Assembly (NCBI GenBank): GCA_965212055.1
Contig: OZ243041.1
Coordinates: 883,736-947,735 of the forward strand
Direction: 5' to 3'
DNA: 64,000 bases
DNA from: Fidelibacterota bacterium
Lineage (GTDB): Bacteria > Fidelibacterota > Marinisomatia > Marinisomatales > Marinisomataceae
The notes under the pieces were generated by a model. The model made no database searches. It was given only the letters and a program-made list of their open reading frames with translations, and had not been told where the DNA came from. The position numbers and the translations under genes are program-made. Positions within the stretch are counted from its first letter, which is position 1, and each line of letters starts with the position of its first letter. Of this stretch, positions 1 through 64,000 are shown one piece after another.

Positions 1-130
1 ACTGATAAGAATATCTAATGGAAAATCCTGTTGGAAATATTATAGAAATCAATATTGACAGAACAAAAAACATCAAAATTGGAAATTGATTTTCTTGAAA
101 GAATTTTTTTAATTGATCAAATTGTGTCAT
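1..130 (-). CDS. hypothetical membrane protein, N-terminal fragment running off the left edge
   Basis: ATG at 130-128, a few nt downstream of the fabH stop. My translation MTQFDQLKKFFQENQFPILMFFVLSILISIIFPTGFSIRYSYQ stays open to position 1 and includes one hydrophobic helix. It is absent from the ORF track because it is truncated. Confidence 0.3.
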   Translation of the reverse strand, partial: MTQFDQLKKFFQENQFPILMFFVLSILISIIFPTGFSIRYSYQ

Positions 131-134
131 GTAA

Positions 135-1133
135 TTACCAACGAATTGCAGCTGATGCCCATGTATAGCCAGCGCCAAATGCAGTTAAAATAATAATATC
201 CCCTTTGGTAAATTTCCCTTCCTCCAATGCTTCACACATTGCTATTGGGATAGTAGCTGCGGTCGTATTGCCATATTTGTGAATATTAACATACATCTTA
301 TCCATAGAGATACCCATACGTTTTGCAGATGTTTGTAAGATACGATAGTTTGCTTGGTGTGCAATTACTAACTTGACATCCTCTAAAGATAAATTATTAT
401 GGTCTAGGGCACAATCAATTGCTTCTGGCATGCGTACTACAGCATTTTTAAATACTTCTCTTCCATTCTGAACAGGAAGATGATGTCCTTGTGCTATGAC
501 TTCTGCATCAATACGATTTGGATAAAATATAGAGCCTGGCGCCTTTGCATGTAACATCTCTACTCCTTGACCATTTGCATAAGTATGTGTAGATAAAATA
601 CAACTTTCATCATCTGTGGGTTGCAAGACAGCTGCACCTGCACCATCACCAAATAAAACCCCAGTAGCTCTCCCTGCGGGAGTCTTATCAAGCAGACATG
701 ACATAACATCAGATCCAACTAATAGAATATTTTTATATTTTCCAGTTTGGATAAATTGATTACCAATTTCTAATAGATATACAAACGCAGAACATGCTGC
801 ACTAATATCAAAAGCACTAATATTGGTTGTAATACCTAGTTTTTGTTGAATAATTGGTGCCATGCCTGGGAAATTATAATCAGAACTTACTGTACCGACA
901 ATAATAGCATCCAAATCATCTGGGGTTATTCCTGCATTTTTGATTGCTTTTTGACACGCTGGGAGTGCCATATCAGAATTAGGCATTCCTTCTTCAACCC
1001 ATCGTCTTTCTTTAATACCGCTTCTAGCTTGAATCCACTCATCAGTAGTATCCATCATGTCTTCAAGATCATGATTTGTCACTACCCTATCTGGAACATT
1101 ATATGCTATTCCTGCTATTTTTGCTTTATTCAT
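135..1133 (-). CDS. fabH: 3-oxoacyl-ACP synthase III (KAS III)
   Basis: 332 aa. KAS III hallmarks seen by eye: active-site Cys in DISAACSAFVY, His in AHQANYRI, Asn in GNTTAATIP, and C-terminal GAGYTW. Confidence 0.93.
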   Translation of the reverse strand: MNKAKIAGIAYNVPDRVVTNHDLEDMMDTTDEWIQARSGIKERRWVEEGMPNSDMALPACQKAIKNAGITPDDLDAIIVGTVSSDYNFPGMAPIIQQKLGITTNISAFDISAACSAFVYLLEIGNQFIQTGKYKNILLVGSDVMSCLLDKTPAGRATGVLFGDGAGAAVLQPTDDESCILSTHTYANGQGVEMLHAKAPGSIFYPNRIDAEVIAQGHHLPVQNGREVFKNAVVRMPEAIDCALDHNNLSLEDVKLVIAHQANYRILQTSAKRMGISMDKMYVNIHKYGNTTAATIPIAMCEALEEGKFTKGDIIILTAFGAGYTWASAAIRW

Positions 1134-1146
1134 ATATAATAATACT

Positions 1147-1490
1147 TGTGAGCTGATCTATAAGCCGGGTTTTGTACATCGTGATGATGCGATGATTATT
1201 CCTCTCGATCCTATATTGCTATAGGACTCTAGCAATCTACCCGTTCTTCAAATGATGCGAGTCACATCTCAGAACTACTTGATCTTGCACCTAGTGGGGT
1301 TTACAAGCTAACAATGTTACCATTGTTACTGGGGGTCTCTTACACCTCCGTTTCACCCTTACCAAAATGGCGGTCTATTCTCTGCTGCACTCTCCATATC
1401 CTCACGGATCCCACCTGTTAGGTGGCACTATACTCTTTGGTGCCCGGACTTTCCTCTCAAATAACTTTGAGCAATCACCCAATCAGCTCA
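1147..1490 (-). ncRNA. rnpB: RNase P RNA, bacterial type A
   Basis: The reverse complement carries the universal blocks GAGAGGAAAGUCCGGGCA (1441-1458), GGUAAGGGUGAAACGGAGGUGUAAGAG (about 1340-1366) and ACAAAACCCGGCUUAU (1160-1177). A 9-bp P1 helix pairs 1481-1489 with 1150-1158. The region is ORF-free. Confidence 0.93.
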
Positions 1491-1534
1491 TTTTGTGATA
1501 ATAAGAGATACAACACTAATTAAAAAGCAAAAAA

Positions 1535-2248
1535 TTAATTTTCAGATTCAGACTTATAAAGGAAACGCCCACAATTACTACAAAAAACCACCTGTTTTGC
1601 TAATGCTTCATTGACAAGTTGTGCGGGAACAAATGCGCCACACGCTTCACAATTATTATCAAGCACTGCAGAAAGTGCGATTCCATTTTTTGCCTCATAA
1701 ATAGTGTCATATTGAGATAATACATTCGAATCAATTCCTTTAACAATATTGGCACGTTCTATATCTAATGCATTCTTTTCTTCTGACACTTCTGCTAGCT
1801 TTGCCTCTAATGCTTTCTTCTTGGTATTTAAATCTTCAATCAATGTATCTAGATTAGTTTTATCTTCTTCGATTTCTTTAGATAATGTATCTTTGGTTTC
1901 CATTAATGTAAGAAGTTCAGTTTCTTTCTCACTAACAAGATTTTTTTCATAATCAATGGAATCCATCATGGCATCATATTCTTTATTCGTACTAATAGAA
2001 CCATCGGTAAGTCTATCTTTTAGTGTATTGACTTTTTCTTGAGCAGTAGCAATGAAAGTTTCTGAAGTTTGCATATCCACGATAGTTGTTTTGAGTGAAT
2101 TTTCTTTTTCTAAGAGGGAATTTTTAAGAGCCTCTTGTTGTTGAGTTAACTCTTCGACTTGTGTTGGAAGACCCCCTAGTAGTTTGTTGATTTCAAATAA
2201 TTTACTGTCAATATCATGCAATAAGATTATTTGATCAACAATAGACAT
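1535..2248 (-). CDS. coiled-coil protein with C-terminal C4 zinc ribbon (COG1579/DUF164-like)
   Basis: 237 aa, heptad-rich with E/K/L, ending in CEACGAFV...CSNCGRFL (four Cys). The architecture matches the COG1579 zinc-ribbon family. Confidence 0.7.
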   Translation of the reverse strand: MSIVDQIILLHDIDSKLFEINKLLGGLPTQVEELTQQQEALKNSLLEKENSLKTTIVDMQTSETFIATAQEKVNTLKDRLTDGSISTNKEYDAMMDSIDYEKNLVSEKETELLTLMETKDTLSKEIEEDKTNLDTLIEDLNTKKKALEAKLAEVSEEKNALDIERANIVKGIDSNVLSQYDTIYEAKNGIALSAVLDNNCEACGAFVPAQLVNEALAKQVVFCSNCGRFLYKSESEN

Positions 2249-2354
2249 TTATGTCCTAAGAAGCGGGTGGTAATTTCCAATCATATGCGAAAAGAATATA
2301 TTTCAATTCAATATTAAAAAAAACTGTTTTATTTTGGATGAAACTTTTAAATAA

Positions 2355-3470
2355 ATGAAAAATTATACATTTACTTCAGAATCGGTAACGGAAGGTCATC
2401 CTGATAAGGTAGCTGACTTGATATCTGATGCCATTGCAGATTATATTATTGATCACAATCAATCGCATAGAGCTGCTATTGAAACATTGGTAACAACCAA
2501 TATGGTTATGGTTGCAGGTGAATATAAAAGTAGTCAAAACATAGATGATCAAGTAGTAGAAGATATCGTGAGAAATACTGTCCGTGAAATTGGATATGAT
2601 CAAGAAGGATTTCATTGGAAAAAGTTGACATTGCATAGCAATTTACGTGAACAAAGTGCTGACATTGCATTAGGAACTGATAACTTTGGTGCAGGAGATC
2701 AAGGAATGATGTTTGGATATGCATGCAATGAAACCGATAGCTTGATGCCTAGCCCAATTGATTATAGTCACAGAATTACAAAAGCACTAGCAGATGCAAG
2801 ACACAATGGAATATCTTGGTTGGGACCAGACGGTAAAAGTCAAATTACATTTTTATATTCTGATATCAATACCCCAGTTGGTATTTCTAATATTGTCTGT
2901 AGTACCCAACATGACCCATCACTTACAACAGAAGAGGTTGAAACAGGTGTAAGAGAGATTATCAATCCAATTGTCTCTGATTATGTTGATGATGATACAA
3001 CATTCTTCATTAATCCAACAGGCCAATTTGTGATTGGGGGACCAGATGGCGATACTGGTCTTACGGGAAGAAAAATTATTGTCGACACGTATGGAGGCTA
3101 TGCACCACATGGTGGTGGTGCATTTAGTGGAAAAGATTGTGTGAAAGTTGATAGAAGTGGTGCATATATAGCTCGATATCTTGCCAAAAATATTGTTGCA
3201 AGTGGTATGGCAAATAATGCTACGATACAATTAAGCTATGCAATTGGGATTAAACAACCAACTTCGCTTTATGTATACGCTGATGGACAAGTAAGAGTTA
3301 ATTTGGCAGATTGGTTTAAAAATAATATTGATTTAACTCCATTAGGTATTATCAATAAATTTGATTTGTTTAATATCAAATTAACTGATACAACAAATTA
3401 TGGACATTTTGGAAAAGATAATCTTCCTTGGGAAAAAACAGATTTAACCGATGAACTAAAAACTTTATGA
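2355..3470 (+). CDS. metK: S-adenosylmethionine synthetase
   Basis: 371 aa. N-terminal [34 protein letters not shown] and DTYGG...[10 protein letters not shown] are canonical MetK blocks. Confidence 0.95.
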
Positions 3471-4876
3471 GTAAAAAATACAAAATAAAAGATATTGCTT
3501 TAGCTGGATTAGGAAGAAAAAAAATTACTATCTCTGAAAAAGAAATGCCTGGATTAATGGAATTACGTCAAAAATATGCTAAAACAAAACCATTAAAAAA
3601 TTTAAGATTAACTGGATCGCTACATATGACTGTAGAAACAGCCATATTGATTGAAACCTTAAAGGAATTAGGAGCAAATGTCAGATGGGCGAGTTGTAAT
3701 ATTTTTTCCACGCAGGATGATGCAGCGGCAGCCATTGCAAAGACTAATACACCTGTATTCGCCTGGAAAGGTGAAACTTTAGAAGAATACTGGCAATGTA
3801 CACTGGATGCATTGCATTTTGGAAAAAACTTGGGGCCAAACCTAATTGTAGATGATGGTGGAGATGCTACATTGCTTATTCATAAAGGATATCAATTAGA
3901 AGAATACCATAATAAATACAAAAAACTACCTGAAATAACAGCATCAGTTGAAGAAGAAATAATTATAGAAACATTATTACAAAAATTTCACAAAAAAAAT
4001 CCGAACTATTGGCATACTATTATCCCTGATATTATTGGTGTTTCTGAAGAAACAACCACTGGTGTTCTACGATTAGAACAAATGCATACAGAAAAAACAT
4101 TATTATTTGCTGCATTTAACGTAAATGATTCAGCTACCAAATCAAAATTTGATAATTTATATGGTTGTCGAGAATCTTTAGCAGATGGTATTAAACGCTC
4201 AACCGAAATTATGTTAGCTGGTAAAACGGTGGTAGTTTGTGGATACGGAGATGTTGGAAAAGGATGTGCGCAATCAATGAAGTCATATGGATGTAAAGTG
4301 ATTGTAACTGAAATTGATCCAATTTGTGCATTACAAGCATCAATGGAAGGATTTCCAGTTAAAAAAATTGAAGACACTTTAAAAAAAGGTAATATTTTTG
4401 TAACAGCAACTGGTAATAGAGATGTAATCACTTTAAAACATATGAGACAAATGAAAGATCAAGCTATTGTTTGTAATATTGGACATTTTGATAATGAAAT
4501 TCAAATGGATGCATTAAATAAATCAAATGCAGTCAAAAAACAAATTAAACCTCAATATGATTGTTATACTTTTCCAAATAAAAAACAGATTTTTATTCTT
4601 TCAGAAGGTAGGCTGGTAAATTTAGGTTCTGCTACTGGTCATGCAAGTTTTGTAATGTCGACATCATTTTCAAATCAAGTACTAGCACAAATATTCTTAG
4701 CAAAAAATAAACCAAAAACAGGATTATATCATCTACCAAAACAATTAGATGAGCAAGTAGCACGATTACACTTAAAACATTTAGGTGTTAATCTAACGCT
4801 ACTTACAAAAAAACAAGCAAAATATATTGGTGTTGATATCAAGGGACCATATAAGAAAGACAAGTACAGATACTAG
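3467..4876 (+). CDS. ahcY: adenosylhomocysteinase
   Basis: 469 aa. [10 protein letters not shown], the NAD site [12 protein letters not shown], and [12 protein letters not shown] overlap with metK (activated methyl cycle pair). Confidence 0.95.
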
Positions 4877-4882
4877 AAAATA

Positions 4883-6697
4883 TTAATCTAATATTTTTCT
4901 CATTGATTCTTGATCATTGTCATTGATTGCTTTTATAATAGATTCTATCCGTTGTTCAACATCATCTGCATTTCTATTCTCTGTTGATAATAGTATTTGA
5001 GGATGCTCTGTTTTTGAAACAGGATTTTCACTTAATATTTCATGTAATTTTTCACCTTGCTTTAATCCTGTTATAGTTATACCGATATCGCCATCTGGAT
5101 TAGATTCTGATTTAATTGTATTACCACTTAAATGAATCATTCTTTTTGCAATATCTAAAATTTTTATTGGAGTTCCCATATCTAAGACAAATACTTCTCC
5201 CCCTTTTCCTATAACTGATGCTTTAATTACTAATTTAACAGCTTCTTCAATCGACATAAAAAATCTAGTCACATTTGCATCTGTAAGTGTTAAATCTTGA
5301 CCTTTTTTAATTTGATGTTTAAATATTTGAATCACAGATCCCGAAGAATTGAATACATTACCAAATCTAACAGATGAATAAATACCATTATTATTTTTTC
5401 TATTAAAATTTTCAACAATTAATTCACAAAACTTTTTTGTTTGACCCATCACAGTAGAAGGGTTTGCAGCTTTATCTGTACTAATCATTACAAAATTTTT
5501 CACATTATTTTTGGAACACTCATTGACCAAATAATATGTACCAATAACATTATTTTTTATTGCAGATTTAATTTCACTTTCTAGAATATTTACATGTTTA
5601 TAAGCAGCTGCATGATAAACAGTATCAATCTTAAAATCTGTAAAAATTGTTTTTAATAAATCCTTATCTGCAATATTGACAAGTTTAGAAACTACCTTAG
5701 AATTATTATTCATTGTTTTTAATTCTGATTCAATTTTAAATAATCCAAATTCTGAATTATCCAGAATAATTAATAATTTTGGTTTATTAGCAACAATTTG
5801 CTTTGAAAGTATGCTACCAATAGAACCTCCAGCGCCAGTTACTAGAACAATTTTGTTCTTAATAATTTTATTTTCTTCATCACTAAGTTTTATTCCATCA
5901 TTCACTTTACGGCTAATAAAATCTTCAAGAGATAAATGTTTTAAATCATCAAATGAACCTTTTTTAGATATAATATCTTGCAAATCAGGTATTTTAAAAA
6001 CTTTAATAGGAAAAGAGGTAATTGAATCAAATAAATTGCTATCAAGCTCTTTAAGATTATGATGGCTAGCAATAAATAATTTAGAGATATTGTGTTTCTC
6101 TACTATCTTCTTGAAACTATTAATGTTAAATATTTCAACACCATCTATAAACCGACCTTTATTTCTTTCTTCAGAACTAATTATAGCAACTAGTTCAAAA
6201 TTAACAGCACTAGAAGCTAGATTAACAGCTTCATCGATATCTTCATAATCAGTATATAAAATAATTTTTTCTTTTGGAGAAAAATTTTCATAAAGCAAAA
6301 ATCTTGCTATCATTCTTGATAGAAGAATTAAGAAAAATGCTATAAATCCACTATTAAAAATTATCTCAGATGCAATAATATCTTTGATTATAAATTTTAT
6401 AAATAAGTAATAGGAAAAAAATGATAATACTATACCAATTATTAAATTAGAAATGTATCTAAGTCCAATATTTTTAATAACATTGTCATGAATTTTTCTA
6501 TAAAAAAAGAAAATCCCTGAAATACCCAGAAATAGAATATAATATCTATCAAATACGAAAAGCTTATCGGCTACGAATCCACTAATTATGAATGAAAATG
6601 TAACTAAAAAAATATCGTTAAGAATAACGATAAGGCGTTTTATTTTTCTATCTCGTAAGGTGAATAATGTTGTTAATTTTTCTTTGTTCTTAATCAT
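4883..6697 (-). CDS. membrane-anchored UDP-GlcNAc 4,6-dehydratase (CapD/PglF/WbpM family)
   Basis: 604 aa. Four or more N-terminal TM helices, then an SDR domain with VLVTGAGGSIGS, HAAAYKHV and MGQTKKFCE. Confidence 0.85.
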   Translation of the reverse strand: MIKNKEKLTTLFTLRDRKIKRLIVILNDIFLVTFSFIISGFVADKLFVFDRYYILFLGISGIFFFYRKIHDNVIKNIGLRYISNLIIGIVLSFFSYYLFIKFIIKDIIASEIIFNSGFIAFFLILLSRMIARFLLYENFSPKEKIILYTDYEDIDEAVNLASSAVNFELVAIISSEERNKGRFIDGVEIFNINSFKKIVEKHNISKLFIASHHNLKELDSNLFDSITSFPIKVFKIPDLQDIISKKGSFDDLKHLSLEDFISRKVNDGIKLSDEENKIIKNKIVLVTGAGGSIGSILSKQIVANKPKLLIILDNSEFGLFKIESELKTMNNNSKVVSKLVNIADKDLLKTIFTDFKIDTVYHAAAYKHVNILESEIKSAIKNNVIGTYYLVNECSKNNVKNFVMISTDKAANPSTVMGQTKKFCELIVENFNRKNNNGIYSSVRFGNVFNSSGSVIQIFKHQIKKGQDLTLTDANVTRFFMSIEEAVKLVIKASVIGKGGEVFVLDMGTPIKILDIAKRMIHLSGNTIKSESNPDGDIGITITGLKQGEKLHEILSENPVSKTEHPQILLSTENRNADDVEQRIESIIKAINDNDQESMRKILD

Positions 6698-6702
6698 TTT
6701 TT

Positions 6703-7263
6703 TTAATCTAAAATATCTTTTGCTAAAAGAACCTTAATAAAAGTTTTATACAAAATTATTATATTAAATCTAAAATTTCTGTTTTTAAGATAATAATAAT
6801 CATATTCAGTCTTTTCCTTTATAGATAACGAATCTCTACCATTTACTTGTGCCCAACCAGTAATACCAGGTTTTAAATGATTAATGTTATATTTGTCTCT
6901 TAATTTAATAAGATCATCTTGATTAAATAATGCAGGCCTTGGACCAATAAAATTAATATCCCCTAAAAAGATATTAATAAGTTGAGGTAATTCATCTATA
7001 CTATATTTTCTTAGAAAATTGCCAGAACGTAAAATTTGGTTATTTTTATTTTTCATTAAATGTGTGGCTAAATCTTTTGTATTTTTTTTCATAGTTCTAA
7101 ATTTAATAATATTAAAGATGGTCTTATCTTTACCTACTCTTTTCTGTTTAAAAAAAATAGGAAATCCATCATCAATAATAATAAGAATACTTACCAAAAT
7201 CAAAATAGGGAATAATACTACAATAAGTATTAATGAAGTAATTTTATTCAAAATATTTCCCAT
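6703..7263 (-). CDS. small monotopic phosphoglycosyl transferase (PglC/WbaP C-terminal family, initiating sugar transferase)
   Basis: 186 aa. One N-terminal hydrophobic helix, KQKRVGK, KFRTM, DELPQLINIFLGDINFIGPRP and PGITGWAQVNGR are bacterial sugar-transferase signatures. Confidence 0.88.
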   Translation of the reverse strand: MGNILNKITSLILIVVLFPILILVSILIIIDDGFPIFFKQKRVGKDKTIFNIIKFRTMKKNTKDLATHLMKNKNNQILRSGNFLRKYSIDELPQLINIFLGDINFIGPRPALFNQDDLIKLRDKYNINHLKPGITGWAQVNGRDSLSIKEKTEYDYYYLKNRNFRFNIIILYKTFIKVLLAKDILD

Positions 7264-7330
7264 AGTTCTCTAAGTTTTAGATATTAATTTGTTAATTTAT
7301 TTTAAGTTTAAGGATATATTCTAATAGATT

Positions 7331-8570
7331 GTGGAAAAATTACCTAAAAATATTTTAATTATATCTCCTCTTTATCATCCAGAAATAAATAGAGTAAATG
7401 ATTTAGTGGGTTATTTATTAAAAAAAAATCATAGAATAACCATTGTATGTCCAATACCTAATTATCCTGAAGGAAAATATTATAAAAATTATGGTATCTT
7501 TAAAAAAAGATACGAGAAATTTGATAATTTGACTATTGTAAGGATATTAGTACATCCAAGAAAAAATGGATCAAAAATAAATTTATTTCTCAATTATTTA
7601 TCATTTATAATCTTTAGCGTTATTCCTGCTATTATTTTATCCTTTAGAAAATTTGATTTAGTATTTGTTAATCAAGTATCTCCAATTACAATTGCAATGC
7701 CTGGTATTATTATAAAAAAAATTAGGCGGATACCTATGGTTATGTGGGTAACAGATTTATGGCCAGAAAGTGTTAAAGATGCAGGAAATCTGAAATCTAA
7801 TTTTATACCAAATTTACTTTTACCAATAGTAAAATATATTTATAGAAACTGTAATCAAATATTGGTGTCTTCAAGATCTTTTATTAACTCTATAAGTGAA
7901 AAAACAAAAAATAAAGATATAGTTTATATGCCTCAATGGGGTGAGACAACATTCACAGACAATAAATCCACAAGCTTTTACTAATGAATCAGTAGAAAAA
8001 ATAACAGATTTTAAAATAATGTTTGCTGGTAATATTGGTATGGCTCAAGATTTTAATTCTATTATTAATGCAATCAATAAAGTAAAAAATTATCCAATTC
8101 ATTTAGTTGTTTTGGGAGGAGGTAGAGGGAAAAAAGATGCAGTAAACAAAGTTAAAGAAATGGGTTTGGAATCTAAAATTTCCTTTTTGGGATCTTTTCC
8201 ATTAGAAACCATGCCTTATTTTTTTAACAAAGCAGATGCTTTACTAATTAGTCTTAAAAAAAGTGAGATATTCGCAAAAACAATTCCTGCTAAAACACAA
8301 TCATATATGGCTTTTGGTAAACCTATACTAATAAATGCTGATGGTGAAGTATCAAGGATTATAGAAGAATCTAAAAGTGGATTGGTTGCAAATTCAGGCA
8401 ATTATACTCTTTTGGCAAAAAACATGTTAAAATTGAGTCAATTACCTAAAAAAGATCTTGAAACGATGACTAATAATTGTAAAAAGTATTATGAAAAAAA
8501 TTTTAATAGAAAAAAAATTCTTAATAATTTCGAAGAAATAATACATAACATTATAGACAACAAGAAATAA
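7331..8570 (+). pseudogene. family 4 glycosyltransferase (WbuB/WcaI-like) split by a +1 frame change
   Basis: ORF 7331-7984 (GTG start) is a GT4 N-terminal domain ending ...VYMPQWGETTF. ORF 7941-8570 in the +1 frame continues with FKIMFAGNIGMAQDF and the GT-B C-terminal domain. The two overlap at 7941-7984, so one intact gene requires a 1-nt correction there. Confidence 0.75.
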
Positions 8571-8586
8571 ATCTACTAGGAATAAT

Positions 8587-9324
8587 ATGAGATTAATTTT
8601 ATTAAGACATGGTGAAAGTGAATGGAATCTTCTTAATCAATTTACAGGATGGACTGATGTTGGTTTGACTGATAATGGTATCAAAGAAGCACAATTTTCA
8701 GCCGAACAAATTCTTAAAAAAAATATTGTTATAAATACTATTTATACATCTTTGCTTAAAAGGTCCACTCATACTGCTGAAATTATTGCAGATATAATTA
8801 ATTTTGATAAAAAAAATATCCAATATAATTGGCGATTAAATGAAAGACATTATGGAGCTCTCCAAGGATTCAATAAGTCAGAAACAGCTAAAAAATATGG
8901 TGAAGATCAAGTACATGTATGGCGGAGAAGTTATGATATTGCTCCACCTTTATTATCAGATGACGATAAAAGACATCCAAAATTTAATGAAAAGTTTAAA
9001 AATATTGGTGGAGATTTACCTGCTGGAGAAAGTTTAAAAAATGTGATTGATAGATTAAATCCATTTTGGAATCAGTATTTAAAGAATATCAAAGAAAATC
9101 CAGGTAATCATTTAATTGTAGCTCATAGCAACTCTTTAAGAGCAATTGTAAAAATATTAGATCAATTATCTGATGGAGAAATTGTATCGATGAATATTCC
9201 TACAGGTGTTCCTTTGGTATATAAATTGGATAATAATTGCGATGTTATTAATAAGGAATATTTAATTGATCAAGCTAAGTTAGAAAAAAAGCAAGAAATG
9301 ATAGTAAATCAAGGCAAAGCATAA
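8587..9324 (+). CDS. gpmA: 2,3-bisphosphoglycerate-dependent phosphoglycerate mutase (histidine phosphatase family)
   Basis: 245 aa. LLRHGESEWN, FTGWTDVGLTDNG, ERHYGALQG and VAHSNSLRA are dPGM signatures. Confidence 0.88.
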   Translation: MRLILLRHGESEWNLLNQFTGWTDVGLTDNGIKEAQFSAEQILKKNIVINTIYTSLLKRSTHTAEIIADIINFDKKNIQYNWRLNERHYGALQGFNKSETAKKYGEDQVHVWRRSYDIAPPLLSDDDKRHPKFNEKFKNIGGDLPAGESLKNVIDRLNPFWNQYLKNIKENPGNHLIVAHSNSLRAIVKILDQLSDGEIVSMNIPTGVPLVYKLDNNCDVINKEYLIDQAKLEKKQEMIVNQGKA

Positions 9325-10247
9325 TGAATTTAGATTTTTCAAAGATTAAAGTTTTATTAATTGGAGACTTTATGATAGATCACTATATCATTGGTACCTC
9401 CAATAGAATGTCTCCAGAAGCACCGGTTCCTGTAGTAATTCCAGAACAAGAATATTCAATACCAGGAGGAGCAGGAAATGTAGCTATGAATTTAAGTCTA
9501 ATGGGAGCAAATGTAACATGCGTAGGGTGTATTGGTGATGATGATTGGGGTAAAAAATTAATTTCAATATTAAAAAATGAAGGTATAAATATAGAAGCCA
9601 TAAATATAATTAATAATCACCCGACTACATTAAAACAAAGGATTTATTCAGATGGTAAACAAGTTGCGAGACTTGATACAGAAAAAATAATTAATTGGCA
9701 ACCTGATTCTGAAATGAAACACGATTATAATGATTATGATATTATAATATTATCAGATTATAATAAAGGAGTGCTAAATGAACCATGGTTTAGTATAAAT
9801 AATTTAGATAATGTAATAGTAGATCCTAAAAAAGATGTCTTTAGTCATTATAGCCAAGCAAATATTATTACACCAAATTTAAATGAACTTCAAAGAGCTT
9901 CTAAAATTGAGATTAATGATGACAAATCGCTTGTAAATGCTTGTAATGAATTAATTCAAGAATGCAGTTTTAACTATATAATTGCAAAGAAAGGTAATAA
10001 AGGAATGACAATTGTCGGTAAAAACAATTTTGTTAAGCACATAAAAGCTCATTCTGTTGAAAATCCAGATGTCACAGGAGCAGGAGATACTGTTATTGCT
10101 GCCTTATCTCTCGCATTTGCTAAAACAAAAGATATAAAAATTTCTACAACAATTGCTAATGCTGCAGCTGCTGTAGTAGTAGGAAAGCCTGGCACTGCTA
10201 CTGTTACTATTGATGAGATTAATAATTATATTTCTATAGATGAGTGA
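9324..10247 (+). CDS. PfkB-family sugar kinase, D-glycero-beta-D-manno-heptose-7-phosphate kinase-like (RfaE domain I only)
   Basis: 307 aa. KVLLIGDFMIDHY, PGGAGNVA and the C-terminal DVTGAGDTVIAA ribokinase-family motif. It sits directly upstream of gmhA. No fused adenylyltransferase domain. Confidence 0.7.
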   Translation: MNLDFSKIKVLLIGDFMIDHYIIGTSNRMSPEAPVPVVIPEQEYSIPGGAGNVAMNLSLMGANVTCVGCIGDDDWGKKLISILKNEGINIEAINIINNHPTTLKQRIYSDGKQVARLDTEKIINWQPDSEMKHDYNDYDIIILSDYNKGVLNEPWFSINNLDNVIVDPKKDVFSHYSQANIITPNLNELQRASKIEINDDKSLVNACNELIQECSFNYIIAKKGNKGMTIVGKNNFVKHIKAHSVENPDVTGAGDTVIAALSLAFAKTKDIKISTTIANAAAAVVVGKPGTATVTIDEINNYISIDE

Positions 10248-10800
10248 AAAATTAATAACTGAATCAATCGTACAGCATAGTACAGTGCTTGAGTCTTTAG
10301 ATCAAGATACTATCGGTAAAGCTGCACAACTTATTGTGGAATCAATACACAATAATAGCAAAATTTTTTGGTGTGGAAACGGGGGAAGCGCTTCTCAAGC
10401 AAATCATCTTTCTGCTGAGCTTGTAGGAGGTATGTATCAAGAAAAAACTAAACCATGTCAATCCATTTGTTTGAATGTTGATACAGCATTTATTACAGCT
10501 TGGTCTAATGATGATTCTTTTAATAATATTTTTGTTCGTCAACTAGAAGCACTAAGCAACAATGGAGATGTTTTAATTGTTTTGTCAACAAGTGGAAATT
10601 CTTTAAATATTGTCAATGCAACTAAATTTGCACAATCAAATGGTCTAACAGTTGTATCATTAACGGGTAATGGTGGTGGAGATGTAAAAAATTCTTCAGA
10701 TATCAACATCAATATTAATAGTGATAATACCCAACGTATTCAAGAAATGCATATCTTAGTAGGTCATATTATTTGCGAGATGGCTGAACAGTCACTATAA
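10240..10800 (+). CDS. gmhA: phosphoheptose isomerase (SIS domain)
   Basis: 186 aa. CGNGGSASQANHLSAEL, LSTSGNS and QEMHILVGHIICE match GmhA. Confidence 0.85.
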   Translation: MSEKLITESIVQHSTVLESLDQDTIGKAAQLIVESIHNNSKIFWCGNGGSASQANHLSAELVGGMYQEKTKPCQSICLNVDTAFITAWSNDDSFNNIFVRQLEALSNNGDVLIVLSTSGNSLNIVNATKFAQSNGLTVVSLTGNGGGDVKNSSDINININSDNTQRIQEMHILVGHIICEMAEQSL

Positions 10801-12063
10801 CTCCCAGTTTATTCCAATTCCTACTCTACTTTCTCCACTTTCGTTATTTGCAATAAAAATATTAAAAGCAGGAATTTCTTTTTTATTCCTACTGTCCATT
10901 GTTTTACCAAAAATAAGTTTGTATTTAACTATATCATTAATATTAATTCTTCTTGATGCTTTTATTTTATATTGATAACCAGAAAGAATTTTTCCACTAA
11001 TACCCATATGAAAAACTTCCGTAGGCTCAACTTCGAGATGATTAATAAATGAATTACCAAGAGTGTAATCTTTATAACCCCAACCCATGCTATAAATCCC
11101 ATGATTATAATATGCATCATTTACATATGGGGGATTCATATCTTGATGAGTTGTATCTAAATATTCAAATAAAATAGTAGTTTCTGGAATATAATTTTGC
11201 AATTCTATTCCCCATAATCCATCAATTTCGTTTCTAAATCTTAATCCACTAGTATCCTCAAAAAAATGTTGATAATATAGTTTTAGTATTTGATTATTAT
11301 TATTTTTTTGGAAAAACAATTCAGTCATACCTAAGTGATTTCCTAATGCATTTGGGTGAGCTCCTCCTTCATCAGGACCATCTTCAGATATAAAAACCTT
11401 TAAAAAATCTTTAAATGTATCTGGTTGATCTCCATCTATAACTGTACTCCCTCCCCACATTGCTTCGTGAACAAACCCAATACTAACTTGATAATTGTTT
11501 TTTCTGATATTCATATAAAGAAATTTTTCATGCAATAAAGGAGCTTTATTATAGGTATCATTTTTATCAAAAAATCCATGCGCGATTCCAAAATCAAAAT
11601 CAATTTTTTCAAGTTTTTTTATTTTTTGAGATGTTACTAAACCAATTTTTGGCATTGGTTTTGCATTATTGCTTATTAACATATGTCCAGAACTAAGTTC
11701 ATCGTTTAGATAATTACTGAAATCTCTGTAGTATCTTCCTACACGCAAAAATATCTTATCTGAAAAATTGTGTTTTATAAATGATTCGTTAAAATAAATG
11801 TTTTCTTCCTGTGCAAGAATATTAATTACATAAGTAGTTTTTAATGTTTCTAATTCCCAGTGACTTTGAAAATCAAAACTAGTAGGTGTTATTCCAAAAT
11901 TGTTTTTTTCTAGCCACCAAGAATCCAAAATGTCAGGATTTGATTGGATTTTAAGTTTAATTTCCTGTTCTTGTGTAAATAACAATGTGTTTGCTATAAA
12001 GGGAAGAATTACAAAAAGTTTTAAGAATTTATTGATTTTGATAATTTTTAACTTTTTTAACAT
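10795..12063 (-). CDS. putative secreted/outer-membrane beta-rich protein (possibly Wzi-like; function unknown)
   Basis: 422 aa. N-terminal signal-like hydrophobic stretch, aromatic/Gly/Asn-rich alternating pattern, ending GIGINWEL. The family was not recognised with confidence. Confidence 0.35.
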   Translation of the reverse strand: MLKKLKIIKINKFLKLFVILPFIANTLLFTQEQEIKLKIQSNPDILDSWWLEKNNFGITPTSFDFQSHWELETLKTTYVINILAQEENIYFNESFIKHNFSDKIFLRVGRYYRDFSNYLNDELSSGHMLISNNAKPMPKIGLVTSQKIKKLEKIDFDFGIAHGFFDKNDTYNKAPLLHEKFLYMNIRKNNYQVSIGFVHEAMWGGSTVIDGDQPDTFKDFLKVFISEDGPDEGGAHPNALGNHLGMTELFFQKNNNNQILKLYYQHFFEDTSGLRFRNEIDGLWGIELQNYIPETTILFEYLDTTHQDMNPPYVNDAYYNHGIYSMGWGYKDYTLGNSFINHLEVEPTEVFHMGISGKILSGYQYKIKASRRININDIVKYKLIFGKTMDSRNKKEIPAFNIFIANNESGESRVGIGINWEL

Positions 12064-13693
12064 AAAATTTCCAGTCCATTACTTCAATAGTTGCATGTTT
12101 TGAAATCTCAAATGACTGAAATTCTTGATTAGGAAATACTCTTTGTTCTAATCCATTAACAAGTAAATCAATTGGCATAACAAAATTTTCATTTACATTT
12201 TCCCATCTATAATAAAATTCAGAATCTGTTTGGTAATATTCTAAATGTGGTTGGTTTGGAGTATAAAAATACTGTTCAGAGAAATAAGAATAATCATTAC
12301 CTGTTTTTTCTTTTACTTTTGCAAAGAAATCTTCTGTATTGACATGGCTTCTTGCATTTTCAGTCATAAATTCTTTAAGAATTTCAAACCAAATAGTATC
12401 ATTATTGATTGCACTTCTTAAAGTATGCATTATCCAAGCGCCTTTCATGTATGTATCTCCGCTTAATGCCCAATGATTTTGATCTTCATTGCCAACAATT
12501 GGAATCTTATTGGTAATTCTTCCTTTTATACTTTTTAAGTAATCAACACTTATTGGGTAGCTATCAAATTTATCTTCAAAATAAATTGCTTCAGAATAGA
12601 CTTGTAATCCTTCATGAATCCAGATATGTGTAGGATCTGAAGCAGTTACGCTATTTCCAAACCATTCATGCCCTGTTTCATGAATAATTAATGGATCTAT
12701 AACACCATACATAGCCCAACTACTACTTCTAACACCATTATAAATACTAAAACCATTTCCATAGGTTACAGCTGATTGATGTTCCATCCCTAAATATGGA
12801 GCTTCTACTAATTTATATCCATCTTCCCACCATTGATAGTCGCCAAAATATTTCTCATAGAAACGAATAACTTCTTTTGCTTGTTGGAAATAGTTTTTTG
12901 CAACATCTTGATTGTAGTCTAGGACATAATGGTTAATATTATAAATAGTGGAATCTTTAATAAAAGTATCTTGAACAGCAACATAATGTCCAATTTGAAC
13001 TGATATGTTATAATTATTAATTGGATTATTTACGAACCATTCATATGTCGTTTTATCTCCATTTTGTATAGTATTTCTCAATTGGCCATTTGCTACACAC
13101 ATTAAGTCTGATGGAACTGTAAAAGCCATTTTAACACTATCTGGTTCTTCGGTGATATGATCTTTATTTGGCCACCAAATTCGTGCTCCTTCGCCTTCAC
13201 AAGAAACAGCAACCCAATCTCTTCCATCTTTATCCTTTGACCATGTAAACCCTCCTGCCCAAGGGGGATTGATAGCTCCTTCAGGAACGCCTTCATAGTA
13301 CACAGTGAAATCAAATAAAGTATTATTAAGAATTGTATTTGGAAAAACAACTAATACTGCATCTTCTTCACGACTATATTCTAATTCATTATTTTCATAA
13401 GTAATTTTTTTAATATCTAAATCTTTTGTTAAATCAACCTGTAAAACATCTATATCACTTAAGCTTTTTGCTTTTATTGTTACAAATCCATCCAAAGATT
13501 GGTTCTCAATATCAAAATCAATATTGATATCATAGTATGTAACATCGTATGAAGCACGATGCTCATTTAAAAACCCCATAAGGTGGTTATTTCTACTTAA
13601 TGGAGGTATTTCATCTCCACCATGTGGTCTAGGATTGCCACAACTAACAATTAAAAAACATAAAAATAAAATATTAATCAATTTTTTTTTCAT
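12029..13693 (-). CDS. M1-family zinc metallopeptidase (aminopeptidase N-like) lipoprotein
   Basis: Gluzincin motif HETGHEWFGN plus downstream WIHEGLQVYSE. The start is taken at MKKKLINILFLCFLIVSC (lipobox) rather than the upstream ATG at 13777. Confidence 0.8.
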   Translation of the reverse strand: MKKKLINILFLCFLIVSCGNPRPHGGDEIPPLSRNNHLMGFLNEHRASYDVTYYDINIDFDIENQSLDGFVTIKAKSLSDIDVLQVDLTKDLDIKKITYENNELEYSREEDAVLVVFPNTILNNTLFDFTVYYEGVPEGAINPPWAGGFTWSKDKDGRDWVAVSCEGEGARIWWPNKDHITEEPDSVKMAFTVPSDLMCVANGQLRNTIQNGDKTTYEWFVNNPINNYNISVQIGHYVAVQDTFIKDSTIYNINHYVLDYNQDVAKNYFQQAKEVIRFYEKYFGDYQWWEDGYKLVEAPYLGMEHQSAVTYGNGFSIYNGVRSSSWAMYGVIDPLIIHETGHEWFGNSVTASDPTHIWIHEGLQVYSEAIYFEDKFDSYPISVDYLKSIKGRITNKIPIVGNEDQNHWALSGDTYMKGAWIMHTLRSAINNDTIWFEILKEFMTENARSHVNTEDFFAKVKEKTGNDYSYFSEQYFYTPNQPHLEYYQTDSEFYYRWENVNENFVMPIDLLVNGLEQRVFPNQEFQSFEISKHATIEVMDWKFYVKKVKNYQNQ

Positions 13694-13892
13694 AATAGGT
13701 TGTTGATTGAAACATGTTTTTTGCAAAAATAATGAAATACAATAGAAAACAGAACAAAATCCATAATACAATGGCAAAAGCTTCCTTAATTAATGGAGAA
13801 GTCAATAAGAGAAATAGGATATAGATAATTGCTATATAAATAATCCATTTTATCCAATTAGGCTGACTCCATAGTTTAAATAATAAATTCAT
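13674..13892 (-). CDS. possible small two-helix membrane protein
   Basis: 72-aa ORF with two hydrophobic stretches, between the flippase fusion and the peptidase. No recognisable family. It could be spurious in AT-rich DNA. Confidence 0.2.
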   Translation of the reverse strand: MNLLFKLWSQPNWIKWIIYIAIIYILFLLLTSPLIKEAFAIVLWILFCFLLYFIIFAKNMFQSTTYYEKKID

Positions 13893-13894
13893 TA

Positions 13895-16546
13895 TTATAA
13901 GTTACTCTTATCTATATTAACAACTAAATCACTTGCAATACAAGACCAATCGTAATCTTTTGCTATCTTACTTGATTGTTTTCCCATTTGTTTAATTAGA
14001 TCTTTATTATCAATCAAATTTTGTATAACACTTGTAAGTTCTCTATCGTTATTTCTTTCAAAGATAACACCATTAACCTGATCTTGTATACAATCTTTAG
14101 AACCAACATTATTAGAAACAATAACAGGTAATCCAGATGCCATAGCTTCTAAAACTACTAACCCAAATGATTCATGTATAGAAGGAAGAACAAAAAGTGA
14201 TGCTTGAGAATAATTTTGTAGTGGAGAACCAGATTCAACTAATACAGAAATACCTTTCTCCATTAATTTATCTTTATATTCATTAAATATATCTTCAAAA
14301 TATTGTGTTATATGACCATTAAATATAAGATTGATTTTATCAGAGGAGTTTATATTAAGCATTGCTTTGAGTAAAAGATGTACGCCTTTTTCCGGATTGA
14401 CATTCCCTACAAATAAAATATTAAACTCTTTATTATTTTTTCTCTTATCTAAACTATCATATTTTTGGAAATCTACACCTAGTGCGCAATTAATAAGTTT
14501 TTCTTTTTTTATATTATTAACTAAATAAGATTTTTCAACTAACGATGAAATACACCAAATTTTGTCTACTATTTTAATCTCTGCTAATTGTCTTTGTATT
14601 CTTTCAGCAAGTATGGGTTCATTTTTCAAACCTATTCTTTTATATTCTTTTTCTAAATAGTCTTTTTGTACATTTGGATGCATCCATTGAGAATGTAGAA
14701 TTGCTTTTCCACCACGTTTTTTCACTTCTTCAAATGAGTATAAAGACATTCCATTGCGTCCAATAATAATTGTATCACTATTAACTTCTATTATATTTTG
14801 TTGAATAAGATTTGTTAATTTTTTATCATAATAGATAAATTCGTCTAATAGTTGTTGATTAACACTGGTAGAAAATACTATTCTTTTAAATTTATTATAA
14901 CCTCTTATAGCAAATTCAAAAATCTTATTGGTACCAATATTATGATATTTACAAATTGATATATCAACTTCTCCCCTGCCAACCCATACAATATTATAAC
15001 CTAATTTTTTAAGATTTTTAACAAGCATAATGTCAGTACTTTTAGTTGCACCCAACAGATTAACATTATGTGAACCTGAATAAATGATAAAATTCATTTT
15101 CCTCTGATTTGAAGAATTGTTGGATAAAATATTAAGATTTGAAGAAGACTCAGAATTTTGATATTCATTTAAAATAATTTGAATATCTTTCAAATAAGTT
15201 ATATACAACATTATGAATAATACGATGAGCAATAATAGCTTATGAATCAAAGATAGTGTAAATAAATTGTTGGCTCCCCATAATAACAGACCCGTGAAGA
15301 AGAGTAGAAATAATATCTTTGTAAAATATGATAGATAACCTTTATGAATCAACTTCTTAACATAAACCTGGTAAGTGTAGAAAACTGATATATTCCCTAC
15401 TATAAAAACTGCAGCTGCAGCACCTGTAGTACCATATAAATCTGTTAAGAAATATAGCAAAGGTATTAATGCTAATAAATTTATTATTGCTACTTCCATA
15501 TCAACTTTTGTGTAACCATATGTATGTAATAATGGAGCAACATTGCTTGATACAGCTTTAATGAGTACAACCACAATAAATATTTGTAGTAAAAGTGATG
15601 ATGGGAGCCATTTTTCACCATATACAAAGAGTATAATTTCTTGAGAAAATAATAAAATTATAAATACTGGAATAAAATAAATAATTGCTGTTATTACCGT
15701 AATCATATCAAATAATTTAATTTGATCTTTAAGATTATCAAGCTTAGCAAGAGTTGGAAAAAGAACTTTATTAATGGCAGCTCGAATAAAAAATAAATAA
15801 TGACTGATTTGGAATGCCATCCAGTAAAATCCTAACGATTTTTCATCTATCAACAAATCCACAAGGTAATAATCAATATTGGTAGATATAAAAACAAGAA
15901 TTGTACTAATCAATAATGGATATCCAAAAACCATGGATTCTCTAAATATTTTATAATCTATACGGAGCTTGGGTCTATATGGCAAAATAAACCAGATTAA
16001 TACTGATTCTACAAGTGAAATAGTTACTTTCCACCACACTAAACTCCATATACCATAATTGTTATATGCCAATGTAATTCCAACAATGCCACCAACGACA
16101 TGAGATACCAACATTGGCATATTTGCTTTAACAAATGATAATTCTTTTTCAAAAAGTGCTTTTGGTTTCACAAGCGGGTTATACAACAATACTATGCAAA
16201 AGATTTGGATATATTCTGTAAGGTGAGATTTATCAATCCATGCTAAAATTGTTGGTAACAAGAAAAGAGAAAATAATATTAACAACAACCCCCATATTAA
16301 TTCAACGGTAAAAATTGTATCTAATATTTTATAAGGATTCTTTTTTTCTTTAATAAGAAATTTATCTCCATGAAGACTCCCAAAACTATTAAGAAACATC
16401 GCAACTAGGCTAATAAAAGCAAAAACACCAAATTCCGATGGCTCCAAAATTCTAGCAAGAGTAACTTGGACAGTAAAAAGTGTAATAACCTGCAATATGG
16501 TTATTACACTTACTGTGATTCCTCCAGAAATCAGTCTTTTTAACAC
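13895..16546 (-). CDS. fusion protein: Wzx-type polysaccharide flippase (MOP superfamily) + family 4 glycosyltransferase
   Basis: 883 aa in a single uninterrupted frame. Residues 1 to about 470 are polytopic (12 or more hydrophobic helices, typical Wzx). A Ser/Asn linker follows. Residues 484-883 (from the Met at 15097) are a GT-B domain with EKGVHLLLKAM and PSIHESFGLVVLEAMASGLPVIVSN. Confidence 0.75.
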   Translation of the reverse strand: MLKRLISGGITVSVITILQVITLFTVQVTLARILEPSEFGVFAFISLVAMFLNSFGSLHGDKFLIKEKKNPYKILDTIFTVELIWGLLLILFSLFLLPTILAWIDKSHLTEYIQIFCIVLLYNPLVKPKALFEKELSFVKANMPMLVSHVVGGIVGITLAYNNYGIWSLVWWKVTISLVESVLIWFILPYRPKLRIDYKIFRESMVFGYPLLISTILVFISTNIDYYLVDLLIDEKSLGFYWMAFQISHYLFFIRAAINKVLFPTLAKLDNLKDQIKLFDMITVITAIIYFIPVFIILLFSQEIILFVYGEKWLPSSLLLQIFIVVVLIKAVSSNVAPLLHTYGYTKVDMEVAIINLLALIPLLYFLTDLYGTTGAAAAVFIVGNISVFYTYQVYVKKLIHKGYLSYFTKILFLLFFTGLLLWGANNLFTLSLIHKLLLLIVLFIMLYITYLKDIQIILNEYQNSESSSNLNILSNNSSNQRKMNFIIYSGSHNVNLLGATKSTDIMLVKNLKKLGYNIVWVGRGEVDISICKYHNIGTNKIFEFAIRGYNKFKRIVFSTSVNQQLLDEFIYYDKKLTNLIQQNIIEVNSDTIIIGRNGMSLYSFEEVKKRGGKAILHSQWMHPNVQKDYLEKEYKRIGLKNEPILAERIQRQLAEIKIVDKIWCISSLVEKSYLVNNIKKEKLINCALGVDFQKYDSLDKRKNNKEFNILFVGNVNPEKGVHLLLKAMLNINSSDKINLIFNGHITQYFEDIFNEYKDKLMEKGISVLVESGSPLQNYSQASLFVLPSIHESFGLVVLEAMASGLPVIVSNNVGSKDCIQDQVNGVIFERNNDRELTSVIQNLIDNKDLIKQMGKQSSKIAKDYDWSCIASDLVVNIDKSNL

Positions 16547-16606
16547 CTATCTTCCTGCTTTCTGTGAATTATAAATTGTATAAATGAAGTTTATCATTTC
16601 GCAGTA

Positions 16607-17320
16607 TTATAACACAAAATAATATAATTTTTTATAATAATCTAAAGCTTCATCATAAATAGAATGGTACTCTTTTGGTACATTATTAGATCTATTTTCA
16701 AATTTTTCAAATTTGGTAGTATTAATAATATTGTTATACCAATGTTTCCACCAAATACCATCAGTAGAATATGGACCTTTCTTCCAATTAAGCATTTTTT
16801 TATCAAACTTAATATTCAAATGATTGCACCAATGATTTAAGATACTTTCAGGATTGTTTAATAAAGTAGAAACATCAATAACTAAAATATTTTTTTTGAA
16901 TTTTTGCAAATATTTAATTAATTCATATTGCTGAGGATAACCAAGTTCACTGATATGATTTAATTTGTTTTTTTTAATATAAGAGCTAATCACATCTTTT
17001 GGGTGTCTTATCAAAAATGAATTATGGAAATCTTTTATCCATTCAATATTTTCTAAGTTGATTAAATGGTGGGCCATATGTTTTTGATACCATATATTTT
17101 TTGATTGAGGAATTTCTTTAGTAATAGCATTGACTACTGAATCATATGAATTTGGATAATAATTAATAATTTCTTCATGCATTGGATGTTTTAGTTTTTT
17201 TTCTTTTAAATAATATGCATAAAAAGGCTCATCAGTCACAAAGGTATCGTCTCTTGATGACCAAGAACGCATTAATGCAGTAGAAATATTCCTAGGACCT
17301 GACCAACAAGCAATTTTCAT
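16607..17320 (-). CDS. sulfotransferase-like P-loop protein
   Basis: 237 aa. N-terminal WSGPRNISTALMR resembles the 5'-phosphosulfate-binding loop, and LIRHPKDVISSY resembles the R-x-P-x-D-x3-S 3'-phosphate-binding motif of PAPS sulfotransferases. An APS kinase lies in the same gene run. Confidence 0.5.
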   Translation of the reverse strand: MKIACWSGPRNISTALMRSWSSRDDTFVTDEPFYAYYLKEKKLKHPMHEEIINYYPNSYDSVVNAITKEIPQSKNIWYQKHMAHHLINLENIEWIKDFHNSFLIRHPKDVISSYIKKNKLNHISELGYPQQYELIKYLQKFKKNILVIDVSTLLNNPESILNHWCNHLNIKFDKKMLNWKKGPYSTDGIWWKHWYNNIINTTKFEKFENRSNNVPKEYHSIYDEALDYYKKLYYFVL

Positions 17321-18231
17321 AATTTAGATTTTATATAATTTTCAATATCTTGAAGATATAATGTTCTTATCTTATTTGTGATGGAGTCCTTATTTGTTGA
17401 TTCTAAAGATTTATCTTCTAAGATTGAAACTGGTACAATGCCTCCAAACGTTCCAGTAACAAATGCTTCTTGACAATCTTCTATATCTTTAAAAATAAAA
17501 TTTTTTTTAGAAATCGGAATATTATTTATTTTGCATAATTCTATTGTTTTTGATCGAGTAATTCCATTGAGACAATATTTCCCTTTCGAAGTAATAATTT
17601 CATTATTCTTAATGAAAAAAAGGTTAGTTGAATTACATGTGCTAATAAAACCATGCATATCATTCATAATTCCTTCATCATAGCCAAGCTTATTTGCTTC
17701 TATACTCGCTAAAATACAATTTAATTTACTTAATGTATTATACTGTGGATTCAGTATTTCATTATTTGGTCTAATATTTTTGACTCTTCCAATTTTAATA
17801 CCATTCTTATAGGTACTAGAATCTGCTTTCTTATATTCAGGAATAATAACAAAGTTTATTGGACCCACATTTGCATTAGGATTTTGATAAGGAGTAATTT
17901 TATTCCCACGAGAAACTACTAAACGAATATGTACATCATCTTTCATATTATTTTTTGTTAACGTTTTATTGATTTCATTTATGATATACTCTTTTTCAAA
18001 ACCAATATGGAGTGAAATCCCTTTTGCGCTTTCATAGAGACGATCTAGGTGCTCTTCAATATGTATCAAAACAGATTGATGAAATCTAATTCCTTCCCAG
18101 ATTCCATCTCCAAGTAAAAAACCACTATCAAAAACTGATATTTTTGCTTCGTTTCTTTTGAAAAATTCTCCATTAATGTTTATTAAGACAGCTTCATTTT
18201 TTGGATTTACTATGAAAGAATGTGTACTCAT
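17317..18231 (-). CDS. class IV (fold type IV) PLP aminotransferase (BCAT / D-amino-acid aminotransferase / ADC lyase family)
   Basis: The start is taken at MSTHSF (18231) because the upstream ATG lies inside the tRNA. EAKISVFDSGFLLGDGIWEGIRF and a C-terminal EAFVTGTFGGIVPV-type block are typical. Confidence 0.8.
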   Translation of the reverse strand: MSTHSFIVNPKNEAVLININGEFFKRNEAKISVFDSGFLLGDGIWEGIRFHQSVLIHIEEHLDRLYESAKGISLHIGFEKEYIINEINKTLTKNNMKDDVHIRLVVSRGNKITPYQNPNANVGPINFVIIPEYKKADSSTYKNGIKIGRVKNIRPNNEILNPQYNTLSKLNCILASIEANKLGYDEGIMNDMHGFISTCNSTNLFFIKNNEIITSKGKYCLNGITRSKTIELCKINNIPISKKNFIFKDIEDCQEAFVTGTFGGIVPVSILEDKSLESTNKDSITNKIRTLYLQDIENYIKSKL

Positions 18232-18234
18232 GAG

Positions 18235-18306
18235 TGGGCCCACAGGGATTTGAACCCCGAACCTGCGGATTATGAGTCCGTTGCTCTACCATTGAGCTAT
18301 GGGCCC
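18235..18306 (-). tRNA. tRNA with CAU anticodon (elongator Met or lysidine-modified Ile2; not initiator)
   Basis: The reverse complement GGGCCCAUAGCUCAAUGGUAGAGCAACGGACUCAUAAUCCGCAGGUUCGGGGUUCAAAUCCCUGUGGGCCCA folds by hand. Elements are a 7-bp acceptor stem, D stem GCUC/GAGC, anticodon loop CUCAUAA, and T arm CGGGG-UUCAAAU-CCCUG. A G1-C72 pair argues against initiator. CCA is not encoded. Confidence 0.92.
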
Positions 18307-18317
18307 TTATCTAAAAA

Positions 18318-18659
18318 TTATTTTCTAAACAATTTTTTTCTTATTTTTGTAGCAGAAATTTTTCCTATACTATCTGGTGGAATATGTTCAATGATATCAT
18401 AACCTACCCCACGCCCATAATTTACAGATTCAATATCAGGTATAATAATAACTTTGATTCTATTACTTTTAACCAAATCTTGAAGTTTATTTTCAATATT
18501 GTTTTTTACATCTTCAGGATCATAAGGATTTTTATCATTTGTACTTACTTCTCTTATACAAATAAGAACATTTTTCCCTTCATTTAGTCGTTGATCAATT
18601 AACCAACGATGTCCATCATGCCACGGTTGCCATCTTCCTATAAACATTGAGTATTTCAT
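18318..18659 (-). CDS. minimal HxGH-type nucleotidylyltransferase (cytidylyl/adenylyltransferase superfamily)
   Basis: 113 aa carrying both superfamily motifs, GRWQPWHDGH and ISATKIRKK. The start overlaps the 3' end of the APS kinase gene. Substrate unknown. Confidence 0.6.
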   Translation of the reverse strand: MKYSMFIGRWQPWHDGHRWLIDQRLNEGKNVLICIREVSTNDKNPYDPEDVKNNIENKLQDLVKSNRIKVIIIPDIESVNYGRGVGYDIIEHIPPDSIGKISATKIRKKLFRK

Positions 18660-19077
18660 TTGTACATTCCTCTATATCTAATTTGCCTGTATCAATTGAT
18701 AAATGTTTTTCTAAAGGGATTTCATAGTCTTTAGCAAAAAAATTTTCTCTTCCTCTTATTTCTGTAGTATGCAAATAAACTTCCAGAAAAGGAAATTCAC
18801 TCTTTAATTCATTTCTAAGAAATCTATATGGGGCAACAATAGATACTACACAAAGATATCCCTTACTGCTTAAAAAACGAATAATTGATATCGCAGTAGA
18901 AATATTTTTAATTCTCCCTTCTTTAGAATAATCTTTATTTCTATTAATATTTCTTAAATCATCACCATCTAAATTAATTATTTTAAGATATTCATCATCT
19001 TGTTTTAAAGATTTAATAATCGAATTAGCTAGGGTTGTTTTCCCGCTACCCGGCTGACCTGTAAGCCAAATAATCAT
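18616..19077 (-). CDS. cysC: adenylylsulfate (APS) kinase, short form
   Basis: 153 aa. IIWLTGQPGSGKTTLA P-loop, LDGDDLRN and SKEGRIKNI...VVSIVAPYRFLR match CysC blocks. Confidence 0.82.
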   Translation of the reverse strand: MIIWLTGQPGSGKTTLANSIIKSLKQDDEYLKIINLDGDDLRNINRNKDYSKEGRIKNISTAISIIRFLSSKGYLCVVSIVAPYRFLRNELKSEFPFLEVYLHTTEIRGRENFFAKDYEIPLEKHLSIDTGKLDIEECTNEILNVYRKMATVA

Positions 19078-19089
19078 AATTTTATCTTT

Positions 19090-20115
19090 TCAGATAAAAA
19101 GTTGATCCCGTTTATTATAAGCTTCAAAGACAAGGATGAGTGCAAATAAAATTATAAATAAAGCAATAATGCTTTCTAAAAATCCTCTGCCAGCTTTATA
19201 TGAAATAATATGAGGCGAATCCAAAATAAATACTGTAGAAGTACTATTTTTTTCATCAATCTTTGCAATTTCTAGTTGATCTGAAAGAGTTATATATAAT
19301 TGATTATAGAGCGATACTTCTTGTTCTATTCTCTTCTTTTGAACAATCAAATTTGGAGAATTGGTTAAGTTTTTATTGCTTTCAAGAAAGAAGATTAGTT
19401 CATCTTGAGCATTCTCTAAATTTTCTTTTATCTGCGATAGACGACCAACAACAAAATCTTTCTTTTCTTTTGCTTTAATATTAGTAATCTCACTAGAATA
19501 TTTCACAATGGAATCAAAGATATTTTCTAAAATATCTTGAGATAATTCAGGATTTTCTCTTACTGTCACACTAATAGCATTTAAAGAAGATTGTTTATCT
19601 TCTAAATGACCTATACTGTCTTTAAGAATTTCTTTAGCAAAAAGCAACTTTTTCTCTTCAATAGATAAATTTTCACTCATATTAATCTTTCTATTGATTT
19701 TCTTAATAGTAGCAATTGGATTAATTGAAAAAACATTATCATAATTACTCCCCCAATAGTCAACTAAGGTTTTTTTATCTCCTTTGATATTGTATTCTTG
19801 CTCTACAACATGTTGTAATAATTTTTCAGAAGCAAGATATTCAGATACAGTAAAACCTAAATAAAGATTCTTTTCGAATCTGTCTCCTGCAAAACTTCTT
19901 ATAAAACTTAAAGCAGAAGATTGGTTTGATTCATTATAATTGGTATAGAATGATACTTCTGAAGAGTAAGATGGAGTCTTAAGAAAAAAGTAATACAACA
20001 TAAAAATAACGATTACAGATAAAAGAATTTTTAAATATTGTCTAAAAATATTAAATATAAAATAGAACACATTTTTTAAATTAATATACTCATTTTCTAG
20101 GATTGGTCTATTCAA
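19090..20115 (-). CDS. polysaccharide chain-length determinant (Wzz/PCP family, no kinase domain)
   Basis: 341 aa. One TM helix near each terminus around a coiled-coil periplasmic region. It sits directly downstream of the Wza-like gene. Confidence 0.7.
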   Translation of the reverse strand: MNRPILENEYINLKNVFYFIFNIFRQYLKILLSVIVIFMLYYFFLKTPSYSSEVSFYTNYNESNQSSALSFIRSFAGDRFEKNLYLGFTVSEYLASEKLLQHVVEQEYNIKGDKKTLVDYWGSNYDNVFSINPIATIKKINRKINMSENLSIEEKKLLFAKEILKDSIGHLEDKQSSLNAISVTVRENPELSQDILENIFDSIVKYSSEITNIKAKEKKDFVVGRLSQIKENLENAQDELIFFLESNKNLTNSPNLIVQKKRIEQEVSLYNQLYITLSDQLEIAKIDEKNSTSTVFILDSPHIISYKAGRGFLESIIALFIILFALILVFEAYNKRDQLFI

Positions 20116-20125
20116 TGTTTAGTCC

Positions 20126-22027
20126 TTAATTTGAATTATTATCAATAATAAAAATAATAGTTGCCAAGTTAGTAAGAATAGAAACTAAGTCCGATGTAAA
20201 GGCTGTAGGATTAAATTCCTGCGGATCAGGATCTGCTGGAACAAAAATTGTATCCCCTCCATTAACGCGTTTCCAACGTCCTCTTGCAATTTGATCAATT
20301 TCACCGTTTGATTTTTTAATATAAACTTTATTCTTTAATGAATTTTCTTGATATCCACCAGCAAGCATAATATAGTCTAATACTGTTAAATTTGATTTAT
20401 GTGCTACCAAACCAGGGTTATAAACATTGCCTTGAACATTCACCATATCTTCATATGGAAGAATAGTGATAATTGAATTTGCAGTAAGAACAAAATCTGT
20501 ATTTACATTACCAACATTTTCTCGTACTGTAGTAACCATGCCACTTGCGTTAGTTTCAGTAAATTCTTCATAAATTACTATAGCATCTTGATTGGCAAGT
20601 GGAGTAAATCCTTCTGCAAGATTAATTGCATCTCCTACAGTCATTCTAGATGTTAAAGGAAAACTGCCTCTTTTCTGTACTTCTCCATCAATTGTTACTT
20701 TAAAACTATTATTATATCTATAGTCTTCATATACAAAAATTTTGTCTTCAGCTTTTAATTCAAATTTATCTGATTCTTCGTAAGAAACTTTAAACTCTTT
20801 TCCATAAAACTGATTCTTATCTTTTCGTAAAATTAAAATTTCATTCTCACGAATGGATTTTCTATATACAGGATCATTGAATCCTCCTGCTACATTTAAA
20901 ACAGTTTTAAGATTCGATGCAGAAGGATATAATCCAGGAAACTTAACTCTACCAAAAATCTCTACTGTTGTTAATACATCTCCAATAGATGTAATAATAA
21001 CAGAATCTCCATTATGTAAATTAGTGTTTGAAAATTCTTTAAAGTTAATGGTCTTGCTTGTTTGTGCATTGTCGTCTGAAGTACGTTCTTCCATTGGAAT
21101 CACAACATACAATAAAGCTGAAGAACTAGCATTTGCCGTAAAACCACCAGTATATTTGATAAGATCTGCTAATGATTCATCATTCACTAATTCAAAAAAA
21201 CCAATATTATAAACTTCTCCTAGTATTTCGACACGATTAATAATTGTGGGAATATGAATAACATCTCCATCTAAAATTTTTATAGATGAAAAATCATTTT
21301 TCCCATCTGCAAAAAAAGAATAAAAGTCAACAGTAGCAATTATTTCATTATTTCGAATTAATTGTACCATTCTTAATGAACCTTCTTTTTTTACTCCTCC
21401 AGCTTGAACAATCGCTGAAAATATATCAGAAAACGGATGAATAAGATTAATACCTGGTATTTCAATTTGTCCAGAAAAATAAACATTGATAGATTTTAAT
21501 TTTCCTAATTCTAACATTAATTCTGTTGGATTATCTTTATCTTGTAAGGTTGAATAAATGCGTGACAATTCCTGAACTAAAATTAATTCAGCTTCTTTCA
21601 TATTTTTGTTAGAAAGATTGATAAAACCAACATTTTCATAATAAATTAATCCTTCTTTATTAATAACAAATTTTTCTCTTGAATTTGTTTCTCCCCATAG
21701 AGACAATATTACCTCATCACCTGGGCCTAATTTGAAATCAGGTGGTGTAGGAACATTATCAAAAAAATTAATATCTCTCTTAAAATAATTATAGCCAAAA
21801 TAACTATCAGCAGGTGCAGATGTAGAAGGCCCAATTGTAACGGAACTTGGGATTTCACTCTCTGAACTAATATCTGTTGTCCCAACTTCAGAAGGGATTG
21901 CTCCAGCTTTTAATTGTGATTTAATCAAATCTAATTCATCATTACTCAATTTATTCAAATCACCTAATGAAACCTGTCCAAAGACGATATTAATAAAACA
22001 TAAAAATATGGTATATTCTCTCTTCAT
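20126..22027 (-). CDS. polysaccharide export outer-membrane protein (Wza/OPX family with multiple SLBB repeats)
   Basis: 633 aa. Signal peptide, Poly_export motif FKLGPGDEVILSLWGE, repeated beta-grasp-like V..G.V..PG segments, and a C-terminal hydrophobic helix. Confidence 0.8.
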   Translation of the reverse strand: MKREYTIFLCFINIVFGQVSLGDLNKLSNDELDLIKSQLKAGAIPSEVGTTDISSESEIPSSVTIGPSTSAPADSYFGYNYFKRDINFFDNVPTPPDFKLGPGDEVILSLWGETNSREKFVINKEGLIYYENVGFINLSNKNMKEAELILVQELSRIYSTLQDKDNPTELMLELGKLKSINVYFSGQIEIPGINLIHPFSDIFSAIVQAGGVKKEGSLRMVQLIRNNEIIATVDFYSFFADGKNDFSSIKILDGDVIHIPTIINRVEILGEVYNIGFFELVNDESLADLIKYTGGFTANASSSALLYVVIPMEERTSDDNAQTSKTINFKEFSNTNLHNGDSVIITSIGDVLTTVEIFGRVKFPGLYPSASNLKTVLNVAGGFNDPVYRKSIRENEILILRKDKNQFYGKEFKVSYEESDKFELKAEDKIFVYEDYRYNNSFKVTIDGEVQKRGSFPLTSRMTVGDAINLAEGFTPLANQDAIVIYEEFTETNASGMVTTVRENVGNVNTDFVLTANSIITILPYEDMVNVQGNVYNPGLVAHKSNLTVLDYIMLAGGYQENSLKNKVYIKKSNGEIDQIARGRWKRVNGGDTIFVPADPDPQEFNPTAFTSDLVSILTNLATIIFIIDNNSN

Positions 22028-22215
22028 CTGCAGAATTTAGTTTCAAATATGTTATTTGCAAATCTTTTAAAAAGGTTACAATATTTACACTTTTTAAGTA
22101 TTGCTTATAATATTTTCAATATATATCGCTAATCATAGGATTATAGTCTAGTTTGGTATAGTATTTGGTATAATATATTGTAGTTTATTTTTTGCACTGA
22201 AAAGTAAAGAAAGGT

Positions 22216-23331
22216 TTAATTTTTAAACCAAACTTTTTTATCAATATATTCTCTATAACTCAGTATTGTTTTCAATACTTTCCAAGAAACTTGTTTTACA
22301 TTATAATCTGATGGAATACGTGGTTGATTTAACTTATTTTGAGAGACAGAAACTTTGATTGATGTCAATAAATCTTTCTCTTCAAGAGGTGCCATAATCA
22401 CTGTTCCTTCATCCATTGCTTCTGGTCGTTCATGCGCATCACGAATAGTTATACCGGGAAATCCTAATATGGATGATTCTTCAAAGATTGTTCCACTGTC
22501 TGAAATAACACAATATGCATTTTGTTGCAACCAAACATAATCAAAAAATCCCATTGCTTTTATATCAACGATATTTTTTCCAAATTTAATTTTCTGCTCT
22601 TTGATTCTTATTTTAGTTCTTGGATGGAGAGAAAGTATTATTTTGTGTTTAAAGTGATTAGTAATTGAATTAAATGATGCAACAATTTTTTCTAATTTTT
22701 CTGGACTATCTACATTTTCTTCTCGATGGATACTTGCAAGAAAATATTTGTTCTTAGATAATTTTAATTCTGATAATATTTTTGATCTTTTAATAGATTT
22801 TTCATAATAATCTAAAATTTCTTTTTGTGGCGATCCCGTTTTTACAATCTGTGCTGGATGTATACCTTCATTTATTAAGTTTTGTTTTGCATGTTCACTA
22901 TAAGGCATATGTATATCACTTATGTGGTCCACTATTTTTCTATTTATTTCTTCTGGTACTCTTAAATCAAAACATCTATTACCGGCTTCCATATGAAAGA
23001 TTGGGATTTTTCTTCTTTTAGCCATAATCGTTGATAATGCGCTATTAGTATCACCTAATACTAGTAATGCATCAGGTTTTTCTTTTTCAAAAATCTCATC
23101 AGTCTTTTCAATAATATTTGCTATTGTTTTTGATAGTGTGGAATCAGCACTATCTAAAAAATAATCAGGTTTTCGAACATTTAAATCATTAAAAAATACT
23201 TCATTAAGTTCATAGTCATAATTTTGACCTGTATGTATAATTTTATGATTTACATGCTCGTCTAATCTTTTCATAACCATAGACAATTTTATAATTTCTG
23301 GTCTTGTTCCTATTACAGTTATTACTTTCAT
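22216..23331 (-). CDS. UDP-2-acetamido-sugar 2-epimerase (non-hydrolysing WecB/FnlC/WbvD family)
   Basis: 371 aa. MKVITVIGTRPEIIKLS, HMEAGNR and VISDSGTIFEES are UDP-GlcNAc 2-epimerase blocks. Adjacent to a CapE/FnlA-type gene. Confidence 0.85.
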   Translation of the reverse strand: MKVITVIGTRPEIIKLSMVMKRLDEHVNHKIIHTGQNYDYELNEVFFNDLNVRKPDYFLDSADSTLSKTIANIIEKTDEIFEKEKPDALLVLGDTNSALSTIMAKRRKIPIFHMEAGNRCFDLRVPEEINRKIVDHISDIHMPYSEHAKQNLINEGIHPAQIVKTGSPQKEILDYYEKSIKRSKILSELKLSKNKYFLASIHREENVDSPEKLEKIVASFNSITNHFKHKIILSLHPRTKIRIKEQKIKFGKNIVDIKAMGFFDYVWLQQNAYCVISDSGTIFEESSILGFPGITIRDAHERPEAMDEGTVIMAPLEEKDLLTSIKVSVSQNKLNQPRIPSDYNVKQVSWKVLKTILSYREYIDKKVWFKN

Positions 23332-23332
23332 A

Positions 23333-24337
23333 TTATTTAAATTCCTCTAATTTTTTCAATAATTTTTTCATTTCTTCTTTATTAAGCCTTTTTGTGTTGT
23401 CGGAACTATATTCGTTTACTTCGCGAATTTTCTTATTACCTTTCTCAAAATATTTTTCATAATTTAAATCTCTTTTATCACTAGGTATTCGAAAATAATC
23501 TTTTAAATCTTCAGCTTTATACATTTCTTCTTTGCTGCATAAAACCTCAAATACTTTTTCTCCATGTCGAATCCCAATATCATGTACTGGATGATTATTA
23601 CATTCTTTCAACTCTAAAATAGCTTTAAGAAGAATACCCATTGTTGCTGCAGGTGCTTGTTGTACAAATATATCACCATTTTTACCATTCGTAAAAGCAT
23701 ACTCAACCAAATCTACTGCATCGTCAACCGTCATCATAAATCTTGTCATTTCTTTATCAGTTAAAGTAATTGGAGTATTTTGTTTAATTTGAGAACACCA
23801 AAGAGGTATTACTGAACCTCTAGAAGACATAACATTCCCATATCTAGTAAGGCACAAATTCGTGCCATCAGGCGCATTCCTTGATTTTGCTACTACAACT
23901 TTTTCCATCATAGCTTTTGATGTTCCCATTGCATTGATTGGATATACTGCTTTATCTGTACTTAGACAAACAATTTTCGACACTTTCTTTTCAAATGCAG
24001 AGTCAATTACATTGGCTGTACCAAGCACATTGGTTCTAACTGCTTCTAAAGGATGGAATTCACAAGAAGGTACTTGCTTCAATGCAGCCGCATGAAAAAC
24101 AAAATCAACCCCTACCATAGCATCATTTATCGATCCTTTATGCCTTACATCCCCTAAATAAAACTTAATTCTTTTATCTTTATAAAATTTTCTTTGATCG
24201 TCTTGTTTTTTTTCATCTCTTGAAAAAACACGAATTTCTTTTACTTGAAAATCTAAATATCTCTTTAGAACCGCATTGCCAAAAGAACCTGTCCCACCTG
24301 TTATTAATACTGTTTTATTCTTTAATGTTTTCTTCAT
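23333..24337 (-). CDS. UDP-GlcNAc 4,6-dehydratase/5-epimerase (CapE/FnlA/WbjB/WbvB type)
   Basis: 334 aa. VLITGGTGSFGNA and NAMGTSKAMMEK, with Met in place of the SDR catalytic Tyr as in CapE/FnlA. Confidence 0.85.
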   Translation of the reverse strand: MKKTLKNKTVLITGGTGSFGNAVLKRYLDFQVKEIRVFSRDEKKQDDQRKFYKDKRIKFYLGDVRHKGSINDAMVGVDFVFHAAALKQVPSCEFHPLEAVRTNVLGTANVIDSAFEKKVSKIVCLSTDKAVYPINAMGTSKAMMEKVVVAKSRNAPDGTNLCLTRYGNVMSSRGSVIPLWCSQIKQNTPITLTDKEMTRFMMTVDDAVDLVEYAFTNGKNGDIFVQQAPAATMGILLKAILELKECNNHPVHDIGIRHGEKVFEVLCSKEEMYKAEDLKDYFRIPSDKRDLNYEKYFEKGNKKIREVNEYSSDNTKRLNKEEMKKLLKKLEEFK

Positions 24338-24345
24338 GGCATATT

Positions 24346-25215
24346 TTACATATTATAATGATACAATTCATCAATCATTTTCTCCCAAGAAGGGATAGAA
24401 ATATTCGTTTTTTTTCTGAATGCTGTAGAGTCAAGACTTCTATCACAAGTAAAGGTACTATCAGGGTTAATATTTATATTTAGTTGAAATTTTTTATTTA
24501 ATAGATGTATCAAATCAAATTTGCTAATGGGCTCTGATGAAATATGAAATAATCCCTCTAATTGAGGAAAATCTTCAATAATTTGATTTAATATTTTAGA
24601 AAATGCAATTGTAGTTAGTCCAGAATAGATTGCATTTTTATACCCATTAATTGTTTTATTTTTTTGCTGTTTTGTCCATTCAAATAATCCAGTTTTATGA
24701 AATAGTGATGGACCAATGAACGACGTTCTTAATGTTAATGCATTCGGTATATTTACTTCACCTAACATCTTAGATTCTCCATAATAATCTGTTGGATTGG
24801 GAATGTCACTTTCGTTATAGTTTCCTTTCCCCCCAGAAAAAACACAGTCAGTACTCAAATGAATGAATTTTATATTACTATCAATACATGTTTCAGCCAA
24901 TAAGTGAGGAAAATCTGAATTTATATATGCTGTTTCAGGTATGTCTTTTTTGCATTCCTTTCTATGTTTTACTATGCCTATGCAATTAATTAAAATATCA
25001 GGATTAATTTTTTTTATTTTAGATTTAACAAGATCAAAATCATTAAAATGTTCAATAAAGTTACAATATGGTTCCGCCAAAATTTTTTCAAAAAATTTTA
25101 CATCATTTAGTTTATCGTTATTTCTCATTAAGGTAGAAACATCATGATTTTTTGAAAGAACTTTACATGCCATATGTCCTATTTCTCCAGTTGATCCTAA
25201 TATTAATATTTTCAT
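24346..25215 (-). CDS. RmlD-like SDR 4-reductase (WbvR/QnlA-like)
   Basis: 289 aa. MKILILGSTGEIG Rossmann start, YGESKMLGE (YxxxK), of RmlD size and layout. It sits upstream of the CapE-type gene. Confidence 0.7.
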   Translation of the reverse strand: MKILILGSTGEIGHMACKVLSKNHDVSTLMRNNDKLNDVKFFEKILAEPYCNFIEHFNDFDLVKSKIKKINPDILINCIGIVKHRKECKKDIPETAYINSDFPHLLAETCIDSNIKFIHLSTDCVFSGGKGNYNESDIPNPTDYYGESKMLGEVNIPNALTLRTSFIGPSLFHKTGLFEWTKQQKNKTINGYKNAIYSGLTTIAFSKILNQIIEDFPQLEGLFHISSEPISKFDLIHLLNKKFQLNININPDSTFTCDRSLDSTAFRKKTNISIPSWEKMIDELYHYNM

Positions 25216-25217
25216 TG

Positions 25218-26444
25218 TTAAAATATATCCATAAAAGACGGAGTAGAACCACCATTTCGTACCCAGTCATAAAAAGCTAGATAATCTTTGCCTAATACAT
25301 CCCAAGAAAAATAATCTTTAATATATGTTCTTCCAAGTTGACCCATATTTTTTAGATCATTTTTATTCAAACTATTTGCTGCTAATATTGCTGAGTATAT
25401 ATCATCTTGATTTAAACTAACAACCCATCCATAATTATTCTTTTTTACAACATGCCAAGGTGTTTCTTCAGATACAATGACTGGTAAACCATAAGACATA
25501 GCTTCTGCAATCACCAATCCAAAATTTTCTGATTGAGAAGGGATAATAAATACATCATTACTAAGATATTTTTCTTGTTTTTTTAATCCTGATACTTTAT
25601 CAGTAAAAGATATATTTTTTAAACCAAATTTTTTGATTAAATCTTGTAAAAATTTATAGTAACTAATGTCTTCATAATAACCACATATTTCTAATGTACA
25701 ATTTTTGTTTTCTAATTCAATTCTAGACCATGTTTTAATAAGAAGATCAAGGCCTTTGATTGGATGTATTCTTCCTAAATATAAAAATTTAGTTTTTTCT
25801 CTAGTAAAATTTGTCTTTTTCTCTTTGGGAATATCAATACCTTCTGGTATAACAGCAATTGGTTGTTTATAACCTAAAGACCTAATTTCATCTTTTTCTT
25901 TGAGAGACGTAGCATGAAATGCATCACAATTTGATAACATTTTATTTTGATTAGAAAATATATTAAAAAGAATTTTTTTATACCTTGATACACTTAAAGC
26001 CTCTTTTGCAAAACTTCCTTTTGGAGAATTAACTATTTTTATATTCTTTCTTTTCTTTACTGATAAAGAATAGATATGTGGCATTCTCCATAACCCATGA
26101 CTATGAATTATATCACCATCAGTTGTTAATTTTTTTAAACCTGATTTAAATTTTTGTGAAGATAAAATAGATTTTAGCATAAAATCAATTCTATATTCAT
26201 GAACTTTAAATGAGGGCTTAAATACCAAATTACTTTTTCCTGCTGTATGGAGATGAGTATCAATATTGTTTGATACAGCTTCACATAAAGCTGGCACAGC
26301 ATAAGAGTGACCACTCAGTTGTCTTTTAACAATAAATGGAGCAATGTGATGTACAGAAAATGAATCTATCATGTTCAATTTATGGTTGGGGTGGAAATCC
26401 GTTTCCATATAAAATAATTTTCGATATAAAATCAATGTTTGCAT
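25218..26444 (-). CDS. family 4 glycosyltransferase (GT-B)
   Basis: PSQSENFGLVIAEAMSYGLPVIVSE (E-x7-E region). The start is uncertain. Internal Met codons at 26408 or 26372 would reduce or remove the 65-nt overlap with the upstream gene. Confidence 0.8.
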   Translation of the reverse strand: MQTLILYRKLFYMETDFHPNHKLNMIDSFSVHHIAPFIVKRQLSGHSYAVPALCEAVSNNIDTHLHTAGKSNLVFKPSFKVHEYRIDFMLKSILSSQKFKSGLKKLTTDGDIIHSHGLWRMPHIYSLSVKKRKNIKIVNSPKGSFAKEALSVSRYKKILFNIFSNQNKMLSNCDAFHATSLKEKDEIRSLGYKQPIAVIPEGIDIPKEKKTNFTREKTKFLYLGRIHPIKGLDLLIKTWSRIELENKNCTLEICGYYEDISYYKFLQDLIKKFGLKNISFTDKVSGLKKQEKYLSNDVFIIPSQSENFGLVIAEAMSYGLPVIVSEETPWHVVKKNNYGWVVSLNQDDIYSAILAANSLNKNDLKNMGQLGRTYIKDYFSWDVLGKDYLAFYDWVRNGGSTPSFMDIF

Positions 26445-27387
26445 ATAAAAAATAAAGACTAGTGATAAGAACGCCCAAGTTTAAACCTGCACGATAAGGC
26501 AAACAATAATACAAGCAAAATATATAACCAATCATATTCATTCTATCTTCTCCAACAAAATATAGAGCTATAAATAGCGGTAAAAAATAAATTAGAGTCT
26601 CTAATCTGTCTTTTGTATAATATAAAGCTATAAGAAGAAATATTGTCATCCTTAAAAAATCAAATATACTTCGATCGCCACCATATGCTGTTATTTTAAA
26701 AAAAAGGTAAGGTAGTCCAGAAATTTGAGTGGAGTTTATAGCAAAGAATACAAACACTATCATTGGTAACACAAATAATAATGACCGTTTAAATTGTAAT
26801 TTAAATAATAAAGGCTTGACTTCATTAATGAATAACTGAAGTGCTCTACCTAAACATAAGATTAGTATCTGCAAATGAGAAAAAATAGCTAAACCAAAGA
26901 AAAAGAAAGAAAGAACATATTTTTTTCTAAAAAGAAAAAATAACAAGAAAAAGATAAAACCAATTTTTAACCTCTCTCCTGTAAAAAATAATACATATAA
27001 ATAAAAATTTGTAAGAATAAAAAAAGATGTTACTAGAAAATTAACTTTAAGATTATCAAAAACTTTTATTAAAAGCCCAGCAAGAAATGTATTACACATA
27101 GACAGAAAAAAGATTCTATCTATTCCTAGATTGCTTGCTACCCAAACAAAAATAAAATGAACAAATTCTACTGTGGTAATAATATAATTATAGAGTTGAT
27201 ATGCCCTAGCAATATCAAGGTCAGCTACTCCGTTATATATTGTTCTATATCCATTGTTATCTCCCCCTACATATAAATTCCCTAGAATCAATGAAATAAT
27301 AAACACAAAAAAAAGCAGTGTTATTCTCAAAAAAGTATTTTTATTAAAAGATGGTAGATTTAAAAAAATTTTAGTGTTTATCATCAT
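26380..27387 (-). CDS. polytopic membrane protein, EpsG/Wzy-like repeat-unit polymerase candidate
   Basis: 335 aa with about 10 hydrophobic helices and no soluble domain. It is the only polymerase-like membrane protein in a locus that has a Wzx flippase. The family was not rigorously recognised. Confidence 0.45.
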   Translation of the reverse strand: MMINTKIFLNLPSFNKNTFLRITLLFFVFIISLILGNLYVGGDNNGYRTIYNGVADLDIARAYQLYNYIITTVEFVHFIFVWVASNLGIDRIFFLSMCNTFLAGLLIKVFDNLKVNFLVTSFFILTNFYLYVLFFTGERLKIGFIFFLLFFLFRKKYVLSFFFFGLAIFSHLQILILCLGRALQLFINEVKPLLFKLQFKRSLLFVLPMIVFVFFAINSTQISGLPYLFFKITAYGGDRSIFDFLRMTIFLLIALYYTKDRLETLIYFLPLFIALYFVGEDRMNMIGYIFCLYYCLPYRAGLNLGVLITSLYFLYANIDFISKIILYGNGFPPQP

Positions 27388-28604
27388 AAAGAAAATGCCT
27401 TCAAAAGATTTGATATGTGTAAATTTCTATAAGATTGGGGACGATGAGAATCTGCAAGAAGGAAAAACCCTGAACTAATTTTATCTTTTTTAAGATATCC
27501 ATGCATACCAGCTTTTAATTTACTGTCATTGTGAAAAAAATCTGGACTTACTTGAACACCTTTTTTAGCCCACCAAACAATATCAGCAATATCTTTCACA
27601 GGCGGTAATCCTTCGTTTTCACAATCCTGATTATTAAGAAAATATCCTTTATCTTTTAATTCTTTATTAGAAAATAGTTTCTGATGAAAATTCTTCAATT
27701 TTTCTTTATTATCTAATTTCCACCATATTCTTAACATTGTTGAATCTAAAAAATAATAAAAATCTCTCCCTAATTTAAGATTCAAATTCTTTGTAATAGA
27801 TTCAATGATATTTTTGATATTGATACCATGATTAACATGTTCCATACCATGATCTCCCAAAAAAGAAATATCACACTTTTCATGATGGTATTCCATACAT
27901 GTATGATAGAAATTTTTTAGTTTTATATCTATATCTTCAAGCCCTTTAATTAATTCTTGTGAATGTGGCCCAAATTTATGGCCAAGTACATCTGCTGTAC
28001 TTATATATACTGGAATCAATGTCTGCTTATAATCAGAAAGCTTATTTATAAGGGTTTTAAGTCGTGAAGAATCAGTACCAAAAGAAGCACTAGATAATGA
28101 TGTAAAATATTCCCAGTTAATTGTATATCCTGCATGAATATGTTCATATAATAAACCTGATTTAATCTGTTTCGAATATTCTTCAAAATCAATTGAATCT
28201 TCTGTAAGAATAACTTTGTCTAAAATATTTAAAGGAATTCTCTGTGGATACATACTAGGGGACGATTTATTGAGAGACACTTGCCACAAAAAACGTCTGA
28301 TAATTTTTTGAAAAAATTGATTTTTTTCAAAAAAACTAAGTACAGGTATTATCCAATTTGGAAGCCATGAATATGGTCGAATATTATTCTTAGATTCAGT
28401 ATCAATCGTAATAGCATTAACAAAACCAGTTTCAGAAGGTTTTAAGCTAAAAAAAATCTCCGAACGTTCACAAAAACCACTCGATATCTCTAAATTTTTT
28501 ATATAAATACCATCATGAATTTTAGATGATAACCAAGGCATATATTTAACATGATCTGATCTAAGAGCATCAAGAACTATAAGGTAATGATTTTGTAAGT
28601 TCAT
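27384..28604 (-). CDS. alkaline-phosphatase-fold metalloenzyme (type I phosphodiesterase/nucleotide pyrophosphatase/phosphotransferase family)
   Basis: 406 aa. LIVLDALRSDH, ADVLGHKFGPHSQE and LGDHGMEH correspond to the metal-ligand blocks of the PF01663-type family. No signal peptide. Confidence 0.6.
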   Translation of the reverse strand: MNLQNHYLIVLDALRSDHVKYMPWLSSKIHDGIYIKNLEISSGFCERSEIFFSLKPSETGFVNAITIDTESKNNIRPYSWLPNWIIPVLSFFEKNQFFQKIIRRFLWQVSLNKSSPSMYPQRIPLNILDKVILTEDSIDFEEYSKQIKSGLLYEHIHAGYTINWEYFTSLSSASFGTDSSRLKTLINKLSDYKQTLIPVYISTADVLGHKFGPHSQELIKGLEDIDIKLKNFYHTCMEYHHEKCDISFLGDHGMEHVNHGINIKNIIESITKNLNLKLGRDFYYFLDSTMLRIWWKLDNKEKLKNFHQKLFSNKELKDKGYFLNNQDCENEGLPPVKDIADIVWWAKKGVQVSPDFFHNDSKLKAGMHGYLKKDKISSGFFLLADSHRPQSYRNLHISNLLKAFSL

Positions 28605-28605
28605 A

Positions 28606-29385
28606 TTAAAAATAATATTGATTTAAAAATTTATTTTTATATTCTTTCTGTGAGAAATCTTTTAAATAATCCTCAATAATATCAACTTTTTTTTGATTAT
28701 TAATACCGCTTACACATTTATATTCACAGAAAGGAAATCCAATAACATTCTTGCTTTTTGTATTGCAAAATGGAATAAATTTTACAAAATCAATTTCTTT
28801 TTTATTCTGCAATTTTTTATTAGCTATAAAATCAGATAATAATGGATATACCTCGCTATCTAAGATAAAACAAAGACAATCTTGTTCAGCCCAACCAGAA
28901 TATGGTTTACCTTCATTCGAATGAAACACCTCAGAATATTTTCCTTCACTATCTCTCAAAAATCCAACATAAGGATTTTTTTTATAACGTGTTGGCATTG
29001 CAATGAGTGGATTAAATTTTTCATATAATATGGTAGAAAAAAATATATAACTAGAAGGAATAAGTGCTAAATCACCCCACAATAAAATGGTATCATACTC
29101 TAAAGCTAAATCATTTTTGATTGCATCCAAACATACCGCTGTACCTTGTATTTGTTCAGGATGGAGTTCAATTAGATTGATTTTTTTATTTAAACCTTCT
29201 ATTTGTTCAAAATAATGCTTATCGAGAGAATTAATTACTATATTGATGGAAACAATATTTGATATTGCTTTTTCAATCACATTTAACAAGTTAATAATAA
29301 TAGATTTTTGACCATTTGGATAGTCAATTTTAAGGAGAGGTTTTGGATAATTGAGATTCATTCTTTCTCCCTTTCCTGCAGCCAT
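28606..29385 (-). CDS. sugar/phospho-compound nucleotidyltransferase (GlmU-N/MobA/CofC-like fold)
   Basis: 259 aa from the only ATG. MAAGKGERM is the signature xAAGxGxR loop, with GTAVCL and WGDLALI. The conserved beta-strand QIVI lies upstream of the ATG, so the true start may be non-canonical. Confidence 0.65.
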   Translation of the reverse strand: MAAGKGERMNLNYPKPLLKIDYPNGQKSIIINLLNVIEKAISNIVSINIVINSLDKHYFEQIEGLNKKINLIELHPEQIQGTAVCLDAIKNDLALEYDTILLWGDLALIPSSYIFFSTILYEKFNPLIAMPTRYKKNPYVGFLRDSEGKYSEVFHSNEGKPYSGWAEQDCLCFILDSEVYPLLSDFIANKKLQNKKEIDFVKFIPFCNTKSKNVIGFPFCEYKCVSGINNQKKVDIIEDYLKDFSQKEYKNKFLNQYYF

Positions 29386-29525
29386 AATTACTATTTGATA
29401 TTGTTTTTTATTGATTGAAGTATTTTCTAAATAGTAATTAAATAATTCTTTTCTATACTGTGAAAGTTCAAACTTTTTAGAAGAAAAAGGATTAAAGATT
29501 AAAGTACTATCTCCTGATTTTTTAA

Positions 29526-30284
29526 TTACAATATCTCCTTTAATGATTCCACAGAAAATGTAGGAGAAGGAGAATTTTTAACTAAATCAGATTTTGAAGA
29601 AATAAGTACAGATTGGCATTTAAGATTCTTACTGAGTTCTATGTCAGTCCAAGGATTGTCTCCTATCACTATCAATTTTTCATCTTTTTTTACTTTTATC
29701 ATTTCTCTGCTGAGATTAGGTTTTCCAAATTCTTTTGATAGCTTTTTTTTCTGTAAAACACCTGATAAATTCAATAAACCGTCCAAAATTAAGGTAACAG
29801 TAAAATTAAATGGTGGTTCGGGTGAAATTCTATCAGGATTTCCTAATAAAATATCTGCATCTGTTTTTATAATTAAGTTTAATGCTGATTCTGTTCTTTT
29901 AATCCATTCACTATCAACCAAAGAAGTAAAAATAATTGCATCAATATCTTCTTCTGAGATATCATTCACTATATTGCCTACAAAAGGTTTGATTTTATTG
30001 GCAACATTTTCTTGTCCGTAATGAAAAATAGTTTTGTAAGATTTTTTTTCTAAAAATTTTAATAATAAATCTAATGATGTAATAACATCGGGTATTGGTA
30101 CATTAAAAATGTTAAATAATTCCTCTTTTAATTCTAAGCCTGTTTTAGATCCAATATTTGAAAAAATAATTATTTTTTGATAATAATTTTTTAAGAATTC
30201 TTTTGAACCATTGAGAGGTTCTTTTTTATTAGAATATAATGTTCCACTAACATCTAATAAAATTTTATCAAATTTGGATAACAT
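29526..30284 (-). CDS. HAD-superfamily hydrolase, subfamily IIA-like
   Basis: 252 aa. Motif I variant ILLDVSGTL, FSNIGSK, and motif IV VIGDNPWTDIELSKN (the GDxxxTDI of NagD-type HAD-IIA). Confidence 0.6.
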   Translation of the reverse strand: MLSKFDKILLDVSGTLYSNKKEPLNGSKEFLKNYYQKIIIFSNIGSKTGLELKEELFNIFNVPIPDVITSLDLLLKFLEKKSYKTIFHYGQENVANKIKPFVGNIVNDISEEDIDAIIFTSLVDSEWIKRTESALNLIIKTDADILLGNPDRISPEPPFNFTVTLILDGLLNLSGVLQKKKLSKEFGKPNLSREMIKVKKDEKLIVIGDNPWTDIELSKNLKCQSVLISSKSDLVKNSPSPTFSVESLKEIL

Positions 30285-30290
30285 CTTACA

Positions 30291-31556
30291 TTATTTATCA
30301 TTTACTATTCTTAAAATAGTTTTTAAGACATTTTTTCCATTATGAGCAGAAGGATTTAATGGATCAGAAAAATTACCTTTCACTATTTTTAACCAAGGAT
30401 ATTTATTCATAATTACATTTTCATCAAAATTAATCGATTTTGATTCTTTAGATTCTGAGGTTGCATCATCTATAATTAGGTGAGTAAGTAAATCTTTTTT
30501 ATTAATACTCTTATTACTTGATCTATTTAAATATTTATATAAATCTTTTACTAGATCTGAAACATATAAAAAATTATTGGTTTCTTTCTTCAAGTTTGCA
30601 ATCATCACTTTTGGATTCTCATTTTGTTTAATAAGATTTGCTACCCCTTTTGTTTCAAGGCTTGGAAGGATACTAGAATATGGAGTTCCAGAACCATAAA
30701 CAATGATATCGCTGTTAAGTATTTTTTCTTTAATATCTTCATTATAAATAGGAATACTCCTCAATGACTCAAGAAAACTAATTTTATCATCTATTTCTAT
30801 TGAAGATAATTTTCTAATTTGATTCATTGTGATAGGATTTGTCATCTGATAGATATCTTTTATGCTATCTGTAGTGCGAGTTAATACCACAGATGCTTCA
30901 TTAGGTAAAAGGGTACCATTTTTCAGTAACCCACTTAGAAATCTAACAGAATTTGTATTAGAATATATTGCAATTTTACTATTCAGATTACAAAATTTAG
31001 AAAAAGCATTAGTAGCTTTATTAAAGTCAAGATTATTTTCTACCAATAGAGCTCCAAATAAAATATTACCAATTTTGAAATCTTCTATATCAATAATTTC
31101 ATCTCTGTTTTGATAAAAATAATTGAAAAAAATAATAAATTTTTTCAAAATTTGTTTTCTTGTTTTATCTGGAATTTGTGAAAGTGCAGATAAATATTTA
31201 GGTAAAGAATTTTTATATAGCATTTTGTGCAGATTACGATATAATAATAACCTTTCTTCAAAATTATCAACCATCGGAAATCTGGCTTCTAATGCGTTTA
31301 TTAGTTTTTCATTTGGAGAAAGAGAAAGGATTGCTTTTAAAAAATCACTTATTCCATGAGCTTTATAATGAAATAATCTTCTAATCTCTCCTGTAGATGC
31401 ACCATCATCTAAACCATTAATTATTACTGAAAGTTCATTGATGTCGTTCATTTGTTTTTTCATTGCAAAAAACAAATTTTTATTCCCTCTTCCTCCTGAA
31501 AATATTATAACTTTTGGTTTATATTTATTTTTCATTCTTTTTTCCCCATTTAGCAA
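30291..31556 (-). CDS. CofD/YvcK-family (UPF0052) protein, extended form
   Basis: 421 aa. PKVIIFSGGRGNKNL, INGLDDGASTGEIRR and SDIIVYGSGTPYSSILPSL align by eye to B. subtilis YvcK blocks PKVVIIGGGTGLSVL, VTVADDGGSSGRLRN and ADVIVIGPGSLYTSVLPNL. The likely start is the Met at 31535. Confidence 0.7.
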   Translation of the reverse strand: MLNGEKRMKNKYKPKVIIFSGGRGNKNLFFAMKKQMNDINELSVIINGLDDGASTGEIRRLFHYKAHGISDFLKAILSLSPNEKLINALEARFPMVDNFEERLLLYRNLHKMLYKNSLPKYLSALSQIPDKTRKQILKKFIIFFNYFYQNRDEIIDIEDFKIGNILFGALLVENNLDFNKATNAFSKFCNLNSKIAIYSNTNSVRFLSGLLKNGTLLPNEASVVLTRTTDSIKDIYQMTNPITMNQIRKLSSIEIDDKISFLESLRSIPIYNEDIKEKILNSDIIVYGSGTPYSSILPSLETKGVANLIKQNENPKVMIANLKKETNNFLYVSDLVKDLYKYLNRSSNKSINKKDLLTHLIIDDATSESKESKSINFDENVIMNKYPWLKIVKGNFSDPLNPSAHNGKNVLKTILRIVNDK

Positions 31557-32427
31557 TAATTATTTTAATAATTTGCGCTCCAGACGGATAAATCCTTCCT
31601 AAATACCATTTTTTTAGAGGTTTTCTCTCATTTTTAATAATTAATGGTAATTTAAATATTCCTTCAATCATTCCTAAAAAATAATAGTGTAATGATAATG
31701 TTTTCAAAGAAAAAATAAAATTAATTGTAAAATGAAAAATTACTTCTCTTATTGCTGGTAATAATGGATAATGTTTACATATTAACCATAAAACATTCCT
31801 AGTATTATAGTAATAAAACTTAGAAGACAATCTTGTTGTTGGCGATTCTTTGTGATATGCAACAATATCGCTAAAATGTTGAATTTTATATCCATAGTCC
31901 AATGCTCTTATACAAACATCTTCTTCGCTAGCATAGATAAAATAATTTTTCGGTCTTAAACCAACATTGTCAAATAATTCTTTTTTTAAACCAACAGCAC
32001 ATCCAGTAAACCTATTATGTTTGGGCCAGTTTTTGGGTTCATTTTGAATTTTTTTTGAGAAAAAATTGAAAATACGAGGATCCACAATCCCAAGAGATGG
32101 GTCATTATTAAATTTATGAACAATTTTATTAATTCCATTATCTTCAAAAAATGCATCACTATCAAGAAAAACTAAAATAGGGCCAGTAGAATTAACAATA
32201 CCTACATTAAATCCTTCTTCACATCCCACATTTGACGGTAAACATATTAATTTATAATTTGGATATAGTTGTCTTATTTCTTCAACAGTACCATCAGATG
32301 ATCCATTATCAACTATAATAACTTCTAAATTAGAGTAAGTTTGTCTTTGAAGAGATTCCAAAGTTTCCAGGATATCATCTTTTCGATTCCAAGTTACAAT
32401 TACTACAGATACTAATGGGTTATTCAT
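31525..32427 (-). CDS. family 2 glycosyltransferase
   Basis: 300 aa. VSVVIVTWNRKD, EVIIVDNGSSDGT and FLDSDAF (DxD) are GT-A/GT2 hallmarks. Confidence 0.88.
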   Translation of the reverse strand: MNNPLVSVVIVTWNRKDDILETLESLQRQTYSNLEVIIVDNGSSDGTVEEIRQLYPNYKLICLPSNVGCEEGFNVGIVNSTGPILVFLDSDAFFEDNGINKIVHKFNNDPSLGIVDPRIFNFFSKKIQNEPKNWPKHNRFTGCAVGLKKELFDNVGLRPKNYFIYASEEDVCIRALDYGYKIQHFSDIVAYHKESPTTRLSSKFYYYNTRNVLWLICKHYPLLPAIREVIFHFTINFIFSLKTLSLHYYFLGMIEGIFKLPLIIKNERKPLKKWYLGRIYPSGAQIIKIIIAKWGKKNEK

Positions 32428-32453
32428 TATAAAATTTTCAAATATATTAACAT

Positions 32454-33599
32454 TTATAAATCATAAAAAATAGAATTTCCTCTTTCTTTCCAAATTTTAC
32501 AATTAGGATCATTGTCAATGCAAAATTGTCTTGCTAACTCCCATGAATAATTATTGTTTCCATTGTTATTAAACTGATTTAGTTCATTATTAATCGTTTT
32601 TAATAATTTTTCATCAATATTATTCTCAGATTTTGCTAATAAAACTAATAATTCAATAACTGTTAAATTTATTCTATCTTTATATATTTTTTTGTTCATC
32701 AACCATCCAAAAATTTTTCGAACAATATTTTCATAATCATTTCTATAATCTTTTATAATAGTATCCCAATCATTGTATTGTTTATTATAATATTGAGATA
32801 AAAATAACATTAAGACCTTCATATGCTCTTGCTTGTTTAAATACCATAAAGAATATAAATCTTCCTTAATATCTAGGAATGGAGAAACTTTAAATTGAGT
32901 AGCTTTCTGCACTAATTCACACCATACTTTATTATTGAAAGTTTGTTTAAAAAAAATTTCTCTTTCAATATAACTGCTATGATACTTGCCATGTAATATT
33001 AGCAATGCTGATGACCATCCTAAAATTGATTTAGATATTTGCTGATAAATCCAAAATTTTTCATTATCTGTTATTTGAGAATCTTTCTCACCAGGATATG
33101 CTTGAAGAATAGATATAAGATAAAGCAAAAGAGGAGTTCTGCCTTCACGCAAACTTAATTTACTTGAATCAATAAATGGAATAGATTCTAATATCTTTTT
33201 ATTGCCATAGAATACATATGATGCATATTTCAAATCATAGTTGGCCATAGTAGGTTTTAAATATTTTAGTTTTTTTGCTTGAATTAATTCTATATCAACT
33301 TGTCTTATCTGTATTCTTTTTAAAATTGAATTTCTTAAATCTTCTAGATCAGCGATTTCAGAATTGTCTTTTGTGATAATATATATATCATAATCATTAA
33401 TGGGTTGAATATCATTATCTACAATTAAAACACTTCCTTCTCCACGCCCAAATCCTCCAGCTAAAACAATAGATTCAATATTGGTAAATTCATTTAAGAT
33501 AATCTGAGTAATTAAATCCAAATCAGAAGAAATTCTATGATATATATCTTGACTATCATGAATTGTAAATTTTGTACTATTATTGATTCTTTTATTCAT
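32454..33599 (-). CDS. Pol-beta-fold nucleotidyltransferase-like protein with helical C-terminal domain (function unknown)
   Basis: 381 aa. LAGGFGRGEGSVLIVDNDIQPINDYDIYII fits the hG[GS]...DxD minimal NTase pattern. The remainder is helical with no recognised family. Confidence 0.4.
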   Translation of the reverse strand: MNKRINNSTKFTIHDSQDIYHRISSDLDLITQIILNEFTNIESIVLAGGFGRGEGSVLIVDNDIQPINDYDIYIITKDNSEIADLEDLRNSILKRIQIRQVDIELIQAKKLKYLKPTMANYDLKYASYVFYGNKKILESIPFIDSSKLSLREGRTPLLLYLISILQAYPGEKDSQITDNEKFWIYQQISKSILGWSSALLILHGKYHSSYIEREIFFKQTFNNKVWCELVQKATQFKVSPFLDIKEDLYSLWYLNKQEHMKVLMLFLSQYYNKQYNDWDTIIKDYRNDYENIVRKIFGWLMNKKIYKDRINLTVIELLVLLAKSENNIDEKLLKTINNELNQFNNNGNNNYSWELARQFCIDNDPNCKIWKERGNSIFYDL

Positions 33600-33607
33600 A
33601 TAAGTAT

Positions 33608-34477
33608 TTAATTGTTTGATTGAAAAATACTTTTTATCCCATACTCTGTTGAATATTTATTTTTCTTTAAATTAAGTTTTTTCATCGTATAAGTATTATC
33701 AATGATCAGACTACCAAATAAACGTTGGTGAAATGATGGTTTTATAATCTTAAGTAATTTTTCAAAAAATATGATATTCACTAGTAAAACTTTTTTATTT
33801 AAACATTTTGCAATCAATTGAATAAGTTGTGTTGTAGAAAGAGCTTCATCATCAACAGCTAAAAATATTCCTTTTTGTTTTAAAGAAATTATTTGATCTA
33901 AAATAAAACAAACATTCCCTACAAAAACCATACTTCGTTTATTTTTAACATTTTTAAACGGTAAAATTGGAATTTTTTTAATCAGACTAACTAAGTTCAT
34001 AAAATTAGCTTTAACTCCAAAACCATATATTAAAGGATTTCTGAGTATTGCAACTTGGAAATCTTTAGTCTCAATATTCCTTAAAAAATCTTCAGCCTTC
34101 AATTTACTAATTGAGTAATAATCAATGGGATTAGTACTGCTATTTTCGTAGTAACATATATCAGATTCTTCACCATAAACTTTTATGGTACTTAAAAAGA
34201 TAAAATGCTTAACCCCGCTTTTCTTTGCTTTTTTAGCTAATTGAAGAGTTTGGTTTACATTAATTTCTTGATATTGCTCCCATGATGCACCTTTCATCTG
34301 ATGTACTAATGCGGAACAGTGAATAACTACATCAACATTACTTAAATCGAGATTTATAAAATTGTTATTGAGAAATGAAAATGTATCTATAGTATACGAT
34401 GAATTATATTTTTTAAGAAAATAACTACCAACAAACCCATTAGATCCTGTTAATAAAATTCGTTTCATTGACATCAT
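33608..34477 (-). CDS. NAD-dependent sugar epimerase/dehydratase (extended SDR)
   Basis: 289 aa. ILLTGSNGFVGS Rossmann motif and YSISKLKAE (YxxxK). Confidence 0.75.
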   Translation of the reverse strand: MMSMKRILLTGSNGFVGSYFLKKYNSSYTIDTFSFLNNNFINLDLSNVDVVIHCSALVHQMKGASWEQYQEINVNQTLQLAKKAKKSGVKHFIFLSTIKVYGEESDICYYENSSTNPIDYYSISKLKAEDFLRNIETKDFQVAILRNPLIYGFGVKANFMNLVSLIKKIPILPFKNVKNKRSMVFVGNVCFILDQIISLKQKGIFLAVDDEALSTTQLIQLIAKCLNKKVLLVNIIFFEKLLKIIKPSFHQRLFGSLIIDNTYTMKKLNLKKNKYSTEYGIKSIFQSNN

Positions 34478-34547
34478 AAGTTTACTATTTTATTTGTGTA
34501 AGTTATAGAATAATAAAAACTACAATTAGAAATAATAAGGAAAAAAA

Positions 34548-35393
34548 TTGAAAATAGGCATTCTTGGACAAGGGTATGTTGGAAGTGCAATTAAAATCGG
34601 ATTTGAAAAGCACTATAAAGATATTAATACATTTGATAAGTATAGTAAGTCTAAGAGCACTGTTTCTAATCTAGAAGAACTAACAAAGTCTTCAGAAATT
34701 ATATTTGTTTGTCTTCCTACACCAATGAAAGAAAATGGTGAATGTGATATTGGAATTGTTAAAAAAGAAATTGAAAAAATAAATAAATATTCTACCCACA
34801 AAAAAATTGTTGTTATTAAATCAACTGTACCTCCTGACACCACAAAAAAAATCAACAACAGCAACAAGAATATAGATGTTATTTTTAATCCAGAATTTTT
34901 AACTGAACGAAATTTTATTGAGGATTTCAAAAAACAAAATCGAATTGTATTAGGTGGTAATCAAAAACCAGTTGATATTTTACAACAGGTCTATGGCAAA
35001 GTTTTTCCTAATATAACAATTGTTAAAACTGATTCAACGACAGCTGAAATGATTAAATATTTTACAAACACATTTCTAGCTACTAAAGTATCTTTTTCGA
35101 ATGAAATGAAAATAATTTGTGATGAGATTGATGTTGACTATGATAAAGTAGTTGAATATTCCTTGTATGATCAAAGAATAGGAAAATCACACTTAGGGGT
35201 TCCTGGCCCTGATGGGAAGCTTGGGTTTGGAGGAAGCTGTTTTCCAAAAGATATTAATGCATTAATATATTTTGCTAAACAAAAAGGAATAGATTTAGAT
35301 GTATTAAAAAGTGTTTGGGAAACAAATTTAAAAGTTAGGCCTGAAAAAGACTGGGAAAAATTAAAAGGCAGAGCAGTTATTAAAAAAGACTAA
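34548..35393 (+). CDS. UDP-glucose/GDP-mannose dehydrogenase family protein, short form lacking the C-terminal domain
   Basis: 281 aa with a TTG start. KIGILGQGYVGS, FNPEFLTERN and the catalytic-Cys block GFGGSCFPKDI. The protein ends 47 aa after that block, whereas typical members continue for about 100 more aa. Confidence 0.7.
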   Translation: MKIGILGQGYVGSAIKIGFEKHYKDINTFDKYSKSKSTVSNLEELTKSSEIIFVCLPTPMKENGECDIGIVKKEIEKINKYSTHKKIVVIKSTVPPDTTKKINNSNKNIDVIFNPEFLTERNFIEDFKKQNRIVLGGNQKPVDILQQVYGKVFPNITIVKTDSTTAEMIKYFTNTFLATKVSFSNEMKIICDEIDVDYDKVVEYSLYDQRIGKSHLGVPGPDGKLGFGGSCFPKDINALIYFAKQKGIDLDVLKSVWETNLKVRPEKDWEKLKGRAVIKKD

Positions 35394-36415
35394 AGAGAAA
35401 GCCATCTGTCGTTTTTTAATGTCCAATCAATGGTAGATTCTAATCTATCAAATGCAGATTGAGGCTCCCAACCCATCTTTTTCATTTTAGAACCATCCAA
35501 TGCATATCTTAAATCATGTCCTGGTCTTTGAGAATGGAAGTCTACCATTTCGTAGATAAGTTTTTTTGATTGAGTATCTGCTATAAATTGTGCTAACTGG
35601 AGATTATCAATCTCATTTTTACCAACAATATTAAATTTTTGACATTTAGCGCCTGTATCATCAGGCTCTATAGTCGTAATATCGTAATTATATAAAAATA
35701 ATAATGCTTCGGCTACATCTTCTGCGTGAATATAATGTCTAGATCCTGCAACAGTCTTGTCTTTGTTTGCATGTACAGTAACTTTTCCACCGTCTCTTAC
35801 TTTTTTAATTACCATCGGAATATATTTCTCAGGATTTTGTCTTTCTCCAAATACATTCATTGTATGTGTTATGATACATGGGAGTTGATAAGTATTCTCA
35901 AAAGCAACTACCAGTTCTTCTGCCCCAGCTTTGGTAGCTGAATATGGATTAGTAGAATTATATCTATCATTTTCTTTGTAATTAATACCTTTAGGCGCTG
36001 GTCCAAAGACCTCATCAGTGCTAAAATATGCAAATCTTTCTAAACCATCTAATTTTCTCGCATAATCCAAAATATGCGCTGTCCCAACTATATTATCCAT
36101 TACAAACTCTAATGGATAAGAAATTGATCTATCGACGTGTGAACCTGCAGCAAGATGGCTAATATAATCTACTTTTCCAATGGTAGCAGTAATTTCAGGG
36201 TTCAGTTCAGCTTTTAAATCATGATGAATCACTCTAACTCTTTTTCTTTCAGGTTTAGGATAGGAAGACACTACTTCATTTAATCTGTTAAGATTCCCAC
36301 TAAAATCTAATCTATCCAGTGTAACAACTTCCCAATCTGTAGTAGATAAAATTTTATCAATGACATGATGTGCGATAAATCCTGCACCGCCTGTAATTAG
36401 TATTTTTTTACTCAT
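35390..36415 (-). CDS. NDP-sugar 4,6-dehydratase (RfbB/dTDP-glucose 4,6-dehydratase-like)
   Basis: 341 aa. ILITGGAGFIAHH, VVTLDRLDFSGNLNRL, FSTDEVFG and YSATKAGAEELV follow the RfbB pattern. Confidence 0.75.
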   Translation of the reverse strand: MSKKILITGGAGFIAHHVIDKILSTTDWEVVTLDRLDFSGNLNRLNEVVSSYPKPERKRVRVIHHDLKAELNPEITATIGKVDYISHLAAGSHVDRSISYPLEFVMDNIVGTAHILDYARKLDGLERFAYFSTDEVFGPAPKGINYKENDRYNSTNPYSATKAGAEELVVAFENTYQLPCIITHTMNVFGERQNPEKYIPMVIKKVRDGGKVTVHANKDKTVAGSRHYIHAEDVAEALLFLYNYDITTIEPDDTGAKCQKFNIVGKNEIDNLQLAQFIADTQSKKLIYEMVDFHSQRPGHDLRYALDGSKMKKMGWEPQSAFDRLESTIDWTLKNDRWLSL

Positions 36416-36418
36416 CTG

Positions 36419-37330
36419 TTAATTTAATCCTATTTTAGATTTATAGTTTATTATCCAATCTTCTAATTTTACTAAAGGTTCCCAATCTAATAATTTTTTT
36501 GCTTTATAAACATCAGCTAAATTTGCAAATGGTTCATTAACAGGCTTCTCATAAATTGTATTGTCCCCTATTAACTGTGCAATATCATTAATTGAAATAT
36601 TTTTTCCGCTTCCGATGTTAATAACTTCTCCGTAACCAACCTTATTTGATTGCGCTGCTAAAATATTTGCTCTTACTACATCTCCTACATAAATAAAGTC
36701 TCTTTTTTGGTTGCCATCACCATTTATAGTCATTGGAACATCATCTAAACATTGTTTTATAAATATTCCAATAACAGCGGCATATGCTCCCTCTAAATTT
36801 TGCCTTTCTCCATAGATATTAAAGTACCTCAATGATACAGTTTCTATTTTATAAGCTTGAAAAAACATTTTGCAACATATTTCACCATAATATTTTTGAC
36901 TGGCATATGGAGATATAGGATTGGGTAAATCATTTTCAGAGGATGGTAATTTTTCTGTTGGCCCATAAACAGATGAAGATGCACTATAAATAAATCTTCG
37001 AACTTTTGTAGCGCTTGCGCTTTTAAGCATGTTTATTGTCCCAATCGTATTATTTATTTCGTACTTAATTGGATTATCAATAGATGACTGCACTCCAACT
37101 AATGCTGCACAATGAAATACACAATCTGTGTTTTGCATAATTGTCATAAAAATATCCATATTATCAATATTGGAAATATCATAATGATGATAAAATGCTT
37201 TTGGGTTACAATTTTCTTTTTTCCCGGTAGAAAAATTATCTAATACATGAACTTCATGTCCGTCATCAACTAAACAATCAACAAGATTACTACCAATAAA
37301 TCCTGCCCCTCCTGTCACAACATATTTCAT
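36419..37330 (-). CDS. NAD-dependent nucleotide-sugar epimerase (WbpP/TviC-like extended SDR)
   Basis: 303 aa. VVTGGAGFIGSNL, LDNFSTGKKEN and YASQKYYGE. Confidence 0.75.
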   Translation of the reverse strand: MKYVVTGGAGFIGSNLVDCLVDDGHEVHVLDNFSTGKKENCNPKAFYHHYDISNIDNMDIFMTIMQNTDCVFHCAALVGVQSSIDNPIKYEINNTIGTINMLKSASATKVRRFIYSASSSVYGPTEKLPSSENDLPNPISPYASQKYYGEICCKMFFQAYKIETVSLRYFNIYGERQNLEGAYAAVIGIFIKQCLDDVPMTINGDGNQKRDFIYVGDVVRANILAAQSNKVGYGEVINIGSGKNISINDIAQLIGDNTIYEKPVNEPFANLADVYKAKKLLDWEPLVKLEDWIINYKSKIGLN

Positions 37331-37333
37331 AAT

Positions 37334-38437
37334 TTATTGTATCTGATTAATTATTAATTCAACATCATCTTCAGATAGATAAGGATGCATTGGTAAGCTC
37401 AAAATTCTTTTTGATAAATCTTCTGAAGTTGGGAAATCCCCTTTTTGGTATCTTAAATAAGAAAATGCTTTCATTAAATGAATAGGACATTTGTAATAAA
37501 TTGCCGTTGGAATATCGTTTTGCTCTAATTTTTGTATTGTTTGGTTTCTTTGTTGATCTGATTCTAACAAAATAGAAAATAATGCATGAGATGATACATA
37601 ATCTTTAGGAATAGATTGGCAATTTTTTAGATTTTTTCTGTATTGAATACTTATTTTCTCTCTTAAATCTAATTCTTCATCAAAAATAGTTAATTTCTCT
37701 AGCAATACAGCGGCTTGTAGGCTATCTAAACGTCCATTCAAACCAATCAATTCACTATGATATCTATCAGATGTAGTACCATGAATACGAATTGCTTTAC
37801 ATTTATTCGCTAGATAATCATCATTCGTAAAAATTGCACCTCCATCACCATAACATCCTAATGGTTTTGCTGGATAAAAAGAAGTAGCAGCCGCATCTCC
37901 AAAAGTACCTACTTTTTTATCTCTGATTGCCCCTCCAAAACTTTGTGCCGCATCCTCAAGGACTTTTAAATCATATTTTTTTGCAATTTCTTCAATAAGA
38001 CGGTAGCGAGCAGGCAATCCAAACAAATCAACAGGTATAATTGCTTTTGGAGTTAATTTTCCTTCTGCAATGGTATGTTGAATGGCTAATTCTAATTTTT
38101 CACAATCTATATTAAAGGTTGACTCGTAGACATCAACAAAAATAGGGGTTGCTCCTAATAACGAAATGACTTCAGCGGTTGCAACATAAGTAAATGGAGT
38201 CGTAAATACCGCATCTCCAGGACCTATATTCCATGCCATTAAAGGAATGAGCAATGCATCGGTACCTGATGAACATGAAATGGCATGTTTTACCCCACAA
38301 TACTCTGCTAATTTCTCCTCTAATTCAGTAACTTCTGGCCCCATAATATAGGCACCATGCTCTAAAATACGATCAAAACGTACGTTGAGGCCTTTACGAA
38401 TGCGATTTTGTTGTGTTTTTAGATCAATAAAGTCCAT
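37334..38437 (-). CDS. DegT/DnrJ/EryC1/StrS-family PLP sugar aminotransferase
   Basis: 367 aa. LEEKLAEYCGVKHAISCSSGTDAL, DAAQSFGG and SFYPAKPLGCYGDGGA (PLP lysine region). Confidence 0.9.
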   Translation of the reverse strand: MDFIDLKTQQNRIRKGLNVRFDRILEHGAYIMGPEVTELEEKLAEYCGVKHAISCSSGTDALLIPLMAWNIGPGDAVFTTPFTYVATAEVISLLGATPIFVDVYESTFNIDCEKLELAIQHTIAEGKLTPKAIIPVDLFGLPARYRLIEEIAKKYDLKVLEDAAQSFGGAIRDKKVGTFGDAAATSFYPAKPLGCYGDGGAIFTNDDYLANKCKAIRIHGTTSDRYHSELIGLNGRLDSLQAAVLLEKLTIFDEELDLREKISIQYRKNLKNCQSIPKDYVSSHALFSILLESDQQRNQTIQKLEQNDIPTAIYYKCPIHLMKAFSYLRYQKGDFPTSEDLSKRILSLPMHPYLSEDDVELIINQIQ

Positions 38438-38634
38438 TTTCTCATGTTAAGATATTCATACCAATTTTAAAAAGGATAATTTATTAGAAAATTTATAGGA
38501 TAAGCATAGTTTTTTTATAGAGATACAATTAATGTTTGCAATCCTCAAATAATTGCGTCAAATTATCACAAAGCACTTACTCGTGCTTTTGAATATATTA
38601 ATATATGAAAGTAACCAAGAAAAAGGAGTTAACT

Positions 38635-41328
38635 ATGAATCGTACGATTCTTGGCGCGCTACTTGGAATCATTATGATTTCTGGCGCAGTTCTTGGGCAG
38701 GGTACAGTATCTGGAACCGTTACGGACGCAGATGGAAATGCCTTACCGGGAGCCAATGTTGTTGTCGACGGAACTTCTTCGGGTGCTGCTGCCACATTAA
38801 GTGGAGCATACTCAATAGATCTTCCTAATGGCACCTACACAGTAACTGCTAGCGTAGTAGGACATAACAAATCGTCTGCTACAGTGAAAATACAGAATTC
38901 CAACGAATCTGCTAATTTCACATTGTCATCTTCATCCGTTGCGTTGGGCGGTGTTGATGTACTAGCAAATCGTGTAGACAATACTGATGCTATCTCATAC
39001 GACGACTATACCAAAGCTGATATTGATTTCAGATTAGGTGGTCGTGGATTGCCGAAAGCATTGTCAACCCTCCCTAGTGTTTTTGTCGAAAACGGTGGTG
39101 GTTGGGATGATGAAAATGTATACGTTCGTGGATTTGACGATCGTTATACAGCTTATTTAATTAATGGTGTTCCAATGAACGATATGGAAAATGGAAACCT
39201 ATACTTCTCAAATTGGACTGTACTTGCTGATGTTGCATCAGTAGTACAAATACAAAGAGGAGCTGGGGCTGTTAATTTAGCTGTACCTAGTTTAGGTGGA
39301 ACTGTGAACTTTATTAGTGCAGCTCCTACAACTGAAGCTGGCGTACAAATAAAGCAAGAAGTCGGTGAATACGACTTCAGTAAGACTGCAGTAACAGTAA
39401 ATTCTGGATTAATAATGGACGATAAAATGACGGTTGTCATGGCAGCTTCACGTAGAACTGCAGATCGTTTCTTTGCAACAGGAACTTATTCTGATGCATG
39501 GTCTTACTATTTTAATACATCTTATTCTATTAACGATAATAATCGTATAGAAATGGTTGCACTTGGATCTCCACAATTACATGGTCATAATTTTTGGAAT
39601 AATCGTGTTTCAAATTATAGTCATGAATTAGCTAGAGATATGGGTGTAGCTGATGAAGATTTAAGAACAGAATATGGTGTAGATTGGAATCCTAGAGCTG
39701 ATGAGCTAGACACTCCATACCACGGCAAACGTGCACTCGCTAGTTGGGTACCATTTGACGGTTGGAATTGGAGAGAAGCTGATCCGCATTCTTCAACGAT
39801 GATTAATGAAAGAAATAATTACTTCCACAAACCAATTGTGCAAGTTAACTCTTACAATCAAGTAAGAGATGATATGCTTCTATCTACTGCGGTTTACTAC
39901 TCCGGTGGTGAAGGTGGTGGTTCAGGTTCTGCTGGTTCTATAAAGTGGAAATCTGACGGTTCAGGACGTGATTATGATGCTACAATTTTAAGAAACAGTA
40001 CAGAAAATTGGGTTGATGGCTACGGTTATCAATCAGCTGGTGTCTTAAGAGGAAGTAGAAACAATCAATATACTTATGGTGTAATGTCTAAGTTAGATTG
40101 GGATCTTTCTGAATCAACAAAGCTGACTTTCGGACTTGATGTCAGAACAGCAGAAGTTGAACACTACAGACAAGTCTATGACTTGCTTGGTGGGGATGTA
40201 TACTACAACAGTTCAAATGAAAATTGGACAACAGATCAAGAAAAATACAGAACACTTGGTGATAAAATCCAGTATGACAATACCAATACAATTGATTGGC
40301 AAGGTGGATATACACAAGTAAGCTACAATGATGGTAGTGGAGCTACTGCATTTGGTATGTTTGGTACTACTAGTGCTAGCTATACTGTACAAGATCACTT
40401 CCAGTTAGGAGAACCAACCTTAGAAGCTGATGCTGAAACAGGTTGGCAAATGAAAGTTGGTGGTACTTACCCTGTAAGTGACACATGGCTATTGTATGGT
40501 AACTTCAGTACTGCAAACCTAACCCCTACATTAGATAAATTAGTTGATGATGCAAATTTCATCGTAAACACTGATTTTGAAAATGAAAAGGCTACCTGGT
40601 TTGATGTTGGTGCGAGATTCCAAGCTCCTAATGGTCAATGGGCAGGTAGTTTAAACTACTACTCATCTCAATGGTCTGACAGAGCTCAAAGCGGTGAAGT
40701 AGAAGATCTTAGTGGAAACGAATCATTCTTTAGTATTGTTGGTTTGGAAGAAAATCACTCAGGTTTAGAATATTCTATCGCGTATCAACCAATCCCAGTA
40801 CTTAGAATTGACGCACGTGGTCATGTGAGTGACTGGAGATTTACTGATAATTTGAACTATACATATTATGAAGTAAGCGGTGATCCATCCACTTCCACAA
40901 ACTTTGACTTGTATGTTAAAGATGTGATGGTATCTGGAGCACCACAAGAAGCTCATAACTTGATTTTAACAGGATTCTGGAACACAATGAAAGCTTCAAT
41001 TGAAGTAGAACATTTTGGAAAGCAGTATCCTAGATGGGGTTATGATGGAGCTATTCAAGACTTAGCATTCTTACTTGGCGAAGGTAATACTTTTGCTGAC
41101 GATGCTTATGTTACTGATTTTAGCACTCTATATAATTTGAAATTCCAATACGGAATGAATTTAGGTGGTAAAGATGTAGTACTGAATGCTTCTGTTCATA
41201 ACGCTGGTGACGAATTATATGTCGGTGACTTTGTTGACGCATATGATGGATCAGGTGATGTTGCAAATCTAAGAGTCCGTCTAGGGCAACCTAGATCTTG
41301 GGTAATTGGATTTACAATTAATTATTAA
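38635..41328 (+). CDS. TonB-dependent outer-membrane receptor with N-terminal carboxypeptidase-regulatory-like domain
   Basis: The start is taken at MNRTILGALLGIIMISGAVLGQ, 7 nt after AGGAG (38624-38628). GTVSGTVTDADGNALPGANVVV (CarboxypepD_reg), a plug domain (VYVRGFDDRYTAYLINGVPMND) and a long beta-barrel ending in aromatic ...GFTINY. Confidence 0.88.
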   Translation: MNRTILGALLGIIMISGAVLGQGTVSGTVTDADGNALPGANVVVDGTSSGAAATLSGAYSIDLPNGTYTVTASVVGHNKSSATVKIQNSNESANFTLSSSSVALGGVDVLANRVDNTDAISYDDYTKADIDFRLGGRGLPKALSTLPSVFVENGGGWDDENVYVRGFDDRYTAYLINGVPMNDMENGNLYFSNWTVLADVASVVQIQRGAGAVNLAVPSLGGTVNFISAAPTTEAGVQIKQEVGEYDFSKTAVTVNSGLIMDDKMTVVMAASRRTADRFFATGTYSDAWSYYFNTSYSINDNNRIEMVALGSPQLHGHNFWNNRVSNYSHELARDMGVADEDLRTEYGVDWNPRADELDTPYHGKRALASWVPFDGWNWREADPHSSTMINERNNYFHKPIVQVNSYNQVRDDMLLSTAVYYSGGEGGGSGSAGSIKWKSDGSGRDYDATILRNSTENWVDGYGYQSAGVLRGSRNNQYTYGVMSKLDWDLSESTKLTFGLDVRTAEVEHYRQVYDLLGGDVYYNSSNENWTTDQEKYRTLGDKIQYDNTNTIDWQGGYTQVSYNDGSGATAFGMFGTTSASYTVQDHFQLGEPTLEADAETGWQMKVGGTYPVSDTWLLYGNFSTANLTPTLDKLVDDANFIVNTDFENEKATWFDVGARFQAPNGQWAGSLNYYSSQWSDRAQSGEVEDLSGNESFFSIVGLEENHSGLEYSIAYQPIPVLRIDARGHVSDWRFTDNLNYTYYEVSGDPSTSTNFDLYVKDVMVSGAPQEAHNLILTGFWNTMKASIEVEHFGKQYPRWGYDGAIQDLAFLLGEGNTFADDAYVTDFSTLYNLKFQYGMNLGGKDVVLNASVHNAGDELYVGDFVDAYDGSGDVANLRVRLGQPRSWVIGFTINY

Positions 41329-41361
41329 TCTGTAGTTTTTAGATTAGTAAAATATAAAGAG

Positions 41362-41387
41362 GCCCTTCAGCAATGGAGGGCTTTTTT
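41362..41387. terminator. rho-independent terminator between convergent genes
   Basis: GCCCUUC-AGCAAU-GGAGGGC forms a 7-bp stem (one G-U pair) at 41362-41381, followed by a T6 run at 41382-41387 on the + strand. It lies 34 nt after the receptor stop and abuts the dnaG stop. Confidence 0.7.
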
Positions 41388-43125
41388 ATTGTAGTTGTTT
41401 CTGAAGATCAGTTAATTCTGTTACAAGAGAAATCTCAGGTGAGGAACCATCATCTTCAAGACGTCTTATTTTATCCCGTAATACTTGAATTTTCTGTTTA
41501 ATAGGTTCTTGTTCTAAGATTAAGACACAATCTTTTAAAATTTGATCCTGGCTTCCCTTTTCAGGTGAATGAATAGCAAAACTAGCGATTAAGTTTCGTT
41601 CTTCAGGAGTCCCTCCAGTTATTTCAAGTAATTGACTAATGGTATAATTTTTATCAATATTTTTGATAAGCGTTTTCATCACATTTTGTAATAAAGCATT
41701 GCTAAATAATTCAATTGCAATTTCTTTAATAAAGGTTGGATAATGTAATCCAAGTTTAATGAGTTCTAATTGTGCTTTATCTGATAGAGAAGTATAATGA
41801 GTTTCTTGTACTTTGCTTTTATCTCCAACCTCTGGACGATATATTTTTGTTTTAATTGATTTAAATCGATTCAGAATTTCTGTTTCAGGAATGGAAATCT
41901 CATTAGACAATTTCCTAATTAAATCATCTCTAATAATTGAGTCAGATACCATTTTAATTTCACCAAGACATTCATCAACAAAGAGGGATCGTTGTGTTGC
42001 ACTTTGTTTTAAAATTTCCTTTTGTTTTACAATAAATGCAATTGGGTGAAGAGAGGTTTTGATTAATTGTTTGAATTCTTTTTTACTGTTTTTTTCTTTT
42101 TGGAAAAAATCGTCTGGATCATAGTCATTACCAAAAAATAGTACACGCGTTTCTATGCCTTGTTGTAATAAAGCATAACTCGCACGTATAGCAGCATTAA
42201 CGCCTGCATCATCAGAATCATAAGCAAGAATAGCTCGACTAGTATGTTTTTTAAGTACAGCAGCATGTTTAGCGGAAAATGCAGTTCCTGATGTAGCAAT
42301 TGCATTAGAAAAACCATTCTCTACCAAACGAAGATAATCAGTTTGTCCTTCTACTAAAATTGCAAAATTTTGTTTTCGTATATTTGGCAATGTTTGGTAT
42401 GCCCCATAAAAAATTTTGCTTTTTTGAAATAAAAATGTCTCAGGTGAATTAAGATATTTAATATCATCATCTGGAGATAAAGTTCTACCACTAAAACCAA
42501 TTATTTTTCCTGAAAGATTAAAAAATGGAAACATTAATCTATTTCTGAACCGATCTACTAATCCTTTTTTAGATTCAGAAAATAAACCAGATTTCTTTAA
42601 AATATCTTCATCAAATTTCCCTTTAACTTCTTTAAATAAACTATCCCAACTATCAAGGGAAATTCCTAATCGATATTGTTTAATCGTAGCATCACTAAAC
42701 TGCCGTTTTTTCAGATATTTTTTACCGCTACTAGCTTTAGCAGATTTAATATTATTTTCAAAATAAATACATGCTAGTTCATGGATCTCATATAGCTGGT
42801 CATACAGATTATCTTGTTCTTTATCCCCAATTTCTATTATTTCAATTCCATATTTTTTAGCAAGCGATCGTACTGCCTCTGCAAAACCAATACGTTCATG
42901 TTCTATTAAGAATTGGATGGCATTTCCGCCTTGACCTGATCCGAAATCATACCACATATTTTTATCAGCAGCGACACTAAATGAAGGTTTTGTTTCTGAT
43001 CTAAAAGGACTTAAACCAAAATAGTTTTTCCCTCTTTTTTTGAGATCTACATATTGTGAAATCACCTCAAGAATATCTACTTCATCTAAAACTCTATTAA
43101 TGGTTTCTTGTGCAATTCTTCCCAT
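41386..43125 (-). CDS. dnaG: DNA primase
   Basis: 579 aa. N-terminal ZBD-like region (PFRSETKPSFSV...GGNAIQFL, but without Zn ligands), RNA polymerase core, and TOPRIM motifs VEGQTDYL and AYDSDDAG. Confidence 0.9.
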   Translation of the reverse strand: MGRIAQETINRVLDEVDILEVISQYVDLKKRGKNYFGLSPFRSETKPSFSVAADKNMWYDFGSGQGGNAIQFLIEHERIGFAEAVRSLAKKYGIEIIEIGDKEQDNLYDQLYEIHELACIYFENNIKSAKASSGKKYLKKRQFSDATIKQYRLGISLDSWDSLFKEVKGKFDEDILKKSGLFSESKKGLVDRFRNRLMFPFFNLSGKIIGFSGRTLSPDDDIKYLNSPETFLFQKSKIFYGAYQTLPNIRKQNFAILVEGQTDYLRLVENGFSNAIATSGTAFSAKHAAVLKKHTSRAILAYDSDDAGVNAAIRASYALLQQGIETRVLFFGNDYDPDDFFQKEKNSKKEFKQLIKTSLHPIAFIVKQKEILKQSATQRSLFVDECLGEIKMVSDSIIRDDLIRKLSNEISIPETEILNRFKSIKTKIYRPEVGDKSKVQETHYTSLSDKAQLELIKLGLHYPTFIKEIAIELFSNALLQNVMKTLIKNIDKNYTISQLLEITGGTPEERNLIASFAIHSPEKGSQDQILKDCVLILEQEPIKQKIQVLRDKIRRLEDDGSSPEISLVTELTDLQKQLQ

Positions 43126-43126
43126 A

Positions 43127-43606
43127 TTATGAAGGTATTGTTATTGATTGATTAATACAATCTTTCATAGGATTAAGTAAAGAAATGATTTTTGACTCTT
43201 CTGTAAGCATAGTATATATATTGTTTGATATATAATTATCAAAAAACCATAAAAAAACAACTAATAATAGTATTCCTTTTAATATGCCAAATAGAAACCC
43301 AAATAATTGATTCGCCACTGAAAAAATATTTGAATTTTCATAAAGAAATGATAAAACACTTGTTATAAACCGAACTCCCATAATAGTGATAATAAAAATA
43401 ATAATAGCAGAAAAAAATTGAGTTAGTTCCATATTGATATTAATAAAAGAGTGTAATTTTATAGTTAAATCTACATAAAAAGACATTGCTAGCCATATTG
43501 CAAGACCAATACCAATAAATTCTGAAATTTCATCTAAAAATCCTTTTTTACTTCCTGAAATACCAATAAATAAAATTAGAATTGAAAAAAGAATATCAAC
43601 AACCAT
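43127..43606 (-). CDS. cvpA: CvpA-family membrane protein
   Basis: 159 aa with four hydrophobic helices and an N-terminal VDILFSILILFIGISGSKKGFLDEI typical of colicin V production protein homologs. Confidence 0.65.
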   Translation of the reverse strand: MVVDILFSILILFIGISGSKKGFLDEISEFIGIGLAIWLAMSFYVDLTIKLHSFININMELTQFFSAIIIFIITIMGVRFITSVLSFLYENSNIFSVANQLFGFLFGILKGILLLVVFLWFFDNYISNNIYTMLTEESKIISLLNPMKDCINQSITIPS

Positions 43607-43612
43607 GGCTAT

Positions 43613-44050
43613 TTAAGATAATTTTGATTTTAAGATTGCTTGGGCCATACTACCATCAATCTTGCCTGCACCTTTTTTCATCACTTGAGGCATTACCTTT
43701 CCAAAATCTGCCATTGTAGTTGCACCAGTTTCTTTAATGATGGAGATGACGATTGTTGTGACTTCATTTTCATCCATCATTGATGGTAAATATTTCTCTA
43801 CAATATCAAGTTCGGCTTGTTCTTGTATCACCAAATCTTCTCTATCACCATCTTTATACATTTTAATAGATTCTTTGTGTTGTTTGGCTGTTTTTTGTAT
43901 TACTTGTAGAATTTGTTTATCATCCAATGAAGATCCAACTTCAATTACTTTATTTTTTAACTTCGAAATTAAGAGCCTTAGGGTATTAGCTTTTACTTTC
44001 TCTCCATTTTTGAGAGCAGTTTTCATATCATTTTGAATTTGGTCAAGCAT
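43613..44050 (-). CDS. yqeY: GatB/YqeY domain protein
   Basis: 145 aa. MKTALKNGEKVKANTLRLL... and a C-terminal G.ADFGKVM..VMKK..G..DG pattern. Confidence 0.8.
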   Translation of the reverse strand: MLDQIQNDMKTALKNGEKVKANTLRLLISKLKNKVIEVGSSLDDKQILQVIQKTAKQHKESIKMYKDGDREDLVIQEQAELDIVEKYLPSMMDENEVTTIVISIIKETGATTMADFGKVMPQVMKKGAGKIDGSMAQAILKSKLS

Positions 44051-44053
44051 ATG

Positions 44054-44797
44054 TTATTTCCCTTCATTTATACGTTTCATAGATAGTAATAATTTATCTC
44101 GATTGGATTCAAAACCAATAAATCTTCTTCCAGATTTTTTAGACACTAAACCAACGCTCCCAGAATTCATAAATGGATCAACCACCCAATTTAATTTAAA
44201 ACTACTAGATTTTAGTATTCTGTTAATCACTTCATAATAATCTAAGTGGAACCATAAATTGCTTTTTGAATCTTGGTTTTTTTCATCTTCTACAATCTTA
44301 CCATCTACTACATAATTTTGATTAAAAATATAATCGTTTGTTTTGGTAGCAAACCAGATATCAAATAGTTCATTTTCCCATTTGGATTGACTAGAATCAG
44401 AATTTTCATTGTTGCGTTCTATGGTAATACGCGATTGTACATGAAATTTTTTTGATAATAAGGAATGATACATACCAGAAGATTCCCAAGGACAAAAAAT
44501 ATAGATTGAACCAGTAGATTTTAGTACACGACTTGATTCTGTAAGCCAAACCTCCATCCAATCTAAATAATTTGTATAGGTTGGAGAATTTTTCTTTGTT
44601 TTTTCGTTTTTAGGCCCATTTGAAGGTTCTGTAATGATTAAATCAATTGATTCATTAGGCAGTTCAACAAGACCATCAATTGCATCTGATAGAAAAACTC
44701 CTTCAGACAATTTGTTTTTAAATCGCATATCTTCATTTGTTTTAATAGCAGGTAAATAGCGATCTAAGTCTTTTACTGTTAAAATATCAGAATGCAT
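44054..44797 (-). CDS. beta-class N6/N4 DNA-methyltransferase-like protein with degenerate catalytic motif
   Basis: 247 aa with PF01555-like order. SIDLIITEPSN sits where D-PP-Y is expected. RVLKSTGSIYIF, and C-terminal VVDPFMNSGSVGLVSKKSGRRFIGFE (AdoMet motif I region). Confidence 0.55.
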   Translation of the reverse strand: MHSDILTVKDLDRYLPAIKTNEDMRFKNKLSEGVFLSDAIDGLVELPNESIDLIITEPSNGPKNEKTKKNSPTYTNYLDWMEVWLTESSRVLKSTGSIYIFCPWESSGMYHSLLSKKFHVQSRITIERNNENSDSSQSKWENELFDIWFATKTNDYIFNQNYVVDGKIVEDEKNQDSKSNLWFHLDYYEVINRILKSSSFKLNWVVDPFMNSGSVGLVSKKSGRRFIGFESNRDKLLLSMKRINEGK

Positions 44798-44860
44798 AAC
44801 TGTCGGAATTTAACTTTATAAATCTAATTTAAAAATTGTAAGTTTATTCTCTTAGTCAAT

Positions 44861-45739
44861 ATGGAAAAAATAAAAATTGTAATGAGTAAACTTCCATCAA
44901 TACCTTGGTGGGGAGACGGGATTACAGCATATCCTGATAATGATATGATGAAAGCGGGAGTTATACCAAATCACACCCATGTAATCAAAGAACATAAAGC
45001 ATTGGTAAAAGTTATTAGTGATTTAGAATTTGATATTATATTTGTTCCTTTTTCAGAACAATTAGAAAATGCTAAAAAGTTTGATTTTGTATTTACAAGA
45101 GACCATTTCCTATGCAATCAAAATAAAGAGGTTGTTATTTGCAATATGCGTCTTCCTCAACGCTTAGAAGAAACAGATTTTGTAAAGGACACATTAGGAA
45201 AATTAGGGTATACCATCAAAACACTTCCAAAAAATGAATGTATTGCAGAAGGAGGTGAATTTTTTTATCTATCAAATGAAAATATATTGTTGTCTGGATG
45301 TTCTCGTAATAACAAAGCTGGAGCTGAAACAATGGCAGAATTAATGGGAGTAAATTCGCTCAATATTATATATTCACAAGGATACCATCTCGATACTGCA
45401 ATTTCCCCCATATTTGACTCTAGTAATAATTGTATTGCTTTGATGTGTGCAAAAGAAGTGTTTGATGATAATAATTACAAATTACTACAAACATTATGTA
45501 AACAGCATAATTGGGAACTCTTAAGCCAATATCATTCGAATAAAGAAGAATCTCTTAATGCCAGAACAGCAATGAATTGCTTAACTCTTCCTGGTCTTTT
45601 AGTAGGAACAAGTATGATTGAAGATAAAAGAATTATGGAATTTGTTAGAACAAATCAAATTGAACTTATTGTAACTAGTGTATCACAATTTAACTTAAGC
45701 GGTGGATCAGTGCATTGCTTAACAAACGAATTATTTTAA
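44861..45739 (+). CDS. guanidino-group-modifying enzyme superfamily protein (amidinotransferase/DDAH/arginine deiminase-like)
   Basis: 292 aa. FTRDHF, AEGGEF, GYHLDTAISP and the C-terminal nucleophile block SGGSVHCLTNE. Confidence 0.55.
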   Translation: MEKIKIVMSKLPSIPWWGDGITAYPDNDMMKAGVIPNHTHVIKEHKALVKVISDLEFDIIFVPFSEQLENAKKFDFVFTRDHFLCNQNKEVVICNMRLPQRLEETDFVKDTLGKLGYTIKTLPKNECIAEGGEFFYLSNENILLSGCSRNNKAGAETMAELMGVNSLNIIYSQGYHLDTAISPIFDSSNNCIALMCAKEVFDDNNYKLLQTLCKQHNWELLSQYHSNKEESLNARTAMNCLTLPGLLVGTSMIEDKRIMEFVRTNQIELIVTSVSQFNLSGGSVHCLTNELF

Positions 45740-46729
45740 TTATTTATCTTTAAAAAATTCCCAAATTAATTCAGAGCTATTTAAATCATCTCCCCAATCT
45801 TGGTGAAACCAAGTATGCCCTTCATATTCCATTTTATAGAGAACCACATCAGTATTGTCATCACAATTATAAGAAATAAATTGGGTAGATTGCAGGCCAT
45901 CATTGTTAAAATCTGGGACAGTTATTTGAGATTGATCCTGGCAATTATTGTTATTAGCCCAAAAATTATGTACAGTCTCTACTGGTACAGACCAAGAGGT
46001 ACCATTATAGGGAACAACAGTGTCAGCATTGCCATGAAAATGAATAATATTCTTCTTATTTGGTGGATTACAAGTATAGTATGCAGCATGTGAACCTGTA
46101 ACTGAGCCAATTCCATTAATTTCTTCAAGTTCACAAGCAAGTCTATAGCTCATAAACCCTCCTAATGACATCCCACATGAAAAAATTTTATCGGAATTAA
46201 TATTATAGTCTGTTTTAAAATAATCAATCAATGCTTTAAAAAATCCAACATCATCTACACCATCAAATGTACCAACTACATTAACATCCCAACCAGTGGT
46301 ACCAGTTAGATCTGTAGTCCCCTGCACATAAACTGCAATAAAATTTTCCTGGTCAGCAATTTGATCAAATCCTGAATAATTATGAATAACACTGGCACTA
46401 CTAGTATATCCATGAAGAACAAACAACAAAGGAATAGAATAGTTTGGATCAAAGTTTGGTGGTACATGCACGATAAAGGTACGTTGATGAGATCCCCAAG
46501 TCGTTGAAAATAACTTGGTTTGTTCATCTAATGGGTACATTAGTTGTACATCAAGTTCAGTAGTATCACTACCGCCATTACCACCGCTACCGCCATTACC
46601 ACCATTACCGCTACTATCAGAAGGGTCTACAAAACCAGTAGGTTTTGTGATCATACTGTCCTTACCAGAACAATTAATAAAAATAAAACATAATAGGATG
46701 ATGATTATGGATTTACGATTTAGTATCAT
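45740..46729 (-). CDS. secreted alpha/beta-hydrolase lipoprotein (esterase/PHB-depolymerase LpqC-like)
   Basis: 329 aa. Lipobox-like LLCFIFINCSG, a Gly/Asn/Ser linker (GNGGNGGSGGNGGS), PLLFVLHGYTSSA and the nucleophile elbow GMSLGG. Confidence 0.65.
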   Translation of the reverse strand: MILNRKSIIIILLCFIFINCSGKDSMITKPTGFVDPSDSSGNGGNGGSGGNGGSDTTELDVQLMYPLDEQTKLFSTTWGSHQRTFIVHVPPNFDPNYSIPLLFVLHGYTSSASVIHNYSGFDQIADQENFIAVYVQGTTDLTGTTGWDVNVVGTFDGVDDVGFFKALIDYFKTDYNINSDKIFSCGMSLGGFMSYRLACELEEINGIGSVTGSHAAYYTCNPPNKKNIIHFHGNADTVVPYNGTSWSVPVETVHNFWANNNNCQDQSQITVPDFNNDGLQSTQFISYNCDDNTDVVLYKMEYEGHTWFHQDWGDDLNSSELIWEFFKDK

Positions 46730-47315
46730 TAATAATTTTTTGTATTAGTTTTTCAATCTCAGATTCAAATTTAGCAAGAGAAGAATTATTTTCAATAATA
46801 TAATCTGCATATTCTCTTTTCTTTTCATCTGGCCATTGCAGTTTAATACGGTCTTGAATGGTGTCTAATGATAAATTTCCTCTAGCTAAAGCACGTTCAA
46901 TACGAACAGATTCAGGACTTGTAATTAGAATAAGAGGAACATTGGATTCATTATAATATTGATAAGAGCCACTTTCAATAATCAAAGCAGCATCAACAAC
47001 AAAGATAGGGTGTTGGTTTTCATCACGAATTTTTTCAATTCTTTTTAAGGTTTCTTTATTTACAGCTGGATGAATGATTTGATTCAATTTTTTTTGAGAC
47101 TCTTTATTGGCAAAAACTACTTTTGCTAATGATTCAAGAGTAATACTATCTAACGTAGGAAAAGCGTCTAAAACTATTTGTGATATTTCTTTAGTGAATA
47201 AGAGTTTCTTGGCTTCTTCATCTGCATCAAAAATATATGCATTATATTTCTTACAAACATTGGATGCTACACTTTTTCCAGAAGCAATCCCTCCCGTAAT
47301 ACTTATAACAATCAT
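46713..47315 (-). CDS. coaE: dephospho-CoA kinase
   Basis: 200 aa. ISITGGIASGKS P-loop, FDADEEAKKL and HPAV. Confidence 0.88.
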   Translation of the reverse strand: MIVISITGGIASGKSVASNVCKKYNAYIFDADEEAKKLLFTKEISQIVLDAFPTLDSITLESLAKVVFANKESQKKLNQIIHPAVNKETLKRIEKIRDENQHPIFVVDAALIIESGSYQYYNESNVPLILITSPESVRIERALARGNLSLDTIQDRIKLQWPDEKKREYADYIIENNSSLAKFESEIEKLIQKIINDTKS

Positions 47316-47866
47316 TATTGTATCTTTTCTAAAATACGATGGGTGACTTCTTCAATAGCTCCTTTACCATCAATGGTAAGAAGTTCATCTTGATAAAATT
47401 TAATTAATGGTGCAGTAAGTTTTGAATAAACTTTTTGACGATTGATGATTACCTCTTCCGTATCATCGGTTCTACCAGAGTTTTTTGCTCTATTGATTAA
47501 CCGATTAACTAAAATATCTTTATCAACATGAACATTAATAACATAATCAATTTGCAAATCAAGTTTATTAAAGATTGCTTCTAGTCCTTCGGCTTGAGGA
47601 ATCGTTCTAGGAAATCCATCTAAGACAATTCCTACTCCTTTTAAGGTAGTTAAAGTGTTTTCCATGATTGATAATAATACATCATCTGGTACAAGAAAAC
47701 CCTGATCCATATAACTTTTTGCTTTTAAACCAATATCGCTTTGATTATCAATTTCGTGACGCAACATATCTCCAGTCGATAAATGCATAAGGTTGTACTT
47801 TTCAGCTAAAATCTTAGCCTGGGTACCTTTCCCTGCTCCTGGTGGTCCCATAATAAGGAAGTTCAT
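47315..47866 (-). CDS. adk: adenylate kinase (short LID, no zinc knuckle)
   Basis: The start is taken at MNFLIMGPPGAGKGTQA (47866). LSTGDMLR and LDGFPRT. The upstream 18 codons of the tracked ORF are not AK-like. Confidence 0.92.
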   Translation of the reverse strand: MNFLIMGPPGAGKGTQAKILAEKYNLMHLSTGDMLRHEIDNQSDIGLKAKSYMDQGFLVPDDVLLSIMENTLTTLKGVGIVLDGFPRTIPQAEGLEAIFNKLDLQIDYVINVHVDKDILVNRLINRAKNSGRTDDTEEVIINRQKVYSKLTAPLIKFYQDELLTIDGKGAIEEVTHRILEKIQ

Positions 47867-47867
47867 A

Positions 47868-48341
47868 TTATTGTTGCATTGCCTTTGGTTTATCAAAAAT
47901 TGTGTGCATAATAATACCAAGCTTTAATGGATTATTAGAATATTTTTCTTGTAATATTTTTACTTTAGATTGCGCATGAAAAAAATCATACTTAGTTCGA
48001 GTATGCTTAATTCTTGATTGTAAAGTCCCTAAATGACGATCATCCACCTTGCTCATATCATGCATATCATCAAAATGTTCCTCAAAACTTGGTTCAATAT
48101 GATGCATAGATTGATCTTGAACCGGTTGAGGGATTTTAACTTCTTTTACTTCTGTTTCCATTTTTTCAAATGCATCATTGAGAAAATCTAACACACTTTT
48201 TGTTTGAGGTGGGGGAACATCAGGAATAGTGTCCTCTATTTCTTTTTCAATAGGGGGTGGAATTACTTTTTTCTTTCGACTTCTATATGCAGAAAAAAGA
48301 TAAAACGCTAAGATAACAAGCCAATAAAATAACTCTTCCAA
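47868..48341 (-). CDS. hypothetical single-pass membrane protein
   Basis: 157 aa. One N-terminal TM helix, then a Pro/Glu/Asp-rich region. It is the third gene after nfeD-floA. No family recognised. Confidence 0.4.
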   Translation of the reverse strand: MEELFYWLVILAFYLFSAYRSRKKKVIPPPIEKEIEDTIPDVPPPQTKSVLDFLNDAFEKMETEVKEVKIPQPVQDQSMHHIEPSFEEHFDDMHDMSKVDDRHLGTLQSRIKHTRTKYDFFHAQSKVKILQEKYSNNPLKLGIIMHTIFDKPKAMQQ

Positions 48342-48347
48342 ACTGTA

Positions 48348-49316
48348 TTATTCCTCGGAACTGTCCTGTTCTTCACTGGTACCAGCAATTGATTGTCTCA
48401 TGCTAGTATCGGAAGCAATATTATTAAGCTTATAGTAATCTATAACTCCTAAATTACCTTCCCGGAATGCGTGTGCCATTGCCTTTGGAACTTCAGATTC
48501 AGCTTCAACAACCTTTGCTTTCATTTCTTGTTCAAGTGCAACCGCCATTGCTCTTCTGGTTTCTGCCTTGGCTTGTGCTACACGCAAATCTGCTTCTGCT
48601 TGGTCCGCTTGAAGTTGAGCACCGATATTTTTACCAACATCAATGTCAGCAATATCAATTGACAAAATTTCAAACGCAGTTCCTTGATTTAATCCTTTAT
48701 TGAGTACATTTTTTGAGATTGAATCAGGATTTTCTAAAACTGCTTCATAATTTTCTTTGGAACCAATTGCACTGACAATACCTTCACCAACTCTTGCAAT
48801 AATAGTGTCTTCTGTAGCGCCTCCAACTAAATTTGGAATATCGGTTCTTACTGTTACTCTTGCTCGAGCTCTTACTTCAATTCCATCTTTAGCAACTGCT
48901 GATAATTTTCCATCTACTGGTGCATCAATTACTTTTGGATATACACTAGTTTGTACAGCAGATAATACGTCTCGTCCTGCTAAATCAATAGCAGTAGCAA
49001 TTTCAAAGGTAAGATCAATGCCAGCTTTAGAGGCGGCAATTAATGCATCTACAACCTTATCAACATTCCCTCCAGCCATGTAATGTACTTCTAAATCTGA
49101 ACTTGAAACTTGATCTATCCCAGCTTTATTAGAGGCAATTAAACCATTAACAATGATGCTAGGGGGTACTCTTCTAAACCTCATACCAATTAAACTAAAA
49201 ATTGTTACATGTCCTCCTCCAATACTAAAAATAGCTTGTAACCATAATCCAACTGGTACAATCCATAATAGTACGATAATAAATAATACTAACGGTATGG
49301 CAACATAAAGTCCCAT
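48348..49316 (-). CDS. floA: flotillin-like protein FloA (UPF0365/YqfA)
   Basis: 322 aa. An N-terminal hairpin, then [25 protein letters not shown]... and an Ala/Glu-rich coiled coil, as in FloA. Adjacent to nfeD. Confidence 0.85.
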
Positions 49317-49381
49317 TACTCCTCCTTTATATTCTTCTGTTTACTATACAATTTATTCATAAAAACTAACATAAATAAGCA

Positions 49382-50593
49382 CTATACCTTTGATCTTTTA
49401 TCATAGTTGTCTTTTAAGGTTGCTTTATTTGAATCTTTGGTAATCAATTTTTGAAACATTTTTGATTGTGATATTAGACGAATTAACATAATCAATACAA
49501 TAATACCTCCAACAATTGCCCAAGCAAAACCATCTAGTGCTGCTGAATATATTTCATCACTCACGGGAACATCAGGAATTAACAATAAATATAAACCATA
49601 AAATAAAATTATTAATCCTGCTATACCCAAAACACCAAATCCAGGTACAGCTACAAACTCTAATACTAATAGAGCTAATCCTGCAAAAATAATTAACAAA
49701 TCTGTAGCTGAAGCAAGCTTAGTTAAATAACCAGCCCCTAATGCTAATGTTAAACAAATTATCCCAATAGTTCCTCCAATACCCCATCCTGCACTATATA
49801 ATTCAGAAATAATTCCAATGGTACCAAAAGTAGTTAATAGAGAAGAAACAACAGGATCTGTAAGAATACGTACTAGGTCTTCGGACCAATTTTCATCCAA
49901 AGTAACGATATTATAATTGTCTATGTTCAAATCTGTAAGAATCTCTTCAATGGATTCGCTTGTTCCATCCGCAATGTGATACTTGAGAGCAAGTTCGGTC
50001 GTAAGTGTAATTAATTTTCCTTCTTTACGACCTTCTATATCATCTACTTTAATAGAATCGCCTTCAATTATAAGATATTCGAAACTTAATTCTTCATCAA
50101 CCATTCCACGAGCAATAGTAGTGTTTTTTCCAGATTGTTCTGCAGTAGCAGCCATTTCTTCTCTCATATAGCTTTGAGATTTTTCGGCTTGTTTTTCACC
50201 GCTCATATCTACTACGCTTGTAGCACCAATTGTCGCTCCAGATGTCATATAGATTTTATTACATGAAAGGGAGATAAGAGAACCTGCAGAAATAGCACGT
50301 TTATTAATAAATGCAATAGTTTGAATCTCAGTACTAGAAATTGAATCTTTTATTTGTGTTGCTGCATCAACCCGACCACCAAAAGTTTTAATATCAAAAA
50401 TAATAAGTTCTGCATTATTCTTTTCAGCAGCATTGATGGCACGATTGACAAAAGCAGGAATACCTAAATCAATTGTATCGTGGATTGGAACAACATATAC
50501 TTGTGTTTTACTATTGCTAGCAATGGTAGTGCTAAAAATAACACATAAAATAAATACCACAAGCTTGTTAAATTTTGTTTTCATTGCTAACAC
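49382..50593 (-). CDS. nfeD: NfeD-family membrane-bound ClpP-class serine protease
   Basis: 403 aa. Signal peptide, a ClpP-like domain (IDTFGGRVDAA, AISAGSLISL), then four or more TM helices. Confidence 0.8.
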   Translation of the reverse strand: MLAMKTKFNKLVVFILCVIFSTTIASNSKTQVYVVPIHDTIDLGIPAFVNRAINAAEKNNAELIIFDIKTFGGRVDAATQIKDSISSTEIQTIAFINKRAISAGSLISLSCNKIYMTSGATIGATSVVDMSGEKQAEKSQSYMREEMAATAEQSGKNTTIARGMVDEELSFEYLIIEGDSIKVDDIEGRKEGKLITLTTELALKYHIADGTSESIEEILTDLNIDNYNIVTLDENWSEDLVRILTDPVVSSLLTTFGTIGIISELYSAGWGIGGTIGIICLTLALGAGYLTKLASATDLLIIFAGLALLVLEFVAVPGFGVLGIAGLIILFYGLYLLLIPDVPVSDEIYSAALDGFAWAIVGGIIVLIMLIRLISQSKMFQKLITKDSNKATLKDNYDKRSKV

Positions 50594-50612
50594 AAAGATT
50601 TACATTATAAAA

Positions 50613-51446
50613 ATGTATTGGTTTCTAAAATTTTATTCTTTTTGTTTGGAAAAATTGCCAAAACTCTTCCTCAAAATTAACTATAAAATACATTATTTTC
50701 TACTATTCCATATTCTAAAACTAAGAAAAGAAATGGCCATAGAAAATCTTAGAAGCGCCTTTCCAGAAAAAGACAATAATTGGCATAATACAATGATTAA
50801 AAAATGTTATCAATTTTATGTGGAAGAGGTTGTCGATTTCCTCAGTAAATATGCATATTTTGATTCAGAAAAAGTTCATCTAAACAATGTTCATATTCTT
50901 GATGAAGCACTACAAGAAGAAAAAGGGATTATTTTAGTCAGTGGACATTTTGGATCATTCCATAAATTGTTTGTTGCGATGGCAAAAAATGGTTATAAGA
51001 ATATTGCAGGTATATCATACAAGCAAAATAATCGTGAAGCTTCGAAGTTTTTTTTAGAACTAAGGAAGCCATATATAGCAAATGAAATGCATAAGGGAGG
51101 TCCAAGCAGTGAAGTAAAAAAATCATTACAAAATAACGAGATGCTTATACTTCTAAGTGATCAAGACGCAGGGAAAAAAGGTATTTTTGTGGATTTTTTT
51201 AATAAGCCTTCTTCTACTCCTTCTGGAGCAGCAAGATATCATCAAACAATGGGAAGTCCACTTATTTTCTTTTCAATGGTCAAAACTAATAACCGCCACG
51301 AAGCCAACTTTGAAAGGATAGATACAACGAATATGAGCATTGAAGATACGGTGCAAAAATATACTTCGATGCTTGAACAAAGGATTAGAAAATATCCTGA
51401 ACAATATTTTTGGCCTCATAAACGCTGGAAAACAAAACCACAATGA
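50613..51446 (+). CDS. lipid A biosynthesis (Kdo)2-lipid IVA acyltransferase family protein (LpxL/HtrB-like)
   Basis: The start is taken at MYWFLKF (50613), beyond the divergent nfeD start. NLRSAFPEK, VSGHFGSFH (HX4D/E-type region), PSGAARY and PEQYFWPHKRWK. Confidence 0.75.
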   Translation: MYWFLKFYSFCLEKLPKLFLKINYKIHYFLLFHILKLRKEMAIENLRSAFPEKDNNWHNTMIKKCYQFYVEEVVDFLSKYAYFDSEKVHLNNVHILDEALQEEKGIILVSGHFGSFHKLFVAMAKNGYKNIAGISYKQNNREASKFFLELRKPYIANEMHKGGPSSEVKKSLQNNEMLILLSDQDAGKKGIFVDFFNKPSSTPSGAARYHQTMGSPLIFFSMVKTNNRHEANFERIDTTNMSIEDTVQKYTSMLEQRIRKYPEQYFWPHKRWKTKPQ

Positions 51447-52009
51447 AACGCGTACTCATTAATGATGTCAATGCAGTAGACCAAGTGATTACATCATTAA
51501 AAAACAACGAGATTATAGTTTATCCAACAGACACAATATATGGGATTGGAACAGACGCAAACAATGATAGTGGTATTCAAAAAATAAATAGTTTAAAACA
51601 AAGAACAGGACCAATGACAATTATCATCCATGAATTGGAAAACATATTAAACAAAATTGTAGTCAACCCTATATTAGAAGAACAAATGTTAAAAATTGTA
51701 CATAGTGGAGATACTTGTATTATATCTTATAAAGAAAATTTTATCAGCAACTTGATTGTGGACAAAGGAAAAGTTGGATTTCGTATTCCGCAACATGCAT
51801 TCTTAAATGTACTGCTATCCAATTACGGAAATCCGATTACTAGCACTAGCGTCAATAAAAGCGGCAACCAACCATTAAATGATCCTGATTTCATTGAAGA
51901 AGAATTTGGCAATGAAATTGATTTATTATTGGATGCAGGAATACTACAAAATAATAATCCATCAAAAATTTATGTTTTTGAAGACGATGCAATTTCACAA
52001 ATTAGATAA
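51443..52009 (+). CDS. tsaC: L-threonylcarbamoyladenylate synthase (YrdC/Sua5 family, short form)
   Basis: 188 aa. VYPTDTIYGIG, GFRIPQH and TSTSVNKSG. Confidence 0.82.
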   Translation: MKRVLINDVNAVDQVITSLKNNEIIVYPTDTIYGIGTDANNDSGIQKINSLKQRTGPMTIIIHELENILNKIVVNPILEEQMLKIVHSGDTCIISYKENFISNLIVDKGKVGFRIPQHAFLNVLLSNYGNPITSTSVNKSGNQPLNDPDFIEEEFGNEIDLLLDAGILQNNNPSKIYVFEDDAISQIR

Positions 52010-52705
52010 ATGTTAAAAAAAATTATTTTATTAGTAATGATTTCCGCTCTTAATGCTCAATCAATTAGCATTGGAGAAGAATATAAATATGAAGTACGTT
52101 TTGGACCTTTGAAATTAGGAAAAGCAAGTTTAAAAACTGAAAAAAGCGAAATCATTAATAATGAAGAGGCATATCATTTTCAATTTACTGTAAAAACATC
52201 AAAGCTTGGAGATCGATTATATAAAATTAGAGATGAGATTAATACTTGGATTAGTAAAAATGATCTCTCTTTAATAAAACAAGAAAAAAATATTAGAGAA
52301 AAAAATTTTCGCAGGCAGTCAACTACCATCATTAACAACAATATTGCAATAACCAATAACAAAGAATATACGTTACCAGGAAAAGTAATAGATCCATATG
52401 GGTTAATTATGATAATGCGCGATATTAATATCCCAAAAAATAGTTCAAAAAAATTTTTAACAATTGATGAGGGTAAAGTTAGAGAAATTGAAATAAAAAA
52501 TATTGGCAAAGAAAGAATTCGTACTCCAGCTGGCAAATTTGATGCATACACATATACACCAATACATAACAATAAATCTGCATTAAAAAATAAGGGTGAT
52601 ATGGAAATTTCTTATGCTATTGGAAAAGACAATAAAACCATCCCAGTAAAGATAATAATAAAACTGAAAAGTGGAGTTATTGTTTTAACGCTCAAATCTT
52701 ACTGA
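52010..52705 (+). CDS. secreted DUF3108-like protein
   Basis: 231 aa. Signal peptide, then GEEYKYEVRFGPLKLGKASL and a beta-rich remainder resembling DUF3108. Confidence 0.55.
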   Translation: MLKKIILLVMISALNAQSISIGEEYKYEVRFGPLKLGKASLKTEKSEIINNEEAYHFQFTVKTSKLGDRLYKIRDEINTWISKNDLSLIKQEKNIREKNFRRQSTTIINNNIAITNNKEYTLPGKVIDPYGLIMIMRDINIPKNSSKKFLTIDEGKVREIEIKNIGKERIRTPAGKFDAYTYTPIHNNKSALKNKGDMEISYAIGKDNKTIPVKIIIKLKSGVIVLTLKSY

Positions 52706-52745
52706 AATAATATCTAATTTAAACGCTTCAATACAGTTTTGTTAA

Positions 52746-54134
52746 TTATTCCCAAGCTTCTGGACGACATAAAGGTCGATTAAGAATAGTTTCTTTATAT
52801 TCTGATTTTGGAAGCCCTGAATAATAGTCTAAAAAATCATTACCTTTTATTTCGCTGGCACAGTTGTTCTTCTTATAGTAATACATTGCATACGAGCTGG
52901 TTACTGTACCACCAAAAGTATTGGTTCCACTAAATTGGACATAGTATAGTCCATAGGTGTCATCTTGATATAATTTTTCAAAGTCTACTAAGTCAAAAGA
53001 TTTTGGATTATGCATTGTCACTTTAATGTCTTTGATTACTTGGCGTTTTGATGGAGTATTCCAATTTATTCTTGAAAGATCATTAATTAGAAGAAATGCC
53101 ATCAATGCAAGCAAGAAATACATTCCAATAGATTGAATACGCATTCTTGTTTTCATAGCTAATGGTTTTCCTAATAACATTTCAATTAATATAACCATAA
53201 TGTGACCACCATCGAGCGCAGGAATAGGTAAAATATTAATAAATGCTAAGTTGACACTAATAAGAGCCATCAACATTAAAAATGGAGTAAGTCCAGCTTG
53301 TGCTGCTTCTCCAGCCATTTGTCCAATCATGATAACACTACCAACGTCATCTTTACTGACATTCCCTGTAAAAATCATTTTTAATGAAGTAGTCATTAAT
53401 ACCATTGACCAAATTGTTTGATCAAATCCATATTGGAATGATTCAATAAAACTTAAATCTTTTATTTCTCTTTGTTTATCAACCCCAAGTTTTCCAATTA
53501 ATTTATCGACTCTTCCTGATGCAATATCTGGCGCAGATAATGGGGTAACACTCTTTTGAATTTCACTACCATCTCTAACAATAATCATAGATAATGTTGT
53601 ATTGGGGTTTTGCTTAACAATAGTAGTAAAATCCTCCCAGGTATTAACATTGGTATCATTTACAGAAAGTACCATATCGCCTTCATTGAGCCCTCCTTCA
53701 AACGCAGGACTATTTGGAACAACATAATCAATGGTTGTATCATCGTTAACAACAACAGGCTCTCCATTGATTGTCCCAATAATAACAAAAACTAAAAAAG
53801 CTAAGAGAATATTCATAATTACCCCAGCACTCATAACCCATATTTTCTGTAAAGGAGTTTTTGACTCTAATTCATCGTCAGCACCGGTAAAACCAGAATC
53901 CATGCTTTCATCGAAAATGCCCTTCATTTTCACATACCCACCTAGAGGCAAAGCACCAATAGCAAAAACAGTCTTAGAATTTTTAGGTTGATAATTATAA
54001 ATGGTAGGTGGCATTCCGATTGAAAATTTTTCTACTGTTACTCCAACACTGCGGGCAGCTAAATAATGCCCTAATTCATGTACAAAGACAATAACCCCTA
54101 TTAGAACGATGAATGCTAAAATACTATAAATCAT
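52746..54134 (-). CDS. rseP: RIP site-2 metalloprotease (M50) with PDZ domain and an unusual C-terminal extension
   Basis: 462 aa. HELGHYLAAR in TM1, a single PDZ (GDMVLSVND), and NILPIPALDGGH. About 115 extra residues follow the last TM helix. Confidence 0.88.
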   Translation of the reverse strand: MIYSILAFIVLIGVIVFVHELGHYLAARSVGVTVEKFSIGMPPTIYNYQPKNSKTVFAIGALPLGGYVKMKGIFDESMDSGFTGADDELESKTPLQKIWVMSAGVIMNILLAFLVFVIIGTINGEPVVVNDDTTIDYVVPNSPAFEGGLNEGDMVLSVNDTNVNTWEDFTTIVKQNPNTTLSMIIVRDGSEIQKSVTPLSAPDIASGRVDKLIGKLGVDKQREIKDLSFIESFQYGFDQTIWSMVLMTTSLKMIFTGNVSKDDVGSVIMIGQMAGEAAQAGLTPFLMLMALISVNLAFINILPIPALDGGHIMVILIEMLLGKPLAMKTRMRIQSIGMYFLLALMAFLLINDLSRINWNTPSKRQVIKDIKVTMHNPKSFDLVDFEKLYQDDTYGLYYVQFSGTNTFGGTVTSSYAMYYYKKNNCASEIKGNDFLDYYSGLPKSEYKETILNRPLCRPEAWE

Positions 54135-55278
54135 GATAATTTGAATCCAAATATACTTTGATTTCTTGATTTAATTGAATTAAATCTTTTGCGCTAGGTT
54201 CTTCTTTTGATTGAAATTTTTTTACTGTTTTTTCAATGGTTTTTGAAATATCTAGAAAGCTGATTTTATCATTCAAAAACAGCTCTACAACATGGTCGTT
54301 TGCAATACTCATAATAGGAATACTATTTCCTCCTTCTTGTACTAAATCGATTGCTAGTTGTAAGCATGGATATCGATTCATATCTGGTGTTGAAAAAGTG
54401 AATTGATTGATTTCTGAAAAATTTAATGTCCCAAAATTACCATGTATTCTTTCAGGATACGATAAAGCATATTGAATTGGAACTTTCATATCTGGAACAC
54501 CTAATTGTGCTTTATAAGAATCGTCTATAAACTGAACAAACGAATGAATAATTGATTGAGGATGAATTACAATATCCAGTTGATCAGTATTAATTCCAAA
54601 TAACCATAACGCTTCAACATATTCTAACCCTTTATTCATCATTGTAGCTGAATCAATTGAAATTTTATTCCCCATATTCCATTTCGGATGATTTAATGCT
54701 TCTTCTTTAGTAATTGTATCAAATGAATTAAGTGATCTCTCTAAAAAAGGACCCCCACTACCAGTTAATATAATCTTTTTTAACGCATTCTCAGGCTCAC
54801 CATGTAAACACTGAAAAATAGCCGAATGTTCGCTATCAACAGGAATAATTTGTGAATCATTATTATCAAGTAATGGCATAATAATATGACCACCCAACAC
54901 CAAGGATTCTTTATTACTTAATGCTAAATCAACATTATTAGAGACCGTGTTAATTGTTGGAATTAATCCTGCGCTACCAACAATAGAATTAATTGTTAAA
55001 TCAATTTCACTATATTGCGAAAGAATATGAGAAGAATCTTCGCCAACAATAAGTTCAATATTATGTTTTTTGCAAAAATCATTTAAAGGATGGGTAGCGT
55101 CAATTGTATCAATTGCTACCTTAGTTGGCATAAATTGTTTGACTTGATCTAATAGAAGATCAGCGCTTTTTTTGCAAGAAAGACAAGAAACTTTAAATTT
55201 GTCTTGATGATCATTAATAACAGATAAAACCTGTGTTCCAACCGATCCAGTAGAACCAAATATAGAAATTTTCTTCAT
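54124..55278 (-). CDS. dxr: 1-deoxy-D-xylulose 5-phosphate reductoisomerase
   Basis: 384 aa. ISIFGSTGSVGTQ, LSNKESLV, PVDSEHSAIFQC and NKGLE. Confidence 0.93.
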   Translation of the reverse strand: MKKISIFGSTGSVGTQVLSVINDHQDKFKVSCLSCKKSADLLLDQVKQFMPTKVAIDTIDATHPLNDFCKKHNIELIVGEDSSHILSQYSEIDLTINSIVGSAGLIPTINTVSNNVDLALSNKESLVLGGHIIMPLLDNNDSQIIPVDSEHSAIFQCLHGEPENALKKIILTGSGGPFLERSLNSFDTITKEEALNHPKWNMGNKISIDSATMMNKGLEYVEALWLFGINTDQLDIVIHPQSIIHSFVQFIDDSYKAQLGVPDMKVPIQYALSYPERIHGNFGTLNFSEINQFTFSTPDMNRYPCLQLAIDLVQEGGNSIPIMSIANDHVVELFLNDKISFLDISKTIEKTVKKFQSKEEPSAKDLIQLNQEIKVYLDSNYHDL

Positions 55279-55285
55279 TTAGTAA

Positions 55286-56062
55286 TTAAATGATACCGCG
55301 TTGACTATTTTCTATAAAAGAAACAATTTCTTTAATATTTTTATCTTTTTTGAATTCATCTTTGATTTTTTTTAGAGAAACTGAAGCATTTAAATCAGAT
55401 CGAAAATAATATTGGTAAGCTTTTTTTATGATTGTGCGTTGTTTGCTTGAAAAATCTCTTCTTTTTAAACCAAGAGAATTAATGCCTGTATATTTAACAG
55501 GATATTTACCAGCTAAAATAAATGGAGGGACATCTTGAACAATTTTAGAATTTGCAGCTAGCATAACATGTTGTCCAATCTTACAAAATTGATGTACAGT
55601 ACTCGCTCCTCCTAAAATAGCCCAATCACCTATTTCAACATGTCCCCCAAGCGCAACTAAGTTCACAAGAATGGCGTTATTCCCTATTTTACAATCATGG
55701 GCAACATGAACGCCTGTCATAATTAAAACATCATCTCCAATAACAGTTTCTCCGCTTGCTTTAGTCCCTCTATTGAGAGTAACAAACTCTCTAATAACTG
55801 TACGTTTTCCAATAATAAGTTTGCTTTTTTCTCCACCAAATTTTTTATCTTGAGGAATAGCACCAATGCTACTATTGTGAAAAATACGAGCATGCGCTTT
55901 GATTTCAGTATATTCACCGATGGTATTAAAATTGCCAATGGTCACATTAGTGCCAATAGTCACATTGTCTTCAATTACGTTATAAGCACCAATTGTTACA
56001 TTTGAACCAATTTTTGCTTTTTTTGAAACAATGCTTGTTGGATGTATAGTTGTACTAATAAT
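55286..56062 (-). CDS. lpxA: UDP-N-acetylglucosamine O-acyltransferase
   Basis: Hexapeptide-repeat protein with the C-terminal helical domain of LpxA. The tracked ORF begins at GTG 55963. The conserved N-terminus IISTTIHPTSIVSKKAKIGSNVTIGAYNVIEDN is encoded in-frame upstream, reachable only from ATT codons at 56062/56059 just after GAGG. Confidence 0.85.
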   Translation of the reverse strand: MISTTIHPTSIVSKKAKIGSNVTIGAYNVIEDNVTIGTNVTIGNFNTIGEYTEIKAHARIFHNSSIGAIPQDKKFGGEKSKLIIGKRTVIREFVTLNRGTKASGETVIGDDVLIMTGVHVAHDCKIGNNAILVNLVALGGHVEIGDWAILGGASTVHQFCKIGQHVMLAANSKIVQDVPPFILAGKYPVKYTGINSLGLKRRDFSSKQRTIIKKAYQYYFRSDLNASVSLKKIKDEFKKDKNIKEIVSFIENSQRGII

Positions 56063-56069
56063 TAACCTC

Positions 56070-56501
56070 TTATTTATCTACTGCCGTTGCAAAAAATTCT
56101 GCTGTTGCTACTTGTTTTTTATCAACAAAACATTCAACACTCAATTTAAAGGAATTCATTTTATGTTGTAACAATTTTGCTTCAATATAAAGTTGGTCCC
56201 CCGGAATGACATTTTTATGAATCTTAAAATTTAATACTTTAGATAAATAGACTAATTTTTTGGAGGGATTATCCACAAAATCTGATATAATTAACGAACC
56301 AGCTTGTGCCATTGATTCTAAAATTAATACTCCTGGAAAAATCGGTTTTTCTGGAAAATGTCCTTGAAAATATGGTTCATTAATGGAAACATTTTTTATA
56401 GCTTGGAGTGATTTTTTCTTATCCCATTTAATTACTTTATCTATCATTAGAAAAGGATAACGATGAGGTAAAATTTTTAATAATTCATCAATATTTTTCA
56501 T
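56070..56501 (-). CDS. fabZ: 3-hydroxyacyl-ACP dehydratase
   Basis: 143 aa. LPHRYPFLMIDKV, FQGHFPEKPIFPGVLILE and AQAG. Confidence 0.94.
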   Translation of the reverse strand: MKNIDELLKILPHRYPFLMIDKVIKWDKKKSLQAIKNVSINEPYFQGHFPEKPIFPGVLILESMAQAGSLIISDFVDNPSKKLVYLSKVLNFKIHKNVIPGDQLYIEAKLLQHKMNSFKLSVECFVDKKQVATAEFFATAVDK

Positions 56502-57424
56502 TTTTTAAACTGATTTTTAAATTCTTTTCTTAACAATTTTGCAAATTCAACATTTCCTTTATGTCCACTTTTGATAGCAGTAATATGTCCTAATATCGGC
56601 TTACCTAATAATGCTAAATCTCCAATAAGGTCTAATGTTTTATGTCTAACAGGCTCATTTCTAAAACGTAATACCTGAGTTTTATGTAAACCTCTATCTC
56701 CTTTGAAAAATTTAATTCCAAATCTTTCTTTAAAAATCTTTACTTCTTCATCTTCAATATCTTTATCCACAATAATAACAGCGTTACCTAAATTACCTCC
56801 TTTAATAAGTCCTTGTTTTGCCAATCCTTTAATTTCACTTAATAAACAAAATGTTCTTGCTGGAGCAATCTGAGTTTGATAATTCTGAGACATATTGTGT
56901 ACCGATGAATACTGTACATCTAAATCTTCAAGATCATACTGAATGGTAAATGTTGTTTTAAAACCATCATATGGCACCCCTACAACTTCAACATCTTTTT
57001 CTTCATCAGTATATACAACAGGTTTTGTTATTTTTAAAAAATCTACATCTGCCTCTTGTTCGACTATACCAGATTCTACTAATGCTGAAACAAAATCTTT
57101 AGCACTTCCATCCATCACAGGCGGTTCTTTACTATTTAATTCAATAAGTAAGTTATCAATTCCCATTCCAGCACATGCAGATAATACATGTTCTGTAGTA
57201 TGAACTTTTATTCCATTTTCTTGAATAGTGGTCCCTCTAGTTAAATCAATAACATTATCTAAATCTGGTGTAACATATTGGTCTGCTTTATCGGTGCGAA
57301 GAAATTTAATTCCGAAATTTTCAGGGGCTGGATTGAAGGTGATAGTACTTTCTACCCCGGTATGTAATCCAACGCCAGTACAAGACACTGGGGCTTGAAT
57401 TGTCTTTTGCTTTTTTCTTGTCAT
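56498..57424 (-). CDS. lpxC: UDP-3-O-acyl-GlcNAc deacetylase
   Basis: 308 aa. GVGLHTG, TTEHVLSA and VRHKTLDLIGDLALLG. Confidence 0.94.
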   Translation of the reverse strand: MTRKKQKTIQAPVSCTGVGLHTGVESTITFNPAPENFGIKFLRTDKADQYVTPDLDNVIDLTRGTTIQENGIKVHTTEHVLSACAGMGIDNLLIELNSKEPPVMDGSAKDFVSALVESGIVEQEADVDFLKITKPVVYTDEEKDVEVVGVPYDGFKTTFTIQYDLEDLDVQYSSVHNMSQNYQTQIAPARTFCLLSEIKGLAKQGLIKGGNLGNAVIIVDKDIEDEEVKIFKERFGIKFFKGDRGLHKTQVLRFRNEPVRHKTLDLIGDLALLGKPILGHITAIKSGHKGNVEFAKLLRKEFKNQFKK

Positions 57425-58365
57425 TCTTTAATTAATTTTTTTAAGCGCTTTTCTAAAATTTCTACTTTAGTAAATACAGCATCACGTTTCTGTTTTTCTT
57501 TAATTTCTCTTGCCGGATTTCCTGCATACATCTGATTGCCTTTTACAGATTTTAATACAACTGATCTTGCAGCAAAAATTGATTTTTCTCCCACAATAAC
57601 ATGCGGTCCAACATCCACTTTTCCACCAAGCATTGAATAAGCGCCAATAGTAACACTTCCCCCAAGAAATGTACCGCCTGAGATCAAACAACCTTCCTCT
57701 ACTGTAACATTATGAGCAATATGAACTTGATCATCCATTTTACAAGAATCTTTAATAACAGTATTTTTTACTGACCCCTTATCGATTGTACAATTTGCAC
57801 CAATTTCTACCATATCACCAATAATTACACTTTTAATATGAGGAATTTTATGGTGTTTATTATTAATAGTCGCAAAGCCAAATCCATCTGCCCCAATAAT
57901 GGCACCAGAATGGATTAAACAATCTTGACCAATTTGAACATCATTATATATCACAACTTGAGCACCAATTATGGTACCGCTTTTTATTGTAACATTATCT
58001 CCAATGACAGAAAAAGGCCCAATAGTAACATCTGAATCAATTGTAGCAGATTCTGCAATAACAGCATTAGGATGAATAGCATGTTTAAGATCTTGATTTT
58101 TGGAAAATAAAGTAAGGATTGTTATCATCGCCAGATAGGGCTGTTCAACAACAATGCCATTATAGCCTGCTAAATCTTTTTCAGAATCAGAAACAAAAGC
58201 AGATGCTTTAGAGGATGACATCTTTTTTTGGTATTTAGGTAAAAAAGAAAATGTTATTGAACCTTCAGATGCTTCATTAATATCATCAACAGAAGCAATT
58301 TGAACTGAAGAATTACCAACAACTTTCCCCTTTACTTTTAAAGCAATTTGTTCAAGAGTAAGCAA
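57421..58365 (-). CDS. lpxD: UDP-3-O-acylglucosamine N-acyltransferase
   Basis: 314 aa with a TTG start. An N-terminal LpxD domain, then many hexapeptide repeats and a C-terminal helix. Confidence 0.9.
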   Translation of the reverse strand: MLTLEQIALKVKGKVVGNSSVQIASVDDINEASEGSITFSFLPKYQKKMSSSKASAFVSDSEKDLAGYNGIVVEQPYLAMITILTLFSKNQDLKHAIHPNAVIAESATIDSDVTIGPFSVIGDNVTIKSGTIIGAQVVIYNDVQIGQDCLIHSGAIIGADGFGFATINNKHHKIPHIKSVIIGDMVEIGANCTIDKGSVKNTVIKDSCKMDDQVHIAHNVTVEEGCLISGGTFLGGSVTIGAYSMLGGKVDVGPHVIVGEKSIFAARSVVLKSVKGNQMYAGNPAREIKEKQKRDAVFTKVEILEKRLKKLIKE

Positions 58366-58377
58366 GGAAATCTCGGG

Positions 58378-58893
58378 TTATTCTGTAGAGCTATTTTCTT
58401 CGTTTAATTTTCTTAATTCAGTAAGAACATCATCAGTAATATTAAGCTTAGGATTCACATATAGCGTTGCAGCGCTTCCATCAATCACAATAGTATATCC
58501 GTGTTTTATTGCGACGCTTTCTACAGCTTTCTTGTATTTCTGAATTAACTCATACTCAAGCGCTTGTTCTTTTTTAGAAAGCTCATTATTAAAGACTAAA
58601 GAATAATTTTGCATAGCCTGCTGCATCTCAATGATATCTGTTTCTTTTGCCTTTTTCAGTTCTGCAGACATTTTAAGGCTATCTTCGTTATATTCTTTTC
58701 CCATGCTGTCTAATTCGGCTTGCATGGCCTCAAATTCTTTGATCTTATCTCCGAACTCTAATCTTAACTGCTCCTCAACATCTTTAAACTCTTCATATTC
58801 TAGTACAATTCTTTCACTATAGACTACACCAATTTTTTCTTGTGTAAATGATATAGATATCAATAATACCAAAATAGCTATTTTTTTATACAC
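58378..58893 (-). CDS. skp: periplasmic chaperone Skp/OmpH
   Basis: The start is taken at GTG 58893 (VYKKIAILVLLISISFTQE signal peptide), 6 nt after AAGGAG (58901-58906), which overlaps the bamA stop. Coiled-coil E/K-rich body, between bamA and lpxD. Confidence 0.8.
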   Translation of the reverse strand: MYKKIAILVLLISISFTQEKIGVVYSERIVLEYEEFKDVEEQLRLEFGDKIKEFEAMQAELDSMGKEYNEDSLKMSAELKKAKETDIIEMQQAMQNYSLVFNNELSKKEQALEYELIQKYKKAVESVAIKHGYTIVIDGSAATLYVNPKLNITDDVLTELRKLNEENSSTE

Positions 58894-58904
58894 TTTATTC
58901 TCCT

Positions 58905-61289
58905 TTAGTACGTTTGTCCAAATGTTATTGTATATTCCCATCCGTTAGGGTTACCATCACCTGTAATATCGTCAAATCCATATCCCATATCAAATCCTAA
59001 TAAACCAATCCCTGGCATAAAAAATCGAACACCTACTCCAGCAGATTTTTGCATTGATAGAGGCCCATGTCTATCTAAGTAAAAAGGTTCAGACATAGAA
59101 CTGGTATTCCAAACATTCCCCATTTCGGCAAATGTCATAAAATAAATGACTGGGTTCTCAGATAATGGATATCTTAATTCAGTAGTAATTTTACTCATTG
59201 CATTTCCACCAACAGCCTGTCCTGACGTTGTTTGTGGACCAACAGAATTATCTGGATACCCTCTTAGGGCATTCCCATATGGTATTCCGTTTCCTCCCAT
59301 AATGAATCTTTCATCAAATGGAATAAAGCTTTGGGTATCGTCGCCTACATTTAATGTTTTTATAACCCCAACTTTCAAAGAACTATATAATACAAATTTA
59401 GAAAATGTAGGTGTAAACCAGTCTAAATCCAACACATGCTTTTGGAAATTTTCATTTCCTCCTAATACTCCACCAGAATATGTTGTTTCGACCTGAAATT
59501 TTGACCCTCTGGTTGTAAATTCTGCACGATCTCGGCTATCCCTAGCAATTACTTGAGATAAGCTCAATCCTCTGGTTTTTTGTAAACCTCCTAGATAAGA
59601 TTCAATATCGGTTTCAGATCCATCATATTCTTTTTGCATAACTCTTGCAGACCACATTATACGGAAAAAATCATCTGGCCATTCTAGGCGTCTACCAAAA
59701 CTAAAAGAACCTCCTGCAACAGTAAAATCTAGCGGGAAATAATAGTTGGTTGAAGATCCTCTATAAGAATAAAATAATGAACCTCCAATTAGATACGGAC
59801 TATCATTAACCATAGGATCTTGGAAAGTTAAATTGAAAGAACGATATTTTGATGGATCTTGATTGGAATAAAATGAGAAATTAGTACCTGTACTCATTCC
59901 AATATTAAATCTTTGTCCACGACCCATAAAATTATCAAATTCAACTCCTGCACCACCCGTCATACCATATTCACCGGTAAATCCAAGATTCGCATTAATT
60001 CTTTGGGTAGATTTCTTTTCTTCAACAATAAAATCTAAGTCTACTTTATCTTCTGCAACCGGATTAACATCTGGAATAACATTATCAAAATAATTTAAAA
60101 TCCAAATATCGCGCTGACTGCGCATTAGTTTTGCTCTACTAAATACATCTCCAGGAAATAATTTTAATTCTCTGCGAATAATATTTTCTCTTGTTCTTTC
60201 ATTCCCAGAAACAAAAATGTTGTTTATATAGACCTTACTACCTTCATTAAAAATAAAATGAACATCAATTGAATCTTCACCGACAGGAACAACTTCTGGA
60301 ATTACATTACTAAAAATATATCCCTCATTGTTATAAAGACTCATCATGTCTTCAAAAACATTTTTTTCAAAATTTTCTCTTGAAAACAAATCTCCTTCTT
60401 GTAGACCTAGAAGTATCTCTAATTTTTCAGAATCAACAATTTCATTTCCTTCAAATGTAAAATTGCGATATTTATATTTGTTACCCTCATTGATTGTTAC
60501 AAATAATGTTAAAGAAAGATCTTCTTCGTTTACAACTAAAGTATCTTTTAACACATTAAAATCACGATATCCTTCATTTTGATAAAATGTTTTTAAGAGT
60601 TCTTTATCTTCTTTAAACGATTTTTCATTGAAACTTTTCACCCAAAAACTATACCATTTTCGCTCTTTTGTATCTTTAAGTTCTTTTTTTAACTTGCGAT
60701 CTGAAAAATTATCATTCCCGACAAAATTGATATTTCTAAGACGAAATTTATCATTTTCTTTGATACTAAAAATAACATCTCTAGCGTACTCATTGCGCAC
60801 TAAGGTGTCTTGTGGAACTTCAATAGATGCTTCAACTTCCACAGAAAAATACCCATCTTCATGATAAACTTCTTTAATCTTTTCTTCTGCTGAAGACAGG
60901 GAATTTGGTCTAATCCTTTGTCCAATACGTAAATCAATTTTATCAGTAAATCGCCCTTCTCTTACTGAATTTCCACGAAAAATAATATTATTGAGCGTTG
61001 GGCTTTCTTTAACCTTAATAGTAATCTCCACTCCATACTCAGACTCATTGTTAAGAACAATATCAATATCATCAAATAGATTAAGATCCCATAACCGTGT
61101 TAAGGCTGTTGAAATATCTGCTCTCTGTATTTTGGTACCATCTCTTAGACCGGCAGAATATTTAATCATTTTATCAGAAGTGGTCACATTCCCTTCGATA
61201 TTAACACGATACAGATTTACTTCCTGAGTAAATACAGCAGTAGTTAATAAGAAAAAAAGAGCAAACGTGTATTTGTTAATCATTTTCAA
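58905..61289 (-). CDS. bamA: outer-membrane protein assembly factor BamA
   Basis: 794 aa. Signal peptide, five POTRA-like repeats (e.g. I.FVGN..F....L), and a C-terminal 16-strand barrel region ending ...TITFGQTY. Confidence 0.92.
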   Translation of the reverse strand: MKMINKYTFALFFLLTTAVFTQEVNLYRVNIEGNVTTSDKMIKYSAGLRDGTKIQRADISTALTRLWDLNLFDDIDIVLNNESEYGVEITIKVKESPTLNNIIFRGNSVREGRFTDKIDLRIGQRIRPNSLSSAEEKIKEVYHEDGYFSVEVEASIEVPQDTLVRNEYARDVIFSIKENDKFRLRNINFVGNDNFSDRKLKKELKDTKERKWYSFWVKSFNEKSFKEDKELLKTFYQNEGYRDFNVLKDTLVVNEEDLSLTLFVTINEGNKYKYRNFTFEGNEIVDSEKLEILLGLQEGDLFSRENFEKNVFEDMMSLYNNEGYIFSNVIPEVVPVGEDSIDVHFIFNEGSKVYINNIFVSGNERTRENIIRRELKLFPGDVFSRAKLMRSQRDIWILNYFDNVIPDVNPVAEDKVDLDFIVEEKKSTQRINANLGFTGEYGMTGGAGVEFDNFMGRGQRFNIGMSTGTNFSFYSNQDPSKYRSFNLTFQDPMVNDSPYLIGGSLFYSYRGSSTNYYFPLDFTVAGGSFSFGRRLEWPDDFFRIMWSARVMQKEYDGSETDIESYLGGLQKTRGLSLSQVIARDSRDRAEFTTRGSKFQVETTYSGGVLGGNENFQKHVLDLDWFTPTFSKFVLYSSLKVGVIKTLNVGDDTQSFIPFDERFIMGGNGIPYGNALRGYPDNSVGPQTTSGQAVGGNAMSKITTELRYPLSENPVIYFMTFAEMGNVWNTSSMSEPFYLDRHGPLSMQKSAGVGVRFFMPGIGLLGFDMGYGFDDITGDGNPNGWEYTITFGQTY

Positions 61290-61993
61290 CTTAATACCTT
61301 ACCATATTTTCTTTTTCGTTGTCCAAAATCATTTAAGGCAGAAATTAAATCATCTTCCGCAAATTCAGGCCAATTTTTTTTACTAACATAAATTTCGGAA
61401 TAAGCAGATTGCCATAATAAAAAATTGCTTAATCTGTTTTCTCCTCCAGTTCTAATAATTAAATCTGGGTCTGGCATCGTAGGAGCATATAGATAATTTT
61501 TAAAAATTTCTTCATCTATACGCTTATTGTCAGACGTAATAATCTTGTTGATAGCATCCACAATTTCTTGACGACCACCATAACTAAGAGCCAATGTTAA
61601 CACTAACCCAGTATTATTTTTTGTACTTTCAATAACATCCATAATTAATTCCTGTAATTCGGCCGGTAAATCCTCTAATTTTCCAACGATTTTTAGGGCA
61701 ATATTGTTCCTATTTAACTTCTCTAATTCATTTTTTAAACTAGACGACAATAGGGACATTAAACTACTAATTTCATCTTTAGGTCTTTGCCAGTTTTCTT
61801 TAGAAAAAGTATAAAGTGTTAAATGAGGAATTTCTAGACGAACACACGCTTCTACAATATTTCTGACTGTTTCTACTCCTTGGATATGACCTGATAATCG
61901 TTTCATATTTTGGTTTGTAGCCCATCTACCATTTCCATCCATTATAATACCAATATGGATAGGCAAATTATTATGTTCTAATTTTACACTCAT
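61286..61993 (-). CDS. uppS: undecaprenyl-diphosphate synthase (cis-prenyltransferase)
   Basis: 235 aa. HIGIIMDGNGRWA, LTLYTFSKENW and IRTGGENRLSNFLLWQ. Confidence 0.94.
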   Translation of the reverse strand: MSVKLEHNNLPIHIGIIMDGNGRWATNQNMKRLSGHIQGVETVRNIVEACVRLEIPHLTLYTFSKENWQRPKDEISSLMSLLSSSLKNELEKLNRNNIALKIVGKLEDLPAELQELIMDVIESTKNNTGLVLTLALSYGGRQEIVDAINKIITSDNKRIDEEIFKNYLYAPTMPDPDLIIRTGGENRLSNFLLWQSAYSEIYVSKKNWPEFAEDDLISALNDFGQRKRKYGKVLS

Positions 61994-63087
61994 AATGACA
62001 TTACTTTTTTTGCTAAATCAATAAAAATATTTTTGATTTCAGAATCTTCTTCTTGGAAAACAATAGGATTGCCACTATCAATAGATTGCATTAAATCATT
62101 CGAATATGGAATCTCAGCTAAAAATGGAATATTTAATCTTTTACTTTCGTCTAAACCGCCACCTTTTTTAAAGAGATGGAATTTTAATTGAAATGAACCA
62201 TCTTTTTCCACTGGAATTTTTTCATCATTAACAACAATATGGGAATCTGAATTATTAACAACTGTACCATCAATATTCATATAAGACATGTTTTCAACCA
62301 CTCCTAACAAATCTGTCTCTACTTTTCTAAACATATCAGCGCCTTTTCTTACATCTGCTAGCGCAATATCATTTGGTGTGGTTACAATAATTGCACCATC
62401 AAGTGGTATTTTTTGCGAAAGCGTTAACTGAACATCACCAGTTCCTGGTGGAAGATCAAGAATTAAATAATCTAAATCTCCCCATACAACATCTCTAAAA
62501 AATTGTTCAGTCATTTTTGCTACCAATGGACCTCTCCATACTACAGGAGCCTGATTTCCACTAATAAATCCAAAACTCATTAATTTTAAATTATTTTTCT
62601 TAAGTGGGATAATTTTTTTGTTCTCATCAACTTCTGGATTTTCATTAATGCCCATAGTAAGAGGAAGAGATGGACCATAAATATCTAAATCAAGTAAACC
62701 AGTTTTGCAACCAGCATTTGATAGTGCAGCAGCTAAGTTTAATGCAATTGTTGATTTACCAACACCACCTTTGCCACTTGCAATTGCAATAATTTTTTTA
62801 ATATTACCTTCAACATTTCTATCTTTATTTGATGTATCAACAGTTTTACGAGGTGGGCTGTCTAATATTTTGATTTTTATATCATAGTCGGTATCATTTA
62901 AGGTGTTTTGAATTTCAGCAATTAACTGATCTTTTTTCTTATCATTAGAAGAAGAAACAGATAAAAACAAGGTTATCGTCTTGTGATCAATAACAATATC
63001 TTTTATCATCCCAAAAGAAACAATATCACGATTAAATCCAGGGTAATTAACCGTTTTTAATTTTTCTAATATTTGATTTTTATCCAT
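61990..63087 (-). CDS. Mrp/ApbC/NBP35-family P-loop ATPase with N-terminal DUF59-like domain; CxxC motif absent
   Basis: 365 aa. IAIASGKGGVGKST (deviant Walker A) and DLPPGTGD. After VENMSY the usual CxxC is replaced by a Cys-free insertion. Confidence 0.82.
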   Translation of the reverse strand: MDKNQILEKLKTVNYPGFNRDIVSFGMIKDIVIDHKTITLFLSVSSSNDKKKDQLIAEIQNTLNDTDYDIKIKILDSPPRKTVDTSNKDRNVEGNIKKIIAIASGKGGVGKSTIALNLAAALSNAGCKTGLLDLDIYGPSLPLTMGINENPEVDENKKIIPLKKNNLKLMSFGFISGNQAPVVWRGPLVAKMTEQFFRDVVWGDLDYLILDLPPGTGDVQLTLSQKIPLDGAIIVTTPNDIALADVRKGADMFRKVETDLLGVVENMSYMNIDGTVVNNSDSHIVVNDEKIPVEKDGSFQLKFHLFKKGGGLDESKRLNIPFLAEIPYSNDLMQSIDSGNPIVFQEEDSEIKNIFIDLAKKVMSL

Positions 63088-63100
63088 TATAATTCAATTA

Positions 63101-64000
63101 TTAGTTTGGCCAATAAATATATTCATCACCTTTTTTGTATTCTTCTCCAATATGCTTATCAATTAATTGTGGTGCATTGAGTGCAGAAGGCCACAAAGAA
63201 GCAACTTGTTCTGATTCATGTTTATTGAGAAGCTCTTCAAGAACAATTAATTGCTCTGGGTGAGAAGAAGCAAGGTTGGTTGTTTCTGTTGGATCTTCAT
63301 TTAAATTAAATAGCCATTTTTTATCAGGTTTATCTGTTCTAATTAACTTCCAACCTTTATGTAAAATAGTTTGGTTATGTCCTTGTTTCCAAAATAATGT
63401 CTCATGCGGTATTCCTTGATTGGTGCCATTTACAAATGGCAAGAAGTCTACCCCGTCTAATTTCCTATCAGTAGGAATATTGGCAGTTGCTGCAGCTGCA
63501 ATCGTATGAAAAATATCAGTATGATGAACTGGGGGTGTAAATGTAGTTCCTGGTTTAATTTTGTCTGGCCACTTTGCCATAAAAGGAATGTGAAGTCCTC
63601 CTTCAAAATGTGTTAATTTCCAACCCCTATAAGGCTTGTTAATATCAGAAAGCTCTATATAGCTAGCTCCACCATTGTCGCTTGTAAGAATAATCAAAGT
63701 ATTGTTCGATAAACCATTTTTTTCTAATGCATCAACAATGCGTCCAACGCTTCTATCAAGTGCTTCAATCATGCCAGAGTAGACTTGCATATTATGGTTC
63801 ATATTTTGATGAGCAAATAAATCAAAATCACTTTTTAATGATTGTAATGGATTATGGACTGCCCAATGACCTAAATAAAGAAAAAATGGTCTATTTTTGT
63901 TGTTTTCTATCACTTGTATCGCTTCATCTGTATAATAATCAGTAAGATATCCTCCGGGAGCAAAACGGGGACCTTTGTTAAATATTGCACTAAATTGACT
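63101..64000 (-). CDS. sulfatase (arylsulfatase family), C-terminal part; N-terminus beyond the right edge
   Basis: The frame stays open to position 64000 (my translation ...GPRFAPGGYLTDYYTDEAIQVIENNKNRPFFLYLGHWAVHNPLQ). TSDNGG and GGLHIPFMAKWP are sulfatase blocks. Confidence 0.8.
   Translation of the reverse strand, partial: SQFSAIFNKGPRFAPGGYLTDYYTDEAIQVIENNKNRPFFLYLGHWAVHNPLQSLKSDFDLFAHQNMNHNMQVYSGMIEALDRSVGRIVDALEKNGLSNNTLIILTSDNGGASYIELSDINKPYRGWKLTHFEGGLHIPFMAKWPDKIKPGTTFTPPVHHTDIFHTIAAAATANIPTDRKLDGVDFLPFVNGTNQGIPHETLFWKQGHNQTILHKGWKLIRTDKPDKKWLFNLNEDPTETTNLASSHPEQLIVLEELLNKHESEQVASLWPSALNAPQLIDKHIGEEYKKGDEYIYWPN

What the first reader, a model, noticed from the sequence alone, without database searches (positions are those of the whole stretch)
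27384..33599. Unorthodox CofD/YvcK-centred gene run inside the glycan locus: candidate undescribed phosphodiester-decoration pathway
Six consecutive co-directional genes have overlaps or gaps of at most about 30 nt, apart from a 140-nt stretch that is itself in-frame. Together they encode a combination I do not recognise from any canonical Wzx/Wzy locus. The genes are an alkaline-phosphatase-fold enzyme (LDALRSD, DVLGHKFGPHS, GDHGMEH), a GlmU-N/MobA/CofC-fold NTP transferase (AAGKGERM) and a HAD-IIA-like protein. They continue with a 421-aa CofD/YvcK-family protein, a GT2 and a Pol-beta NTase-like protein. The CofD/YvcK call rests on three blocks that align by eye with B. subtilis YvcK. Established chemistry: CofD moves a phospho-alkyl group from a nucleoside-diphospho donor, made by the NTP transferase CofC, onto a hydroxyl and releases NMP. 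An NTP transferase plus a CofD-family transferase next to glycosyltransferases, a polymerase and a flippase therefore suggests a specific pathway. It would activate a phosphorylated sugar or acid and install it as a phosphodiester substituent on the repeat unit. That would be functionally analogous to LicC/LicD or TarI/TarL but use an unrelated transferase. The substrate and the roles of the HAD, AlkP-fold and Pol-beta-like proteins are pure inference.
Basis: partly seen in the sequence, partly recalled or inferred. Interest (0 to 1): 0.78.

Follow-up and report, generated by a model that had tools for sequence, protein, structure and literature searches.

The report
CofD-like glycan-modifying six-gene module
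Six tightly packed genes in a marine bacterium's surface-sugar locus form a strongly conserved, uncharacterised enzyme set built around a relative of the F420 enzyme CofD, and it probably attaches a phosphate-linked group to the sugar chain in a way not yet described.

Summary
Six co-directional minus-strand genes at 27384-33599 encode an NPP/AlkP-fold enzyme, a GlmU-like NTP transferase, a HAD-IIA protein, a CofD/YvcK-superfamily protein (PF01933, E 8e-25), a GT2 and an aminoglycoside-NTase-like protein. They lie in a ~33-kb Wzx/Wzy glycan locus of an uncultured marine bacterium, probably Marinimicrobia.

The set is not a chance neighbourhood. Among 38 related metagenome loci (38-99% identity), 25 carry all six genes and 2 lack only the HAD. 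The other 11 are incomplete and reach, or come within about 0.8 kb of, a contig end.

It is two recurring modules sharing one GT2. Module B is [HAD]-NTP transferase-CofD-like-GT2. In distant relatives these parts are fused into single proteins, in one case all four domains. Module A is NTase plus AlkP, and it occurs without CofD in other glycan loci, once as an AlkP-GT2 fusion.

The chemistry is still inferred. The NTP transferase resembles GlmU, not CofC, so an NDP-sugar donor and sugar-1-phosphate transfer is the more likely version. I found no paper describing this system. Verdict: a real, undescribed, widespread enzyme system.

The parts
27384..28604 (-). NPP/alkaline-phosphatase-fold enzyme (406 aa), part of module A. 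All six bimetal ligands are kept, but the canonical Thr nucleophile position is Gly within an almost invariant G-F-C-E-R motif.
   Evidence: PF01663 E 4e-14. The family profile matches ENPP4, ENPP6, ENPP1 and Xanthomonas NPP, with E down to 5e-18. D12, D205, H209, D251, H252 and H368 are invariant and C45 is nearly invariant. Nucleophile alignment.
28606..29526 (-). GlmU-N-like NTP transferase, part of module B. It is 259 aa from the ATG at 29385. More probably it is 306 aa from an ATT at 29526-29524 and includes a conserved N-terminal NPF extension.
   Evidence: The family profile matches the GlmU uridylyltransferase domain over its full length, E 2e-19. A50, G51, R55, P61, K62, G128, W150, D152 and D216 are invariant.
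29526..30284 (-). HAD-IIA (NagD-like) protein (252 aa), an optional part of module B. The nucleophile Asp11, the Lys and the GDxxxTD motif are kept. Asp+2 is replaced by Ser, or by Tyr or Phe in homologues.
   Evidence: TIGR01460 E 1e-14 at 54.9 bits, below the cut-off of 100; PF13344 and PF13242. Alignment to NagD-like 1pw5. Homologue alignment. Missing in the L001/L036 lineage.
30291..31535 (-). CofD/YvcK-superfamily protein and centre of module B. It is 414 aa from the ATG at 31535; the ORF extends to a TTG at 31556. It carries extra sequence, largely helical, between the blocks that align with YvcK.
   Evidence: PF01933 E 8e-25. AF2 model pLDDT 90. Foldseek: YvcK-like 2hzb, 2o2z, 2ppv and 2q7x at E 1e-16, then CofD 3c3d and FbiA 6uvx at about E 1e-7. 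47 invariant residues across 29 homologues, including D50, D51 and D71.
31525..32427 (-). GT2 glycosyltransferase (300 aa). It always lies immediately 5' of the CofD-like gene and is shared by both modules.
   Evidence: PF00535 E 1e-29. Collinear in every related locus. GT2 is fused to CofD-like in 36 of 70 long relatives and to AlkP in L055.
32454..33599 (-). Aminoglycoside-nucleotidyltransferase-like NTase with a helical C-terminal domain (381 aa), part of module A.
   Evidence: No Pfam hit for this protein itself. 14 of 35 family members weakly match PF18765 and 10 match PF01909. AF2 model pLDDT 94. Foldseek top hits are AadA, ANT(4'), ANT(9) and HalB. G48, R52, E54, G55, D69 and D71 are invariant.
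26380..27387 (-). EpsG-like Wzy polymerase, overlapping the module by 4 nt. This is flanking context that recurs beside the module in related loci.
   Evidence: PF14897 E 3e-6, below the cut-off. An EpsG-like gene, a GT4 and FnlA/RmlD-like/2-epimerase genes follow the module in L001, L004 and L009; L013 has the GT4 and the FnlA/2-epimerase/RmlD-like genes but no EpsG call.

Best explanation
The six genes are a dedicated glycan-tailoring unit made of two recurring enzyme modules that share one GT2.

Module B is HAD, a GlmU-like NTP transferase, the CofD-like protein and the GT2. I propose the following steps:
1. The NTP transferase condenses an NTP with a phosphorylated precursor, most likely a sugar-1-phosphate, to give NDP-X. 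The HAD may supply or trim that precursor.
2. The CofD-like enzyme uses CofD/FbiA-type chemistry. A hydroxyl or phosphate on the growing glycan or lipid-linked sugar attacks the beta-phosphate of NDP-X. NMP leaves and X stays attached through a phosphodiester.
3. The GT2 adds the acceptor sugar or extends from it.

Module A, the aminoglycoside-NTase-like protein plus the NPP-like enzyme, performs a second nucleotide-dependent step on the same sugar. Plausibly the NTase nucleotidylates a hydroxyl and the NPP-like enzyme cleaves or transfers the phosphodiester.

Shown here: the folds, intact catalytic motifs, strict co-inheritance, and domain fusions that prove a functional link. Inferred: the donor, the acceptor, the direction of each step and the phosphodiester product.
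For: 1. Fold and motifs. CofD-like: PF01933 at 88 bits, model pLDDT 90, PDB matches YvcK then CofD/FbiA. D50/D51 and D71 are invariant. By motif comparison they correspond to the FbiA metal ligands D45/D57 (PMC7253369) and to Listeria GlmR D40/D41, whose mutation (together with N198) cuts activity about 100-fold (PMC10128056).
2. The NTP transferase keeps the GxGxR, PK and WGD signature, aligned to GlmU R18, K25 and D105.
3. Co-inheritance. Of 38 loci, 25 carry all six genes and 2 lack only the HAD. The other 11 are incomplete and reach, or come within about 0.8 kb of, a contig end.
4. Distant CofD-like relatives (25-30% identity) still sit beside an orthologous NTP transferase and a GT2.
5. 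Fusions. P0276 is HAD-NTP transferase-CofD-GT2. P0289 and P0301 are NTP transferase-CofD-GT2. P0338 and P0367 are CofD-NTP transferase-HAD. P0275 is CofD-GT2. 36 of 70 long relatives carry a GT2 domain. At least 799 90%-identity clusters score E<=1e-20 with the CofD-GT2 fusion P0275, and all 120 listed carry both domains; named ones come from several phyla.
6. In cultured Bacteriovorax sp. BSW11_IV, a HAD gene overlaps the start of the NTP transferase-CofD-GT2 fusion inside a polysaccharide locus.
7. Module A. In 5 of 5 distant NTase loci examined, a PF01663 gene lies beside the NTase or one gene away. In one locus it is an AlkP-GT2 fusion.
Against: There is no biochemical or structural-chemistry data for any member.
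- The closest structural relatives, YvcK/GlmR, are debated. They have been described both as UDP-GlcNAc-binding regulators and as uridyltransferases, not as phosphotransferases acting on glycans.
- The window's HAD lacks Asp+2, and the AlkP-fold protein lacks the canonical nucleophile. Both may therefore work differently from their families, or be non-catalytic.
- The window's GT2 may not be orthologous to the DPM1-like GT2 fused in distant relatives.
- No kinase for the precursor lies inside the module.
- No glycan structure is known for any host.
Confidence: 0.45

Rival explanations
1. The CofD-like protein is a non-catalytic or regulatory UDP-sugar sensor, like B. subtilis GlmR/YvcK. It adjusts the activity of the adjacent or fused GT2, or precursor supply, according to the nucleotide-sugar pool. 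The NTP transferase and HAD simply make the GT2's donor.
For: The closest solved structures are YvcK-like proteins. B. subtilis GlmR binds UDP-GlcNAc and controls GlmS (PMC7525490). A sensor domain fused to the enzyme it controls would also explain the CofD-GT2 fusions.
Against: - 47 invariant residues, many of them polar, across homologues down to 35% identity suggest an active site rather than only a binding site.
- The DD motif needed for activity in Listeria GlmR is invariant here.
- The protein scores 65.9 bits against the YvcK cut-off of 196.
- No yvcJ, whiA or glmS context is present.
- Fusion to supply enzymes (NTP transferase, HAD) looks like a metabolic assembly line.
Confidence: 0.2
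2. Module B makes an unusual nucleotide-activated precursor rather than decorating the glycan. The CofD-like protein acts as a second nucleotidyl or phosphoryl transferase, as reported for Listeria GlmR (sugar-1-P + UTP -> UDP-sugar), or remodels an NDP-sugar. The GT2 then transfers the product in the ordinary way.
For: Listeria, S. aureus and B. subtilis GlmR were reported to have uridyltransferase activity (PMC10128056). The NTP transferase is GlmU-like. A paper on a Mycoplasma fermentans region noted a GT2 synthase, a CofD-family gene and an NDP nucleotidyltransferase together, and speculated about nucleotide-sugar synthesis (PMC11658790).
Against: Two enzymes for the same nucleotidyl transfer in one strictly conserved operon would be redundant. 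CofD/FbiA, the only mechanistically resolved members of the superfamily, transfer the phospho-moiety and release NMP. Listeria GlmR N198 aligns with Ser in this family.
Confidence: 0.2
3. The CofD-like enzyme is a new kind of phosphoglycosyl transferase. It moves sugar-1-phosphate from a UDP-sugar onto undecaprenyl phosphate or a lipid head group, and the product is then extended by the DPM1/GtrB-like GT2. This would be glycolipid or lipid-linked primer synthesis rather than decoration of a finished repeat unit.
For: The GT2 fused to distant relatives has the DPM1/GtrB-like consensus VP..NE, D.GS.D, V.GSR. Distant loci pair the fusion with LPG_synthase_TM, DedA/VTT, large unannotated proteins (no Pfam match) and a second small GT2. 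The reaction has the same leaving-group logic as CofD.
Against: The window already has a Bac_transf initiating transferase at 6703-7263. The protein has no Pfam match other than CofD; membrane topology was not tested. In the window clade the module sits among repeat-unit GT and Wzy genes.
Confidence: 0.1

Closest known systems
YvcK/GlmR (UPF0052; TIGR01826; PDB 2hzb, 2o2z, 2ppv, 2q7x)
   Same: These are the best structural matches (E 1e-16, TM about 0.8 normalised to the target). They share the FSGGxG and DDGxSxG motifs and the GxGT..SS..P block. The DD pair required for Listeria GlmR activity is invariant here.
   Different: The score is 65.9 bits against a curated cut-off of 196. About 90 extra residues lie between the aligned blocks. 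Listeria GlmR N198 aligns with Ser. There is no yvcJ/whiA context. The partners are an NTP transferase, GT2 and HAD inside glycan loci, and in relatives the protein is fused to them.
CofD/FbiA with CofC/FbiD (F420 biosynthesis)
   Same: Same superfamily (PF01933). The logic is the same two steps: an NTP transferase makes an NDP-activated phospho-compound, and the CofD-type enzyme passes the phospho-moiety to a hydroxyl with release of NMP. An acidic pair sits where FbiA binds its metal.
   Different: TIGR01819 scores 16.6 bits against a cut-off of 257 and the structural match is weaker, TM 0.5-0.65. The partner NTP transferase is GlmU-like, not CofC-like. No F420 genes are present in the window. 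The context is a Wzx/Wzy glycan locus.
LicC/LicD, TarI/TarL and Stealth (hexose-1-phosphate transferase) systems
   Same: The proposed outcome matches: a nucleotide-activated phospho-substituent or sugar-1-phosphate installed as a phosphodiester on a surface glycan. The gene pair is likewise embedded in the glycan locus.
   Different: The transferase fold is unrelated. No LicD, TagF or Stealth domain was reported for any window gene scanned. The NTP transferase matches LicC and TarI far less well than GlmU. The function is unproven.
GAK-system CofD-like protein (TIGR04357)
   Same: It is the best-scoring NCBIfam model, at 79.9 bits, and covers most of the protein.
   Different: The score is far below the cut-off of 340. 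The ATP-grasp and XXXCH partners that I recall define that system (from memory, not checked here) were not seen among the window genes scanned.
Nucleotide pyrophosphatase/phosphodiesterases (ENPP4/6/1, Xanthomonas NPP) and aminoglycoside nucleotidyltransferases (AadA, ANT(4'), ANT(9))
   Same: These are the best PDB relatives of the two module A proteins. The NPP bimetal ligand set and the NTase G-x-x-x-R-x-E-G...D-x-D motif are conserved.
   Different: The NPP nucleophile Thr is Gly in this clade. Both proteins lack Pfam matches to secretion or membrane domains. They are paired with each other and with a GT2 in glycan loci, a pairing for which my six CofD-centred literature searches returned no description. 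None of those searches targeted this pair.

Membership tests
CofD superfamily (Pfam PF01933) | Profile score above the gathering threshold and the CofD/YvcK fold | tested here: met
   88 bits against a cut-off of 30, E 8e-25. AF2 model pLDDT 90. The only significant PDB matches are YvcK-like proteins, CofD and FbiA.
[quoted passage not shown] | Equivalog-level score | tested here: not met
   16.6 bits against a cut-off of 257.45.
[quoted passage not shown] | Two acidic metal ligands (FbiA D45, D57) | tested here: inconclusive
   D50/D51 and D71 are invariant. Their correspondence to D45/D57 rests on motif comparison by eye, not on a superposition.
[quoted passage not shown] | CofC/FbiD-type partner and F420 pathway genes | tested here: not met
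   The partner's family profile matches GlmU, with no CofC, FbiD or MobA hit. No CofE, CofG or CofH is among the window genes scanned.
YvcK/GlmR (TIGR01826) | Subfamily-level score | tested here: not met
   65.9 bits against a cut-off of 196.
YvcK/GlmR (TIGR01826) | Residues needed for reported uridyltransferase activity (Listeria D40, D41, N198) | tested here: inconclusive
   The DD pair is conserved as D50/D51. By the phmmer alignment to 2o2z, N198 aligns with S299.
YvcK/GlmR (TIGR01826) | yvcJ-glmR-whiA operon context | tested here: not met
   The neighbours are a GT2, a HAD and an NTP transferase.
GAK-system CofD-like (TIGR04357) | Score above the curated cut-off | tested here: not met
   79.9 bits against a cut-off of 340.
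GlmU-type sugar-1-phosphate nucleotidylyltransferase domain | Full-length similarity and the catalytic signature (GxGxR, Lys25, Asp105 equivalents) | tested here: met
   Profile E 2e-19 over query positions 32-290 against GlmU 4-251. R55, K62 and D152 align with H. influenzae GlmU R18, K25 and D105.
GlmU (bifunctional equivalog) | Equivalog score and a C-terminal acetyltransferase domain | tested here: not met
   28.4 bits against a cut-off of 366.85. The protein ends after the nucleotidyltransferase domain.
HAD-IIA phosphatase (TIGR01460) | Motif I DxD (nucleophile plus Asp+2 acid/base), motif III Lys, motif IV acidic pair | tested here: not met
   The nucleophile D11, the Lys and the GDxxxTD motif are present. 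Asp+2 is Ser, Ser, Tyr and Phe in the four homologues aligned. The score is 54.9 bits against a cut-off of 100.15.
NPP / alkaline-phosphatase superfamily (PF01663) | Six bimetal ligands | tested here: met
   D12, D205, H209, D251, H252 and H368 are invariant in 17 sequences. PF01663 scores 53 bits against a cut-off of 23.
NPP / alkaline-phosphatase superfamily (PF01663) | Thr/Ser nucleophile in the T-F-P-N-H position | tested here: not met
   The position aligns with G43 of G-F-C-E-R. It is Ser in the distant L012, L054 and L056 homologues and Ala in L055. The aligned segment scores low, and no structure model was made.
Pol-beta-type nucleotidyltransferase (PF18765/PF01909) | NTase fold with a G[GS]...DxD-type motif | tested here: met
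   AF2 model pLDDT 94, with AadA/ANT as the top PDB hits. G48, R52, E54, G55, D69 and D71 are invariant. The window protein itself is below the Pfam cut-off (12.4 bits against 26.9), and 14 of 35 relatives match only weakly.
LicC/LicD- or TarI/TarL-type phospho-substituent systems | A LicD- or TagF-family transferase partnered with the cytidylyltransferase | tested here: not met
   No LicD or Glyphos_transf domain appears in any scanned window gene. The NTase model does not retrieve FKRP or LicD-like structures among the top 50 hits.
Any phosphodiester-decoration system | A phosphodiester-linked substituent in the glycan product | not testable with these tools
   This needs 31P-NMR or MS of the polysaccharide. 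The host is uncultured.

The most novel reading that the evidence does not exclude
CofD-superfamily proteins of this subfamily are a previously unrecognised, phylum-spanning class of glycan or glycolipid phosphotransferases. They take an NDP-activated donor made by a dedicated GlmU-like NTP transferase and form a phosphodiester or glycosyl-phosphate bond, working in an assembly line with a GT2 and a HAD enzyme. The subfamily comprises at least 278 50%-identity clusters, and its most common long form is a fusion to GT2. A second new pair, an ANT-like NTase plus a nucleophile-less NPP, carries out another uncharacterised nucleotide-dependent glycan modification.
Probability: 0.4. Interest if true: 0.82.

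Novelty: new variant of a known kind. Interest (0 to 1): 0.68.

Why it matters
Phosphodiester-linked substituents and glycosyl-phosphate bonds shape charge, antigenicity, phage recognition and carbon/phosphorus content of bacterial surface glycans. The known enzymes that make them (LicD, TagF/TarL, Stealth, LtaS/EptA-type) do not explain all cases.

The only mechanistically resolved function of the CofD superfamily is in F420 synthesis, and YvcK/GlmR is still debated. A CofD-type glycan phosphotransferase would give the superfamily a second clear function and help interpret YvcK/GlmR. It would also annotate hundreds of 'CofD family', 'gluconeogenesis factor' and 'hypothetical' genes in marine and soil bacteria.

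Cultured carriers are named among the homologues (Bacteriovorax sp. BSW11_IV; Synoicihabitans lomoniglobus). The multi-domain fusions provide ready-made constructs. The hypothesis is therefore directly testable.

Tried and rejected
2. I considered that the NTP transferase is the missing heptose-1-phosphate nucleotidyltransferase for the SIS/PfkB/His_Phos_1 genes at 8587-10800. I rejected this. It travels with CofD-like in loci where no heptose genes were called within the fetched flanks. The window also has its own CTP_transf_like ORF at 18318-18659.
3. The NTP transferase is not CofC-like. There is no CofC, FbiD or MobA hit.
4. The genome-contig scan found only one locus, identical to L002 and labelled as a Gammaproteobacteria MAG, because the search patterns were narrow. 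It therefore says little about taxonomic spread.
5. The C-terminal domain of the P0104/P0106 fusions gave no Pfam or PDB hit on its own. It was interpreted only later, through the consensus of 70 relatives, as a GT2 that is degenerate in those two proteins.
7. Six literature searches linking CofD with capsule, O-antigen, EPS, glycolipid, glycosyltransferase or nucleotidyltransferase found nothing apart from one passing remark on Mycoplasma fermentans.

Full report
**What is there**

The window is low-GC, about 25-30% across the locus. It belongs to a 969,550-bp contig of an uncultured marine bacterium. Its DnaG clusters with a protein named Candidatus Neomarinimicrobiota, and most relatives come from Tara and other ocean metagenomes.

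From about 4883 to 38437 the window holds one large surface-glycan locus. Its genes are:
- a PglF-like dehydratase, a Bac_transf initiating transferase, and GT4s;
- SIS, PfkB and His_Phos_1 genes;
- Wzi, a Wzx-GT4 fusion, and a sulfotransferase;
- an APS-kinase-like protein and a small CTP_transf_like ORF;
- a Wzz-like protein, Wza, and FnlA/RmlD-like/2-epimerase genes;
- a GT4, an EpsG-like Wzy, the six genes of the finding, and SDRs plus a DegT aminotransferase.

**Check of the observation**

Profile searches give the following:
- PF01663 for 27384-28604.
- A weak IspD/GlmU-N signal for 28606-29385.
- HAD-IIA for 29526-30284.
- PF01933 (E 8e-25, 88 bits, cut-off 30) for 30291-31556.
- GT2 for 31525-32427.
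- Nothing for 32454-33599.

Two corrections to gene boundaries:
- The 140-nt 'gap' is coding. It encodes an N-terminal extension with an NPF motif that every homologue of the NTP transferase has. In the window's own clade (window, L014-L016, L018) the frame stays open for 48 codons without any ATG, GTG or TTG. An AAGGAG sequence sits 8 nt before an ATT at 29526-29524.
- Public gene calls start the CofD-like gene at the ATG at 31535, giving 414 aa.

**The individual proteins**

CofD-like protein.
- An AF2 model built on 29 homologues has pLDDT 90.
- Its only significant PDB matches are YvcK-like proteins (E 1e-16, TM about 0.8 on the target), then CofD and FbiA (about E 1e-7, TM 0.5-0.65).
- It fails the curated cut-offs of all named subfamilies: GAK CofD-like 79.9 against 340, YvcK 65.9 against 196, CofD 16.6 against 257.
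- 47 residues are invariant down to 35% identity, among them D50, D51 and D71.
- By motif comparison these match the FbiA metal ligands D45/D57 (PMC7253369) and the D40/D41 pair needed for the reported uridyltransferase activity of Listeria GlmR (PMC10128056).

NTP transferase.
- The family profile matches the GlmU uridylyltransferase domain over its whole length (E 2e-19).
- IspD, LicC and TarI match only the N-terminal third, and there is no CofC, FbiD or MobA hit.
- R55, K62 and D152 align with GlmU R18, K25 and D105.

381-aa protein.
- It models at pLDDT 94 as an NTase domain plus a helical domain.
- It is closest to the aminoglycoside nucleotidyltransferases AadA, ANT(4') and ANT(9).
- It has an invariant G-x-x-x-R-x-E-G...D-x-D motif.

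AlkP-fold protein.
- It keeps all six NPP metal ligands and its profile matches ENPP4, ENPP6 and ENPP1.
- The position of the NPP nucleophile Thr is Gly, inside a nearly invariant G-F-C-E-R motif.

HAD.
- It keeps the nucleophile Asp, the Lys and the GDxxxTD motif.
- Asp+2 is never Asp; it is Ser, Ser, Tyr and Phe in the four homologues aligned.

**Is the gene set more than chance?**

I built HMMs for the six families and scanned six-frame ORFs of all fetched loci. Among 38 loci of the CofD-like clade (38-99% identity, not exact duplicates):
- 13 have the window's order, NTase-GT2-CofD-HAD-NTP transferase-AlkP.
- 12 have AlkP moved to the 5' end.
- 2 lack only the HAD although they have ample flanks.
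- The other 11 are incomplete. Each reaches, or comes within about 0.8 kb of, a contig end.

The NTase-GT2-CofD-[HAD]-NTP transferase string is never broken. The clade itself is small, about seven full-length 50%-identity clusters. Sources name its members as Marinimicrobia, Flavobacteriales and a Gammaproteobacteria MAG.

**Two modules**

Module B is centred on CofD.
- Distant CofD-like relatives (25-30% identity; L007, L008, L053) still sit beside an orthologous NTP transferase and a GT2, but without the NTase or AlkP.
- A profile search of 1.84 billion representatives finds 278 clusters at E<=1e-30. Of the best 142, 90 are at least 590 aa long.
- Pfam scans show why they are long:
  - P0276 is HAD_2-NTP_transf_3-CofD-GT2.
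  - P0289 and P0301 are NTP_transf_3-CofD-GT2.
  - P0325 is NTP_transf_3-CofD.
  - P0338 and P0367 are CofD-NTP transferase-HAD.
  - P0391 is CofD-HAD.
  - P0275 is CofD-GT2.
- 36 of 70 long representatives have a Pfam GT2 domain.
- At least 799 90%-identity clusters score E<=1e-20 with the CofD-GT2 fusion P0275, and all 120 listed carry both domains. Named hits come from Brocadiaceae, Bdellovibrionota, Acidobacteriota, Elusimicrobia, Magnetococcales and Synoicihabitans lomoniglobus.
- In cultured Bacteriovorax sp. BSW11_IV, a HAD gene overlaps the start of an NTP transferase-CofD-GT2 fusion within a polysaccharide locus.

These Rosetta-stone fusions establish that HAD, NTP transferase, CofD-like and GT2 act in one pathway.

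Module A is the NTase plus AlkP.
- All five distant NTase homologues I looked up have a PF01663 gene beside them or one gene away, in glycan loci without CofD.
- In L055 the partner is a 781-aa AlkP-GT2 fusion in a Wzm/Wzt locus.

The window's six-gene run is therefore modules A and B joined around one GT2.

**Mechanism**

What is shown: the folds, intact catalytic signatures in the NTP transferase, CofD-like, NTase and AlkP metal sites, obligate co-inheritance, and domain fusion.

What is inferred from the CofC/CofD precedent:
- The NTP transferase makes NDP-X.
- The CofD-like enzyme lets an acceptor oxygen attack the beta-phosphate, releasing NMP and leaving X-phosphate attached.

Because the NTP transferase is GlmU-like and the CofD-like protein is YvcK-like, and YvcK proteins bind UDP-sugars, I favour X being a sugar. 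The reaction would then be a sugar-1-phosphate transfer analogous to Stealth enzymes. The HAD would supply or trim a phosphorylated intermediate. Three different HAD subtypes are recruited in different lineages, which fits a generic phosphatase or mutase role. The window's version, lacking Asp+2, may be impaired or altered. The chemistry of module A is open.

Rivals:
- The CofD-like protein is a UDP-sugar sensor for the GT2.
- It acts in nucleotide-sugar precursor synthesis.
- It is a new phosphoglycosyl transferase acting on lipid phosphate.

**Comparison and novelty**

The system works like LicC/LicD, TarI/TarL or Stealth systems. It is not a member of any of them. It is also not a member of CofD, YvcK or GAK-CofD at subfamily level.

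Six full-text searches found no description. The only trace is a remark that a Clostridia-derived region in Mycoplasma fermentans carries a GT2 synthase, CofD-family pseudogenes and a nucleotidyltransferase (PMC11658790).

I rate it a new variant of a known kind, namely a nucleotide-activated glycan tailoring pathway built on an unrelated transferase superfamily. The existence and coherence of the module are near certain. The phosphodiester chemistry has a probability of about 0.45.

Noticed in passing
window 29386-29526 (minus strand): The NTP-transferase gene seems to start at a non-canonical ATT (29526-29524) that shares one base with the HAD stop codon, 8 nt after an AAGGAG sequence. Five related contigs (76-99% identity) also lack an ATG/GTG/TTG before the conserved NPF extension, whereas more distant homologues have an ATG or GTG there. 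The extension shows more non-synonymous than synonymous changes (7:3 and 10:4) but no stops or indels.
   Followed up: partly
L055:7046-9391; also L012, L054, L056 and the P0199 locus: The ANT-like NTase family is linked to a PF01663 AlkP-fold gene in glycan loci of unrelated bacteria that have no CofD. In a groundwater contig the partner is an AlkP-GT2 fusion in a Wzm/Wzt (ABC transporter) locus with a Wzt_C domain and a B12/radical-SAM gene. This looks like a separate uncharacterised glycan-modifying pair.
   Followed up: partly
window 27384-28604; alignments A3: The NPP-like enzyme keeps all six metal ligands, but Gly sits at the Thr nucleophile position and a nearly invariant Cys lies two residues later (G-F-C-E-R). 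Distant homologues have Ser (GFSS) or Ala there. This points to an unusual nucleophile or a non-covalent mechanism.
   Followed up: partly
P0275-P0529; L057 (Bacteriovorax sp. BSW11_IV AUNE01000045.1); L007, L008: CofD-like-GT2 fusions (about 650-700 aa) and NTP transferase-CofD-GT2 fusions (about 930 aa) occur in several phyla. Sources annotate them only as 'CofD family', 'YvcK family' or 'glycosyltransferase'. Their loci repeatedly also contain a second small GT2, a radical-SAM protein and large unannotated proteins. A methyltransferase (L007, L057) and an LPG_synthase_TM protein (L007, L008) each occur in two of the three loci.
   Followed up: partly
window 7331-7984 and 7941-8570 (plus strand): A GT4 glycosyltransferase is split into two overlapping ORFs, with the Glyco_transf_4 N-domain in one and the Glycos_transf_1 C-domain in the other. 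This suggests a frameshift, a pseudogene or an assembly error.
   Followed up: no
window 8587-10800 (plus strand) and 18318-18659 (minus strand): The SIS (GmhA-like), PfkB kinase and His_Phos_1 phosphatase genes look like a nucleotide-heptose pathway in which a histidine phosphatase replaces the usual HAD-type GmhB. A small CTP_transf_like ORF 8 kb away could be its nucleotidyltransferase.
   Followed up: no
window 16607-17320 and 18616-19077 (minus strand): A Sulfotransfer_5 sulfotransferase and an APS-kinase-like P-loop protein lie inside the locus, which suggests the glycan is also sulfated.
   Followed up: no
window 13895-16546 (minus strand): An 883-aa fusion of a Wzx-type flippase (Polysacc_synt_3) with a C-terminal GT4 glycosyltransferase domain.
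   Followed up: no
window 34548-35393 (plus strand); L001:4963-5826; L004:3584-4414: A short (276-287 aa) UDP-glucose/GDP-mannose dehydrogenase-like protein, with N-terminal and central domain hits but no C-terminal domain hit, recurs near the module in three otherwise different loci. It is probably a conserved short form rather than a fragment.
   Followed up: no
window 2355-4876; L001:918-3845: The glycan locus lies next to metK and ahcY both in the window and in L001, whose contig is identical to one from a MAG labelled Gammaproteobacteria (L011). The shared synteny raises the possibility that the bin label is wrong, or that the whole region was transferred.
   Followed up: no

Follow-up and report, generated by a model that had tools for sequence, protein, structure and literature searches.

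A DnaG primase encoded in the 64-kb stretch of DNA analysed here (the window) has lost all four ligands of its N-terminal zinc ribbon, and the Ser, Arg, Asp and Ser residues that replace them are invariant among its relatives in Candidatus Marinimicrobia/SAR406. The domain is under purifying selection, its predicted fold is that of a canonical zinc ribbon, the catalytic motifs of the enzyme are intact, and the gene occupies the position of the canonical dnaG in sister lineages. The reading that we favour, with a probability of about 0.7, is that the former zinc-binding domain (ZBD) is metal-free, that a Ser/Asp/Ser polar network and an Arg-Asp salt bridge would hold it together, and that the enzyme keeps its primase function. 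Reviews call the DnaG zinc ligands highly conserved (PMC6163395, PMC8928506), and one of them regards what zinc contributes to template recognition as still unsettled (PMC6163395). A literature search that included primase reviews found no published description of a zinc-less or Cys-less DnaG.

Table 1. Coordinates, in the window, of the zinc-less dnaG gene, its domains and replaced ligands, and other genes discussed in the text.
Feature	Position	Strand	Remarks
dnaG, DNA primase, 579 aa + stop codon	41386..43125	-	TIGR01391, Pfam, AF2
N-terminal zinc-ribbon-type domain (ZBD), residues 1-100	42826..43125	-	PF01807, AF2
Segment with both former zinc knuckles and the intervening strands, residues 38-67	42925..43014	-	flagged in the earlier note
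Ser39 (AGT), replaces zinc ligand Cys 1	43009..43011	-	121/121 in clade
Arg42 (AGA), replaces zinc ligand His 2	43000..43002	-	121/121 in clade
Met57-Trp58, beta4 residues at -3/-2 from ligand 3	42952..42957	-	
Asp60 (GAT), replaces zinc ligand Cys 3	42946..42948	-	121/121 in clade
Ser63 (TCA), replaces zinc ligand Cys 4	42937..42939	-	121/121 in clade
RNA polymerase domain (RPD), residues 111-420	41866..42795	-	catalytic motifs intact
TOPRIM, residues 251-345, inside the RPD	42091..42375	-	
C-terminal helical helicase-binding domain, residues 445-579	41389..41793	-	weak Pfam DnaG_DnaB_bind match
CvpA-like	43127..43606	-	Pfam; upstream of dnaG
YqeY	43613..44050	-	Pfam; upstream of dnaG
N6/N4 DNA methylase	44054..44797	-	Pfam; upstream of dnaG
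DUF164/CdsZ-type zinc ribbon	1535..2248		both CxxC pairs kept

The gene product is a full-length DnaG that scores 379.2 bits against the TIGR01391 equivalog model (cutoff 283.6) over residues 3-409 and contains the Pfam domains Zn_ribbon_DnaG, DNAG_N, Toprim and DnaB_bind. Pfam and AlphaFold2 (AF2) both recover the three-domain architecture of DnaG, namely a ZBD, an RNA polymerase/TOPRIM domain and a helicase-binding domain. The AF2 model of the entire protein (pLDDT 85.4) matches 2AU3 and RPD structures (TM 0.8-0.86) and, in Foldseek searches, the primase helicase-binding domain of 2R6A/2R6C; the protein was also matched to PDB sequences by sequence comparison. All catalytic motifs of DnaG (EGxxD, DxD, DPD, KYxNSPET and RFRxR) are present, and the residues E259, D263, D303, D305, D336 and D338, together with K223-YLNSPET (K223-T230) and R192/R196, are invariant across zinc-less relatives and relatives with the canonical Cys-His-Cys-Cys (CHCC) ligands. 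The C-terminal domain is helical in the AF2 model, corresponds to the primase domain of 2r6a_C/2r6c_G in Foldseek (TMt 0.70-0.73), and can be aligned only with Marinimicrobia relatives. These features are best explained if the gene encodes the housekeeping DnaG primase of a Candidatus Marinimicrobia (SAR406) lineage with low GC content.

The minus-strand open reading frame at 41386..43125 reads ...KNYFGLSPFRSETKPSFSVAADKNMWYDFGSGQGGNAIQFL..., in which Ser39, Arg42, Asp60 and Ser63 align column for column with the Cys, His, Cys and Cys of DnaG from Aquifex aeolicus (2AU3) and from E. coli MG1655; the CHCC primases of Marinimicrobia carry their ligands at the identical residue numbers (39, 42, 60 and 63). 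The earlier note had described the loss of all four CHC2 ligands from the codons and from the N-terminal sequence of E. coli DnaG. The codons and the alignments to both reference proteins agree with it, and the E. coli sequence that it quoted matches MG1655 exactly. No other Cys or His residue could take the place of the missing ligands, as an alternative alignment would demand: Cys is absent from residues 1-100 and His occurs there once (H76), so that such an alignment does not exist and was rejected. The Cys-His-Cys-Cys set characteristic of bacterial DnaG is absent from this protein, while CHCC was found in 141 of the 150 best representatives of 50%-identity clusters. A survey of related lineages, which the earlier note had advised, found the S-R-D-S combination to be invariant in 121/121 relatives (58-96% identity) from Candidatus Marinimicrobia/SAR406 and CHCC in other Marinimicrobia. 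These 121 clade members are independent cluster representatives that come from many independent samples and have intact reading frames. Sequencing error and pseudogene formation are ruled out by four identical residues and intact frames in 121 representatives and by a whole-gene dN/dS of 0.075 against the closest relative, and the replacement is far beyond chance or error.

The domain that has lost its ligands is the most conserved part of the protein, with a mean pairwise identity within the clade of 0.86, compared with 0.73 for RPD-N, 0.78 for TOPRIM and 0.54 for the C-terminal domain. Its dN/dS is 0.02-0.08 (0.024 against the closest relative), and the ZBD is thus under very strong purifying selection. 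PF01807 matches residues 5-96 with 99.4 bits (gathering score 24.9), and the scaffold outside the ligands is kept (G32, N34, P40, F41, E44, S48-F-S-V51, F61, G66, G67 and F72), which bears out the statement of the earlier note that the surroundings of the lost ligands are well conserved. A structure prediction of the domain, likewise proposed there, returned the canonical five-stranded zinc-ribbon fold flanked by helices (pLDDT 90.6, from an input alignment of zinc-less sequences only); its best PDB match in Foldseek is 1d0q_A (TM 0.84/0.87, rmsd 1.1 A, 50% identity). AF2 represents no metals, its training set included 1D0Q and 2AU3, and holo-like folds tend to come out even for ligand mutants, so that a confident model of the ZBD is no proof of zinc-independent folding. 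With the domain conserved, its dN/dS low and the predicted fold kept, a structural replacement, as the earlier note had suggested, is the best reading. Met57 and Trp58 stand at the two places on strand beta4 that set trinucleotide specificity in the primases that have been studied (PMC2978363). Trp occupies the position two residues before ligand 3 in 14/14 zinc-less Marinimicrobia cores and in 38 of 123 zinc-less Bacteroidota cores, compared with 2 of 146 CHCC cores.

According to the proposed scenario, an ancestor of the lineage would have acquired the in-place substitutions C39S, H42R, C60D and C63S in its N-terminal zinc ribbon, and the ZBD now most likely folds without metal. The former knuckles, S39-P-F-R42 and D60-F-G-S63, would be joined by side-chain hydrogen bonds, in which the carboxylate of Asp60 may accept from the hydroxyls of Ser39 and Ser63 and from backbone NH groups of the knuckles. 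A putative Arg42-Asp60 salt bridge would stand in place of Zn2+, and Trp58 on strand beta4 may contribute extra packing. Readout of the template trinucleotide falls to the five-stranded sheet, which would be preserved, with template recognition presumably retained, so that the ZBD would still pass single-stranded DNA to the intact TOPRIM centre while the C-terminal domain would still dock on DnaB. Loss of ZBD cysteines in metazoan TWINKLE (PMC7231222) and, as far as the references in PMC6163395 relate, in phage T7 primase goes together with loss of template-directed priming; function in a zinc-less DnaG must presumably rest on compensating changes.

The S-R-D-S primase of Marinimicrobia is not unique, and ligand loss also occurs in primases of Bacteroidota and viruses. 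In Flavobacteriales- and Cytophagales-type primases the ligand positions read S-x-[D/C]-[S/T]: of the two Bacteroidota sets examined, one shows S-x-D-[ST] or S-x-C-[ST] in 120/120 sequences and the other in 116/119. The S-x-C-S form has the appearance of an intermediate state. Carriers at the level of metagenome-assembled genomes include Flavobacterium sp., Owenweeksia sp., Parvicella sp., Crocinitomicaceae and Flammeovirgaceae. Zinc-less ZBDs of the type S-x-[D/C]-[S/T] also occur in primases from viral contigs. These entries are annotated as 'DNA primase' or 'CHC2 zinc finger domain-containing protein', and no paper describing the Flavobacteriales/Cytophagales-type zinc-less primases was found. 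The Bacteroidota proteins resemble the Marinimicrobia form in being full-length, in having intact catalytic domains, in having Ser at position 1, Asp (or a retained Cys, in about one-third) at position 3 and Ser/Thr at position 4, and in the frequent Trp at -2. They differ from it at position 2, which is variable (T/S/A/V/K/N, mostly non-basic) there and an invariant Arg in the Marinimicrobia clade. An Arg-Asp salt bridge would thus not be a general solution, because most Bacteroidota forms have T/S/A/V at this position; the replacement common to both phyla is the Ser/Asp(Cys)/Ser-Thr triad only. The clade-wide and recurrent nature of the ligand loss lies beyond what the earlier note knew.

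Two alternatives concern what the altered domain does. Binding of Zn2+ is very unlikely, because all four ligands are absent from the sequence. There is very little chance that the site still binds a different metal, such as Mg2+ or Ca2+, through Asp60 and the Ser hydroxyls with water or ligands from another subunit. In its favour, Asp often coordinates metals, and position 3 has the best-conserved replacement (Asp or Cys) across both phyla. Against it, position 2 is an invariant Arg whose positive charge would repel a cation, Ser coordinates metals poorly, and the ZBD lacks Cys and has a single His, which lies far from the site. It is just as improbable that the gene is a degenerate or repurposed copy, with priming left to another enzyme that is encoded elsewhere, either a further DnaG or an AEP-type primase. 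Such a fate has a precedent in metazoan TWINKLE, a T7 gp4-like primase-helicase whose relationship was detected by Foldseek and whose N-terminal domain is likewise a DnaG/T7-type ZBD without its cysteines; it lost three of the four ZBD cysteines along with primase activity (PMC7231222), and priming is left to POLRMT. Duplications of dnaG are also reported from various bacteria (PMC3290774). The zinc-less DnaG does not share the degenerate character of TWINKLE: despite the missing ligands, every catalytic residue of TOPRIM and the RPD is invariant, the ZBD is its most constrained domain (dN/dS 0.024-0.08), and the protein scores above the TIGR01391 equivalog cutoff. The same zinc-less state in thousands of Bacteroidota primases also argues against decay. 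Moreover, the order methylase-YqeY-CvpA-dnaG is common to zinc-less (L001, L002, L087-L090) and CHCC (L003-L005) Marinimicrobia loci, and the zinc-less gene is the positional ortholog of the CHCC dnaG in sister Marinimicrobia. The earlier note had regarded a second canonical dnaG in the genome as the sign of a degenerate paralog, but tblastn found none within the 64-kb window, and the gene holds the slot of the CHCC dnaG of sister lineages, with no second copy in the related loci examined. Beyond the window the indication is weak: the patterns with which contigs were scanned for dnaG favoured H or R at ligand 2, the matches included at least two zinc-less single-cell genomes, and among the matches listed (80 loci) none comes from the same assembly as either of these genomes.

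Two further alternatives concern how the metal-free domain arose. Horizontal acquisition of the ZBD, or of the whole gene, from Bacteroidota or their phages, in place of convergence, is decidedly unlikely. It would account for the agreement of both groups in residue type (S at position 1, D at position 3, S/T at position 4) and in the Trp at -2, for the Ser codon families, which are the same (AGT for position 1, TCN for position 4) in the window as in two of three Bacteroidota loci, and for the zinc-less ZBDs on viral contigs. In 29/50 bootstraps an NJ tree of the ZBD alone also grouped some Bacteroidota zinc-less sequence with the Marinimicrobia clade among no more than 25 tips, but at 95 columns this tree is too weak to decide. 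As a test of independent origin, however, AGY versus TCN serine codons were non-discriminating, and NJ bootstrap trees of the RPD, the C-terminal domain and the full-length protein reject the transfer: the Marinimicrobia zinc-less clade (50/50 bootstrap) is placed with CHCC Marinimicrobia, and an exclusive grouping with the Bacteroidota zinc-less forms, which constitute a separate lineage, appeared in 0/50 bootstraps for the RPD and 0/30 for the full length. When the ligand columns are excluded, the nearest ZBD (P0123, d = 0.61) belongs to a Marinimicrobia primase with CHCC ligands. The motifs flanking the ligands differ between the groups (ETKPSF and Y-D-F-G-S-G-Q in Marinimicrobia vs EKTPSF and K-D-F-S-S-G-K in Bacteroidota), the dnaG synteny is Marinimicrobia-specific, S-R-D-S was found in no viral locus examined, and the C-terminal region of the Bacteroidota proteins is different and unalignable (PF28534). 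The trees, together with the C-terminal domain, indicate that the zinc-less ZBDs of Marinimicrobia and Bacteroidota are of independent origin. As to the cause of the loss, the earlier note had pointed to trace-metal scarcity or Cys economy, an idea that is not supported and that we consider unlikely. Ligands might have been lost because zinc, or sulphur for Cys, is scarce in the oligotrophic ocean; the lineage is indeed marine and low-GC (30.1%), it is well represented in metagenomes from the ocean, Tara samples and single-cell genomes among them, and the adenylate kinase in the window is of the short type without a zinc LID. Nevertheless, Cys makes up an ordinary 0.85% of the residues in the window's reading frames, the window retains a DUF164/CdsZ-type zinc ribbon along with the zinc metalloenzymes RseP and M1 aminopeptidase, CHCC is kept in other Marinimicrobia, and ligand loss is common in primases of Flavobacteriales, Cytophagales and viruses. 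A primase is also a low-copy protein, so that one zinc per molecule would be a negligible saving.

The metal-free reading of the primase finds parallels in several known systems. The LID of adenylate kinase contains a Cys4-Zn site in many Gram-positive bacteria and a hydrogen-bond network of His, Ser, Asp and Thr in E. coli. As in the zinc-less DnaG, a CxxC...CxxC pair of zinc knuckles has given way to polar residues, the third of them Asp and the fourth Thr/Ser, and fold and function are retained; it is, however, another protein with another fold, and its metal-free state comes from crystal structures, whereas that of the primase is deduced from sequence and prediction. Ribosomal proteins L31, L33, L36, S14 and S18 reportedly exist in C- and C+ forms, a distinction ascribed to Makarova and colleagues in 2001. 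Unlike the C- forms, which usually stand beside a C+ paralog under Zur, the zinc-less dnaG is a single positional ortholog with no sign of such a Cys-less/Cys-containing pair, no second copy having been seen in the window or related loci. The C-terminal repeats of topoisomerase IA, as far as they are treated in PMC9369019, include a Cys-less derivative of the zinc ribbon (Topo_C_Rpt vs Topo_C_ZnRpt). Both the topoisomerase repeats and the C- ribosomal proteins share with the primase a recurrent, lineage-specific loss of zinc-ribbon ligands with retention of the fold. The closest relatives in structure remain the canonical DnaG ZBDs (PF01807; 1D0Q of G. stearothermophilus and 2AU3 of A. aeolicus), which agree with the Marinimicrobia domain in family, length and domain order, and in the case of 1D0Q in 50% identity and a predicted TM of 0.84-0.87, but have four metal ligands where the clade has S, R, D and S.

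The Cys3His zinc site is presented in textbooks and reviews as a hallmark of bacterial primases. Its separate replacement in Marinimicrobia and in Flavobacteria-type bacteria and viruses suggests that zinc is probably not indispensable for the ZBD of DnaG. We tentatively propose, at somewhat less than even odds, that a metal-free ZBD arose at least twice, in SAR406/Marinimicrobia and separately in Bacteroidota of the Flavobacteriales/Cytophagales type with their phages, in both cases as Ser-x-Asp-Ser/Thr and often with Trp on the specificity strand. If this is true, zinc would be dispensable for template recognition by DnaG-type primases, and the natural variants may differ in their preference for the initiation trinucleotide or may better resist oxidants. 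The practical bearing of the finding extends to the annotation 'CHC2 zinc finger', to the prediction of zinc proteomes and to the design of ZBD-directed antibacterials against Bacteroidota. Natural, essential primases that lack all four ligands would provide a direct experimental handle on the role of zinc, and they open questions about the metal need of the ZBD, compensating second-shell changes, and shifts in initiation specificity or oxidant sensitivity.

The protein encoded by dnaG scored 379.2 bits with the NCBI DnaG equivalog model TIGR01391, above its cutoff of 283.6, and has a complete Pfam architecture, from Zn_ribbon_DnaG (residues 5–96) through DNAG_N and Toprim to DnaB_bind. When solved structures were aligned with HMMER, the Cys-His-Cys-Cys ligands of the Aquifex aeolicus primase (2AU3) paired with Ser39, Arg42, Asp60 and Ser63 within the segment KNYFGLSPFRSETKPSFSVAADKNMWYDFGSGQGGNAIQFL (residues 33–73), and alignment to E. 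coli MG1655 dnaG gave the same four correspondences. The loss of all four ligands from the zinc-binding domain (ZBD), proposed in an earlier note that quoted the E. coli N-terminus exactly as it occurs in MG1655, is borne out by both alignments and by direct reading of the codons. Because residues 1–100 contain no Cys and a single His, no other ligand set can be aligned, and the alternative Cys/His residues that the note had considered are absent. Every tested defining feature of DnaG is present except the CHC2 ligands, and the protein counts as a DnaG that carries a variant ZBD.

Features of dnaG and of other genes discussed here, in window positions
Feature	Position	Strand	Remarks
dnaG ORF	41386..43125	-	579 aa; contains the bases flagged by the earlier note
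Ser39 (ligand 1)	43009-43011	-	codon AGT
Arg42 (ligand 2)	43000-43002	-	codon AGA
Trp58 (-2 from ligand 3, beta4)	42952..42954	-	strongly enriched among zinc-less primases from both phyla
Asp60 (ligand 3)	42946-42948	-	codon GAT
Ser63 (ligand 4)	42937-42939	-	codon TCA
DUF164/CdsZ-like zinc-ribbon protein	1535..2248	-	237 aa; two CxxC pairs, residues 200 and 223
Flippase/glycosyltransferase ORF	13895..16546	-	883 aa
N6/N4 DNA methyltransferase	44054..44797	-	directly upstream of YqeY-CvpA-dnaG
Esterase-like lipoprotein	45740..46729	-	
Adenylate kinase	47315..47920	-	TTG start
ORF upstream of adenylate kinase	47868..48341		overlapped by the TTG start

The pattern S-R-D-S was found at the four positions in each of the best 120 homologs among 5.8 billion proteins searched (58–96% identity; those with names are Candidatus Marinimicrobia or Neomarinimicrobiota), and in 121 of 121 when one additional representative is counted. 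Among 14 members of this zinc-less clade, all less than 90% identical pairwise, mean pairwise identity was highest in the ZBD (0.86), with 0.78 in TOPRIM, 0.73 in the N-terminal half of the RPD (RNA polymerase domain) and 0.54 in the C-terminal domain (CTD). Nei-Gojobori estimates based on DNA from three relatives gave dN/dS values of 0.075 for the whole dnaG and 0.024 for the ZBD against the closest relative (dS 0.25), and of 0.070 (ZBD), 0.082 (RPD) and 0.249 (CTD) against a 77%-identical relative. Zinc-less and canonical relatives alike retain, without variation, the KYLNSPET motif and the catalytic residues E259, D263, D303, D305, D336, D338 and R192/R196. A sequencing error or a decaying copy is ruled out by the uniform ligand pattern, the low dN/dS and the invariant catalytic residues. 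These comparisons indicate that the zinc-less dnaG is a constrained, working gene.

An AlphaFold2 model of residues 1–105, built from an alignment of zinc-less ZBDs only, showed the expected five strands with flanking helices (pLDDT 90.6, pTM 0.81), and its top Foldseek match in the PDB was the Geobacillus stearothermophilus ZBD (1d0q_A; TM 0.84/0.87, rmsd 1.1 Å, 50% identity), followed by 2AU3. The full-length model (pLDDT 85.4) matched RPD crystal structures at TM 0.8–0.86, and its C-terminal bundle matched the DnaB-bound primase domain in 2R6A/2R6C. AlphaFold is blind to metals and was trained on these folds, which limits the weight of both models; the zinc-ribbon fold is predicted to be retained without the canonical ligands.

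Searched exhaustively with HMMER, 1.84 billion cluster representatives (50% identity) showed a sharp identity gap: one S-R-D-S representative at 59% and all others at 40% or below. Canonical CHCC ligands were present in 141 of the 150 best representatives, and the nearest CHCC proteins align over their full length and, where named, are also from Marinimicrobia. Among the GTDB species genomes scanned, S-R-D-S occurs in at least two 'uncultured Candidatus Marinimicrobia' single-cell genomes (loci L001 and L002), alongside at least three CHCC relatives with 36–41% identity (L003–L005). The gene order DNA methylase-YqeY-CvpA-dnaG is common to the window and all five loci, and the ligand residue numbers 39/42/60/63 are identical in zinc-less and CHCC Marinimicrobia loci; the zinc-less gene is therefore a positional ortholog of canonical dnaG, altered in place. 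As for the second canonical dnaG that the earlier note regarded as a sign of degenerate paralogy, none occurs within the 64-kb window, which is the range covered.

In all Marinimicrobia loci examined (L001–L005, L087–L090), whether zinc-less or CHCC, the methyltransferase lies directly upstream of YqeY-CvpA-dnaG. A restriction partner was not seen adjoining it, and it may represent an orphan methylase retained near a replication gene. In L001 and L002, a paralog-like copy of the esterase-like lipoprotein is also found nearby; the lipoprotein in the window has a low-complexity linker, SSGNGGNGGSGGNGGS, past its signal/lipobox region. Two database representatives, P0215 (CHCW) and P0223 (CLCC), have one changed ligand in an otherwise canonical ZBD and may represent rare cases of partial loss or errors in the sequence; P0139 (1358 aa) and P0140 (1240 aa) contain three or four separate DnaG-like stretches per polypeptide and may be tandem or fused primases.

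A second ligand-less group comprised six of the 150 best representatives (SKDT, STCT, SVDS, SKCT and SSDS), with named members from Flammeovirgaceae and Bacteroidia. A ZBD profile of these six matched 6660 proteins, with named sources that include Flavobacteriaceae, Flavobacterium sp., Owenweeksia, Cytophagia, Cyclobacteriaceae and Flavobacteriales; canonical ligands were absent from all of the best 120 matches, most frequently as STDS (36), SSDS (30), SADS (12) and STCS (9). When one of the six served as the query over its full length, 116 of 119 relatives proved to be non-CHCC, and some of these sequences lie on contigs of more than 1 Mb. Members of this group have Ser at position 1, Asp or a retained Cys at position 3 and Ser or Thr at position 4, with position 2 free. 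Of 60 primase ORFs parsed from IMG/VR viral contigs, 39 show this S-x-[C/D]-[S/T] pattern, so the zinc-less ZBD is also in circulation among phages or mobile elements, presumably ones that belong to Bacteroidota. Primase ORFs at the viral loci (L093–L168), including those with the Cys-less pattern, span 340–790 aa. The C-terminal part of the Bacteroidota primases (L081–L085) contains PF28534 (Pfam DUF8430), absent from the Marinimicrobia protein. Many ZBD-only ORFs of 100–170 aa (P0317, P0419, P0417, P0308 and others) were also seen in Bacteroidota, on contigs up to 2.17 Mb, and could stem from frameshifts in long-read assemblies or from primase genes that are genuinely split.

The two zinc-less groups most likely converged, as judged from neighbour-joining trees of the RPD (308 columns) and the full-length protein. 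The Marinimicrobia zinc-less clade was recovered in 50/50 (RPD) and 30/30 (full-length) bootstrap replicates, with CHCC Marinimicrobia-type primases (P0122, P0123, P0124 and P0129) as sisters, and exclusive grouping with the Bacteroidota zinc-less primases appeared in 0/50 and 0/30. Its CTD is alignable with Marinimicrobia relatives only, and the motifs flanking the ligands are ETKPSF and Y-D-F-G-S-G-Q, versus EKTPSF and K-D-F-S-S-G-K in Bacteroidota. Sharing of the ZBD by transfer is very improbable. A tree built on the ZBD by itself (95 columns, without the ligand columns) is too short to decide origin; the closest ZBD to that of the clade comes from a CHCC Marinimicrobia sequence. Serine codon families do not discriminate between a shared and an independent origin.

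As to why zinc was lost, the economy of trace metals or cysteine suggested by the earlier note is not supported: Cys content in the window ORFs is ordinary (0.85%), zinc proteases are present, sister Marinimicrobia keep CHCC, and ligand loss is also common in Bacteroidota and phages. The DUF164/CdsZ-like protein keeps both CxxC pairs, so the organism has undergone no general loss of zinc ribbons. A thiol-free ZBD may resist oxidants; CHCC occurs in all Bacteroidales and Marinilabiliales loci retrieved, Flavobacteriales are mostly ligand-less, and Algoriphagus and a Saprospiraceae MAG have CHCC primases. The ligands may also have been lost neutrally, once other contacts had made zinc redundant.

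We infer that the zinc-less ZBD would be metal-free, because Asp alone could act as a ligand for a cation and the Arg beside it, which is invariant, speaks against one. The Ser, Asp/Cys and Ser/Thr common to two independent lineages suggest a hydrogen-bond network that would join the two former zinc knuckles, with the Asp60 carboxylate accepting from Ser39, Ser63 and knuckle backbone NH groups; in Marinimicrobia, an Arg42-Asp60 salt bridge may be added where Zn2+ sat. The proposed network would parallel the adenylate kinase LID, in which Cys4-Zn is replaced by His/Ser/Asp/Thr in E. coli. Trp at -2 from ligand 3 was found in 14 of 14 Marinimicrobia and 38 of 123 Bacteroidota zinc-less sequences and in 2 of 146 CHCC cores (raw counts that ignore kinship), and it points to a further convergent signal between the groups. 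This position is one of two beta4 residues setting trinucleotide specificity in studied primases (PMC2978363), and the Trp could reflect packing compensation, altered initiation specificity, or both.

Elsewhere in the window, the adenylate kinase matches Pfam ADK but not ADK_lid and is therefore a short-LID type that lacks a zinc lid; the ATG at residue 19 (MNFLIMGPPGAGKG) is probably its true start. The 883-aa ORF, within a long polysaccharide-biosynthesis cluster (roughly 4.8–38.4 kb), combines a MOP/Wzx-type flippase (residues 4–450) with a GT4 glycosyltransferase (about 650–875) and appears to be a fusion of the two.

Other proteins are well known to have lost zinc-ribbon ligands with retention of the fold, among them C- ribosomal proteins and the adenylate kinase LID. 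The same is described for Topo IA C-terminal repeats (PMC9369019). Within the primase superfamily, the known case is metazoan TWINKLE, which lost ligands and also primase activity (PMC7231222), but this model does not fit the zinc-less DnaG because its catalytic residues and constraint are kept. Reviews call the zinc ligands of DnaG highly conserved and regard zinc's role as unresolved (PMC6163395; PMC8928506), and the ZBD is said to have them 'generally' (PMC2978363). Full-text literature searches turned up no account of a Cys-less DnaG, and the variant is apparently undescribed so far. The sequence comparisons indicate that the ligand replacement in this Marinimicrobia clade is real, clade-wide and functional, and that it is one case of a recurrent DnaG variant.
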